In this document: positions 1 through 64,000 of the stretch, piece after piece | How the letters are laid out: each line of letters opens with the position of its first letter | How positions within the stretch are numbered: the first letter of the stretch is position 1 | NCBI GenBank assembly: GCA_051313645.2 | Contig: JBNRSN020000003.1 | Coordinates: 222,766,001-222,830,000, forward strand | DNA from: Centroscyllium fabricii | Lineage: Eukaryota | Direction of reading: 5' to 3' | Length of the DNA: 64,000 nucleotides | Made by a program: the position numbers and the translations under genes | The notes under the pieces: model-generated | The model's database searches: none | What the model was told of the DNA's origin: nothing | Seen by the model: only the letters and a program-made list of their open reading frames with translations

Positions 1-130
1 AGGGGGATTGTGATATATTTGAACAAATTAGTATTGAGAGGGAGGAGGTACTAGCGATTTTAGCGGGCTTAAAAATGGATAACTCCCCAGACTGTGACGG
101 GATGTATCCCAGGCTGCTGTGTGAGGCAAG
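1..130 (+). mobile_element. CR1 LINE ORF2 fragment, cut by the window start
   Basis: Translates to IEREEVLAILAGLKMDNSP..DGMYPRLL.EA, matching the CR1 copy at about 18030. Confidence 0.75.
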
Positions 131-914
131 AGTTTTTTTATCAGGGTAATTATCGGGAAAGTTACGGATGAAAATATCAGCTGTAATGTCCCCTTTTCAT
201 CAGGTAAGTCTTTATTTTATTCAATGTAAACATTTTTTTCTACAGGTTTTTCATTTTTAAATAATTTAAACAAAGGTAAGTTGTTTTTAGACCGGTTAAG
301 CACTTTAATGTTTTTTTATTTTTTATTTTTTTTGTTTAAAATAGCTAATTTATGTTATTGATAGTAATTTTAAATAATGTGATGTTTTTTTAAAATTTAT
401 TTTAATGTTTAGTGTGGTTTTGGGGCTCATAAGTTTAACAGATCTTTCTTTGCTCCGATTGGCCACCATGTGGTCCCGCGCGGAGCCTCGCACTATCTCC
501 GACGCTGAGTTGCCTCAGCACGGCGTGTGGGGCTTGCAGCTCAGCCAGAAATTGGGATTTCAAATCCCAGAAGAGGAGAAAGTTCTGTGCGCTCCGTAAG
601 TGCAGGTTGGAAGCCTACAACCCGAATTTCTAATGAAGCTCTATTCCTCAGATTTTGGCAGACATTTAAATTGAACTGATGTGGGATGGCTTTCCCAGGG
701 TCAGAGAAACCAGGCAGATGAAGAGAGGTTTGGCGATGCCTGAGCGAGGAGGTAAATGCTTTTCCAGCATTGCTCGTGGGCCAGGAGGAGCAGGAGTGTT
801 TCCACCCGGATGCTCAAGCAAAACTTCTGCTGTGATCTGCCTCCCTTTCTCAAAATTGATTGACTCCCTGCAATTGACTGAGCCCCCAGCAAGCGACCAA
901 TCCTCCTTGATTAA

Positions 915-2325
915 CTGACCCCCCCGATCAACTGACCTCCCCCACGATCGACCCCCCACACGATCAACTGAACTCCCTACGATCGACCCCCCACACGATC
1001 AACTGAACTCCTTACGATCGACTCCCCTACACGATCGACTGACCTCCCCACAATCGACTAAACCCCCCACGATCGACTGACCCCCCCAAGATTGACTAAA
1101 CCCCCCATGATCGACTGACCTCCCCACGATCGACTAAACCCCCCACGATCGACTGACTCCTCCACGATCAACTGAACCCCCACAATCGACTGACCCCCAT
1201 GATCAAGCGACCGCCCCACGATCGACACCCCATGATCGACCGACCCCTCCATGACCGACCGACCCCCCCATGATCAACTGACCCCCCCCACAATCGACTG
1301 ACCCCCCGGCGATTGACCGACCCCCCCACGATCGACCCCCCCCACGATTGAGTCCCCCCATGATCGAGCGACCCCCCACAATTGGCTGACCCCCCACGAT
1401 CGACTAAACCCACCACGATTGGCTGACCGCCCCACGATCAACTGAATCCCCCACAATCGACTGACCCCCCATGATCAAGCGCCCTCCCCACGATCGACCC
1501 CCCACGATCAACCCCCCATGATCGACCGACCCCCCCATGACCGACTGACCCCCCCATGATCAACTGAACCCCAACAATCGAGCGACGCCCCCGCGATTGA
1601 CCGATCCCCCCACGATCGAGCCCCCCACGATCGAGCGACCCCCCACGATTGACCGACCCCCCACGATCGTCCGACTTCCCCACAATCGATTGACCCCCTC
1701 GATCGAAATCCCCCACGATCGAACCCCCCACGATCAACTGAACCTCGCACGATCGACTGATCCCCCCATGATCAACTGAGCTCCCCACGATGAATCGATC
1801 CCCCCCACGATCGACCGACTCCCCACAATCAATCGACCCCCCGATCGACCCCCCCACAATCGACTGAACCTCCCACGATCGACCAACCCCTCCCGTGATT
1901 GACCGACCTCCTCACGATCGACTCACCGCCCCATGATCTGTCTCCCTCCACGCAATTGACCATCCCCCTGCGAGCGATTGAAACCGGTACGATTGACCAA
2001 CCTGCCCAGCCTGCGATCAACAAATTTCCCAGCGATGAGCAGATCACCCCTCAGCGATTGACCGATATCCCATGATTGATTGCACCCCACAGTCGAGCGA
2101 CCTCCCACAATCGATTGAACAACCCCCGGCTATTGACTGACTCCACCTCACGATCAACTGACTCCCTACCCATGATCGGACGCCCTCGTTGTGATTGAAT
2201 GACCTGCAGCTTTCAGCCGACCCCCCAAACCCCGTGATCAATTGCCCTCACCCCCCAGCGATTGACCAATTGCCCGCGATCGGCCAACTCCCCCCCCACC
2301 ATGATCGACCCCCCTGCGATAGGCC
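915..2325. repeat. C-rich minisatellite, about 16-22 bp degenerate unit (CCCCCCACGATCGACTGA-like)
   Basis: Dozens of tandem CACGATCGAC/CATGATCAAC units separated by C runs; source of many spurious Gly-rich ORFs. Confidence 0.9.
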
Positions 2326-2681
2326 TATCGGGCGCCTGCTCCCTTCTCGCCTCCCATGAATATTGGGGTCATTGTTTATGCATTTCATATGCAAAAAGAC
2401 AGAATCTCAACATAAAGAGGAAATAACAAGCAAATAGAGCAGCAAATGACTTTATTCCCACAGGATTCATTTGCAAATTATTGCAAGCACCACCTATTTG
2501 ACACTGATTTAAAAAAATGTTTCCATCAGCTAATTTCTCAGGTATCACAGTTTACTCACAGCATTAAGAAAAGCCGGAAACATGAGAATTATTTCAGCAC
2601 GCGCTACAGCTCTTTAAATCAACAGCGATTTGGTGTTAAAGGTACTGGAACGTTTGCATTTGTACTCAAAATTAGAGTTAT

Positions 2682-3085
2682 GGGCGGCACGGTGGCATAG
2701 TGGTTAGCACTGTTGCCTTACAGCACTAGAGACCGGGGTTCAAATCCAGCCTCGGGTACTATCTGTGTGGAGTTTGCACATTCTCCCCGTGTCTGCGTGG
2801 GTTTCCTCAGGTTTCCTCCCACAGTCTAAAGATGTGCGGGTTAGGTTGATTGGCCATGATAAATTGACCCTTAATGGTAGGGCGATTGAATATGTGGGGT
2901 TACGGGGATAGGGTGGGATATGTGTCGGTGCAGGCTCGATAGGGATTGAGGGATATGGGGACAAGGCAGGGGCGGGGTACTGGGTTTGGATGATCAGCCA
3001 TGATCTCATTGAATGGCGGAGCAGGCTCGAAGGGCCGGATGGCCTACTCCTGCTCCTATCTTCTATGTTTCTATGTTTCTATATG
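2682..3085 (+). mobile_element. HE1-like tRNA-derived V-SINE with CR1-derived tail
   Basis: GGGCGGCACGGTGGCATAGTGG A box, GGTTCAAATCC B box, V-domain (TGTGTGGAGTTTGCAC...GGTTTCCTCCCACAGTC), 3' end shared with local CR1s, (TTTCTATG)n tail. Confidence 0.9.
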
Positions 3086-3734
3086 TTTAAATCTCGACAT
3101 TGTTAGCGGCTGTAAACAATAAAATTTGGCAATGCAGCTTACTGTCTGATCTGGAGCAGTGTAACATGGCCAGAGAATGTCAAAATAGACTGAAGCACAA
3201 TTATATTTATTGCATGCTGAACATCTTGTGGCTCAATGTCTGAATGATGCAATTGACATTTATGGTGCATTGATCAATCAGAAAAATAGAAAATGGCAAG
3301 GAGGCATTTCAGATATATCAGCTGAAATAATAAATCTAGCTTTAATAGAATAATAACTAGCACAACACCATCATATCACAAAAATAATCTCCCCTGTCCA
3401 TTTTTTATTAACTTTAGAAGCTAAAAGAATCTGACAGTATCTGATGCATGAATATTTGCCATGGTTTAATATTGGCTGTGATTTCCCCAGAGCAGACAGC
3501 AGCAAATTTAACACTTGTTCAGCCAGCAGTAAATTGATTTCCAGGCAAAAGCTGAATTTTCCATAAAAAGGTAGAAATATTTTTTGGCAACGATATTAAT
3601 CAAGGATTAAAATGGTTTAATCTAATGAGGCACAATAGTGTCTGCGCACAATGGGCCCGATAATACCTCAGAGCCGGAAAAAGAGCAGGGGGAAAATTTT
3701 CAGATGGGAAGCCTGGAGGTATGGCTTCCCCGCA

Positions 3735-4622
3735 GGGGGGCGGGCGACCAATCCACTCTCAGGAGGTGGTTCGGGGGTGGGGGCGGGCGTCCAATCAACT
3801 CTCTGGGGGCGGGTCAGGGGTGGGGAGGCGTCCAATCAACTCTCAGGAGGTGGGTCAGAGATTGGGGGGGCATTGAGCGGGCATCCAATCCACTGTCAGG
3901 AGGTGGGGTGGGGTTTGGGGCAGGTGTCCAATCAACTCTCAGGAGGCGGGTCGGGGTGGGGGGTGAGGTTAAGCGGGTGTCCAATCCACTCCCAGGAGGT
4001 GGGTCACAGGGGTGGGGGCAGGCATCAAATCCACTCTCAGGAGGCGGGTCGGGGTGGGGGGTGAGGTTGAGCGGGTGTCCAATCCACTCTCAGGAGGCGG
4101 GTCGGGGGTGGGGGCGGGCATCAAATCCACTCCCAGGAGGTGGGTCGGGGTGGGGGCGGGCATCCAATCCACTGTCAAGAGGCGGGTCACAGGGGTGGGG
4201 GCAGGCATCCAATCCAGTCTCAGGAGGCGGGTCACGGGGGTGGTGGGGGGGGGGTTGGGGGGGTTGAGCAGTTGACCAATCCACTTTCAGGAGGTGGGTC
4301 GGGGGTGGGGGGCTGTTGAGCAGGTGTCTCTCAGGTGGTGAGTGGGCAGGGGCATCCAATCCACTCTCAGGAGGCGGGTCACAGAGGTGGGGTGGTTGAG
4401 CGGGCGTCCAATCAATTTTCAGGAGGTGGGTCGGGGGTGGGGGCGTTGAGCAAGCGTCTCTCAGGTGGTGAGGGGGCGGGGGTGTCCAATCCACTCTCAG
4501 GAGGTGGGGTGGGGGGTTGCGGGTGACCAATCAACACTCAGGAGGCGGGTCGAGGTGGGGGATGGGACGACCAATCCACTCTCAAAAGGCGGGATGTGGG
4601 GGGACGGCCAATCCACTCTCAG
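3735..4622. repeat. G-rich minisatellite, about 40-55 bp unit (CCAATCCACTCTCAGGAGGCGGGTCGGGGTGGGGG)
   Basis: Many tandem units with conserved CCAATCMACTCTCAGGAGG core and G tracts. Confidence 0.9.
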
Positions 4623-4842
4623 ATTACAATCTATTTTAGCCTAAGAGAAGTCCGAAGAAGATTGATTGAATCGGGGTCAAATGAATGGAGTCTGTGGCAG
4701 GGGCCAAATATAATGACAATTTGGTTTTGTACTGGAAGGAATTGTGGCTCATCAGGTTTGATGTCAGACAAACAATCCATAAATCAAGAAGATGTTGAGG
4801 GGGTAGATTTTAACTATCAAACATCTGGTCAATTTGAGAGGT

Positions 4843-6430
4843 TATTTTTATTTGTTTATGGGATCAGGGCATCACTGGCAATGGCAACATTTATTGCCCA
4901 TTCCTAGTTGCCCTTGAGAAGGTGGTGGTGAACCACCTTCTTGAACCGCTGCAGTCTGTGTGGTGATGGTACTCCCACAGTGCTGTTAGGTAGAGAGTTC
5001 CAGGATTTTGACCCAGCGACGATGAAGGATCAGCGTTATACTTCTAAGTCAGGATGGTGTGTGACTTGGTGGGGAACTTGGAGGTGGTGGTGTTCCCATG
5101 TGCCTGCTGCCCTTGTCCTTCTAGGTGGAAGAGGTCGCAGATTTGGGAGGTGCTGTCGAAGAAACCTTGGTGAGTTGTTGCAGTGCATCTTGTAGATGGT
5201 ACACACTGCAGCCACGGTACGCCGGTGGTAGAGGGAGTGAATGTTTAAGTTGGTGGATGGGGTGCCAATCAATCGGGCTGCTTTGTCCTAAATGGTGTCG
5301 AGCTTCTTGAGTGTTGTTAGAGCTGCACTCATCCAGGCAAGTGGAGAGTATCCCATCACACTCCTTACTTGTGCCGTGTAGATTGTGGAAAGGCTTTGGG
5401 GAGTCAGGAGGTTAGACACTCGCCACAGAATACCTAGCCTCTGACCTGCTCTTGTTGCCACAGTATTTATGTGGCTGGTCCAGTTAAGTTTCTGGTTAAT
5501 GGCGACCCCCAGGATGTTGACAGTGGGGGATTCGGCGATGGTAATGCCATTGAATATCAAGGGGAGGTGGTTAGACTCTTGCTTGTTGGAGATAGTCCTT
5601 AGCTGGCATGAATGTTACCTGCCACTTATCAGCCCAAGCCTGAATGTTATCCAGGATTTGTTGCATGCGGGCACGGACTGCTTTATTATCTGAGGAGTTG
5701 CGAATGGCTCTGAACACTGTGCAGTCATCAGCAAACATCTCAATTTCTGACCTTATGTTGGAGGGAAGGTCATTGATAAAGCAGCTGAAGATGGTTGGGT
5801 CTAGGAAACTGCCCTGATGAACTCCTGCAGCAATGTCCTGGGGCTGTGATGATTGACCTTCAACCACCACAACCATCTTCCTTTGTGCTAGGTATGACTC
5901 CAACCAGTGGAGCATTTTCCCCCTGATTCCTATTGACTTTAGTTTTACTAGGGCTCCTTGAAGCCACACTCGGCCAAATGCTACCTTGATGTTAAGGGCA
6001 GTCACTCTCACCTCACCTCTGGAATCCAGTTCCTTTGTCCATGTTTGGACTAAAGCTGTAATGAGGTTGGGAGCCGAGTGGTCTTGGCAGAACCCAAACT
6101 TGGCATCAGTGAGCAGGTTATTAGTGAGTAAGTGTCGCTTGATAGCACTGTTGGTGACACCTTCCATCACTTTGCTGATAATCGAGAGTAGACTGATGGG
6201 GTGGTAATTGGCTGGGTTGGATTTGTCCTGCTTTTTGTGGACAGGACATATCTGGGCAGTTTTCCACATTGTCAGATAAATGCCAGTGTTGCAGCTGTAC
6301 TGTATTCAGCTTGGCTAGTGGCGTGGCTAGTTCTGGAGCACATGTTTTCAGCACGATAGCTGGGATGTTGTCAGGGCCCATAGCCTTTGCTGTATCCAGT
6401 GTGTGCAGCCATTTCTTGATATCACATGGA
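4843..6430 (-). mobile_element. CR1-group LINE (second family), 5'-truncated, degenerate RT
   Basis: ORFs 5571-6269 (NPANYHPISLLS, QGS.L.P, FADD), 5288-5560 and 5036-5272; 3' end GGGCAATAAATG...AATAAAAAT. Confidence 0.9.
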
Positions 6431-7009
6431 CCTCATTACCATGCTGCCAGTGAGCTGCGTGTGCTAAATGGGCACCTTGCTGCAGCTTGCCAACTGTCAA
6501 GATGTTACAATATCGGGTGGCCCAGAGGTCAAGTCGGCTGGCAGGAAGGTAGTTCCAGGGGAGAGCCCGCAGTGGCCCACATTATTGCTCTTCCTGGTCC
6601 CACAAAATAAATGTTAAACTTACTTTTTTGGTGCCTTTACTGTTGGTAACACCAAGTAAAACTGGGCAGAAAGAGCACGAGGCACACCCTGTCCAGTGAT
6701 CCAGCAAAATTGCATTCAGCATCCCATGTATGTCATCGGACCCCAATTTGCATATTAAAGAACCGACTGCCTATAACAGGTGGGTGTTGCATCACCTGTG
6801 AAAGGCTCTATCTATATGCTCCCTCCCAGCAACATCATTTGTACGTATGGGATTAGATTCCACATGCACGTGAATAAAGTCAACACCATTTTTCCACATG
6901 TTCCCTTGACTCTTTGGGATAGCTTTTAACTTGGGCTGCCTGGTTTATGCTAATTCTCCAGTGCCCTGGGCTTCCTAGACGAGCCTGCCATTTGTCCTCA
7001 CCGCCGGTT

Positions 7010-7875
7010 GGCAGGCTGAATCTAGTGGGATGCTGCAAGGATCAGTGCTTGGGCCTCAGCTATTTACAGTCTATATCAATGACTTAGATGAAGGGACCGA
7101 GTGCAATGTGTTCAGGTTTGCTGATGATAGAAAGCTAGGTAGGAAAGTAAGCTGTGAGGAGGACATAAAGAGCCTGCAAAGGAATATAGCCAGGCTAAAT
7201 TAGTGGGCAATAAGGTGGCAGATGGAGTATAGTGTGAGGAAATGTGAGGTTATGCACTTTGGAAGGAAGAATTGAAAAACAGAATATTTTTTCAATGGTG
7301 AGAAGCTATTAAATGTTGGTGTTCAGGGAGATTTGGGTGTCCTCATACAGGAAACACAGAAAGTTAGCATGCAGGTACAGCAAGCAATTAAGAAGGCAAA
7401 TGGCATGTTGGCCTTTATTACAAGGGGGTTGGAGTACAAGAGTAGGGAAGTCTTACTACAATTGTACAGTGCTTTGGTGAGCCCAAACCTGGAGTACTGT
7501 ACATAGTTTTGGTTTCCTTATCTGAGAAAGGACATACATGCATTAGAGGTAGTGCAACAAAGGTCCACTAGGTTGACCCCTGGGATGAGAAATTTGTCCT
7601 ATGAGGAAAGATTCAGTAGATTGGGCCTATACTCTCTGGAGTTTAGAAAAATGAGAGGCGATCTCATTGAAACAAAGAAGATTCTGAGGGAGGATTGACA
7701 GGGTAGATGCTGAGAGGTTGTTTCCCCTGGCTGGAGAGTCTAGAACTAAGGGGAATAGTCTTCAGAGAAGGGGTCGGCCATTTAAGACTGAGATGAGGAT
7801 GAATTTCATCACTCCGAAGGTTGTGAATCTTTGGAATTCTCTGCCCCAGTGGGCTGTGGATGCTGAGTTGTTGAG
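7010..7875 (+). mobile_element. CR1/HER1-like LINE, 5' part, interrupted by a Gypsy insertion
   Basis: QGSVLGP and FADD-like RT coding sequence; resumes at 16850 after TTGAG TSD. Confidence 0.85.
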
Positions 7876-8351
7876 TGTGGTAATCGTGCAATATACCACT
7901 GTACACAGTTGCTGGTTCACCTGTACTGTATTGTAGGCCAGGTCAGCCACACCCCTAACTCCTCCCCTCAGGTCAGAGCATATAGGTGAGAGCTGCCCTG
8001 CCCCCGCTCATTCTTCACCTTGACCTCATCAGGAGACCAGCTCCATTCTTAGTTAATAAAAGCCTGTAGCGCCGGCAGGCCTAGGAACCACACGTGAGCC
8101 AGAGCTAGAGAAAAACACAGCTTTAATCACTAGTACAAAACAAGAAAGAGACTGAACCACTTGAGACAGGCATATTTAAACGGTCCCGCGGTTGGTGACG
8201 TCATCGCGTCGGCCGACGTGATGACGTCATCGCGTCACCCGGATGAGCGGGGCTTTGCTCCGCGGAGTCCCCGTGGCGGATTCAATGTCCCCATGGGCGT
8301 ACCGCCACACAGCTCAACCCAGAATCCGTCCGGGAGGAATAGTGACAGTGT

Positions 8352-11300
8352 CTATGTGTGCCATTGGGGTGGCCGGATGATGCGGCCGGACCGTGTTGCT
8401 AGTAGTCTCTGGTTCTGCGGTGGAGTGCGGGCGGGTTTTGTTGTGGGAGGGCGACCGCGTTGAGGTGGTTGTGCGGGGACCGTGGTCTCGCCCGCTATCA
8501 CATGTGCCGGCTTGAGCCGGTCTATTGTTACAGTGTCAGTCCTGTTACCCATTTGTAATTCGAAAGCTTTCGCTCCCGCCCGAAGCACTCTGTAGGGGCC
8601 ATCATAAGGTGGCTGTAGTGGAGATCGGTGTCCGTCGCGCCGAACGAACACAAATTTGGCATTTTTAATGTTGTCCGGCACCCGAGCTGCCGGCTCTCCG
8701 TGCCGGGCCTCTGGTAGTGGCTGGAAAGCTCGTGCCGGGTTAGCAAAATCTTTTAAATACTGGTCGGCTGACCAGGGAGCGTTGGGCTCAGCCAGGAACT
8801 CGCCCGGCACCGTTAAAGTTTGGCCGTAGACGAGCTCCGCTGCCGAGGCGTTGAGGTCTTCTTTGACTGCCGAGCGCAGCCCGAGGAGGACCCATGGAAG
8901 GCGGTCGGTCCACGATGCGTCCTTTAGCGTGGCCCGTAGTGATGCCTTCATTGAGCGGTGGAACCGTTCGCATAGGCCGTTCGCCTGTGGGTGGTATGCG
9001 GTGGTTCGGTGTAGTGTTACCCCGAGGTCGCGGGCGATGGCCGCCCATAATGCCGACGTAAACTGGGGTCCTCTGTCGGAGGTGATGTCTGTGGGCACGC
9101 CAAATCGGGCGACCCAGGTAGCGATGAACGCCCTGGCCAAGTCCGTGGTGCCGGTGGCAGTGAGGGGGACTGCTTCTGGCCAGCGAGTGTTGCGGTCGAC
9201 CATGGTCATTAGGTGCGTGTGGCCCCGGGATGGCGGTAGTGGCCTGACGAGATCTATGTGGACGTGGTCAAAACGCCTGGCCGGTACTTTAAAATTTTCC
9301 AGCGGTGCCCTGATGTGCTTATGCACTTTGGAGCGCTGGCAGGCTATGCAGGAGCTGGCCCAGGTGCGGACGTCTTTGCGCAGGCCGCGCCATACGAAAC
9401 GGGCCGATATAAGCTTAATGGACGCGCGGGCGCCAGGGTGGGACAGGTCATGGAGGGTCCTAAAGATATGTTGCCTCCAAGCGTGGGGCACGACGGGCCT
9501 GGGTTGCGGTAACGAAACGTCGCAGCAGATGACGGTGGCAGCGGGGCCGTGCGCGATATTGGCCAAGTGGAGGCCGGGGAGATTAGTTGCTGCGTTAAGT
9601 AGGTCAGGGTCGGCCAGCTGGTCAGCGGCCAGCTGGGCGTAATCGACCGCCATTTGGGCGGCGTTAATGGTGGGGCGTGAGAGGCAGTCAGCAACCACGT
9701 TGTCGCGGCCGGAAATGTGCTGTATGTCGGTTGTAAATTCCGACACGCCCGCGAGTTGGCGCTGCTGCCTGGCCGACCAGGGTTCAGCGACCTTAGCCAT
9801 CGCAAATGTGAGTGGCTTATGGTCGCTGAAGGCTGTAAAGTGGCGGCCCTCCAAGAGGAAACGAAAATGTCGCACCGCCAGATGGAGAGCGAGCAGCTCT
9901 CTATCAAAGGCGCTGTATTTAACCTCTGGGGGCCGGAGTTGCCGGCTGAAAAAGGCCAAGGGCTGCCATGAGTTGCCGGTCCACTGCTCAAATACGGCCC
10001 CGACCGCATGGTCGGAGGCGTCGGTGGTGAGGGCTACTCTGGCGTTGGGCCTAGGGTGGGCTAGGAGGGTGGCGTTTGCCAGGGCTGTTTTAGTTGCGGT
10101 AAAGGCGGTGGCGGCTTCGGCCGTCCACTCGACCGCAGCCTTATTGGACTGCCCGCGGGTGGCCTGGTATAAGGGGGCCATGAGAGCGGCTGCTCCAGGG
10201 ATAAAGCGGTTATAAAAATTAACCATCGCCAGAAATTCGTGCAGCCCTTTAATGGAGTGCGGGCGGGGGAATTCTTGTACCGCCTGAACCTTCGAGGGCA
10301 GGGGTATGGCCCCTGTTTGGGAAATGCGGTGGCCGAAGAAGTCAATGGTCTCGAGGCCGAATTTACATTTGGTGGGGCTTAAGATAAGGCCGTGTTCAGT
10401 AAGGCATTGGAACAGGGTCCTGAGGTGCAGAAGGTGTTCCTGGGGGGAGGTGCTGGCCACGAGGATGTCGTCTAAGTAGACGAAGATGAACTTCAAGTCC
10501 CGTAGGACCGAGTCCATGAGGCGCTGGAAGGCCTGGGCCGCGTTTTTAAGGCCGAAGGGCATCCTAAGAAACTCGAAGAGTCCGAAGGGGGTAATTACGT
10601 CCGTTTTGGGAATATCCGCCGGGTGCACCGGAACCTGGTGATAGCCACGCACCAGGTCGATCTTAGAGAACATCGTACAACCCGCTAATCTGGTGGAAAA
10701 ATCCTGGATGTGGGGTACGGGGTACCTATCTGGGGTGGTGGCGTTATTAAAGCGGCGGTAGTCGCCGCAGGGGCGCCAACCTCCGTCGGGCTTGGGGGCT
10801 ATGTGGAGCGGAGAGGACCAGGGGCTGCTGGAGCGGCAGATTATACCGAGTTGCTCCATAGTGCGGAACTCGGTGCGCGCGATCTCCTGCTTGGCCGGGT
10901 CGAGCCTACGGGCGTGGGCATGGACGGGCGGGCCTGTGTTGGTAATAAAATGTTCCACCCAGTGTTTGGCCTTGCGGGCGGTGAACATGGGGTTGGTTAG
11001 GGCGGGGAACTCTGCCAGGAGCGTGCCGTAGGCATCGGAGTCCCTGGAGCTGAATTGGGCTGCCGCGTGGGCCACGAGTACGGGCCCTGTAGAGCATGGG
11101 ATGGTCGTCATGGTGTTTAAATTCACCAAGCGGCGCCGAGTTACATCGACCAGTAGGCCGTAGGCGCAGAGGAAGTCTGCCCCGAGGAGGGGAGAAGTGA
11201 CCTGGGCCGTTACAAAATCCCAGGTGTACGCGTGGCTTGCAAGGGTTATAGTTAGCTTGCGGGTGCCGTACGTTTTTATATTAGAGCCGTTGGCTGCCGC

Positions 11301-12179
11301 TAGTGGCGGGCCCCGGGTACCTTGTTTGGTTTCTGCAGGGGAGGCTGGCACAATGCTATGCTGCGCGCCTGTGTCGCAGAGGAACCTGAGGCCTGTACCG
11401 CTGTCTGTGGCGAAGAGCAGTGCTCCTGTGTGGCCTACAGACATGGTGGGGGCTGAGTTGGGCCGTGGCTTGAACGCGCATGGCTGGACGCAGCGGTGTG
11501 CTTTGTGTTCGAACCGCGTGTGGTGATAGCACCAGCCGGTGCTAGAGGGACGCGGTTGTCTGGGCGGGCGCGGGGCCCTAGGTTCAGGCGTAAAGTTGTG
11601 CCTGGGGGGTGATTGGCTGCGCTCTACCGATGCGGAGTTAGGGTCGCACGTGGTTGAGCGGGTGCGCTGGGCCTCCATGAGCCTGTCGGCCTCCTCTCCG
11701 AGTTCGTCATCGCTCCGGTGGCCAAGGGCCGCCAAGGCCGGTCTGATGGCGCGGGGCAGTTTGAGGAAGAAGACGGTGCGGAAGAGGGAGGCCGGGTTGG
11801 GTGTGAGTGCTTGCATCTGACCTAAGAGGTCCGATGGGTCTGCGTCCCCGAGTTCGGGGAGGTCGAGGAGCTGGCAGTCGCGCTCAAATTGGGAGGGGGT
11901 AAATCTTTTGATGAGCGCGGCCTTAAGCGTTTCATACCTGCCTGCGCTGGGCACGCGCTGGATTTTTGACCACATCCGATCAATCGTCGTCTGTGGTAGG
12001 GCTGTGAACACCAGGTCGTAGCGGTCGTCCCCGTTGATGCCATGTGTGCGGCAGCTGGCCTCGATGCAGACGAACCAGGCCGCTGGCCGTTGCTCCCAGA
12101 ACTCGGGTAGAGTCAATCCACGCCCGGCTTTCTGTCCAGCTCCTTGCGTTCGTGGAGCTTGGTTTCTTGGGTTAACCAT
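8352..12179 (-). CDS. gag-pol: Uninterrupted Gag-Pol polyprotein, 1275 aa (Gag-PR-RT-RNaseH-IN)
   Basis: LPEFW Gag start, CDTGA protease, MPFGLKNA and YLDD RT, TDAS RNase H, H-H-C-C and D,D,E integrase, PPYDGPY motif. Confidence 0.95.
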   Translation of the reverse strand: MVNPRNQAPRTQGAGQKAGRGLTLPEFWEQRPAAWFVCIEASCRTHGINGDDRYDLVFTALPQTTIDRMWSKIQRVPSAGRYETLKAALIKRFTPSQFERDCQLLDLPELGDADPSDLLGQMQALTPNPASLFRTVFFLKLPRAIRPALAALGHRSDDELGEEADRLMEAQRTRSTTCDPNSASVERSQSPPRHNFTPEPRAPRPPRQPRPSSTGWCYHHTRFEHKAHRCVQPCAFKPRPNSAPTMSVGHTGALLFATDSGTGLRFLCDTGAQHSIVPASPAETKQGTRGPPLAAANGSNIKTYGTRKLTITLASHAYTWDFVTAQVTSPLLGADFLCAYGLLVDVTRRRLVNLNTMTTIPCSTGPVLVAHAAAQFSSRDSDAYGTLLAEFPALTNPMFTARKAKHWVEHFITNTGPPVHAHARRLDPAKQEIARTEFRTMEQLGIICRSSSPWSSPLHIAPKPDGGWRPCGDYRRFNNATTPDRYPVPHIQDFSTRLAGCTMFSKIDLVRGYHQVPVHPADIPKTDVITPFGLFEFLRMPFGLKNAAQAFQRLMDSVLRDLKFIFVYLDDILVASTSPQEHLLHLRTLFQCLTEHGLILSPTKCKFGLETIDFFGHRISQTGAIPLPSKVQAVQEFPRPHSIKGLHEFLAMVNFYNRFIPGAAALMAPLYQATRGQSNKAAVEWTAEAATAFTATKTALANATLLAHPRPNARVALTTDASDHAVGAVFEQWTGNSWQPLAFFSRQLRPPEVKYSAFDRELLALHLAVRHFRFLLEGRHFTAFSDHKPLTFAMAKVAEPWSARQQRQLAGVSEFTTDIQHISGRDNVVADCLSRPTINAAQMAVDYAQLAADQLADPDLLNAATNLPGLHLANIAHGPAATVICCDVSLPQPRPVVPHAWRQHIFRTLHDLSHPGARASIKLISARFVWRGLRKDVRTWASSCIACQRSKVHKHIRAPLENFKVPARRFDHVHIDLVRPLPPSRGHTHLMTMVDRNTRWPEAVPLTATGTTDLARAFIATWVARFGVPTDITSDRGPQFTSALWAAIARDLGVTLHRTTAYHPQANGLCERFHRSMKASLRATLKDASWTDRLPWVLLGLRSAVKEDLNASAAELVYGQTLTVPGEFLAEPNAPWSADQYLKDFANPARAFQPLPEARHGEPAARVPDNIKNAKFVFVRRDGHRSPLQPPYDGPYRVLRAGAKAFELQMGNRTDTVTIDRLKPAHVIAGETTVPAQPPQRGRPPTTKPARTPPQNQRLLATRSGRIIRPPQWHT

Positions 12180-12253
12180 GCTTTCTGTTAAAAGTCTTTG
12201 GCTGGTGGTCCCAGATCCTGCGGCAGCTTATCTTCTCTGGAAGTCGTTCCAGT

Positions 12254-12265
12254 TCGGGGTCACCA
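12254..12265 (-). promoter_or_regulatory. Primer-binding site complementary to tRNA-Trp 3' end
   Basis: TGGTGACCCCGA 1 nt after the 5' LTR; matches the start of the RSV tRNA-Trp PBS (TGGTGACCCCGACGTGAT). Confidence 0.85.
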
Positions 12266-12585
12266 CTGTAGCGCCGGCAGGCCTAGGAACCACACGTGAG
12301 CCAGAGCTAGAGAAAAACACAGCTTTAATCACTAGTACAAAACAAGAAAGAGGCTGAACCACTCGAGACAGGCATATTTAAACGGTCCCGCGGTTGGTGA
12401 CGTCATCGCGTCGGCCGACGTGATGACGTCGTTGCGTCACCCGGATGAGCGGGGCTTTGCTCCGCGGAGTCCCCATGGCGGATTCGATGTCCCCATGGGC
12501 GTACCGCCACAAGCCTGTAGTTTAGGTAACTACTTTTTTGTGTCAATTTTATTAACTAAATTTTTAAAACCTGGAGAGTAACGCA

Positions 12586-13450
12586 GTGAAACCGGATCAC
12601 CTCGACATAAATCCTCAGGTACCCGAAGCTGCTAACGATTTTGAACACTGGTTTGGCCTGGTCGAGGCCTACATGAAGGCCGTAAAGGCTACGAGTGATG
12701 AGGACAAACTCCAGGTACTCTCATCACAGATCAGCGGCCGGGTGTACTCCTTTATCCGCGGCCTCAAGACTTACGAAGAAGCGGTCAAGAAATTAAAGTA
12801 CTGCTACATGCGCCCGGCCCACTCGGTCTATGCCAGGCATGTTCTAGCGACCAGAAGACAACGACTCGGTGAGTCAAATGAACAATTTCTACTAGCGCTC
12901 CAAGCCCTCGCACGGGCCTGCGACTGCAAGGCAAGGACAGCGGAGGAAGAGGCGAACCTCCTAATCCGTGATGCCTATGCTGGAGCAGGACACACTGTCG
13001 CTCGTGTCCGCGATAACGCTTTCTAACGCGGTGGACGGAGCGCTTCGAAAGCTGGATGCGTACGGAGATCACGGCTCCCACTGTACCCCTGACCCCTGGG
13101 CGACACAGCGACGGGCCGAGGCCCCCACGATGGCTGCAGCGACTGCGAAGACACCGGCGGGGCACAGATGCTACTTCTGCAGCAAAGGAAAGCACCCGCG
13201 GGCGCAGTGCCCCGCGAAGAATGCGACCTGCGCGCGGTGCGCGAAGAAGGGGCACTATGCGAAGATATGCAAGTCCAGCCCAGCCTCCACCTCCAGACCC
13301 AACAGCGCGGCCTGCGAGAATAGCAATGCCACTCCATGGCTCCAGGTACGGTGTTGCAGCGCGACCCAGCAGCGGTTAGCCGGGGGTAAATTGCGGGTGC
13401 CTCAATCCCCTTTAACTGTACGGCGGAGGCCGGCCGCGTGCGCGGCATAG
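12586..13450 (+). pseudogene. gag: gag of host A, frameshifted
   Basis: ORFs 12586-13026 and 12968-13450; two zinc knuckles CYFC..HPRAQC and CARCAKKGHYAKIC. Confidence 0.85.
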
Positions 13451-13713
13451 GCGCCGCCATCTCAAATGCGACCGCGACCGGCCATGTAGGACCCCCGGCG
13501 CCGCCATCTTGTCCACCGCGGTCGGCCGCGTGCGAACCAAGGGCGCCGCCATCTTATCTATAGCGGTCGGCCACATGCGAACCACGGGCGCTGCCATCTT
13601 CTGAGTGGCCATCTTGCCAACCGCCCCGGCCGAGGCCCCAGCTAGCGGAGGGCCCCCACTCACACACATACACTTCGGCCTCAGCCACCGTCGGTCAGGC
13701 TAGGCCGCACACC

Positions 13714-16529
13714 TTGTCCAACTCCATGATGAGGATAAAGGTGGACGGGCACGCCACTAACTGCCTGTTCGACACCGGTAGCACAGAGAGCTTTATACAT
13801 CCCGACACAGTGCGGCGCTGCACAGTGCAGACCCAGCCCACGCACTACGAAGTCTCCCTTGCCTCAAAGTCCCACAGGGCGGACGTCACCGGCTACTGCA
13901 GCGTCACGCTCACGATCAGGGACCGCATTTACCGCAACTTTAAGTTGCACATACTCCAGCAGCTGTGCACCCCAGTCTTACTGGGACTGGATTTCCAGTG
14001 TCACCTGAAGAGCGTGACGATGGATTTCGGTGGAACCCTGGCCCCCCTCACCGTCAGTAGCCGGGGCAATCCCAAATTAATGCGGAGCTCGACTTGCGGC
14101 CTGTCCACATTAAAAGTCGAGCCCCCCTCACTGTTCGCCAATCTCGACCCTAAATGCAAGCCCATTGCTACCAAAAGTCGGCGTTACAGTGCAGGGGACC
14201 GGGCGTTATTCAGGTCGGAGGTCGAGCGCATGCTAAAAGAAGGGATCATTGAGGCCAGCACCAGCCCCTGGCGGACCCAGGTTGTGGTGGTTAACATGGG
14301 CGAGAAACTGCGCATGGTCATCGACTATAGCCAGACGATTAACCGCTACACCGGGCTCGATGCCTACCCCCTCCCCCGCATCTCGGATATGGTAAACCAG
14401 ATCGCCCAGTACGAGGTCTTTTCCACAATCGAACTAATGTCGGCGTATCACCAACTCCCCATCCGGAAATCCGACCGCCAGTACACCGCCTTTGAGGCGA
14501 ACGGCCGGCTTTACCACTTCCTCCGGGTCCCCTTCGGTGTGACCAACTGGGTGTCCGTGTTCCAGAGGGAGATGGACCGCATGGTTGACCAGAACGGGTT
14601 GCAGGCCAACTTCCCCCACTTGGACAACGTGACCATCTGTGGCCATGACCAGCAGGACCACGATGCCAACCTCGCCAAATTCCTGCACACGGCGAAACGG
14701 CTGGACCTAACATACAATAAAGACAAGTGTGTCTTTAGTACGGATCGGCTCGCTATCCTCGGATACGTGGTGGAAAACGGGGTCCTCGGCACCGACCCAC
14801 AGCGTATGCGCACCTTGCAAGTGCTGCCCTTACCTCACAACCCCAAAGCCCTGAGGAGATGTCTAGGGTTCTTTTCTTATTACACGCAATGGGTCCCCCA
14901 GTACGTGGATAAGGCCAGACCGCTCCTCAAGGCCGATGTCTTCCCCTTCTCGGCCGATCCCAAACGGCATTCACCCAGATCAAGGAAGACATCATTAAGG
15001 CGACCATGCACGCCGCTGATGAGTCCATTCCCTTCCAGATGGAGAGTGATGCTTTGGACTTCACTCTTGCCGCCACCCTGACCCAGGCAGGCATGCCCGT
15101 AGCGTTCTTCTCCCGGACCCTACAGGGACCCGAAACTCGCCAGTCAGCGGTGGAAAAGGAGGCCCAGGCCATCGTGGAGGCAGTGCGCTACTGGCGTCAT
15201 TACCTGGCCGGTAAGCATTTTACCCTGCTCACTGACCAACGGTTGGTGGCATTTATGTTTAACAATAAACAACGGGGTAAAATCAAGAATGATAAGATCC
15301 TTTGGTGGCGGATCGAACTCTCGACTTACGAGTATGACATTCTTTACCGTCCAGGCAAGCTCAACGAACGCCCGGACGTACTGTCCAGGGGAACGTGCGC
15401 CAGCGCCCTGCTTGACTGGCTGAAGGCCCTCTACGATTGCCTCTGCCACCCGGGTGTCACCAGACTCGCCCACTTCGTCAAATCCCGTAGCCTCCCCTAC
15501 TCCATCACGGAGATAAATGCTATGACCAAAGAGTGCCCTGTCTGTGCCGACTGCAAACCCCAATTCTATAGGCCAGACACGGCGCATGTCATCAAGGCCA
15601 CCCGGCCCTTTGAACGCCTGAGCGTGGACTTCAAAGGCCCCCTCCCCTCCACTGACCGCAACACGTATTTCCATACGGTCATAGATGAGTTCTCACGCTT
15701 CCCCTTTGCCTTCGCCTGCCCAGACATGACGAGCGCAACGGTGATCAAACACTTCACCACGCTGTTCGCCATTTTCGGTCTGCCCAGCTACATCCATAGT
15801 GATCGGGGGTCGTCATTCATGAGCGACGAACTGCGTCAGTTCCTGCTTCAGAAAGGGGTTGCCTCAAGCAGAACAACCAGTTACAACCCCCGGGGGAACG
15901 GCCAGGTAGAAAGGGAGAACGGGACCATCTGGAAGGCGGTCAACCTGGTCCTGAATTCCAGAGGCCTTCCAGTCTCCCGTTGGCAGGAGGTCCTCCCAGA
16001 CGCGCTCCATGCCATCCGCTCTCTGCTGCGTACCGCCACTAACTCCACACCTCATGACCTGTTGTTTTCCTTCCCCTGGAAGTCGACGTCGAGGACGGCA
16101 CTTCCGCTGTGGCTCACAGTGCAGTGACCAGTATTGCTTAAGAAGCACGTCCGCGGCCACAAGACCGACCCCCTGGTGGAACGGGTGCACCTGCTCCATG
16201 CCAACCCACAATATGCTTATGTGGCATTCCCGGACGGGCGCGAGGATACAGTCTCGATCAGGGACCTGGCGCCCGCCGGGAGCACTCGGGCAGAACCCCT
16301 GGTCGAGCCTCAGCTCACCCAGCCACCACCCGCCGAATACTGGCCCCCATATACACACACACTGGGGCCCTCAACACCACCGATCGACAACCCTGGATCG
16401 GACACCGCACCGCTGGCACCGTTGTTGGACAGCTCAATCCCGGTCCTGCAACCAGCACCACCATCGCCGGCACCCCGGCGGTCCCCCAGGCAGACGCGAC
16501 CACCGGAGAGACTGATAACGCAATGCTAA
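13714..16529 (+). pseudogene. pol: pol of host A (PR-RT-RH-IN), disrupted
   Basis: LFDTGS protease, RVPFGV RT, integrase SVDFKGP/HSDRG/GNGQVER; split into ORFs 13714-15081, 15006-16127 and 16134-16529. Confidence 0.9.
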
Positions 16530-16849
16530 TTGATTATGGACATATAGAGATCTTTTCTTTCACCCGAAGGCACGTTCACCCCATCGGACTTGTTTTTAAA
16601 GAAGGGGTGAATGTGGTAATCGTGTAATATACCACTGTAAATAGTTGCTGGTTTGCCTGTACTGTATTGTAGGCCAGGTCAGCCACACGCCTAAATCCTC
16701 CACTCAGGTCGGAGCATATAGGTGAGTGCTGCCCTGCCCCCGCTCATTCTTCACCTTGACCTCATCAGGAGACCAGCTCCATTCTTAGTTAATAAAAGCC
16801 TGTAGTTTAGGTAACTACTCGTCTTTGTGTATTAATTGACGATATGTCA

Positions 16850-17025
16850 TTGAGTATATTCAAAGCTGAGATAGATTGATTTTTGGACTCTAGGAGAATC
16901 AAGGGATATGGGGATTGGGCAAGAAAGCAGAGTTGAGGTTGAAGGTTAACCATGATCTTATTGAATGGCAGAGCAGGCTCAAAGGGCCCTATGGCCTACT
17001 CCTGCTCGTAATTCTTATGTTCTAA
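16850..17025 (+). mobile_element. 3' end of the CR1 interrupted at 7875
   Basis: GAATGGCAGAGCAGGCTC...CCTACTCCTGCTC 3' UTR and tail. Confidence 0.85.
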
Positions 17026-17099
17026 TGAGATTCACCACTTGTTTCCTCAATCCTCACTCCACTCAACCTCTGACCACCCAACTCTAATTCATGGCCCCA

Positions 17100-18000
17100 C
17101 TCCTCTTCAAAACTAATGTTATCTCCCCTTATATAAAAAAAAATTCCTCAATCCTTCCATCCTCACCAACTATTGTTCCATCAGCAAGCACCCTTTGTTG
17201 TCTCATATTAAACGCATTACTGCACCCAGATCTGTATCTGTCTCTTTAACTTCCTGCTCAAATTCTCTAGTCTGGAATCCACTCTTGTCACAATATCAAA
17301 ATGGCCTCAATCAAAGTCACAAATGGGATCCTCTAAGTCTACTCACCCTTTTTGACCTCTTTGGGGAATTTGACATTATTGAATCACCTTCTCAATTGCC
17401 TTTCCTTCATTGTCTAGCTACATGGGACTGCCCTTATGTGATCTTGCTCCTACCTATTTGAATGTAGCCAAAGCAACTTCAACAATGCATTATCTACCGT
17501 CATGCACACCATGAACTCTGACATGACTCAGGTAGCTATCATTGCCCCCCCCTTCGTTACACTGCCACTTGTTGCTATCATCTGCAAACATGGGGTCTGC
17601 TTCCACATGTATGCCAATAACATCCAACTCTACCTCCTATCCATCAGAAAGACTGCTCTGCTGTTCCTACCTCACCATCACCACTGAGACCTTCATATAT
17701 GCCCATGTCACCTTTGAACCTAACTGTCTCAACTCTCCCTGCCTGTCTTCCATCCTCTACCTTTATAAACTTCAACTTATCCAATACTCTGCTGCCCATA
17801 TCTTTAACCATGCTAAGTACTGCTCACTTATCGGCCCCATTGTCGCAGGCTTACTCAAGGGTCCCATCCCGCAATGTGTCAAATTTAAATACCTTGTCCT
17901 CGTCATTAATTCCCTCCATGATTTCTATATTCCTGCTGAAAACTCTGTTTTACTGACTTTCACCTCTTAGACATCCCCCCGCTTCCTTCACTCCACCGAT
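17100..18000 (+). mobile_element. Old, highly decayed L2-like LINE
   Basis: IICKHGVCFHMYANNIQLY (YADD-like) and KLQLIQYSAAHI peptides typical of L2 RT. Confidence 0.6.
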
Positions 18001-18027
18001 CAACCCAGCAACTAACTGAGTGCAGCA

Positions 18028-19643
18028 TTATGTATTGACAGGGAGGAGGTACTAGCGGTTCTAGCAGGCTTAAAAGTGGATAAGTCTCCAGGCCCTGACG
18101 AAATGTATCCCAGGCTGCTGGGTGAGGCTAAGGAAAAGATTGCAAATTTTCAGAACCTCTCTGGCCACAGGGGATGTGCCGGAGGACTGGAGAATGGCCA
18201 ATGTTGTGCCATTATTCAAAAAAGGTAGTAGGGAGAAACCAGGGAATTACAGGCCGGTGAGCCTGACATCAGTGGTGGGGAAATTACTATAAAGAATCCT
18301 GAGGGACAAAATTAGTCTCCACTTGGAGAGGCAAGAATTAATTAAGGATAGTCAGCATGGCTTCGTCAAGGGAAGATCGTGTCTGACTAATTTGATTGAA
18401 TTTTTTGAAGGGGTGACCAGGTGTGTGGATGAGGGTAGTGCAGTGGACGTGGTATACATGGATTTTAGTAAGGCTTTTGATAAGGTCCCGCATAGGAGAC
18501 TGGTCAAGAAGGTAAGAGCCCATGGGATCCAGGGCACCTTGGCACAGTGGATCCAAAACTGGCTTAGTGACAGGAGGCAGAGGGTGATGGTCGAAGGTTG
18601 TTTTTGTGACTGGAAGCCTGTGTCCAGTGGGGTACCGCAGGGATCGGTGTTGGGTCCCTTGCTGGTTGTAGTCTATATTAACGATTTAGATATTAATGTA
18701 AAAGGCATGATCAGTAAGTTTGCAGATGAAACAAAAGTTGGGGGGGTTGGTAAATACTGAGGAGGAAATCCTCAACATGCAGGACGACATAGATGAGTTG
18801 GTCAGATGGGCGGAACAGTGGCAAATGGAATTTAATCCTGAAAAGTGTGAGGTGATGCATTTTGGTAGGTCTAACATGGCAAGGGAATACACCATGAATG
18901 GTAGGATGCTAGGGAAGGCAGAGGATCAGAGGGACCTTGGTGTGCAGGTACATAGGTCCCTGAAGGCAGCAGGACAGGTGGATAAGGTGTTTAAAAAGGC
19001 ATATGGGATACTTGCCTTCATTAGCTGAGGCATAGAGTATAAGAGTAGGGAGGTTATGATGGAGCTGTACAAAACGCTGGTAAGGCCACAGCTGGAGTAC
19101 TGTGTGCGGTACTGGTCGCCACACTACAGGAAGGATGTAATAGCTTTGGAGAGGGTGCAGAGGAGATTCACCAGGATGCTGCCTGAGCTGGGGAGCTTCA
19201 GCTATGAAGAGAGAATGGAGAGGCTGGGGTTGTTTTCCTTGGAGCAGAGGAGGCTGAGGGGGGACCTGGTTGAGGTGTACAAAATTATGAGGGGAATAGA
19301 TAGGGTGGATGGAGTGGAACTTTTTCCCTTGGTTGAGGGGTCAATAACTAGGGGGCATAATTTCAGGGTAAGGGGTAGGAGGTATCGTGGTGATGTGAGG
19401 AAGAACTTTTTCACCCAGAGGGTGGTTGGAGTCTGGAACTCACTGCCTGAGAGGGTGGTAGAGGCGGGAACCCTCACAACATTCAAGAAGCATTTGGATG
19501 ATCACTTGAAATGCCACAGCATACAAGGCTACGGACCAAATGCGGGAAAATGGGACTAGTATAGACTGGGATTGATGGGCGGCACGGACGCGATGGGCCG
19601 AAGGGCCTCTTTCTGTGCTGTATTACTCTATGACTCTATGACT
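18028..19643 (+). mobile_element. CR1 LINE, 5'-truncated
   Basis: ORFs 18323-18760, 18720-19028 and 19056-19559 (QHGFVKGRSCLTNL, DFSKAFD, PQGSVLGP); (ACTCTATG)n tail. Confidence 0.92.
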
Positions 19644-20384
19644 AAGGAACCCTAGGAAAATTGAAGTTAATGGGAATTGGGGGGAAACTCTCCACTGGCA
19701 GGAGTCAGCACAAAGAAAGATGGTTTTGGATGTTGGAGGTCAATCATCTCAGCCCCAGGATATCACTGCAGGAGTTCCTCAGAAAAGTGTCCTTCGCCAA
19801 ACCACCTTCAGCTGCTTCATCAATAGCCTTTTCTCCATCATAAGGTCAGAAATGGGGATATTTGCTGATGATTGCAGTGTTCAGTTCTATTCGCAACTCC
19901 TCAGATAATGAAGCAGTCCTTGCCCACATCCAACAAGACCTCGACAACATTCAGGCTTAGGCTGATAAGTGGCAGGTAACATTCATGCCACACAAGTGCC
20001 AGGCAATGACGATCTCCAACAAGCAAGAGTCTAACCACCACCCCTTGACATTCAACGGCATTACCATCACCGAATCCCCCACCATCAACATCCAGGGGGC
20101 TTACCATTGACAGGAAACTTAACTGGACCAGCCACATAAATATTGTGACTACAGGAGCAGGTCACTGCCTTAAACATTCTCTCCTTCCACCACCGGCGTA
20201 CCGTGGCTGCAGTGTGTACCATCAACAAGATGCACTGCAGCAACTTGCCACGGCTTCTTCGGCAGCACCTCCCAAACCTGTGACCTCTACCACCTAGAAG
20301 GACAAGGGCAACAGGTGCATGGGAACACCATCACCTCCAAGTTCCCCTCCAAGTTACTCGGCAACCTGACTTGGAAATATATTG
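19644..20384 (+). mobile_element. CR1-group LINE (second family) fragment; 3' end resumes at 25018-25195
   Basis: Same family as 4843-6430; GAAATATRTTG duplicated at 20374-20384 and 25018-25028. Confidence 0.8.
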
Positions 20385-20481
20385 ATAGCAAAATACTGCG
20401 GATGCTGGAAATCCGAAATAACAACAGAAAATGCTGGAAAAACTCAGCAGGCCAGGGCAGCATCTGTGGAGAGAGAAACAG

Positions 20482-20518
20482 AGTCAACGTTTCAGGTCGA
20501 CGACCTCTCATCAAAACT
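20482..20518 (-). ncRNA. Minimal type I hammerhead ribozyme motif (Penelope terminus), C3 mutated
   Basis: AGTT-TTGATGA-GAGGTCGTCGACCT-GAAA-CG-TT-GACT. Confidence 0.55.
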
Positions 20519-21984
20519 GGAAAAAGCAGGAAATGGAAAGCAGGTTTGGAGCCTGGGAAAAGGGGAGGGGATAAAAGAACAAAAGGGAAGGTCAGTGATA
20601 GGATAGAAAGCAAGAGAGATTAAGAGACATTGAGAGACATTAAGAGATCTTCAAGGTGAGAGAAGGTGGTGATAGGATAGGTTAAGGAACAAAGGATGGC
20701 TCTAGATGGGTTGTGAATTGCACTGGCACAATGAAGGACAGCTGCCATGTGGGAGGGAAGAAGAAAAGGCCAAGCAAAAGTGTGGATAAAAAAAGAAAAT
20801 ATGTGATAGGGGCCGGAGATATGACCTGAAATTGTTGAACTCTATGTTTAGTCCAGAGGGCTGTAGAGTGCCTAAGCGAAAGATGAGGTGCTTTTCCGCG
20901 AGCTTACGCTGAGCTTCCGTGGAACAGTGCAAGAGGCCAAAGATGGTGAGATCTGAGTGGGAAAGGAGTGGCGAATTAAAGTGACAGGCCACCGGGAGCT
21001 CCGAGTCCTCCTTACAGACTGAACGGGGGTGTTACGCAAAGCGGTCACCCAATATGCGTTTGGTTTCCCCAGTGTAGAGGAGACCACATTGTGAGCAGCG
21101 AATACAGTATACTAAATTGCAAGAAGTACAAGTAAATCGCTGTTTCACCTGGAAGGGGTGTTTGGGGCCCTGGACAATGGGAAGGGTGGAGGTATAAGGG
21201 CATGTGTTGCATCTCCTGCGCTTGCACAGGAAGGTGCCGGGTGAAGAGGAAGGGGTGCTGGGGGTGGTTGAGGAGTGGACTAGGGTGTCGCAGAGGGAGC
21301 GGTCCCTTCGGAATGCTAAAAGGAGAGGTGAGAGAATGATGCGTTTGGTGGTGGATCACGTTGGAGGTGGCGGAAATGGCGGAGGATGATCCGTTGAATG
21401 TGAAGGCTGGAGGGGTGAAAGGTGAGGACAGGGGAACCCTATCGTGGTTCTGGTAGGGAGAGGAAGGGGTGAGAGCAGAAGTGCAGGAAGTAGAAAGGGT
21501 CGTGCTGTTGTTTGGCGAACCGACCTCTGCTAGCGGAAGCTGAATGCCAACTCTTCGACACCTCCTCCTACCTCCACCTGGACCATGACCCCACTACCGA
21601 ACATCAAACCACCGTTTACAAGACTGTCACTGACCTCATCTCCTCTGGACATCTTCCCCCCACGGTCACCAACCTCATAGTTCCCCAACCCCACACAGCC
21701 CACTTCTACCTCCTTCGCAAGATCCACAAACAGAACTGCCCTGGTAGACCCATCGTTTCAGCCTGTTCTTGCCCCATGGAACTTATCTCTTCCTATCTCA
21801 ACTCTATTTTCGCTCCCATTGTCCAGTCTCTTCCCACCTACATCCGTGACTCTTCCGATGCCCTCCGCCACTTTAACAGTTTCCAGTTACCCGGCACCAA
21901 CTGCCTCCTTTTCACTATGGAAGTACAATCACTCTACACCTCCATCCCCCACCAGAATAGCTTGAGGGCACTCTGCTTCTTCCT

Positions 21985-24328
21985 TGATAAAGTGGCAGGT
22001 AACGACCACACCTTTTAGATTGTTACCACCATCAGGTAACGATCAAGGCCATCGCAACCGAACCGACACCAAAGACCATCAACCGCAACCCAACCATGAC
22101 GAAATCAGTGACCAACACCACCAGAAGAACAAAACCAGGGCCTGATAATCTACATCCTAGGGTACTTAATGAAGTAGCCCGAGAAATAGTGGATGCATTA
22201 CATATTATCTTCCAGCAATCGATGGAATCTGGAATTGTGCCCATGGATTGGAGGGTGGCTAATGTTACCCCACTATTCAAAAAGGGTGGTAGGGAGAAAG
22301 CGGGAAATTACAGATCAGTAAGCCTGACATCGGTAGTGGGGAAGATGCTGGAGTCCATAATAAAGGATGTAATAGCTGAGCACTTGAAAATCAGTGGCAG
22401 GATCGGACAAAGTCAACATGGATTTACAAAAGGTAAATCGTGCTTGACTAATCTACTGGAATTTTTTGAGGATGTAACTGGGAAAATTGATCAGGGAGAA
22501 CCATTAGATGTGGTGTACTTAGACTTTCAGAAGGCGTTCGATAAGGTCCCGCACAAGAGATTAGCATGTAAAGTTAGGGCACATGGGATTGGGGGCAAGG
22601 TATTGACTTGGATTGAGAATTGGTTGGCGGACAGAAAGCAGAGAGTAGGAGTAAATGGGTCTTTTTCCGAGTGCAGGCAGTGACTAGTGGGGTACCACAG
22701 GGATCAGTCGTGGGACCCCAACTATTCACAATATACATTAATGATTTAGAATAAGCAACTAAATGTAATGTCTCCAAGTTTGCAGATGACACAAAGCTGG
22801 GACGGCGTGTGTGCTGCGAGGAGGATACCAGGAAGCTCCAGGATGATTTGGACAGGTTGGGCGGGTGGGCTGAGACGTGGCAGATGCAGTATAATGTGGA
22901 TAAATGCGAGGTTATCCACTTTGGGGGCAAAAACAGAAATGACGACTATTATCTGAATGGCAATAGATTGGGAGAAGGGGAAATACAACGAGACCTGGGT
23001 GTCCTTGTGCACCAGTCACTGAAGGTGAGCATGCAGGTGCAGCAGGCAGTTAAGAAGGCAAATGGTATGTTGGCCTTCATAGCGAAAGGGTTCGCGTACA
23101 GGAACAGGGAGCTCTTGCTGCAGTTGTACAGGGCCTCGGTGAGACCACACCTCGAGTACTGTGTGCAATTTTGGTCTCCTTATCTAAGGAAGGATGTTCT
23201 TGCCATGGGGGAAGTGCAGAGAAGATTCACCAGGCTGATACCTGGGATGGCAGGAATGACGTATGAGGAGAGATTGGGTCGATTGGGCTTATATTCGCTG
23301 GAGTTTAGAAGATTGAGAGGGGATCTCCTCGAAAGTAATAAAATTCTAATTGGTCTGGACAAACTTGATGCAGGAAGAATGTTCCCGATGATCGGAGAGT
23401 CCAGAACCAGGGGTCATAGTCTAAATATAAGGGGTAATTCATTTAGGACAGAGATGAGGAGGAATTTCTTCACCCAAAGAGTGGTGAATCTGTGGAATTC
23501 TCTACCACAGAGGGCGGTGGAGGCTAGTTCATTGAATATATTCAAGAAGGAGCTGGATGTATTTCTTAAGGCTAGAGGGATCAAGGGATATGGGGAGAAG
23601 GCAGGGACAGGGTACTGAGTTTGGATGATCAGCCATGATCTCATTGAATGGCGGAGCAGGCTCGAGGGGCCCAATGGCCTACTCCTGCTCCTATCTTCTA
23701 TGTTCTATGTTTTTCTATGTTTTCTAAAACCCGAAGTTTCCGGTCTACAATCTGAAAGTACCCGGTAAAAACATTACTCTCCCTATTGCTAGCGGAGAAA
23801 AGTGGGTACTCACCAGATAAATCCATAACCGCACCCGACCGCATCAGCGGACTCCACCCAACTGAAGAACCTTGCGCAGATTCTAAGAGGGAGACCATGT
23901 GGAGGTGGCAGGCTCCAAAGGACACAAAATGCAAACCCCAAAACGCAACCGCCTGTAACAAAATCCTTGCTTGATGAGCATGAATCCCTGGTCTTTCTAG
24001 TGCAATTTAGGGGTGGGACAAGGGTAAGGGGGATTATTAAATATGATTTTCCCCTCGTTGTGCTGTGTGTTCCGCATTCCAAACAAATGTACTTTTGAGC
24101 ATCTGTAATTTACTCCTGTAATTTAAAGTAACTTTTCTCTGTTATTAGTTTTGTAGTGTGACTCTAAAATAAAAGCAGTTTTCTTGCACCAAACCTGTTG
24201 TCTACTCCAATTTTGTATCACAAAACCTGTACCTAAGTCCAGTGTCTCGAACCTCAGGGGCGTGGGAGCGATTTGAACCGCTCAGGCAGTCAGAGGCAAA
24301 AGCTGACCCACAGGCCACCCCCACTACA
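21985..24328 (+). mobile_element. Probable ERV-like LTR remnant (21985-22136 + 23725-24328) split by a CR1
   Basis: AATAAA near 24168; ends CCCCACTACA like the LTR ending at 55341; AAAACC on both sides of the inserted CR1. Confidence 0.45.
22137..23724 (+). mobile_element. CR1/HER1-like LINE, 5'-truncated
   Basis: ORFs 22096-22683 and 22809-23618; conserved 3' UTR and TTCTATG tail. Confidence 0.92.
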
Positions 24329-24914
24329 GGCCTCTTGCATTGTTCCACTGAAGCTCAGCGTAAGCTCGAGGAACAGCACCTCATCTATCGATTAGGTACT
24401 CTACAGTCCTCTGGACTCAACATTGAGTTCAACAATTTCAGATCGTAACTCTGTCCCCTATCACATATATATATTTTCTTCTTTTTTTTAATCCACAATT
24501 GATGTTTATGCTCTTTTTCTTCTTCCCTCCCACATGGCAGCTGCCCTTCATTCTGCCAGTGCAATTCACAACCCATCCAGAGCCATCCTTTCATAATATA
24601 ATAGCAAAATAGGGCAGATGCTGGACATCTGAAATAACAACAGAAAATGCTGGAAATACTCAGCGGGCCAGGTAGCATCTGTGGAGAGAGAAACAGAGTT
24701 AATGTTTCAGGTCTGGGACCCTTCATCGGAACCATCCTTTGTTCCTTAACCTGTCCCATTACCACCTCCTCTCGCATTGAATATCTCTTAATGCCTCTCA
24801 ATGTCTCTTAATCTCTCCTGCTTTCTATCCTATCACTGACCTTCCCTTATGTTCTTTCATCTCCTCCCCCTTTTCCCAGCCCACAAACCTACTTTCCATT
24901 TCCTGCTTTTTTCC

Positions 24915-24951
24915 AGTTCTGACGAAAGGTCATCCACCTGAAACATTGACT
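24915..24951 (+). ncRNA. Minimal hammerhead ribozyme motif (Penelope terminus)
   Basis: AGTT-CTGACGA-AAGGTCATCCACCT-GAAA-CA-TT-GACT; a related inverted copy lies at 24697-24733. Confidence 0.6.
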
Positions 24952-26085
24952 CTTTCTCTCTCCACAGACGCTGCCCTAGCCTGCTGAGTTTTTCCAGCAT
25001 TTTCTGTTGTTATTTCAGAAATATGTTGTCATTCTTTCATCGTCGCTGGGTCAAAATCCTGGAACTCCCTCCCTAACAGCACTGGGAGTACCTTCACCAC
25101 ACAGACTGCACCACCACCTTCTCAAGGGCGATTAGGGATGGGCAATAAATGCTGGCCTTGCCAGCGATGCCCACATCCCATGAACGAATAAAAATAACAG
25201 TGGAAAACCTTCAGCCACTTCGATTCCAATCTTTGTAATTCCCTCTCTTAACCCTTCTGCTTCCCAACTTCTCCCTCTTCAATTAAAACACAACTCAAAT
25301 GCCAACTCTTCAATGAAGTATTTGATCCCCCGAATGCTCTCTTCTTGGCTCAGCATCCATTTTCTAATATGCTCATCGGTGATGTGCCTTCGAATATTCT
25401 TTAAGCCATTCTATAACATGTAAATAGTTGTCATCCCCAGATGTCAAAGTCACTCCATTAAACAACAGTTATTCATTAACATTACAAAAAGTAGAATATT
25501 TTTACACTTACGATGACAATTTCATTCACAAATATTTCACCAGATAGTGTGGAAGCTATCAATTTGGATACTGGAATCCTTAGGATTGAAATCCTGATTT
25601 GTGTTATATTAGTAGCAAATGTACATATGAAATTCATTTTTGTGATATTTTAAATAAAATAGCTTAACACCTTCATTGAAACAATTAACAAAGGAATGCC
25701 ATTCATCACCATAATTGCACAGCATGGTTTCAGTTCATGTGTGTCAGGTTTTTCTGGCTTTCACCCACACAGTAGTGCTTCAGTAGAAATAGAATGAATG
25801 AAACAATTAACATTTGTTTGGTTTCCATGACAGGTGCCTGAACATCCTCTAATTGAAAAGTGTCTATGCTGTGATGCCTGTGGTTGGTAGTCTAATGTTC
25901 AATGGGCACTTCTGGTGATAACATGCTCCAGAATAACTGTGGCCGAGGAAGGCATAAATCACGTAAAGTCACTAATGTAATGACACACTGGTTAATAGCT
26001 TACATTTAATATATATTTGTCTTTCAAGCAAAGAACATATTTCATATTTGAAATTGATAGTTAACAATTAATTTGAATATAGGAA

Positions 26086-26927
26086 TACATAGATACATAG
26101 ATACATAGATATAGGAGCAGGAGTAGGCCATTCGGCCCTTCGAGCCTGCTCCGCCATTCAATGAGATCATGGCTGATCCTTCAGTTCAGTATCCCGTCCC
26201 TGCCTTCTCTCCGTAACCTTTAACCCCTTTTGCCTGCAGAAATATATCTAATTCCCTCTTAAATATGTTTAATGAGCTGGCGTCCACTGCCCTCTGTGGC
26301 AGTGAGTTCCACAGGTTCACCACTCTCTGGGTGAAGAAATTCCTCCTCATCTCTGTCCTAAATGGTTTAGCCCTTATCCTTAAACTGTGTCCCCTAGTTC
26401 TATACTCTCCTGCCATCGGAAACATTCCTTCTGCATCTAGTCTGTCCAGGCCTGTCAGAATTTTATATGTTTCTATGAGATCCCCTCTCAATCTTCTAAA
26501 CTCCAGTGTGTACATCCCCAAACTACATAGTCTCTCCTCATAGGTCATTCCTGCCATTCCTGGTATCAGCCTGGTGAATCGCCGCTGCACTCCTTCCATG
26601 GCAAGAACATCCTTCCTCAGATGAGGCGACCAAAACTGCACACAGTACTCGAGGTGTGGTCTCACCAGTGCCCTGTACAGCTGTAGTAAGGTGTCCTTGT
26701 TCCTGTATTCTAACCCTTTTGATATGAAGGCCAGCATACCATTTGCCTTCCTGACCGCCTGTTGCACCTGCATGCTCGCCTTCAATGACTGGTGCACAAG
26801 AACACCCAGGTCTCGCTGTACTTCCCCATCTCCCAATCTATTGCCATTTAAATAATAATTTGCCCTCCCGTTTTTGCCCCCAAGGTGGATAACTTCACAC
26901 TTATCCACATTATAGTGCATTTGCCAT
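26086..26927 (-). mobile_element. CR1/HER1-like LINE 3' fragment
   Basis: ORF 26186-26959 (RPHLEYCVQFWSP); (TATGTATC)n tail. Confidence 0.92.
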
Positions 26928-27099
26928 CTACACTCAAATGTTCGAACTAGAATCTTCAAATATCTTTTGATGTTTTATTGTACAAATATTGAAATGCATG
27001 CTAAAACCATTTTAAAATCTTCTCTTTGAAGAGCAGGTTTTAAAATATTAAACTGAAAATATTTTAAGAAGCAATATTCCAAGTATAAATAAAATACAG

Positions 27100-28698
27100 T
27101 TTCCAGTTTTCTGACCCCAACTGCCTCCTTTTCACTATGGATGTCCAATCCATCTACAACTCCATCCCCCAGCAGGAGGGCCTGAAGGCGCTCCGCTTTG
27201 TCCTTGAACAGATGCCCAATCAGTATCCATCCACCACCACCCTCCTCCGCCTAGCTGAACTTGTTCTCACATTGAACAACTTCTCCTTTGACTCCACTCA
27301 CTTCCTCCAAATCAAAGGTGTTGCTATGGGAACCTGCATGGGTCTTAGCTATGCCTGCCTTTTTGTGGGATATGTGTAATATTCTTTGTTCTGCTCTCAC
27401 CCCTTCCCTCCCTCCCAGATCCACGATAGAGTTCCCCTTGTCCTCACCTTTCACCAGCCTCCACATTCAATGGATCATCCTCCACCAATTCTGCCACCTC
27501 CAGCATGATCCCACCACCAAACGCATCTTCTCCTCACCCCCCTTCAGTGTTCTGAAATGACCGCTCCCTCTGCAACACCCTGGTCCACTTCTCCATCCCC
27601 CCCAATGCCCCTTCCCCTTCCCATGGCTCCTTCCCATGCAAACGCAGGAGATGCAACACCTGCCCTTTTACCTCCTCCCTTCCTACTGCCCAGGGCCCCA
27701 AACATTCCTTCCAGGTGAAACAGCAATTTACTTGTACGCTTGCAATCTAGTATACTGTATTCGTTGCTCATGATGCGGTCTCCTCTACATTGGGGAGACC
27801 AAACGCAGATTAGGTGACCGCTTTGCGGAACACCTCCATTCAGTCTGTAAGCGTGACACCTGTCACTTTAATTCTCCTCTCCACTCCCACCCTGGCCTCT
27901 GTCCTCGGCCTCTTACACGGTTCCAATGAAGCTCAACGTAAGCTCGAGGAACAGCACCTCATCTTTCGATTAGGCACTTTATAGCCTTCTGGACTCAACA
28001 TCGAGTTCAACAGTTTCAGACTATAACCTCACCCCCCCCATGTTTCCTTTTCTCTCTCACATAGCAGTTGTTGATGATTCTGCCATTGCCATTCACACTT
28101 CATCTAGAGCCAGTTTTTGTTTCTTAACTTGTCCCATTACCATCTCCTTTTACCTTGCGCCTGTGATAAACCACTGTTTCCCACTGTTTCCTATTGTATA
28201 TACTCACCCCGTTTTGTATCTATGTAATCGTACCTAATGCCATGTTGTACATAACCTGTTATGCGATTACCTGGACATGCCCATGCTGGCTCCGCCCGTG
28301 ACTCCTCCCTCCCAGGAGGAGGTATATAAGTGGCCGTCTCCCATCCCCCAGCCATACCTGGGGACGGTTGACTAGCTGGTGTATGTCCCACCATTTAGTT
28401 AATAAAAGCCGTATTGTTTCACCCTTCTAACTACTCGTCCACGAGGTCGTTATTTCGGTCACAGCGCCATCATCCCTTTTGTCTTTTAATCTCTCCTGCC
28501 TTCCATCCTATCACGGACCTTTCCTTTGTTCTTTCCTCCCCTCATCACTTTCTCTGCCCCACACTTGCTTAAAAATCTGTTAATTCTCCAACTTTTTTCA
28601 GTTCTGATGCAGGGTCACTGACCTGAAATGTTAACTTTGCTACTCTCTCCACAATGCTGCCTGACCTGCTGAGTTTTTTGAAGCATTTTCTGTTGTTA
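27100..28698 (+). mobile_element. Penelope-like element fragment
   Basis: RT MDVQSIYNSIP...QIKGVAMGT; GIY-YIG-like YIGETKR segment; hammerhead-like terminus 28600-28636. Confidence 0.85.
28162..28463 (+). mobile_element. Solo LTR (302 bp), related to the host A family
   Basis: TGTGAT...GTCACA; 5-bp TSD GCGCC; TATATAA box; TTAGTTAATAAAAGCC and TAACTACTCGTC shared with the host A LTR. Confidence 0.88.
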
Positions 28699-29094
28699 TA
28701 AATATAATGTTTTTAGTGTTTTCCTGTAACCACTTTATACCTTTGGGTGAAATCATTTGATATTCTTCAGGACAGAGGAAAGCTCAATGAATAGATGTGG
28801 TTCATCCATCATTAGTGTTTCCAGCAAATTAATGCACTCAAACCAAATTGCAGTTCTGAGGCACTGTCACTTCACCTCCAGGCCATGGATGATTCCCATT
28901 ACAGTAGATTACAACCATTACAAGTGTCATTATTTCCAGTTGTCTCAAGCCTTTTCCAGTTCAGTCCACTCCACAATTTGGTACTGTACTTATCTTAGTT
29001 ACGATTCACCATGATGTGAATGCAGTGACTATATTTAAGCCTCAAGTTCTGCCAACTGTTCAGTCAACATACAACAACAACTTGCATTTATGTA

Positions 29095-29725
29095 GCTCCT
29101 CGAGCCTGCTCCATCATTCAATAAGATATTGGCTGATCTTCTACCTGAACTCCACTTCCCTGCCCTATCCCCATATCCTTTGATTCCCTTAATGTCCAAA
29201 AATCTAACAAACTCAGTCTTGAATATACTTGACGACTGAGCATCCACAGCCCTCTGGGGTAGAGAATTCCAAAGATTCACAACCCTCTGAGTGAAGAAAT
29301 TTCTCCTCAACTCAGTCCAAAATGGCCAACCCCTTATCCTGAGACTATGACCCCTGGTTCTAGAGTCTCCAGCCAGGGGGAACTACCTCCCTGCATCTAC
29401 CCTGTCAAGCACTCTTACAATTTTATACATTTCATTCTTCTAAACTTCAGAGAATAATGCCCATTCTACTCAATCTATCCTCATAGGACAACTGTCTCAT
29501 CCGAGGAATCAACCGAGTGAACCTCAGTTGCACCCCTTCTGAGGCAAGTATACCCTTCCTGAGGTAAGGAGACTAAAACTGTGCACAGCACTCCAGGTGT
29601 GGTCTCATCAAAACCCTATATAATTGCAGCAAGACTTCATTACTCTTATACTCCAACCTCCTTGCAATAAAGGCTAACACACCATTTGCTTTCCTAACTG
29701 CTTGCTGTACCTGCATGTTAACTTT
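29095..29725 (-). mobile_element. CR1 LINE 3' fragment
   Basis: RRNFFTQRVVNLWNSLPQ peptide and CR1 3' UTR. Confidence 0.85.
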
Positions 29726-30171
29726 GCCATATTTTATCAGCACTTTAATTAAAAATTGGTCTGCTATGATTGCAATACAGATTGTGTGGGTATTGCACCT
29801 TTTTGTGATTTAATTAAAAACTACAAGAAGGTGAAAAAAACTATCATTCAGATGAGAGTTTCATGGAAACCAGCTACCATAGCATTGCTGTAAGAAGCCC
29901 CATCTCCATGTCCTCAAGTCTAATATGAGATTGCCCAGCTCCCTGTCCATTCAATACATTGAAAAAAATAAAGTCAGCATATTATTTAAAATGATAAAAC
30001 AAGAAAGGATAATTAGTAGGTGGGTTCTCAACTCTAATTCTTTGCTCTAGATCTGAGAGTGTTCTCTCAGTACCAGGAGTTCTTATTTGGACAACAGCCC
30101 AGAGCAACAACGTCTAGAGCCAATAATGCATATTTTCAAGGGCAAATCCATTTGTGGATGATGCGGACAGG

Positions 30172-33100
30172 TTAGATAGAAGATAGGAGCAGGAGTAGGA
30201 CATTCAGCCCCTCGAGCCTGCTCCGCCATTCAGTAAGATCATGGCTGATCATCCGAATTTAGTACCCTGTCCCTGCCTTCCCCATATCCCTTGATCCCTT
30301 TAGCATAAGTAATATATCCAACTCATTCTTGAATATCTTTAATGAACTAGCCTCCACCGCTCTCTGTGGCAGAGAATTCCACAGGTTCACAACTCTCTGG
30401 GTGAAGAAATTCCCCCTCATCTCTGTCCTAAATGGCTTACCCCTTATCCTTAGACAATGACCCCTGGTTCTGGACTCCCCAGCCATCGGGAACATCCTTC
30501 CTGCATCTAGTCTGTCCAGGCCTGACAGAAATTTATAGGTTTCGATGAGATCCCCTCTCAATCTTCTAAACTCCAGTGAGTATAAGCCCATCGACACAAT
30601 CTCTCCTCATACACCATTCCTGCCATCCCAGGTATCAGTCTGGTGAATCTTCGCTGTACTCCTTCCATGGCAAGAACATCCTTCCTCAGATGAGGCGACC
30701 AAAATTGCACACTATACTCGAGGTGCGGTCTCACCAAGGCCCTGTACAGCTGCAGCAAGACATCCTTGTTCCTGTACTCGTACCCTCTTGCTACGAAGGC
30801 CAAATAACATTTGCCTTCTTAACGACCTGCTGCACCTGCATGCTTACCTTCAATGACTGGTGCACAAGAACACCAAGGTCTCTTTGGACTTTCCATTCTC
30901 CCAATCCATTGCCATTCAAATAATAATCTGCCCTCCTGTTTTTGCCACCAAAGTGGATAACCTCACATTAATCCACATTATAGTGCATTTGCCATGTTTC
31001 TGCCTAATCGCCCAACCTGTCCAAATCGTACTGGAGTTTCACGACATCCTCCTCACAGCATACCCTCCCACCCAGCCTTGTGTCGTCTGCAAATTTGGAG
31101 ATACTACATTCAATTCCCTTGTTTAGATCATTAATATATATATTGTGAACAGCTGCGGTCCTAGGACCGATCCTTGTGGTACCCCACTAGTGCCTGCCAC
31201 TCGGAAAATGACCCATTTATTCCAACTCTTTGCTTTCTATCTGCCAACCAGTTCTCTATCTAAGTCAATACCTTACCCCCAATCCCATGTGCCTTAATTT
31301 TGCACACTAATCTCTTATTCGGGACCTTATCGAAAGCCTTCTGAAAGTCCAAATACACCACATCCACGGGTTCACCCTTATCTATTTTACCAGTTACATC
31401 CTCAAAAAATTCCAGTAGATTAGTCAAGCACGATTTACCTTTTGCAAATCCATGTTGACTTTGTCCGATCCTGTCACTGCTTTCCAAGTGCTCTGCTGTT
31501 ACATCTTTAATAATGGCCACTAGCATTTTCCCCACTACCGATGTCAGGCTTAATTCACCACTTTTTCTCTACCACCTTTTTTCAATAGTGGGGTAACATT
31601 AGCTACCCTCCAATCCATGGGTACTGTTCCAGAGTCTATCGAGTTCTGGAAGATGACCAGCAATTCCTCTACCATCTCCTGGGCCACTTCCTTAAGTACC
31701 CTAGGATGTAGATTATCAGGATCTGGGGATTTATCGGCCTTTAATCCCATCAACTTCCCTAAAACCATTTCCCTAGAAATACTGATATCTTTAAGTTCCT
31801 CCCTCTCATTAGTCCCTATGTTCCCCGACATCTCCGGGGGGTTGTTTGTGTCCTCCTTTGTGAAGACAGAACCAAAGTATGTATTTAATTGGTCTGTCAT
31901 TTCTTTGTTACCCATTATAAATTCCCGATTCTGACTGCAAGGGACCTATGCTTGACTTCACCAATCTTTTTCTCTTCACATATTTATAAAAGCTTTTACA
32001 GTCAGTTTTTATGTTCCCTGCAAGCTAACTCTCATTCTCTATTTTCCCCCTCTTAATTAATCACTTTGTCCTCCTTTGTTGAATCCTAAACTGTTCCCAA
32101 TCCTCAGGTTTGCTGCTTTTCTTTGCCAATTTATATGTCCTCTCTTTGGATCTTATGTTATCCCTAATTTCCCTTGTTAGCCATGTTTGAGTCGCCTTTT
32201 TTGATTTATTTTTATGCCAAACTAGAGTAAACAAATTCTGTAGTTCATCCATGCGATCTTTGAATGTTTGCCATTGCCTATCCACCGTCAACCCTTTGAG
32301 TGACATTAACCAATCAATCCTATCCAACTCGCATCTCATACCATCATAGGGCGCTTTGTTAAATTCAGGACCTTAGTTTCTGAGTCAACTCTGAGTCACA
32401 TGAATGCTCCAGAATGTATCCATTCGCAGCTCCAGTGCCCCAATGCGGTCTGTTAGTAGCTGCAGCTGGACACACTTTCTGCATATATAATCGTCAGGGA
32501 CACCGGATGGGGCCCTGATTTCCCACATATCGCAGAGGAGCATGCTATGGCGCAAGGCTGTCCTGCCATGACTTACCCTTAAATTACTTAAAATTAAATT
32601 AAATCTAATCAATCCTGCTAATTACCTTACAGTTAAATTATATATTTAAGTGCCCTGGTTGTCACAGTTCCATCTGACCACCAGAGGGCGGCAGAGAGCA
32701 CCCACAACCTCATCAGAGGCTGGATGACTCTCAGGTGAGAGTGCTCAAGGCCTCAACAGAGGCTAGATGACTCTCAGGTGTCTTCTATCAGGCTTGTTAA
32801 GACACTCTCTTAAGGGAGGTGTTTGCCATGCCTCTTTGCAGAATCTTGAGTTGTTTGCCATGAGCTCAATTGTCCTGTGTTGCTCTCTAGCTTTGAGTCT
32901 GTTATGTTCTCTAGTTTAGTTCTGTTGTTTTGTACTGCCGAGAACTCTCCAGTAAAGATCCCTGATTTGCTCTACACCAGCGTCTGTTAATCATTGTTTC
33001 ATCTCTGCTCCTGGGTCCTACCTCATAATGTCACACTGGTTTACAGACAAACTATAAACCACCGAGTTTAAGTTTAAAAAGAGAGAAATACTCACCACCC

Positions 33101-33193
33101 AATCAGTTACCTGCTTTCTGGTGATGTCACACTTCGATCACTTTTTACTTCTCTCTCCCGCTCCAGAGATTAGTAATTAGTGTAAGCCTTACC
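30172..33193 (-). mobile_element. Long degenerate CR1 LINE with ORF2, ORF1 N-terminus and 5' region
   Basis: ORF2 pieces 30259-32339; ORF1-like CDMWEI...YICRKC at 32385-32612; interrupted by solo LTR 32660-33035. Confidence 0.85.
32660..33035 (+). mobile_element. Solo LTR (376 bp), sushi/V-clade Gypsy
   Basis: Begins and ends with TGTCACA; 5-bp TSD CTGGT; AGTAAA poly(A)-like signal. Confidence 0.88.
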
Positions 33194-35092
33194 TGTCACA
33201 GCAAGATTCTGCCTCCATGGATCCAGCAGAGATCGACCACATAAAGAATGTGGTAACCCACCAAGGAGCCTTGCTGGGACGACAACAAGATCAGCTCTCC
33301 CAAATATTTGAGACACTCCGGGCTCTTACCAACGCAGTCCAACGACTGCATACCGCCGACCCAGAAGTGGGCCCTGCCCAAGCTACTGCGTCCAGTGCTT
33401 CAGTCATCGGTGTAAATCCCCCTGTGAGTCCGCACCATGAACCTAAGATCCCAGCCCCTGAGCGGTATGATGGGCATGCAGGAAAGTGCAAGGGGTTCCT
33501 CACCCAATGCTCTCTGGTGTTTGAGCTACAGCCCTCCTTGTTCCACACCGACTGAGCTAAGATTGCCTACATCATCTCTCTGCTCTCGGGCAAGGCCTTG
33601 GCATGGGCAATGGTGGTGTGGGAACAACAGCCACCTTCCTGTTACTCCATATCTGCTTTCACTTCTGAGCTACAATGAGTCTTCGACCACTCAATCGGCG
33701 GGCGAGAAGCAGCGAGTCGGTTATTCAAGCTATGCCAAGGGACCAGGTCAGTGGCCAATTTCGCCATTGACTTACGAACTCTCGCTGCAGAGAGTGGGTG
33801 GAATCGAGAAGCATTGATCATCACCTTCCACCATGGCTTGTCTAACTCGATCAAGGATGAACTGGCCTCTCGAGATCTGGGAGTTCCTGATAACCCTGGC
33901 AATCAAAATCGACAACCACATCCGAGAACGAGTAAGACAGCGTCCCCCAGATACCACCCAGTCCCAGAGGGGGAAAGGACAGTGTCTGTCACAACTGCAC
34001 CACCGAGTCCCTGAGCGGGAAGGACAGAGGCTGACCCACCGCACCATCCAGTCCCAGAGTAGGAAAGGACAGTGTCTGACCCACTTCACCGCGCAGTCCC
34101 AGAGGGGGAAAGGACAGTGCCTGACCCACTGCACCACTCAGTCCCCTGGCTTCCCGAGCACACTAAGCCCCCTTAGCTCCACCCTGAGGAGCCCATGCAG
34201 CTTGGTCGCATGCGCTTGAGCCCACAGGAACGAGACAGGCGCATGCGCGAGGGCTGCTGTTTCTACTGCGGAGGCCTCGGCCATTTCCGTTCAACATGCC
34301 CTGAGCTAACGGAAAATGCCAAGGCTCATCAGGGCAAAGGGCAACCCTGATGATCTGTGCACTGACCCCCAGTCCACCTAGCCATGGCCTGTTACTGCCA
34401 GCCACTCTTCATTGGAACAACCGCCAGCACCACGTTCAAGCTTTCGTCGACTCCGGGGCTGCCGACAACTTCATCGATCAAACCCTAGCCGGAGAATTAC
34501 AAATTTCCTGCATGGAATGCCCCACCCCCCTGCAGGTACAAGCCCTCGATGGATGTCCCATCGGTTCTGGCCATGTAAGATTCCAGACCAAACCCCTTCA
34601 ACTGTAGGTTTGGGAGAACTACTCAGAGACCCTTAGCCTCCTGTTGATCACCTGCCCCGAGAATCGCCTAGATCTAGGTTACCCCTGGTTAGTGCAGCAT
34701 GATCCCCAATTTTCCTGGGCCACTGGGCACCTAAAGGACTGGGGCAAAACCTGCCAGACTGATTGCCTGAAACCCCCACCAAGAGCCTCTCCGTGTCCTC
34801 CACCTGCATCCATTGATGCTCAAAATCTCCTACCGGGCTCCACTCCTCCCCAGAGCCGTCTTTACTCCCTCTCTGCCCCTGAAGCAGCTACCATGGACAA
34901 CTACGTACGTGAGTCTCTGGAGGCAGGCTTCATTCGTTCCTCAACTCCTCTAGCTGGCGCAGGCTTCTTCTTCATGGGAAAGTAGGATGGTGGTCTGCGT
35001 CCCTGCATTGATTACCGAGGGCTGAATAAAATCATTGATGTCCTTTGCTTTGGAGCTGGCCCGAGAGGCCCAAGTCTTCATCAAACTGGATA
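33194..35092 (+). mobile_element. Degenerate sushi/Tf1-group Gypsy internal region (gag, PR, start of RT)
   Basis: MDPAE...PERYDG...CKGFLTQC Gag, a decayed CCHC (CFYC..GHF..TCP), FVDSGA protease, AGAGFFF and LRPCIDYRGLN RT start; about 45-bp tandem repeat at 33955-34145. Confidence 0.88.
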
Positions 35093-35573
35093 TGAGATCA
35101 TTCAGTTCAACTGATCAAAAAGCCAAACATTTTCATTTCAAAAGTAAGAGAGAAACTGGATATGGGAGGATTAAATGTAACAATTTGCATTGACCAGCCA
35201 AGCCTAATTTATCTTGATTGGGATACTATTAGGATTTTTAAAATTAGGATGGTCAAATTTTGTTATGTTATTCTAGTGTAACTTTTTACCAAGAACATAG
35301 AAAGAAAATCAACACCTGTGTTTCAAGTGTATTTGCCTACATAAGTCATGCATTTCAAAAATAATTAACTGTGTGAAAGATGTTTTGATGCACTGCATTA
35401 TGAAGTTTTCTGGATCAGTTACAGAGAAGTTAATACAAGCAAATAGGTCTGCTTTAACTATGTCCTGCACTTGCTTCCTATGTACTAGTCTTCAGAAATT
35501 AGATTGTAGAGGATTGAATTTGTGTGTACACTGCTGTTGTATTACTTCAACAGGCTGCGTGGTGGTCATCGGG

Positions 35574-36260
35574 TGATGAAGGAGCAGCGCTCCGAAAGCT
35601 TGTGATTTCAAATAAAACTGTTGGACTATAACCTGGTGTTGTGTGACTTCTTAAATTTGTCCACCCCAGTCCAACACTGGCACTTGATCGGCCTGTTGAG
35701 TTGGTGGGTGTGTTCTTTGGTCAGATCTGTGGGTAACTGTCTGTAGTGTTCTTGGTTGTCCAGTTGTTGTTATGTTTCTTTGCAATAGTCCATTCTGTTC
35801 TGTATGATGATGGCTCCTCCCTTGTCTGCTGGTTTGATGACGATGTTGCGGTTGGTCTTGAGAGCGTGGATAGCGTTGCGTTGTGCTCGCGTGACATTCT
35901 GGACTGTCTTGTGAGTGCGGCTGATGAATCTGGTATTGATACCTCTTGTGACCCCACCTCATTGTTCTTTGATGGAATGTTTTGCTGACTGTCCTGTTTG
36001 GACACCATTTACACCTTTGATTGCGGTGATTATCTCTCTGCCGAGGTGTGATAAAGGGCAGTTAGAAAAATTACCTGTAATCATCTCGCATTGTTTTCTG
36101 ACTATATATGCTGTGCCTATGTGCATCTCTTCACTTCACCTGACGAAGGAGCAGCGCTTCGAAAGCTTGTGATTTCAAATAAAACTTTTGGACTGTAACC
36201 TGGTGTTGTGTGACTTCTTATACTTGTCCACCCCAGTCCAACGCCGGCAGCTCCACATCA
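35574..36260. mobile_element. Penelope-like remnant: two direct terminal repeats around an inverted RT fragment
   Basis: About 110-bp repeats at 35574-35683 and 36141-36250; minus-strand NIVIKPADKGGAI RT motif near 35810-35860. Confidence 0.75.
36136..36172 (+). ncRNA. Minimal type I hammerhead ribozyme with intact core
   Basis: TCAC-CTGACGA-AGGAGCAGCGCTTC-GAAA-GC-TT-GTGA; stem I TCAC/GTGA; palindromic AAGCTT in place of stem III. Confidence 0.75.
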
Positions 36261-36594
36261 TCATACACATAATCAGCCATTATCCAGGAAACAGCCATTA
36301 TACCTTCATTATTCAACAATGCCCATATTACTTGGATGGATGACTTGCGGGAAATGGGGCTATACTCTGCATCCATAGCTGCTGACCGCACTGAGAAAAC
36401 CAAAGGAGCACCATATGCCTCAGCATATTTACTATTTCTTGACTGCCACACCCACATTCAAGAAAAGTGTGGCATGCAGCTAATGCATTTTGAAATAATG
36501 TCTGCTGAATATCCCTTTGAAATTCCTCAGTAAATGAAGCAGTCCTTGCCCACATGCAGCGAGACCTGGACAACATCTAGGCTTAGGTTACTAA

Positions 36595-37112
36595 ATGTGA
36601 CTTGTCCATTGGAGCTGATCGAGCGTGGTCAAAGCTTTGCTGCTGGGAATTTTGGCCTGAGCAAAAACACTGATGTTGGTGCACCTATCCTGCCAATGGA
36701 TTTGCAGGATCTTGCAGAGGCAGCGTTGGTGGTACCTCTCCAGTGCTTTGAGGTGCCTGCTGTACATGGTCCATTTTTCTGAGGCATACAGCAGGGTGGG
36801 TATCACTGCTGCTCTGTAGAGCATGAGCTTGGTACTGGGTTTGAGGTCCTGGTCTTCAAACACTCTCTTCCTCAGGCGACCGAAGGCTGCACTGGCACAC
36901 TGAAGGCAGTGTTGGACTCGTCGTCAATGTCTGCCCTTGTTGAAAGTAGGCTCCCAAAATATGGAAAGTGGTTCACATTGTCCAAGGCCTTGTCATGTAT
37001 TTTGATAATCGGGTGGCAGTACTGTGTGGCAGGGGCAGGTTGGTAGAGGACCTTTGTCTTAGGGATGTTTAGTGTAAGGCCCATGCTCTCGTACGCTTCG
37101 GTGAAGGTGCTG
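36595..37112 (-). mobile_element. RTE-clade LINE fragment
   Basis: GLTLNIPKTKV, FPYFGS, TKLMLYRAAVIPTLLYASE.W peptides. Confidence 0.85.
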
Positions 37113-37411
37113 ACTTTGTCGTAGTGGTTTGGTACAACTGAGTGGCTTGCTAGGCCATTTCAGAGGGCAGTTAAGAATCAACCACATTGCTGTGGGTCTG
37201 GAGTCACATTTTGGCCAGCCTGGGTAATGTCCTTCCCTAATAGGACATTAGTGAACCAGATGTTTTTTTTTACAACAATCCAATAGTTTCATCATCACCA
37301 TTACTGATAAATGTACCATGTGCAACACTTTGTAGCCAAGAGAACTCTACCATCTGGTAAAAGCTGTCTAGCTAATAAATCAGTTTCATGGTCACCATTA
37401 CTGATTGACGT

Positions 37412-38008
37412 TGTGGGGGTCTCGACCCGTCGTGGGGCCGCCCAGGAGTCGAAGGTGGCATGTGGGTTTTGGCTGCTGTACGCCTCTAGTCTGCGGCGTG
37501 CACCATCCACAGCGTTGGAGAGGGAGATCGCCTCTTCCAGGGATAGTGTCTCTTTCTCCAGCAGCCGCTGGCGGGCCTGGGCGGACCTGATCCCCGTTAC
37601 GTAGGTGTCCCGGACGAGGAGATTCGCCTCCTCCTGTGCCGTCCGTGCCTGGCAGTCACAGGCCCGGACAAGGGCTTGGAGCGCCAACAGGTACTGTTCG
37701 TTGGACTCACCAACTAGTTGTTGTCTGGTCGCCAGCACGTGTCTGGCGTAGACAGAGTGGACTGGGCGCATGTAGCATGCCTTCAGTTTCTCCATGGCTT
37801 CTGTGTACGTCTTAGCGTCGCGGATGAAGGAGTATACCCGGCTGGAGATCCTCGATGTGAGAACGTGAAGTTTGTTCCCATCAGTTGTCGCCTTGGCGGC
37901 CTCCATGTAGGCCTCGACGAGACTGAACCAGTGTTCAAATGTATTGGCGGCGGCTGGGTCCTGTGGACTGACGTCCAGCTTTTCGGGTTTCACAGCGCCG
38001 CTCTCCAT
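37412..38008 (-). pseudogene. gag: Truncated gag of host B
   Basis: MESGAVKPEKLDVSPQ...FEHWFSLVEAYM, homologous to host A gag; the ORF runs on into SINE sequence. Confidence 0.85.
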
Positions 38009-38064
38009 TTTAATTTTTAAAGCTAATAAAATTGACGTATCGTCAATAATATAAAGATGAGTAG

Positions 38065-41000
38065 TGTTGGGTTTTGGTGGCGGGCGAAAGAATACCTGAG
38101 GCAGTTAACATTAACACAACAGCTTTATTGACTTCAACTACAGAGTGGTTGCTTTCGCGCTCTTTTCCAGCTAAATATAGCGCTGGCTACGTCATTGCGT
38201 AACAAGGCAATGACGTAAGCACGTCCGCGCGTGTGCGCATGCGCGGAGCGTTTTTGCGTCGGCACTGGCCTCGCGAGAGTAGCGCGCCTCGGGCCAGTGC
38301 CTTCAGGGTCCAAGAGTCCGGTCGATTCGACCACAAGTCCGTGGCAAGCCGCCACATAGCTCCCCCCAGAATCCGACTAGGAGGAATGGACGAGACGTTG
38401 CGGCGGTCTGATAAGTCGGCCGGATCGGCTCCTGCTTGGAGACAGCTGGCGAGCTGTGGTCGGGCGAGCTGGTTGGCCGGCGGGTCGACCACGTGGCGGT
38501 GGGTGGGCAACTAGTGTGGCCTCGCCGGGCTCAGTGTGCGCCGGCTTGAGCCTGTCAATTGACACAGTTTCAGTCCTGCTGCCCACCTGCAATTTGAAAA
38601 ATTTGTCCCCCGCTTGAAGCACCTTGTAAGGCCCGTCGTATGGCAGCTGCAGAGGCCCGCGGTGTGCGTCGTGGCGGACAAAGACGAACTGCGCCTGATG
38701 TAGTCTAGGCGGAATCTGCGCAGTCGTTTCACCATGCCTGGTCACGGGTACCGGTGTAAACTGTTGCGCCGACGTGGTGAAGTCGAGGCGCTGCTGGTTG
38801 GCTGACCAGGGTGTCGTAGCGGCGGCCAGGAATTCGCCGGGTACACGCAGTGGTTGTCCGAAGACCAACTCCGCTGCCGATGCATGAAGGTCCTCTTTGA
38901 CCGCAGATCGGAGACCAAGTAAAACCCATGGGAGGCAGTCAGTCCAGGCGTTGTCTGTGAGGCTGGCCCGTAGGGAAGCTTTCATTGATCTGTGGAATCG
39001 TTCACACATACCGTTGGCTTGCGGGTGGTACGCCGTTGTGTGGTGCAAGTTCACCCCCAGGCTCTTCGCGACGGCAGACCATAATGCTGAGGTGAACTGT
39101 GACCCTCTGTCGGATGTGATGTCAGAAGGCACGCCAAACCGGGCGACCCATGTGGCGATGAAGGCTCTGGCGATGTCCGCAGTGGTGGTGGAAGTCAGCG
39201 GAATAGCTTCGGGCCATCGAGTGGTGCGGTCCACGATAGTGAGCAAGTGGGTGTTGCCTTGTGACGGTGGCAGGGGTCCCACGATATCCACATGGATGTG
39301 ATCAAACCGTCGTGCGGGAACTTCGATCTGACCGAGGGGAGCTTTCGTGTGCTGATGCACCTTTGCCCGTTGGCAAGCTACGCAGGAGTTGGCCCAAGTA
39401 CGCACATCCTTACTAAGGCCGCGCCAGATAAAGCGACTGGTTACCAATTTTATTGATGCGCGGGCGCCGGGGTGGGAGAGGTTGTGGAGCGTCTCGAATA
39501 TGTGCTTGCGCCACGATGCTGGGACGACTGGCCGGGGTTGCGGCAGGGTTGAAGATGAGGCCGTGTTCGCTGAGGCGCGTGAACAGGGCCCTGAGGTGCT
39601 CGAGGTGTTCCCGTTTGGAGGAACTGGCTACTAGGATGTCGTCAAGATAGACAAACAGGAACTTCAGATCCCGTAGGACCGAGTCCATTAGCCGTTGGAA
39701 TGCCTGCGCGGCGTTTTTAAGGCCGAAAGGCATTCGCAAGAACTCGAACAGCCCAAAAGGGGTGATGACCGCGGTCTTGGGGATGTCATCGGCGTGGACG
39801 GGGACTTGGTGGTAGCCGCGCACCAGGTCGACTTTGGAGAAGACTGAGCACCTGGCCAGTCTAGCCGAAAAGTCCTGGATGTGCGGCACTGGGTACCGAT
39901 CGGGCGTGGTAGCGTCGTTGAGGCGACGGTAATCCCCGCAGGGGCGCCAGCCCCCGTCGGGTTTAGGGGCAATGTGGAGCGGTGAGGCCCACGGGCTGTT
40001 GGAGCGGCGGATGATACCCAGCTGCTCCATAGTGGCGAACTCGTTCCGCGCGACCTCTAACTTGGCCGGGTCTAACCTGCGGGCGTGGGCGTGCACCGGT
40101 GGGCCGGTGGTGGGAATGTAATGCTCTACCCCATGTTTGGCTACCCTAGCGGTGAAGGTCGGGTTGGTGAGGGCCGGGAATGCGGCCAGGAGCGTCGAGT
40201 AGGCGTCCGTGGGACGGGCGTGGCACTGTATGGTCAAGCTGGCGGGCTGGGCTGGGGTCGTGTCGCCCGGAATGGTTGTCATGGAGTTGATGTCCACGAG
40301 GCGGCGCCGGGGCATGTCGACCAACAGGCCGTGAGCGCAAAGGAAGTCTGCGCCGATGATTGGCGAGAGTATCTTTGCGGTGAGAAATTCCCACGTATAA
40401 CAGCGCCCTGCGAGCTGGAGCTGTACCGTGCGGTTGCCGTACGTCGGGATGTCGGAACCGTTGGCCGCGGCGAGCGCCGGGCCCCGCGTGCCTGCTTTAA
40501 TTTCGAGGGCGGAGGCGGGCACAATGCTATACTGGGCCCCGGTGTCGCAGAGAAAACGGCATCCGGTTTTGTCATCCGTGACATATAGGAGGCAACCGGC
40601 CTGTCCGACAGACATGGTAGGGGCTGGTGATAGGGCAGGCCTAAAGGTGCAAGGTTGTGCGCACCGTTGTGCCCTGGTGCCGAACCGGGTGTGGTAGTAG
40701 CAGTACCCTGGCTTAGGCGGGTCTGGGGGACGTGGCGGTCGTGTGGGCCTGGGTGCCGGTCCTTGCGACCGCGTGGTGGGAGCGGCTGGATGCGCCGTGG
40801 CGGCGGCCGCCAAATCCGCGGTGTCGTGGCCCCGTTGCCCGTCCATCAGCCTGTCGGCCAGGCTGGCTAGGTCTGCTAGGCTCCGGATTTCGGACGCGAC
40901 GATGGTGGGGCGTATGCTGGAAGGGAGTTGGTGAATGAAAAGCGTGCGGAAGAGGGAACCCGGGGGACTCTCGTCCGTGAGCGAGAGCATGTGGGAGAGG

Positions 41001-41649
41001 AGGCGCGAAGGTGAAGCGTCACCGAGGCCTTGCAGGGCCAGGAGCTGACTGCAGCGCTGGTACTGGGAATCGGTGAACCTTTTAAGTAGCGCGGCCTTAA
41101 GATGTACATACTTGCCCTGTTGAGGTGGGTTCTGCAGCTCTGCCCAGACTTCCGTCACCGTGGAGCTCCCCAGCGAAGTTACCAGGTAGTCGTATCGCAC
41201 TTCCTCTTTGTTGACCCGGTGCAGCCTGAACCGGGATTCAGCTTGAGCAAACCAGGCTTCGGGCTGGTTTGTCCAGAACTCAGGCAGCCGGACCGCGGCT
41301 ATGCTTGCGTCCGCCATCGTTGGGTTCGAAATCCGTTTCGAACGTCGAGGTCACCAATGTTGGGTTTTGGTGGCGGGCGAAAGAATACCTGAGGCAGTTA
41401 ACATTAACACAACAGCTTTATTGACTTCAACTACAGAGTGGTTGCTTTCGCGCTCTTTTCCAGCTAAATATAGCGCTGGCTACGTCATTGCGTAACAAGG
41501 CAATGACGTAAGCACGTCCGCGCGTGTGCGCATGCGCGGAGCGTTTTTGCGTCGGCACTGGCCTCGCGAGAGTAGCGCGCCTCGGGCCAGTGCCTTCAGG
41601 GTCCAAGAGTCCGGTCGATTCGACCACAAGTCCGTGGCAAGCCGCCACA
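38065..41649 (-). mobile_element. CsRn1-clade Gypsy element with internal deletion, nested in the 5' LTR of host B
   Basis: 292-bp LTRs 38065-38356 and 41358-41649, identical by eye; TSD GTAG; PBS TGGTGACCTCGACGT (tRNA-Trp); PPT-like TCTGGGGGGAGCT. Confidence 0.93.
38377..41317 (-). pseudogene. gag-pol: gag-pol lacking the RT end and RNase H
   Basis: ORF 39413-41317 (CHCC Gag, CDTGA, YLDD) joins the integrase region out of frame near 39545; integrase ORF 38377-39447. Confidence 0.9.
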
Positions 41650-42061
41650 GTAGTTACCTTAACTATAGGCTTTTATTAGCTTTACAAAGGAGCTACGCTC
41701 CGGTCGAATATCAGGTACAGAATGAATGGGGGCAGGTCAGACCCCACCTATAAGGCACTCACCTGAGGGGAGGAGTTAGAGGTGTGGCTGACCTGACCCC
41801 GCGACAGTGTCGCAATACAAAAACTGTGTACAGTGCACCCAGCCGCTATACATGCTGGTTTATATTGTGCTTCACTTTTGCAGTGGTAACAAACACTATG
41901 TAACGGTTACCACACTGATAATAGGTTTTTATTCCAGATTTATTTAATTGACTAAATTTAAATTCCCCAGCTGCCATGGTGGGATTTGAATCTCTGGATC
42001 ATTAGTCCAGATCTCCGGATTACTAGTCCAGTAACATAACCACAATGCTACTGTACCCCCT

Positions 42062-42705
42062 TATTACCATTAGTGAATCCCTCGCTATCAACATCCTATG
42101 GGTCATGATTGATATGAACCTCAACTGGTCCAGCCACATAAATACTGTGGCTACAAGAGCAGTTCAGAGGCTGGGAATTCTATGAAAAGTGACTCAGCTC
42201 CTGACTCCCCAAAGCCTCTCCACCATCTACAAGGTACAAGTCAGGAGTGCGATGGAATACTCTCCACTTGTGTGCATGCGTGCAGTTGCAACAACACTCA
42301 AGAAGCTCGACACTATCCAACAGCTTAAACATCTGCTCCCTCCATCACCGGTGCATCGTGGCTGCAGTGTCTACCATCTACAAGATGCACTGCAGCAACT
42401 CGCCATGGCTTCTTTGACAGCAACTCCCAAACTCCACGACCTCTATCACCTGGAAGGACAAAGACAGCAGGCACATGGGAACTCAAACTTCCCCTCCAAG
42501 TCACACACCATCTTAACTAGAAAATATATTGCTGTTACTTTATTGTTGCTGGATTAAAATCCTGGAACTCCCTACCGAAGAGCAGTGTGGATGTAACTTC
42601 ACCACATGGAATGCAGCAGCTCAAGAAGAAGGCCCACCACCACTTTCTCAAAGGCAACTAGGCAATGAAATGCCAGTGCGCTCATATCGTGAGAGTGAAT
42701 ATAAG
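42062..42705 (+). mobile_element. CR1-group LINE (second family) 3' fragment
   Basis: LTPQSLSTIYKVQVRSAMEYSPL peptide. Confidence 0.8.
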
Positions 42706-42709
42706 AAAG

Positions 42710-45700
42710 GAAAATGGTTGTGCACAATGCTTGATATGATACCTCCCAGCAGGTGCAGCAGCTCCCAACTTAGATTTTTGTCACTTCCCTGATTCATGCC
42801 CAAAACAGGTGGAAGTGACAATAAATCAGAAGAGCATGTCAGGAGCAGCACCACACATAACTAAAAATGAAGTGCCAACACAAGACTACATTCATTCCAA
42901 AAAACGGAAGCAGCATGCTACAGAGAGGGCTAAGTGATCCCACAATCAATGGATCAGATCAAAACTCTGCAGTCCCACCACATCCAATCATGAATGGTGG
43001 TGGACCATTAAACAACTAATAGGAGGAGGAGCCTCCATGAATATCCCCATCCTTAATGATGATGGAGCCCAGCATGTCATAGAATCATAGAATCATAGAA
43101 ATTTTACAGTGCGGATAAGGGCCATTCGGCCCATCCAGTCCGCACCGGCCCAGAAAAACTCCTCACTGTACTAACCCCAATTGCCCGCACCTGGCCCATA
43201 ACCCTGTATGTTATGGTCCTTCATGTGCTGGTCCAAGTATTTTTTAAATGTTGTGATGGTTCCTGCCTCCACCACCCTCACAGGCAGGGAGTTCCAGACT
43301 TCCACCACCCTCTGGGTAAAGAAATTTCTCCTTACCTCCCCCCTAAACCTCCCCCCCCTGATCTTGAATCTATGTCCCCTAGTACTTGACTCTCCCACCA
43401 GGGGAAACAATGCCCCTTTGTCTACCCTATCGTGTCCCCTCATGATCTTGTACACCTCAATCATGTCACCCCTCCACCTTCTTTTCTCCAAGGCAAACAA
43501 CCCCAGCCTGTCCAGCCTTTCTTCGTAGCATAAGCCCCCCAGACCAGGTATCATCCTGGTAAACCTTCTCTGCACCCTTTCCAGGGCAACCACATCCTTC
43601 CTGAAGTGCGGTGACCAGAACTGCACACAGTACTCCAGCTGAGGTCTCACCAGCGTGTTATACAAGTTTAACATTACCTCCCTACTTTTGTATACTATGC
43701 CCTGGTTAATAAAGGCGAGAATTCCGTATGCCTTCTTAACCACCTTGTTAATGTGTCCAGCAACCTTCAGGGAGCTGTGCACCTGTACCCCCAGGTCCCT
43801 CTGTTCCTCGGTCCTATTTAACGTTTTGTTGTTCATGGTATATTCCCTTACCCCATTTGGTCTACCGAATTGAATGACCTCGCATTTCTCTGGGTTGAAC
43901 TCCATTTGCCATTTTTCTGCCCAATTAACCATTATATCTATATCCTCCTGAAGCCCCTTACTATCCTCATCGTTGTTTACCACCCTTCCGATTTTCGTAT
44001 CATCAGCGAATTTGCTGATCATACCCCCTACTCCCATATCCAAATCGTTGATGTATACTAGAAACAGTAAGGGTCCCAAAACCGATCCTTGGGGGACGCC
44101 ACTGGTTACTGGTTTCCAGTCACAGAAGCAGCCCTCTACCATTACCCTTTGTCTCCTTTCCCCCAGCCAATTTTCGATCCACTGTGCCAAGTTGCCCTGT
44201 ATCCCGTGCGCTCTAACCTTTGTTATTAGTCTCCTATGTGGGACTTTATCAAAAGCTTTGCTAAAGTCCATATACACTACGTCCACAGTACTCCCTTCAT
44301 CCACCCTCTTTGTTACCTCCTCAAAGAATTCCAACAGATTGGTCAGGCACGACTTACCTTTGACGAAGCCATGCTGACTGTCTCTTATTAGACCTTGTTT
44401 GTCCAAATGCGAACTGATTTTGTCCCTCAGAATTTTTTCCATTACTTTCCCTACTACAGATGTAAGAGTGCAAAAGACAAGGCTGAAGCATTTGCAACTA
44501 TCTTCAGCCAGAAGTGCCGCGTGAATGATCCATATTGGCCTCCTCCTGAGGTCCCCACCACCACAGAAGCCAGTGTGAGTAACTGCCCTTGACATCAAGG
44601 TAGCATTTGACCGAGTGTGGCGTCAAGGAGCCCCAGTAAAATTGAAGTCAATGGAAATCAGGAGGGAAACTCTCCACTGGCTGGAGTCATACCTAGCACA
44701 AAGGAAAATGGTTGTAGTGGTTGGAGGTCAATCATCGCAGCCCCAGGACATCACTGCAGGAGTTCCATAGGGCAGTGTCCTCAGCCCAACCATCTTCAAC
44801 TGCTTCATCAATGACCTTCCTACCAACATAAGGTCAGAAATGGGAACGCTTACTGATGATTGCACAGTGGTCAGTTCCATTCGCAACTCCTCAGCTAATG
44901 AAGCAGTCCATGCTCTCATACAGCAAGACATGGCTGTCATTCAGGCTTGGGCTATTAAGTGGCAACTAACATTTACACCACACAAGTGCCAGGCAATGAC
45001 TATCTCCAACAAGGAACAGTCTAACCACCACCCCTTGATATTCAATGGCATTACCATCACCAAATGCCCCACCATCAACATCCTGGGGGGAGTCACCACT
45101 GACCAGAAACTGAACTGGACCAGCCATATAAATACTGTGGTTACAAGAGCAGGTCAGAGGCTGGATATTTTGCAGCGAGTGTCTCACCTCCTGACTCCCC
45201 AAAACCTTTCCATCATCTACAAGGAGTGTGATGGAATACTCTCCACTTGCCTGGATGAGTGCAGCTCCAAAAACACTCAAGAAGCTTGACATCATCCAGG
45301 ACAAAGCAGCCCGCTTGATTGGCGCCCCATCCACCACCTTAAACATTCATTCCCTTCACCACTGGCGTACCGTGGCTGCAGTGTGTACCATCTACACGAT
45401 GTACTGCAGCAGTTCATCAAGGCTTCTTCGGCAGCACCTCCCAAACCCGGGACCTCTACCACCTAGAAGGACAGGGGCAGCAGGCGCATGGGAACACCAT
45501 CACCTCCACGTTCCCCTCCAAGCTACACACCATCCTGACTTAGAAGTATATCGCCGTTCCTTCATCATTGCGGGGTTAATATCTTGGATCTCCCTCCCTA
45601 ACAGCACTGTGGGAGTACCTTCACCACATGGACTTCGGCGGACTTCACCACCACCTTTGCAAGGGCAATTAGGGATGGGCAATAAATGCTGGCCATGCCA

Positions 45701-45730
45701 GCAACGCCCACAACCCAGGAACGAATAATT
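42710..45730 (+). mobile_element. CR1-group LINE (second family), fragmented and interrupted by CR1 43076-44460
   Basis: RT peptides in ORFs 44840-45289 and 45228-45728; GGGCAATTAGGGATGGGCAATAAATG 3' end. Confidence 0.8.
43076..44460 (-). mobile_element. Relatively young 5'-truncated CR1 with an uninterrupted RT reading frame
   Basis: ORF 43171-44598: QHGF, DFSKAFD, PQGSVLGP, KFADDT; (TTCTATGA)n tail. Confidence 0.93.
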
Positions 45731-45947
45731 TTTTTTATCACATCATCAAAAGGATGCTCACGCTCTTAATTACCAGTTTGAACTTTTTGTTCTGCAAGAT
45801 TAATGGGTATTAATGTGCAAATCCAGCAAGTTCTTGAAAATAATGGATTGGTTAAGGGCGAGATGCCATTTGTGCGAAGCAAACAGTGGAGGGGCGCAAA
45901 TCGACAAGTCAGTTCTGGAGATTCGCAACTCATGGCATATATCTTAT

Positions 45948-46420
45948 AGGGTGGCAGTGGCGAAGTATTTATGTCACTAGACTAGTAAGCCAGAGGCTCA
46001 GTCAAATGCTCTGAGGATATGGGTTCAAATCCCACCATGGCAGCTGGTGGAATTTAAATTCAATTCAAATTAATTCTGGAATTAAATGTTAGTCTTAGTA
46101 ATGGCGACCATGATTCGATTGTTGCAAAAACCTATCTGGTTCACTAATGTCCTTTCGGGAAAGAAATCTGGCATCCTTACCGGGTCTGGCCTACATGTGA
46201 CTCCAGACCCACAGCAATGTGGTCGACTTGAAATGGTCTAGCAAGCCACTCAATTGTAAACAACCGCTACGCAACATTGTAGGTGTACCTACACCATATG
46301 GACTGCAGCGGTTCAAGAAGGCGGCTCACCACCATCTTCTCAAGAGCAATTAGGGATGGGCACTAAATGCAGGCCTAGCCAGCCAGAGACGCCCACATCC
46401 CATCAACGAATAAAAAAAAT
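45948..46420 (+). mobile_element. SacSINE1-like Deu-SINE with CR1-group tail
   Basis: tRNA-like head with GGTTCAAATCC, Deu core, 3' end shared with the second LINE family. Confidence 0.8.
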
Positions 46421-47261
46421 AAATCCCTGAATTTACTGGCCGATTTGTGATTAATAATGGCGTGCATCATTAATCTAGCGTTCATTTTCCAGCAAGATCT
46501 GTCCCAATATAGTCAAAATATTTACAGTGCATTCCAACAAAAAAGTACAAGTTGTAATGAGTAGGTTTGTAGCATTTTTAGCTGAAGAAAATCAAAGGAA
46601 ACTGCCTGGTCATATCATTTGATCTTTGCTTCCACAATCATTTCTTTACACAGTGTTCTAAATGGAAGATATGCCCCTTTTGGCCATGGTGTGTGATGAA
46701 TATGACTGAATCAGATCAGATAAGTCACAAAAGAGTTTTAGTCGAGGCACTTACTGCATCTTATGGCTAATAATGCCAGGTTTTCATTATAAATACTTGC
46801 AGTAGGTTTTTGAAAAGTATTTTTCTCGAATGTTTTGAGATCAAGAAAATGAATTGAAGTTGTGTTGCAATGTTACATTACTATTGTGAAGTTATATCTG
46901 TGAAAATATAATTTCTATTTTCAATGATATTTCTCCATATGTGTTATAAATCATCATTACTTTTCTCCATTGATTTCCTTATCCTTAATCAACTCGCCTG
47001 AGAAAACAACGTTATGTGTAGCCAGCAGGTTTGTAATACACTCAATACTATGTTATTTAAGGAAAAACACTTATGTTTATTATGACAGATGGAGCAGCCT
47101 GCATTTTGTAAGATTTGCACCCCTTATTAAAAACTATATCTCCTGTCATATTTATCTAGGGACCTAAATTCATGAAGATTTATCCATCAACATTTGATCA
47201 ACTTTTAGAAGCCCAAGTTTCTGCTCCTAAATTTGTAACAGACGGATCCAGTGGAGGCTCA

Positions 47262-47875
47262 GTGCCTGTTGCCATTATGCTTCTAGGTGGTAGAGGTCGC
47301 TGGTTTGAGAGGTGCTGTCGAAGAAGCTTTGGCGAGTTGCTGCAGTGCATCTTGTAGATGGTACACACTGCAGCCAAGGTGCGCCGTTGGTGGAGGGAGT
47401 GAATGTTTAAGGTGGTGGATGGGGTGCCAATCAAGCGGGCTGCTTTGTCCTGGATGGTGTCGAGCTTATTGAGTGTTGTTGGAGCTGCACTCATCCAGGC
47501 AAGTGGAGAGTGTTCCATCACACTCCTGACTTGTGCCTCGTGGGGCGGTAATTGGCCAGATTGGATTTGTCCTGTTTTTTGTGGACAGGACATACCTGAG
47601 CAGTTTTCCACATTTGTCGGCAGATGCCCATGCTGTAACTATACTGGAAAAGCTTGGCTAGAGGAGCGGCTAGTTCTGGAGCACATGTTCGCAGCACAAA
47701 AGTTGGGATATTGTCAGGGCCTATATCCTTTACTGTGTCCAGTGCACTCAGCCGTTTCTAGACATCACTTGGAGTGAATCGAATTGGCTGAAGATTGTCT
47801 TCTGTGACCTCAGGAGGCGGCATAGATGGATCAACTACTCGGCACTTCCGGCTGATGATGGTTGCAAACACTTCA
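47262..47875 (-). mobile_element. CR1-group LINE fragment with internal deletion
   Basis: AQVRSVMEHSPLAW peptide joined to upstream NPANY region. Confidence 0.75.
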
Positions 47876-47879
47876 GCTT

Positions 47880-49826
47880 TTTTTTTCTTTCTTATTCATT
47901 GATGGGATGTGGGCGTCGCTGGCTGGCTAGGCCTGCATTTAGTGCCCATCCCTAATGCCCTTGAGAAGATGGTGGTGAGCCACCTTCTTGAACCACTGCA
48001 GTCCATATGGTGTAAGTACACTCACAATGTTGTTAGGAAGGGAGTTCCAGGATTTTGGCCCAGCGACAGTGAAGGAGCGGCGATACAGGTCCAAGTCAGG
48101 ATGGCGTGTGGCTTGGAGGGGAACTTGTAGGTGGTGCTGTTCCCATGCGTCTGCTGCCCTTGTCCTTCTAAGTGGTAGAGGTCGCGGGTTTGGAAGGTGC
48201 TGTTGAAGGAGCTTTGGCGAGTTGCTGCTGTGCATCTTGTAGATGGTACACATTGCAGCCACAGTGCGCCGGTGGTGGAGGGAGTGAATGTTGAAGGTGG
48301 TGGATGGAGTGCCAATCAAGTGGCCTGCTTTATCCTGAATGGTGTCGAGCTTCTTGAGTGTTGTTGGAGCTGCACTCATCCAGGCAAGTGGAGAGTATTC
48401 CATCACACTCCTGACTTGTGCCTTGTAGATGGTGGAAAGGCTTTGGGGAGTCAGGAGGTGAGACACTCGCCGCAGAATTCCCAGCCTCTGGCCTGCTCTT
48501 GTAGCCACAGTATTTATATGGCTGGTCCAGTTCAGTTTCCGATCAATGGTAACCTCCAAGATGTTGATAGTGGGGGATTCAGCGATGATAATGTCATTTA
48601 ATGTCAAGGGGAGATGGTTAGAGTCTCGCTTGTTGGAGATGGTCATTGCCTGGCACTTGTGTGGTGCGAATGTTACTTGCCACTTGTCAGCCCAAGTCTG
48701 AATGTTGTCCAGGTCTTGCTGCATATGGACACGGACTGCGTCAGTATCTGATGAGTCTCGAATGGTGCTGAGCAGCGTGCAATCATCAGCGAACATCCCC
48801 ACTTCTGACCTTATGATGGAGGGAAGGTCATTGATGAAACAGCTGAAGATGGTTGGGCCTAGGACACTGCCCTGAGGAACTCCTGCAGTGATGTCCTGTG
48901 GTTGAGATGAATGACCTCCAACAACCACAGCCAACTTCCTTTGTGCTAGGTATGATTCCAACCAATGGAGAGTTTTCCCCTTGATTCCCATTGACTTCAG
49001 CTTTGCCAGGGCTCCTTGATGCCACACTCGATCAAATGCTGCCTTGATGTCAAGGGCAGTCACTTTCACCTCACCTCTTGAGTTCAGCTCTTTTGTCCAT
49101 GTTTGGACCAAGGCTGTGATGCTTTGTCATTTGCACTCGTGTGCTGGGCTCCACCATCATTGAGGATGGGGATGGTCATGGAGCCTCCTGCTCCCTTCAG
49201 TTGTTTAATGGTCCACCATCATTCATGACTGGATGTGGCAGGACTGCACAGCTTTGATCAGATCCGTTGATTGTGGGATCACTTAACTCGGTCTATAGCA
49301 TGCTGCTTCCATTGTTTAGCATGCATGTTATCCTGTGTTGCAACTTCCCCAGGCTGGCACCTCATTTTTAGTTATGCCAGGTGATGTTCCTGGCATGCTC
49401 TTCTACAATCCTTATGGAACCAGGGTTGGTCACCTGGCGTGATATTAATGGTAGAGTAAGGGATATGTCGCACCATGAGGTTACAGATTGTTGTGGAAAA
49501 CAATTCTGCTGCTGCTGTTGGCCCACAGCGCCTCATGGATGCCCAGTATTGAGCTGCTAGATCTGTTCTGAATCTACCCCACTTAGCACGGTGGTCGTGC
49601 CACCCAACACGATGGAGGGTGTCCTCTTGTGAAGATGGGACTTCATCTCCCCAAGGACTGTGCGACGGTCCCTGCTAACAATACTGTCATGGACAGATGC
49701 ATCTGTGACAGGTAGATTGGTGAGGACGAGACCAAATAGGATTTTACCCTCGTATTGGTTTTCTCATCACCTGCTGCAGGCCGAGTCTGGCAGTTATGTC
49801 CTTCAGGACTTGGCCAGCTTGGTCAG
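47880..49826 (-). mobile_element. CR1-group LINE (second family)
   Basis: ORF 47939-49111 (LDIKAAFD, PQGSVLGP, FADD), A-rich tail and upstream endonuclease-side sequence. Confidence 0.9.
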
Positions 49827-50335
49827 TGTGGTGAACCATTTAGTGTGGTTCACACTGTGTTATTATTGTATATAGTTTGTGCTAATAAATCTGTTCCTTT
49901 CTGTAAGGACCTGGACCAGCTGACCCCGCCTCCGGGTATGAGTATAAAGGAGGATGCTCCGCCCACCTGACTCTCATTCCGGGCGGACTCATCGCGGACC
50001 AGGTCTAGTTCTTAGCTAATAAAAGCCTTCAATTACTCTTCACCAAAGACTGGCGTAATTGATTTGCGCATCAATTTTATTCAGCTAAGGTTTTTACAAT
50101 GAGCCAGCACGAGGATGAGCAAGAACAGAGCCACCAGCCAGCTGCATCAGATAACTGGAAATCGATCCTTAAACCGAAGACTCTCGACCTCAACCCCCAG
50201 GCAAGAATGCTTCGAACGATTTTGAGCACTGGGTGAGCTGCTTCGAATCGTTTCTGGTGGTGGCCGGAGTCAGCGATGCACACAGGAGACGGGTCCTCAT
50301 CTCCTGCATCAGTGGCAGGGTATATTCGATCATCA
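49827..50335 (+). mobile_element. Gypsy element C: 5' LTR (49827-50073) and gag start, related to hosts A and B
   Basis: TGTGGT...CATCA, TATAAA, AATAAAAGCC; gag LKPKTLDLNPQ...NDFEHW. Confidence 0.82.
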
Positions 50336-53300
50336 AGAATGCCACTGGGGAAGATAAAAGTCATTAATGCAAAGATCATGATTACGCATGGGGCAACCCC
50401 AATTTTCGCCAAGGCACACCCAGTACCCTATGCCATTAGACCAGCAGTGGAGGCAGAACTCAAAATCTGGAAGCAGAAGGAGTACTGTCCAAGGTGGAAT
50501 GGAGCCAATGGGCCACACCCATCGTTCCAGTCATAAAAAAAACACAAAACAAGGACGGAGAAAAGGCAAAGGTGCGCATTTGCGGGGAATTTAAAATGAC
50601 CATTAACCCGGTGTTAAAAATTGTACAGTATCCATTGCCCAGAATTGAGGATATCTTTGCTTCCTTAGCAGGTGGGAAACGGTTCAGCAAGATAGACCAT
50701 TCCCAAGCATATCTACAGATAGAGGTGGAGCAGGATTCCAGGAAACTGCTAACCATCAATACACACAAAGGACTGTACCAGTACAACCGGATGGGTTTTG
50801 GCATCGCATCAGCACCGGCCATATGGAAGAGGACCATGGACTAGGTACTGCAGGGTATTCCAGGGACACAATGCTACCTGGATGACATCTTAGTCATGGG
50901 CAGAACAGATGGGGTACATTTGACTAACTTGGAAACAGTCCTGGGAAGACTTAAAGAGTATGGGCTCAGGGCCAATAAGCAAAAATGTGAGTTTTTCAAG
51001 GATCACATTTCTCATTGTGGCCATGAAATTGATAGCGAAGGGTTACACAAGTCGCCAGACAAGATAACGGTGGTAGTAAAAGCCCCAAGGCCAGAAAACG
51101 TCACGCAGTTAAGGTCATTTCTGGGCCTGATTAACTATTATCACAAGTTTTTGCCCAACCTATCAATGGTTTTGTACCCACTAAATACACTGCTACAGGC
51201 AGGGACACCTTGGAACTGGGAGAAAGCGTGTGAGACAGCTTTCTTAAAAAGCAAACAAATGATCACCTCTAAGGAGGTATTGATGCATTTTGACCCCAGC
51301 CTGCCCATAAAGTTAACGTGTGACGCTTCCCCTTACGGCATTGGTGCCGTACTGTTCCACAAATGCCCAGACGGGTCCGAAAGACCAATAGCATTTGCCT
51401 CTAAGTCCCTCACCATGGCAGAAAAAAACTACGCGCAAATAGACCGTGAAGCACTCAGCCTGGTGTTTCACCACTACTTACACGGCCAGCAGTTTACACT
51501 GATAACCGACCACCAACCATTGGTCTCTATTTTCCACCCAGAAAAAGGGGTTCCCAGATGACTGCACAAAGGCTACAAAGATGGGCACTGTTCTTGGGTG
51601 CACATAAATATACCATTGAACATAAAGGCACTAAGAGGCATGGTAATGCGGATGGATTGTCATGATTGCCCCTACCAGAAACAGGGGAGGTGGGACAACA
51701 AGATCCCCTGGAATTGTACCACCCGGCAATAGTGGAACAGTTACCGATCACTAGCAAACAGATAGAGCGGGAAACAAGAAATGACCCCTGCTTATTGTGG
51801 TAACCGTATTGTGTAATTGATTACCACTGTATTATTGTAACAATAATGGGCCGTGCAGATGTAAGGCACAGCCCTGTAACCTGTGTAATACTGTTGGGAG
51901 CCAGGTCAGCCACACCTCTAACTCCTCCCCCAGGTGAGGCCCTTTATAGGTGGAAACTGACCGAGGCTCCTCATTCCTGTACAGAAGTTCGTTCCGGAGG
52001 GTAGCTCCAAACTTAGCGATTAAAAGCCTTTAGTTACGGTAACTACTCGTCGACTCATTTAATCGGAGATATTGACGATACGTCACTTATCAAAATGTTT
52101 TAATGTCGTAGTGCGAGGATGGTCCAGAGAGGATCTCAAACAATGGTCTGATTACGCCAACAGAAAGGACCAGTTGTCGGTCTGCCGGGGCACGATAATG
52201 TGCGGAGGCTGGGTGGTAATCCCAGAAAAATTACGGAAACAAATCCTGATAGACCTACATGAGGGACATCTGGGCGGGGACAAAATGAAATCCTTAGCCA
52301 GGGCATACGTATGGTGGCCCAGGATCGACAAAGATATTGAGACACTGGCTAGTGAATGCAGCGGGTGCAAAATGGTCCAAAACGCACCGCATCAGGCACC
52401 CTTACACCCATGGGAATGGCCATCGTCTCCATGGCAAAGAATCCATATCGATTTTGCCGGGCCTTTCATGGACACTATTTTCCTCATTGTCGTTGATGCC
52501 CATTCCAAGTGGCCCGAGGTGTTCAGAATGTCCTCCACCACAGCTGAGAGGACAGTCTCAGTCCTCAGAACCATTTTTGCCAGAAATGGTATACAGGAAC
52601 AGGTTTGTTCTGACAACGGAACTCAGTTCGTCTCTGAAGAGTTTAGCTCTTTCCTGAAAAGAAATGGGATCCGACATTACAAATCGGCACCATACCACCC
52701 AGCCACAAATGGACTGGCGGAAAGGTTCATGCAGACCTTCAAAAAGGCTATAAAAGCCATGGGGGGAGGAAAGTTAGAATTACAGCATAAAATAGACAAC
52801 TTCCTCTTTGCATACAGAAATGTGGCACACACAACCACTAACTGATCTCCGGCAGTGTTGTTCTTGAACAGGAGATTGCGGAATCGCCTGGACCTGTTAC
52901 AACCCAACATTCGGCGAGATGTAGAAAACCAAATGTACCGAAAAGCTTCAGACCAGTCAACCAGAAACTTTGATGTAGGTCAGGACATGCTAGTAAGAGA
53001 CTATAGACATGATAAGTGGCAGGCTGGAACAATCAGCCATCGGCAAGGGCCACTATCATACACAGTAGATACACCTGAAGGGCAAATCAGAAGGCACGCT
53101 GACAAAATCGTAAGGGACACTGTGGCCAGTGCTGACATGACCAAACCAAAGACAACATCAAAAAGGGCAATACCCCATGACAACAATTCAGATGAAGAAG
53201 CGCCTGAAGAAGGCTCTCCGGAGGCCGAAACAGACGGCGAGTCAACAAAGACTACCTCATCAGTGGTCATCACAAGACGGTACCCAACGAGAGACCGCCG

Positions 53301-53634
53301 ACCCCCACAGAAACTGAATCTGTAACTGTAAATATGACATCTGTATATATATTGTTGTTAGTCCTCCCCTTTACTGACTGCTGTACCGTAAAGGCTAATT
53401 AAGTGGGGAGGAATGTGGTGTATGTAACATTGTTAATACAAGGTTATCATTGTGCTCTACTTTGTACCGTGGCAGGACACTGCAGTACTGTGGTCCGTCA
53501 CTACTGTATATAAGTCTAAGCATGGAGCGATATGGGTCAGTTCCAGCCTGTACCAAGATGAGTAAACATCACATTTAGTTCGTACCTGTACAACTGAGTC
53601 TGTCGTTATTCATCCTCAATAGCGCAACTTAACA
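50336..53634 (+). mobile_element. Degenerate Mag-clade (K02A2.6-like) Gypsy pol with 3' LTR (53414-53634)
   Basis: PVPYA, WATPIVPV, YLDD, CDASPYGIGAVL, HIDFAGP, SDNG, PATNGLAER; PPT AAGTGGGGAGGAA; LTR TGT...ACA. Confidence 0.88.
51796..52085 (+). mobile_element. Solo LTR (290 bp) of the host A/B family
   Basis: TGTGGTAA...GATACGTCA; 5-bp TSD CTTAT; shared CCAGGTCAGCCACACC and GGTAACTACTCGTC. Confidence 0.92.
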
Positions 53635-53781
53635 AATACTAACTTTTTATTCCAGATTTATTTAATTAACTGAATTTAAATTCCACAGCTGCTGTGGTGG
53701 GATTTGAAATCACGTCTCTGGATTATTATTCCAGGCCTCTGGATTACCGGTCCAGTAACATAATCATTATGCTACCATTCC
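53635..53781 (-). mobile_element. 5' part of a SacSINE1-like SINE
   Basis: Homologous to 41915-42060. Confidence 0.75.
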
Positions 53782-53906
53782 CATCATTCGCTAAGGTCCC
53801 AGATGCCCCATTGCCCTCATTGCGCCGTTATCAGCTCGTACTTCCAGAAAGTTACAGCACAAAAGTTTTTCGAGCTGAAGGGTGCAGAAAAAAGTCTAAC
53901 ACGTCA

Positions 53907-55341
53907 TGTAAGATTCACAAAATTTCCTGCTTTCCCAGCCCTTGTAAAGTGGACAAAATGGAGTCTGGGGTCACATGACCGCAGCTGAAAGCTGGTCATT
54001 TTCTCACCAGCAACAGGGGCCAGACGCAGTCTGTTATTTCGAAAGTACATGCAGTCATAGCTCCAGACGAGAGCATTGAATATGTATGGAGGGCCAGCCA
54101 GTAGGCCAGCTGAAACAAAGGATGCTTAATTGGATAACGATCAACATTTATTTTGGACAAAACATCAAAACAAGCCACTTCTATTCAACCACAGAAGTTT
54201 CAGTACTCAGGTAGAAGTTACACAAAGGGAGGCTGGGATAAGGCCATCAGAGGGAAATTGACAGTTTTACAGTCATTTTACATCAAGTACCAGCTTTTTT
54301 TAAACAGTGAAGCCCGCCAAATTAAACCAAGGCTGACCTGATTTGGTGCGAGATAAGGCACTGTCCGAATTAGGATCACATAACGACAAGGAATTAAGCC
54401 AAACAGCATGGCAAGGCACGGTCCAGCAAAGCAAAGACCGGATGAGACACAGGCAGGCAACCGTGAAGGTCGGTGCTTCGGTCCATGTGCAGACATGACC
54501 ACCGGTCCGTACTGGAAGTCCACACCATTCCCTGGCCATTGCCCGCGCCATACCATGAGGCCGCTACTGAATTGGGGCCAGGTACTAAGCGGGACAGTAT
54601 ACACCTAAGTACAGACTGGAGCAAGACTAGGCCTCGCCCAAGAAGGAGGGGTGATGGAGTAGTCGCTCCAAACTAGTGACCGGCACGACATTAAAAGATA
54701 AAGAGCCAGCGTTGGAGGGTGACTGGGGTGGGCTTTGAATGAACGGGCCCCCAGCAAATATTCGCCAGAAGAAGAAGAAGTTCCATTCAATCTCTACGAG
54801 GACAAGCTAATTCCATGGTCGTTGGAAAACCACGAGTTGCCCAGCCCTGAGGGACGAGAAGTTTGCGTGAGACGTACACGCTGCAGCCCCGTTGACCATG
54901 TGAGGACGGAACAACTGAAAGACCAGAACCAAAACTCAAAACCTTGTTGCATTAAACCTAGGCTGGTGAGCATGAAATCTGACCCTTAATAGTTGACCTA
55001 GGTTAGATATAGGTATAGCGGGGTAGGAATTAAGGTTAAGGGATTGCTAAAATTGTCATTCATATTCCTCGATGTGTTGTGCGTTTACCAAACCTGTACC
55101 AATGTATAGCGATTGAATTGTTTTACCTGTAGTGTACCATTGATAATTTTCTTCTCATTAAAACCTTTAAGTTTGTTTGACTCACTCAAGTCGTCTGTCT
55201 ACCTGTGTTATTGCACCACCAGTAGTCTGGAAATAAGCCCAGTGTCCAGAATCAGGATGGCGAGTGGGAGCGCTTCAAAACCGCTCATGGGCAGGTACGG
55301 GCCAAACCGACCTCGCACACCACCCAGCCAAACCCCCTACA
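53907..55341 (+). mobile_element. Long (1435 bp) solo LTR, probably endogenous retrovirus
   Basis: TGTA...TACA ends; flanks GTCA and GTTG, both CpG-decay products of a GTCG TSD; ATTAAA near 55157; no coding motifs. Confidence 0.6.
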
Positions 55342-57654
55342 GTTGTGAGATGGCCCGGCCCAATGCTATACTTCATGGTCTAGGGATTTAAGTTTACTTG
55401 TGATAAGTCAGTTAGATTTTGTGCTAAAAAACATGGATTTGTCCATTAATTTGAATTAAGCAAAGTAAATAACATAGCAAGGAAGATATTTAGTGCTAAT
55501 TTCATAGCAACTTTGAAATAAGTAGAAGTAGATTGCATTGTGCGTTACTTTTCCATGTATGATATTGATCATAATGTACACAAGTTATTCAAGCAGCCTC
55601 ACTGGAGGAAATATATCATTGGCAACCATAAAATATCCCCAATATGTAGAGCTCAAATATTTAGATGGATAAATTTGTCTTCACAGTAGAAGACACAAAA
55701 TACATTCCAGAAATAGTGGGGAACAAAGGATCTGGTGAGAATGAGGATCTGGTGAGAATGAGGAACTTAAATAAATTATTATTAGTAAAGAAGTAGTACT
55801 GGAGAAATTGATGGGACTAAAAACCGACAAATCCCCTGGACTTAATGGCTTACATCCTACAGTTTTAAACGAGGTGGTTTCAGAGATAGTGGATACATAG
55901 ATTTTGATCTTCCAGAATGCCCTAGATTCTAGAACGGTTCCCGTGGATTGGAAGGTAGCAAATGTAACCCTATTATTCAAGAAAGGAGGGAAAGAGAAAA
56001 AAGAGAACTATAAACCAGTTAGCCTGACGTCAGTAGTAGGGAAGATGCTAGATTCTAATATTAGGGATAGTGTAGAAATCGACGGATTTCTAATGAAAAA
56101 CGGGGTCCACACAGAGGAACGATTCAAAAACGGGTCTTTACTCAATGCCAACATTGCAGGTTCTGCCTGGGCAGCCCTGTGTCCAATGTGATGACGTCAT
56201 CACGTTGGCCCGTGTTTACCTGCGCTCTTAAAGGGGCCACGCCCCGTATATACAAAGATTACATTCACAGTACAGTAATGCCTAACACCATGGTCGAATG
56301 TCCGGCTGGGGTCCAGATATGCCAGCTTGAGTCGGTCGACTGAGATGTGGTCGGACTTACCACCGACGTCGACGGTAAACGTTTTGTCTCCCGTTTCCAA
56401 CACGCGGAAAGGGCCGGTATATGGGGCCTTGAGCGGATCCCTGTGAATGTCATGGCGGATGAAGACATATTCGGCATTGTGTAGCTCCTTAGGCATGTGG
56501 AACCTCTGCAGCTTGTGATGAGAAGTAGGAAGCGGAAGAAAACTTCTGGCAGCCTCCTGATGTTGGGCTAACTGAGCAGATGCGGACCACGGCTCCATTG
56601 CAGTTGGGATGAAATCACCCGGAACCCTCAGTGGATGCCCGTACACCAACTCCGTCGAGGAAGAGTGAAGTTCTTCTTTGGGGGCCGTGCAAAGACCCAA
56701 CAGGACCCACGGCAGCTTGTCAACCCATCCTGCGTCCTGGAGACTGGCCCTCAGCGCGGCCGTCATCGACCAGTGGAAACGTTCGCAGAGGCCGTTCGCC
56801 TGCAGGTTGTAGGCTGTGGTGTGTTGCAGTTTGACGCCAAGCCCCTGGGCCACCACGTTCCAGAGTTCCGAGGAGAACTGTGGTCCCCTGTCCAGTGAGA
56901 TATCGGCGGGAACCCTGAAACGGGCGACCCATGCGGAGATGAACGCCCTGGCCACGTCTGCTGAAGTGGTGGATGAGAGTGGGAAAGCCTCTGGCCATCT
57001 CGTGTTGCGGTCGACCATGGTGAGGATGTGTGAAAAACCATGGGAGAGTGGAAGAGGACCTACTAAGTCGACATGGACGCGGTCAAAACGACGCTCCGGA
57101 ACCGTAAAGGAGGCTAGCGGTGTCTTGATGTGTCGTTTGATCTTGAACCTTTGACAGACTACGCAGGTGTTGGCCCAGTCTCGGATGTCCTCATGCATGC
57201 TGTGCCAGACGAACTTCACTGACATCAGCTTCTGGGAGGTCTTCATGCCGGGGTGTAACAACCCGTGGATGGCGTTGAAGACTTTGCGGCGCCAAGCGAC
57301 CAGCACAATGGGTCGAGGATCTTGTACTGAGACATCGCACAGCAGTGTGGTGCCCACTGATTGAAAGTGGACGTCAGATAGCTGGAGACCTGTGACAGCT
57401 GTCATGTACGTCTGTACTTCTGGGTCTGCATTTTGAACTGCCTCCATGAGCGCATAATCGATGCCCAAATGAACAGTGTTGATGGCCGCGTGGGAGAGGC
57501 AGTCTGCCACAAGGTTCTCCTTACCGGCCATGTGTTGTATATCCGTGGTAAATTCGGATATGTAGGTCAGCTGGCGCAGTTGTCAGGCTGACCATGGTTC
57601 GGCAATTTTGGACATAGCGAAGGTGAATGGTTTATGGTTGACAAAAGCCGTGAA

Positions 57655-58615
57655 TTAATGATCTAGATAAGGGAACTAGATATACTAGCTCCAGGTTTGC
57701 AGACGACACAAAGCTGGGTGGGTGTGTGTGCTGTGAGGACGATACTGAGATACTCCAAGATGATTTGGACAGGTTGGGTGATTGGGCAGAAGCATGGCAG
57801 ATGGAATATAACGTGGATAAATGCGAGGTTATCCACTTTGGTGTCAAAAACAGAAAGACAGACTATTATCTGGATGGCAATAGATTGGGAGAAGGGGAAG
57901 CGCAATGAGACCTGGGTGTCCTTGTGCACCAGTCGCTGAAGGTAAGCATGCAGGTGCAGCAGGCAGTGAAGAAGGCAAATCGTATGTTGGCCTTCATAGC
58001 GAAAGGGTTTGAGTACAGGAACAAGGATGTCCTGCTGCAGTTTTACAGGGCCTTGGTGAGACCACACCTTGAGTACTGTGTGCAGTTTTGGTCGCCTTAT
58101 CTGAGGAAGGATGTTCTTGCCATGGAAGGAGTTCAGCGAAGATTCACAAGGCCGGGATGGCAGGAATGACATATGGGAAGAGATTGGGTCAATTGGGCTT
58201 ATACTCGCTGGAGTTTAGAAGAATGAGAGGGGATCTCATAGAAACTTATAAAATTCTGACAGGTCTAGACAAACTAGATGCAGGAAGAATGTTCCCGATG
58301 ATCGGAGAGTCCAGAACCAGGGGTCATAGTCTAAGGATAAGGGGTAAGCCATTTAGGACATAGATGAGGAAGAATTTCTTCCAGAGAGTGGTGAACCCAT
58401 GGAATTCTCTACCACAGAATGTAGTTGAGGCCAAGTCATTAAATATATTCAAGAAGGAATCAGATATATTTCTTAGAGATAAAGGTATCAAGCGATATGG
58501 GGAGAAGGCAGGTACATGGTATTGAGTTTAGATGATCAGCCATGATCTTATCGAATGGCGAAGCAGGCGCGAGGGGCCGAATGGCCACTCTTGCTCCTAT
58601 CTTCTATGTTTCTAT
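57655..58615 (+). mobile_element. 5'-truncated CR1 inserted in the RNase H region
   Basis: CR1 RT 3' half and tail; GTGAA duplicated at 57650-57654 and 58616-58620. Confidence 0.9.
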
Positions 58616-60054
58616 GTGAAGGGCCATCCCTCAAGGAAGAAACGGAAATGGCGGACAGCCAGGATAAGGGTGAGCAACTCTCGGTCAAACGTGCTGTAAG
58701 CCCTCTCGTTCTGCCGCAGTTGCTGGCTAAAGAAAGCCAAAGGTTGCCAGGCACCATTCACCCACTGCTGCTGGACTGCACCTACCACGTAATCCAACGT
58801 GTCGGTGGTGAGGGCTATGGCGGCTCCTGGTAGAGGGTGCGCCAACATGGTTGCATTGGCCAAGGCGTTTTTAGTGTTAGCGAACGCTTGGGTCATCTCC
58901 TCCATCCAGTTGACCGGGTTCTTGCCAGTCTTGCCCTTGAGTGCTTCGTACAGGGGCTGCATGAGTAATGCTGCCTTGGGCACGAAATGGTGATAAAAAT
59001 TCAGCATGCCCAGAAATTCCTGCAGGGCCTTCACGTTTTGCGGGCGTGGAAAGGATGTCACTGCCTCTACCTTTGCAGGTAAAGGCACCGCTCCCTCCGA
59101 TGTGATGCCCCAGAAAATCAATTTGGTGCAAGCCAAACTGACACTTGGCCGGGTTGATGATGAGGCGTTGGAAAAGGGTGCGCAGGTGACTGAGATGCTC
59201 TGCCTTGGTCAGACTGGAAATTAGGATGTTGTCTAGATAGACAAAGAGGAACTTGAGGTCCCGCAGCACAGAGTCCATCAGGGGCTGGAAAGCCTAAGCG
59301 GCATTCTTCAAGCCGAACGGCATTCTCAAAAAATCAAAGAGGCCGAACGGGGTGCTGACTGCGGCCGTCTGGACATCCTGTGGGTGCACTGGGACCTGGT
59401 GGTAGCCCCGGGCAAGGTCGACCTTGGAGAAGATAGTATTACCTGCCAAATGGGCAGAGAAATCTAAGATATGAGAGATCGGGTACCGATCCGGTGGGGT
59501 GGCATCGTTGAGATGCCGATAGTCACCGCAGGGCCGCCATCCTCCGCCAGGTTTTGGGGCGATGTGAAGAGGTGAAGACCAGGAACTATTCGACCGGCGA
59601 ATAATCCCCAGCCGCTCCATCATGGCAAACTCAGCTTTCATGACCGCCATCTTGCCAGGTTTGAGGCGCCGGGCCCGCGCGTAGACCGGGGGGACCGTTA
59701 GTGGAAATCTGGTGTTCACTCCATGTTTGGCGGATGAGGAGGAGAAGGTGGGCCGCGTTAGGCCGGGGTATTCACCGAGAAGGCGAGCAAATTTGTCGGG
59801 AGTGGGAAAAGCACAGGAGACGGTGTGGGACGTTGTGTTACTGCGGTAACACGGTAGTGAATGAAATGTTGCCGCGTTGATCAGCTGCCGATTCTGGACA
59901 TCGACCAGTAGGCTGTTGGCGCACAGAAAATCCATGCCGAGGAGGGGCTGGGAAACTTACCCGTGACGAAATCCCAATGGAAGCTCTGGCCACCGAAGCA
60001 CGCTTCTACTCACCGCCTGCCAAAGGCTCCGATTGCCCCGCCATTGGCCGCATC

Positions 60055-60406
60055 TTGTTATGAAAGTGGGGCCACTACTACAAGGCACACAACTGACCAT
60101 CCAATGTAGTGCATATTACCAAGAGTAGATTTTGGGACAGGGCCACTGGCAAGGCTTGGAAGCTAAGCAGAGCCAGGCCTGGTTAGTACTTGGAGGGGCG
60201 ACCACCAGGGAATGCCAGGTACAGAAGGTCACGAAAGGAGCCCCGGGGAGGGGCGGTTGGCTGAAGATTGTCGGAATGATGGAAAGATGGAATGGCGGCG
60301 CGCACAGACGCAGCGGCTTTGCTGGACTCTTGGGAGCTTGCAAGATCACATTTAGTTGTTCCTGTACTTGTACATTGTATAATGACAATAAAAAAAAGTT
60401 GAAGTT
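60055..60406 (+). mobile_element. SINE-like insertion with an internal 5S rRNA-derived segment and LINE-type tail
   Basis: 60155-60222 resembles the 5S internal control region; ends TGACAATAAA..GTTGAAGTT; removing it restores the protease frame NYGPKL|DAANG. Confidence 0.7.
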
Positions 60407-62285
60407 GAGTTTGGGTCCGTAATTCCCCGTCTGGACATCGAGGGTGGACGCGGGGAGAATGCTGCACTGCGCACCGCTGTCACAAAGAAACCGCGCTGCT
60501 GGCCGCCATTGCTGCAGCAGGGTGCTTGTTAATCCCGGTCTGCTGTGGCCGCAGCGTCAGATGGACGGCTTTTAATTTGGATAGAAAGTGCAGGGAGGGC
60601 GGCAGCGCCTCGCCTTCGCGGCAAAATGCGCATGATAAAAGCACAGGCCAGCAGCCTGACGAGCTGGGGCGGTGTCCATGGGGGCTGAGAGCCTCATGGC
60701 GACACAGTAGTGCTGAGTGCCGAGTGACTACGAAGATTTTATCGGCCTCAACAGTGAGTACTGCGCATTCGGTGATTGAGGAGCCAGCCAGGGCGGCTTG
60801 TACTTGCTCGGGTAGCTGCCTGAGGAATAGCTCGCGGAATAGAAAGCATTCCAGTTCAGAACCCAGGAGTGTGAGCATCTGGCTCATTAACTCCGAGGGC
60901 TTAGAGTCCCCGAGCCCGGGTATCGAGAGTAGTCAACGAGCGCGCTCTGCTTTGGTGAGCCTGAAGACCTGCAGCAATCGCGATTTAAGTGCATCATACT
61001 TGCCCTCCGCAGGGGGATTTTCCAGGAGGCTGACGACCCGGGAGGCTGTGGAGTTGTCGAGAGCGGAGACCACGTACAAGAATTTGGTCTGGTTTGCCAC
61101 GATGTCTCGCAGGGCGAACTGGGCCTCAACCTGGACAAACCACACGGGCGCCTGTGTGAATAGTCTGTGAAAACGTTCACAATACTCGGGGTCACCACTG
61201 TAGAAATCGACGGATTTCTAACAAAAAAACGAGGCCCACACGGAGGAACGATTCAAAAACAGGTCTTTACTCAATGCCAATGTCACAGGGACTGCCTGGG
61301 CAGCCCTGTGCCCAACGTGATGATGTCATCACATTGGCCCGCGTTTTCCCATGCTCTTAAAGGGGCCACACCCCGTATATACAAAGATTACATTCACAGT
61401 ACAGTAATGCCTAACACCATGGTCGAATGTCCGGCTGGTGTTAGGACTTTGTTAAAGTGAATTATATACAACTGAAAGTGGACCTGCCACAATGTCATAT
61501 CAGGACACTTAGAAAATCATAATATGCTTGGGCAGAGTCAACACGGATTTATGAAAGGGAAATCATGTTTGACAAATCGTAGAGTTTTTTGAGATTATTA
61601 GGCTGGATAAGGGGGAATCAGTGGATGTAGTGTATTTGGATTTTCAAAAAACATTCAATAAGGAGCCACATAAGAGGTTATTGTACAAAATTAGGCCTTG
61701 TGGGATTGGGGGGTAATTTATCAACATGTTTTGAGGTTTGGTTAACAGACAGAAAACAGAGAGTAGGAATAAACTGGTCATTTTCAGGTTGACAGGCTGT
61801 AACTAGTAGGGTACCACAAAGATCAGTGCTTGGGTCTCAGCTATTTACAATCTGTATCAATGACTTAGATGAGGGGACTGAGTGTAATGAATCTAAGTTT
61901 GCAGATGATACAATGTTAGTGGAAAAGTAAGTTGTGATGAAGACACAAGGAAGCTGCAAAAGGATTTGGACAGGTTAAGTGATTGGGCAAGAATGTTGCA
62001 GATGGAATATAATGTGGTGAAATGTGAAGTTATTCACTTTGGTGGAAAAAATAGAAGAGCAGAATATTTTTTAAATGGTGAAAGATTGGGAAATATTGGT
62101 ATTTAGAGAGACCTGGGTGTCCTTGTACATGAATCATGCAGGTACAGTAAGCAATTAGGAAAGCAAATGTTATGTTAGCCTTTATTACAAATGGATTAGA
62201 GTATAAGAGTAAAGAAGTCATGCTGCAATTATATCGGGCCCTCTTAGAGCGCTAAAACTGAATTTCGTGGGAGGTGAGAATGATT

Positions 62286-62696
62286 ACATAGAAACAAAGA
62301 AACATAGAAGATAGGAGCAGGAGTAGGCCATTCAGCCCTTTGAGCCTGCTCCGCCATTCAATGAGATCATGGCTGATCATCCAAACCCAGCACCCTGTCC
62401 CTGTCTTGTCCCCATATTCCTCGATCCCCATCGAGCCTGCACTGACACATATCCCACCCTATCCCCATAACCCCACATATTCAATCCCCCTAACACTAAG
62501 GGTCAATTTATCATGGCCAATCAACCTAACCAGCACATCTTTGGACTGTGGGAGGAAACCGGAGCACCCGGAGGAAACCCACGCAGACACGGGGAGAATG
62601 TGCAAATCCACACAGATAGTGCGCGAGGCCGGATTTGAACCCGGGTCCCTAGTGCTGTAAGGCAACAGTGCTAACCACTATGCTACCGTGCCGCCC
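62286..62696 (-). mobile_element. HE1-like V-SINE, full length
   Basis: Reverse-complement match to 2682-3085. Confidence 0.92.
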
Positions 62697-62720
62697 AAAA
62701 GATTATCCCATATATTTAAC

Positions 62721-62809
62721 CGACCGCGGCAGGACTCGAACCTGCAGTCTTCTGATAGCTGAACAATTTACACCGAAGTCAGATACCTTATCCATTAGAC
62801 CACACGGCC
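62721..62809 (-). tRNA. tRNA-Arg-TCG: tRNA-Arg(TCG) gene or pseudogene with a 16-nt intron (62757-62772)
   Basis: GGCCGTGTGGTCTAATGGATAAGGTATCTGACT-TCG-G-[intron]-ATCAGAAGACTGCAGGTTCGAGTCCTGCCGCGGTCG; 73 nt after intron removal; TTTT about 20 nt downstream. Confidence 0.85.
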
Positions 62810-62892
62810 GCTTAGCGCCTGGCACAAATTTTTCAACTTGTAAAGATTTAGCGCCCCAAACAGGGCTATACCGAATTTCTCTACCCCATAAC

Positions 62893-63448
62893 ATTCCTAA
62901 GGGGCCTGACGGGGTAGATGCTGGGAGGATGCTTCCCCTGGCTAGAGAGTTTAGAACTAGGGGTCGCAGACTCAGAATAAGGGGATGGCCATTTAGGACT
63001 GAGTTGAGGTGAAAATTCATCACTCAGAGGGTGGTGAATCTTTGGAATTCTCTACCCCAGAGAGCTGTGGGTGCTCAGTCATTGAGTATATTCAAGACCG
63101 AGATCGATAGATTTTTAGATATTAAGGGAAACAAGGAATATGGGGATAGTGCGCGAAGGTGGAATTGAGACAGAAGATCAGCCAAGATTTTCTTGAATGG
63201 TGGAGCTGGCTCGTAGGGCATATGACCTACTCTTGCTCCTATTTCTTATGTTCTGAGGAGGATGTGGAAGAGCTACGACTAGAGATAAATATCCAGAAGG
63301 AAACTGTATTAACAAAGGTTAATGGGATAAAAGTCGAAAAGTCACCAGGTCCAGGTGGTACGCAACCCAGAATACTGAAGGAGGTTGGTTAAAAAATAAC
63401 TAACTCTAATTTTCAAAAATCTTTAGAAACATGAATTGGGCCAATGGA
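62893..63448 (+). mobile_element. CR1 3' end (to about 63252) followed by another short CR1 fragment
   Basis: DAGRMLPLA..RTRG peptide and 3' UTR; then KVEKSPGPGG..PRILKE. Confidence 0.8.
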
Positions 63449-63449
63449 G

Positions 63450-63809
63450 TACAACAACAACAACTTACATTTATATAGTGCCTTTCACACAGTAAAACTT
63501 CCCAAGTTACTTCGCAGCAGTGTTAGCAAACAAAATTTGATGCCGAGCTGCATAAGGAGATATTAGGACAGGTGAGCAAAAGCTTGGGACAAGAGTGGTC
63601 GAGAAATGGAGAAGTTTAGGGAGAGAATTCCATAGCGTAGGGCCTAGGCAGCTGAATGCATGGCCACCAATGGTGGAGCAATGAAAATCAGGGATGCACA
63701 AGAAGCCAGAATTGGAGGAGCGCAGAGATCTCGGAGGGTTGTAGTGCTGGAGGAGGTTACAGAGATAGGGATGGGCAAGTCCATGGAACGATTAAGAAAA
63801 CAAGGATGA
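63450..63809 (-). mobile_element. L2-type LINE 3' end
   Basis: GGHAFSCLGPTLWNSLP peptide; tail CTATATAAATG..(GTT)n. Confidence 0.75.
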
Positions 63810-64000
63810 TGCAGTGCATGCAGGCCTGAAGAACCACGCTGGAGACAGTGAGATCGGAAAACACTCATTTATTACGTTGCTCAGTAGGGGCCAGGTAGCG
63901 AAGAGACTGAGCTACCTGGAACAGGCTTATTTAAAGAGCCCGCGGTTGGTGACGTCACCACGCCGGAAGTCCCGGTGACGTCATCACGCCGGAAATCGCG
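63810..64000 (-). mobile_element. LTR related to the CsRn1 element at 8065, cut by the window end
   Basis: TGCAGTG..GCAGGCCT..GAACCAC start and ATTTAAA..CCCGCGGTTGGTGACGTCA shared with 8065-8309. Confidence 0.7.

Follow-up and report, generated by a model that had tools for sequence, protein, structure and literature searches.

What primes reverse transcription in a retrotransposon whose sequence directly behind the 5' LTR complements a segment of that same LTR? The question is raised by an element (host B) on the minus strand of the window, the stretch of 64,000 nucleotides of Centroscyllium fabricii DNA that was analysed here. The original prediction held that 14 nucleotides of its LTR, containing the poly(A) signal, pair perfectly with the nucleotides that follow the LTR. 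The two segments, 41684-41671 and 38031-38018 on the minus strand, were found to be perfect reverse complements, with coordinates and sequences exact, and the gag ATG of host B lies at 38008, 9 nt past the stem (about 10 nt in the earlier estimate). The features of host B are as follows.

38033-41914, minus strand: 5' LTR of host B (TG...CA), split by a guest element; target duplication at 41919-41915
41747-41752, minus strand: TATA-like box, 82 nt upstream of the junction, putative in function
41720-41725, minus strand: initiator-like TCATTC, with the transcription start predicted from motifs at 41723, which is 53 nt upstream of the junction
41671-41684, minus strand: candidate primer arm in R, terminating in AATAAAA, recognised by complementarity and covariation
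41655-41670, minus strand: RCC hairpin, immediately adjoining the arm; a cut is predicted between positions 41671 and 41670
38065-41649, minus strand: guest, a CsRn1-like Gypsy element with a DUF7041 gag, a TGG primer site and the duplication CTAC
38032, minus strand: one-base A spacer after the LTR end (A in 163/163 leaders)
38018-38031, minus strand: putative self-complementary primer-binding site (PBS), perfect complement of the arm
37406-38008, minus strand: start of the host B gag, cut short by an internal deletion that joins it to the last bases of the 3' LTR

The guest, which has two identical 292-bp LTRs and a 4-bp duplication, is inserted in the U5 of the host and is younger than the host B element. 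Host B carries the 5-bp target duplication ATCAG at 41919-41915 and 37405-37401, and its 3' part is gone through the internal deletion. Its LTR boundaries are those implied by a solo LTR at 51796-52085, as had been supposed, and they also match the 3' LTR of sister copy A and the ATCAG duplication. The second arm begins one A past the terminal CA of the LTR, which is the position expected of a PBS, and the polarity suits priming, as a 3'-OH at the AATAAAA end would copy U5. Since the guest sits between them, the two arms of host B are 3.6 kb apart, and the pairing was therefore tested on uninterrupted copies. The relatives of host B within the window are these.

7876-16849, plus strand: sister copy A, with both LTRs, a broken gag-pol, the duplication TTGAG and a 13-bp stem
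50011-50089, plus strand: uninterrupted sister leader, probably copy C, with the arm at 50011-50024 and the primer site at 50075-50089
51796-52085, plus strand: solo LTR of subfamily S, arm end ATTAAAA, duplication CTTAT, lying within a Mag-like pol

In the probable copy C, arm and primer site pair with a one-base bulge. Copy A is interrupted at 8065-12511 by a guest inserted exactly at the AAAAGCC junction, and a TGG primer site is present in all three guests of the window. The third CsRn1-like guest (56071-61441) is older, with LTRs 90% alike, lies within a LINE and is itself interrupted. The CsRn1-like family of the guest in copy A has an insertion hotspot directly after ATAAAAGCC (window 8060-8069, and genome-wide), with 93 exact junctions and with 266 within 30 nt against 1 in the control, numbers that are not normalised to guest copy number. 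At the hotspot loci read (L468-L491) an LTR of this guest type follows in 24/24, and a host-clade LTR, from several subfamilies, was placed upstream by BLAST in 19/24; two are non-host sites with the same motif.

For the pairing across the clade, 351 distinct leaders from six subfamily groups were compared. We set aside 26 as interrupted, deleted or damaged in their anchors, and 325 were uninterrupted and scorable. Pairing was observed at 12-13 of the first 13 positions in 303 of these 325. The claim that the stem differs among subfamilies yet stays paired proved to be real covariation, with position 8 concordant in four families. Arm and PBS agree at this position in 77/83 leaders of family A, 71/76 of E, 82/85 of F and 45/48 of B, counts that are inherited within subfamilies and stand for a handful of events, not hundreds. 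The swaps are from T-A to G-C and from C-G to G-C, mostly double transversions with no G-U intermediate, and the 3' LTR arm mostly follows the state of the arm and PBS; such swaps would suit copying better than stepwise compensation. The arm of the solo LTR (ATTAAAA) implied a different PBS, and this was carried by 28 of the 30 matches to the LTR end, the remaining two not being 5' junctions. None of the 325 leaders has a tRNA-type TGG within the 8 nt that follow the LTR, so that a conventional PBS was not found in intact relatives, in line with the prediction that there is no tRNA primer site.

The pairing also extends beyond cartilaginous fishes. The environmental set consisted of 61 loci on metagenome contigs, 35 of them extending to the gag start. 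Perfect stems of 9-19 bp, unrelated in sequence and above all 200 shuffles, were found in 26/35 of these leaders, and all 26 end at AAA|RCC and start at CA-A-TTT. The other nine had no significant stem (four are mismatched; five lack an anchor or are too short). What is invariant is TAAA|RCC together with the position one base after the LTR end. A second hairpin, starting at RCC, gave a summed stem of 97 over 22 lineages against a shuffle maximum of 78. Several environmental families share a TTACCT motif 35-50 nt upstream of the arm (L035, L040, L044, L089).

Our reading is that these elements prime themselves from their own R segment, to which, taking all versions together, we give a probability of about 0.94. 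Among the versions we incline, at somewhat better than even odds, to one in which the 5' copy of R is the primer: it would anneal to the 12-14 nt that follow the 5' LTR and, by prediction, be cut at AAA|RCC, with no tRNA site involved. The complementarity of arm and primer site, which change together across families, is its first step and is observed directly. Folding predicts that the helix forms in the leader (the pairing probability of the local 5' arm is near 1) and stacks on the second hairpin that starts at RCC. By analogy with Tf1, RNase H would then cut at the helix junction and leave a 3'-OH with the polarity to copy U5. The primer would be the capped 5' end of the RNA, about 53 nt, of which only a part is paired, and it would normally be trimmed. 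Plus-strand synthesis would finally copy the primer, a step for which fossil by-products speak, so that the LTR would rewrite the primer site in every cycle; on failure, an overrunning strand would jump to the wrong place and its product would still be integrated.

The expected primer length depends on the promoter motifs. Relative to the junction, TATA sits at -80 to -83 in 5/6 families and an initiator-like A at -52/-53 in four, which would put the arm some 40 nt downstream of the transcription start. Several points weigh against the 5' reading: its start site, cut and poly(A) site are all predictions, nine environmental leaders lack a significant stem, and the TATA/Inr spacing is unrecognisable in most environmental relatives. 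The motifs also bear on an explanation that we consider improbable, namely priming of the Tf1 type, with a second start site at the arm itself and a capped primer of 12-14 nt. It would agree with the modal stem of 13 nt, with the Inr-like CATT that precedes the junction by 17-18 nt in families A, E and G, and with a C at position 13 that resembles the C following the 11-nt site in 13/13 sushi-type copies, as a cap-templated base would. But there is no TATA 30 nt before the arm, the conserved TATA and Inr lie at -80 to -83 and -52/-53, and stems reach 16-19 nt in relatives. Two further features were seen in this region: an inverted repeat around the TATA box of family B (window 41804-41727), and a splice-like motif, CAG|GTGAGT, just upstream of TATA in families A and B.

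Position 13 of the primer site carries a possible footprint of priming. There the PBS shows A>C, with unchanged arms, in 8/83 leaders of family A, 11/76 of E and 4/85 of F. The carriers are scattered, the nearest neighbour being a carrier as well in 0/8, 3/11 and 0/4, and when the roughly 210-230 A columns of each family are ranked, position 13 comes within the first 4-6. Among 100 matches listed, 18 had the change (counted by eye), with 0-5 at neighbouring positions. Family B shows the hotspot only weakly (1/48; position 14, 1/100). We infer that this is the trace expected from an error at the far end of the primer. Its distance of 12 nt from the cut, rather than 53, counts against the 5' reading and disagrees with a cap at -53; a primer end trimmed to 12 nt, or a second start site, would account for it. 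A T>A change at primer-site position 11 (9/76, family E) was dropped, as only 1 occurred among 100 matches listed.

If the R segment is the primer, a plus strand that overruns the PBS continues as LTR complement, and this was the logic of a search for fossil by-products. In family B, 79 genomic places were found in which the LTR end runs past the primer site into LTR complement, against 0 in the control; they compare with at least 5,897 normal junctions with intact leaders, counted for one subfamily group in the C. fabricii genome. Thirty of the 79 were read. In 13 the complement extends for 19-54 nt and then jumps, often to an internal site, at 0-5 nt of microhomology; nine terminate around the LTR start; and eight continue for 75-1,283 nt into the PPT and the internal 3' end. 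Perfect 5-bp target duplications flank L500, L512 and L514, and L494 has a 4/5 match; these are therefore integrase products, and the fossils with duplications are integrated by-products of reverse transcription. Fold-back of an integrated LTR at the DNA level was rejected as their source, as the upstream flank is unmirrored in 5/5 testable cases and target duplications are present. Two breakpoints, at 50-54 and 52-55 nt (L508, L500), enclose the predicted start at 53; none of the short products extends further, and L508 jumps directly to the gag ATG. The short and LTR-length classes could also arise if a plus strand that stops exactly at the primer site snaps back, a point against the 5' reading; the read-through class could not. 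We also observed small palindromic insertions consisting of an LTR and an inverted partial LTR with two U3 ends (L500, L493, L498, L501, L505, L513), of which L500 carries a 5-bp duplication.

The read-through fossils need a plus-sense template of the order internal end-PPT-U3-R, most simply the 3' end of the RNA, reached either by mis-transfer through R or by direct copying of a 3'-end primer. The latter route belongs to another version of self-priming, in which the 3' copy of R is used: the 3' end of the genomic RNA, cut at AAA|RCC behind the hexamer, would pair with the primer site, and the whole RNA would be the primer. The genome would then loop end to end, and first-strand transfer would be a fold-back. 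We treat this version as a tentative possibility. It would directly yield the 8/30 fossils that cross U3 and the PPT and take in as much as 1.3 kb from the 3' end of the internal region, whereas the 5' reading has to take them as mis-transfers to the RNA 3' end. In none of these fossils is the first LTR preceded by that internal 3' sequence, and such products, carrying one integrase end only, should be under-counted. It would also agree with the hexamer, AATAAA or ATTAAA, which lies in the arm of 16/22 lineages and ends at the junction. Against it, the local 5' arm would need to be displaced, the two breakpoints at the predicted start are left without a reason, and a plus-strand 53-nt complement of R would mis-transfer to the RNA 3' end anyway. 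If it were true, LTR elements would have, in a widespread animal Gypsy clade, a third way of priming in addition to tRNAs and to self-priming from the 5' terminus.

In HIV-1, the poly(A) hairpin holds AAUAAA in a helix near the 5' end that is local to R/U5, and priming is by tRNA-Lys3; in the host clade, by contrast, the strand paired to the hexamer is the primer site itself. A stem that serves to hide the 5' poly(A) signal (or the start of gag), with an unknown host RNA or protein as primer, is highly improbable in our view. Masking would explain why the hexamer falls within the arm in those 16 lineages and why the local stem can be formed by the 5' LTR only. Yet the stem is retained in the 6/22 lineages whose arm reads GTTAAA(A) or TTTAAA (three of these have AATAAA/ATTAAA further downstream), and masking is therefore not the common denominator. 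The stem also sits exactly at the primer position, with the polarity for priming and perfect Watson-Crick pairs; a host primer could not follow family-specific changes; and the fossils have plus-strand DNA running on into LTR complement. The original prediction of a poly(A)/PBS pairing thus stands as regards the pairing, while the poly(A) signal as its conserved core does not, being absent from the arm in 6/22 lineages. The stem is best read as a self-primer and not mainly as a poly(A) mask, and in families with the hexamer in the arm, concealment of the 5' poly(A) signal is probably incidental.

As judged from its sequence, the host is a Gypsy lineage without a chromodomain and with a YLDN reverse transcriptase (RT). 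The domain order is protease-RT-RNase H-integrase, and the Ty3/Gypsy hallmarks of TG...CA LTRs, a PPT and a target duplication are present, the duplication being of 5 bp in 24/33 full-length copies scored. A chromodomain on the integrase was seen in 0/8 full-length relatives, and PF00385 is absent from the entries of all 120 homologs examined. The RT motif is YLDN in 85/121 proteins and YLDD in 19 (window counterpart in the region 14619-14630). Close homologs come from catsharks, rays, corals, a sea anemone and a nematode. In a tree of RT-RNase H sequences, the 34 host-clade rows form their own long branch (SH-aLRT 100), with seven chromodomain rows separate (SH-aLRT 99) and the CsRn1-like guests and one Mag-like row also apart; the tree sampled only four groups and does not give the order among them. 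Nesting of the host among chromoviruses was rejected on this separate branch. The clade probably belongs to Cigr-1 of Ty3/Gypsy, which it resembles in element architecture, with compact single-ORF elements of 4.5-5 kb, short LTRs and a gag with a double zinc knuckle. Cigr-1 has been reported from tunicates, molluscs and annelids, and the accessible parts of these reports mention no primer site for it (PMC6238403, PMC8556966). Troyka/Kuafuorterviruses, described in sections of PMC11673190 with an xADD RT motif and a 3-bp duplication, were rejected, as the host clade has YLDN and a 5-bp duplication.

Tf1 is the element in which self-priming was demonstrated, and the same has been put forward for relatives of Tf1 and for a few plant lineages; the text available from PMC6317226 and PMC4600332 gives Tf1/sushi and Tj1 as known cases. 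In Tf1, according to the consulted parts of the sources, the first 11 bases anneal to the PBS and RNase H frees the primer by severing base 11 from base 12 (PMC7175516); a copy of the PBS is made in single-stranded plus-strand DNA, and the RT adds nucleotides without a template (PMC11042837). The host clade resembles Tf1/Tf2, Tj1 and Tf1/sushi, as far as excerpts of these papers describe them, in having no tRNA site, a primer site that complements the element's own LTR and a one-base spacer (PMC7175516, PMC4600332, PMC11042837, PMC6317226). It differs in that the Tf1/sushi primer is the first 11 nt of the RNA, whereas the host-clade arm has 12-19 nt, lies about 40 nt inside the predicted transcript, at a distance of 30-65 nt from the end of the LTR, terminates at TAAA|RCC and in most cases includes the hexamer; the chromodomain is absent and the RT lineage is separate. 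As a control, 13/16 chromodomain elements of the same genome have an 11-bp stem whose arm begins about 29 nt downstream of TATA; 407-461 nt separate the end of this arm from that of the LTR, and it is separate from the poly(A) signal. In the young sushi-type chromoviruses L452-L463 and L466 the 11-bp self-primer is of textbook form, and the next base is C in 13/13, as a cap-templated base would be.

For Tcn1 (Gypsy) and for TAR/Houba/Osr-1 (Copia) of plants, self-priming was predicted from complementarity between the post-LTR sequence and the 5' LTR (PMC6317226); these are other lineages, known by prediction only, and the portion of PMC6317226 seen mentions neither a poly(A)-signal junction nor fossil by-products. 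The layout of the host clade was not found in the literature searched, and prior mention in Repbase, GyDB, Butler 2001 or the original Cigr-1 paper is possible; its primer is not described in the available parts of PMC3601003, PMC6238403, PMC8556966, PMC12440569, PMC12859917, PMC10886601, PMC13524379 and PMC11673190. What emerges is a separate and very abundant animal lineage with a layout of its own, which brings the primer, the predicted cut site and the poly(A) signal together at one junction. The genome preserves dated by-products, so that sequence analysis can test the mechanism, as can in vitro work with short RNAs. Annotation tools that demand a tRNA site will miss or mis-score these elements, which would presumably also escape silencing by tRNA fragments. 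Elsewhere in the window, minisatellite arrays occupy 850-1970 and 3720-4606, with C-rich units of about 19 nt and G-rich units of 43-53 nt.
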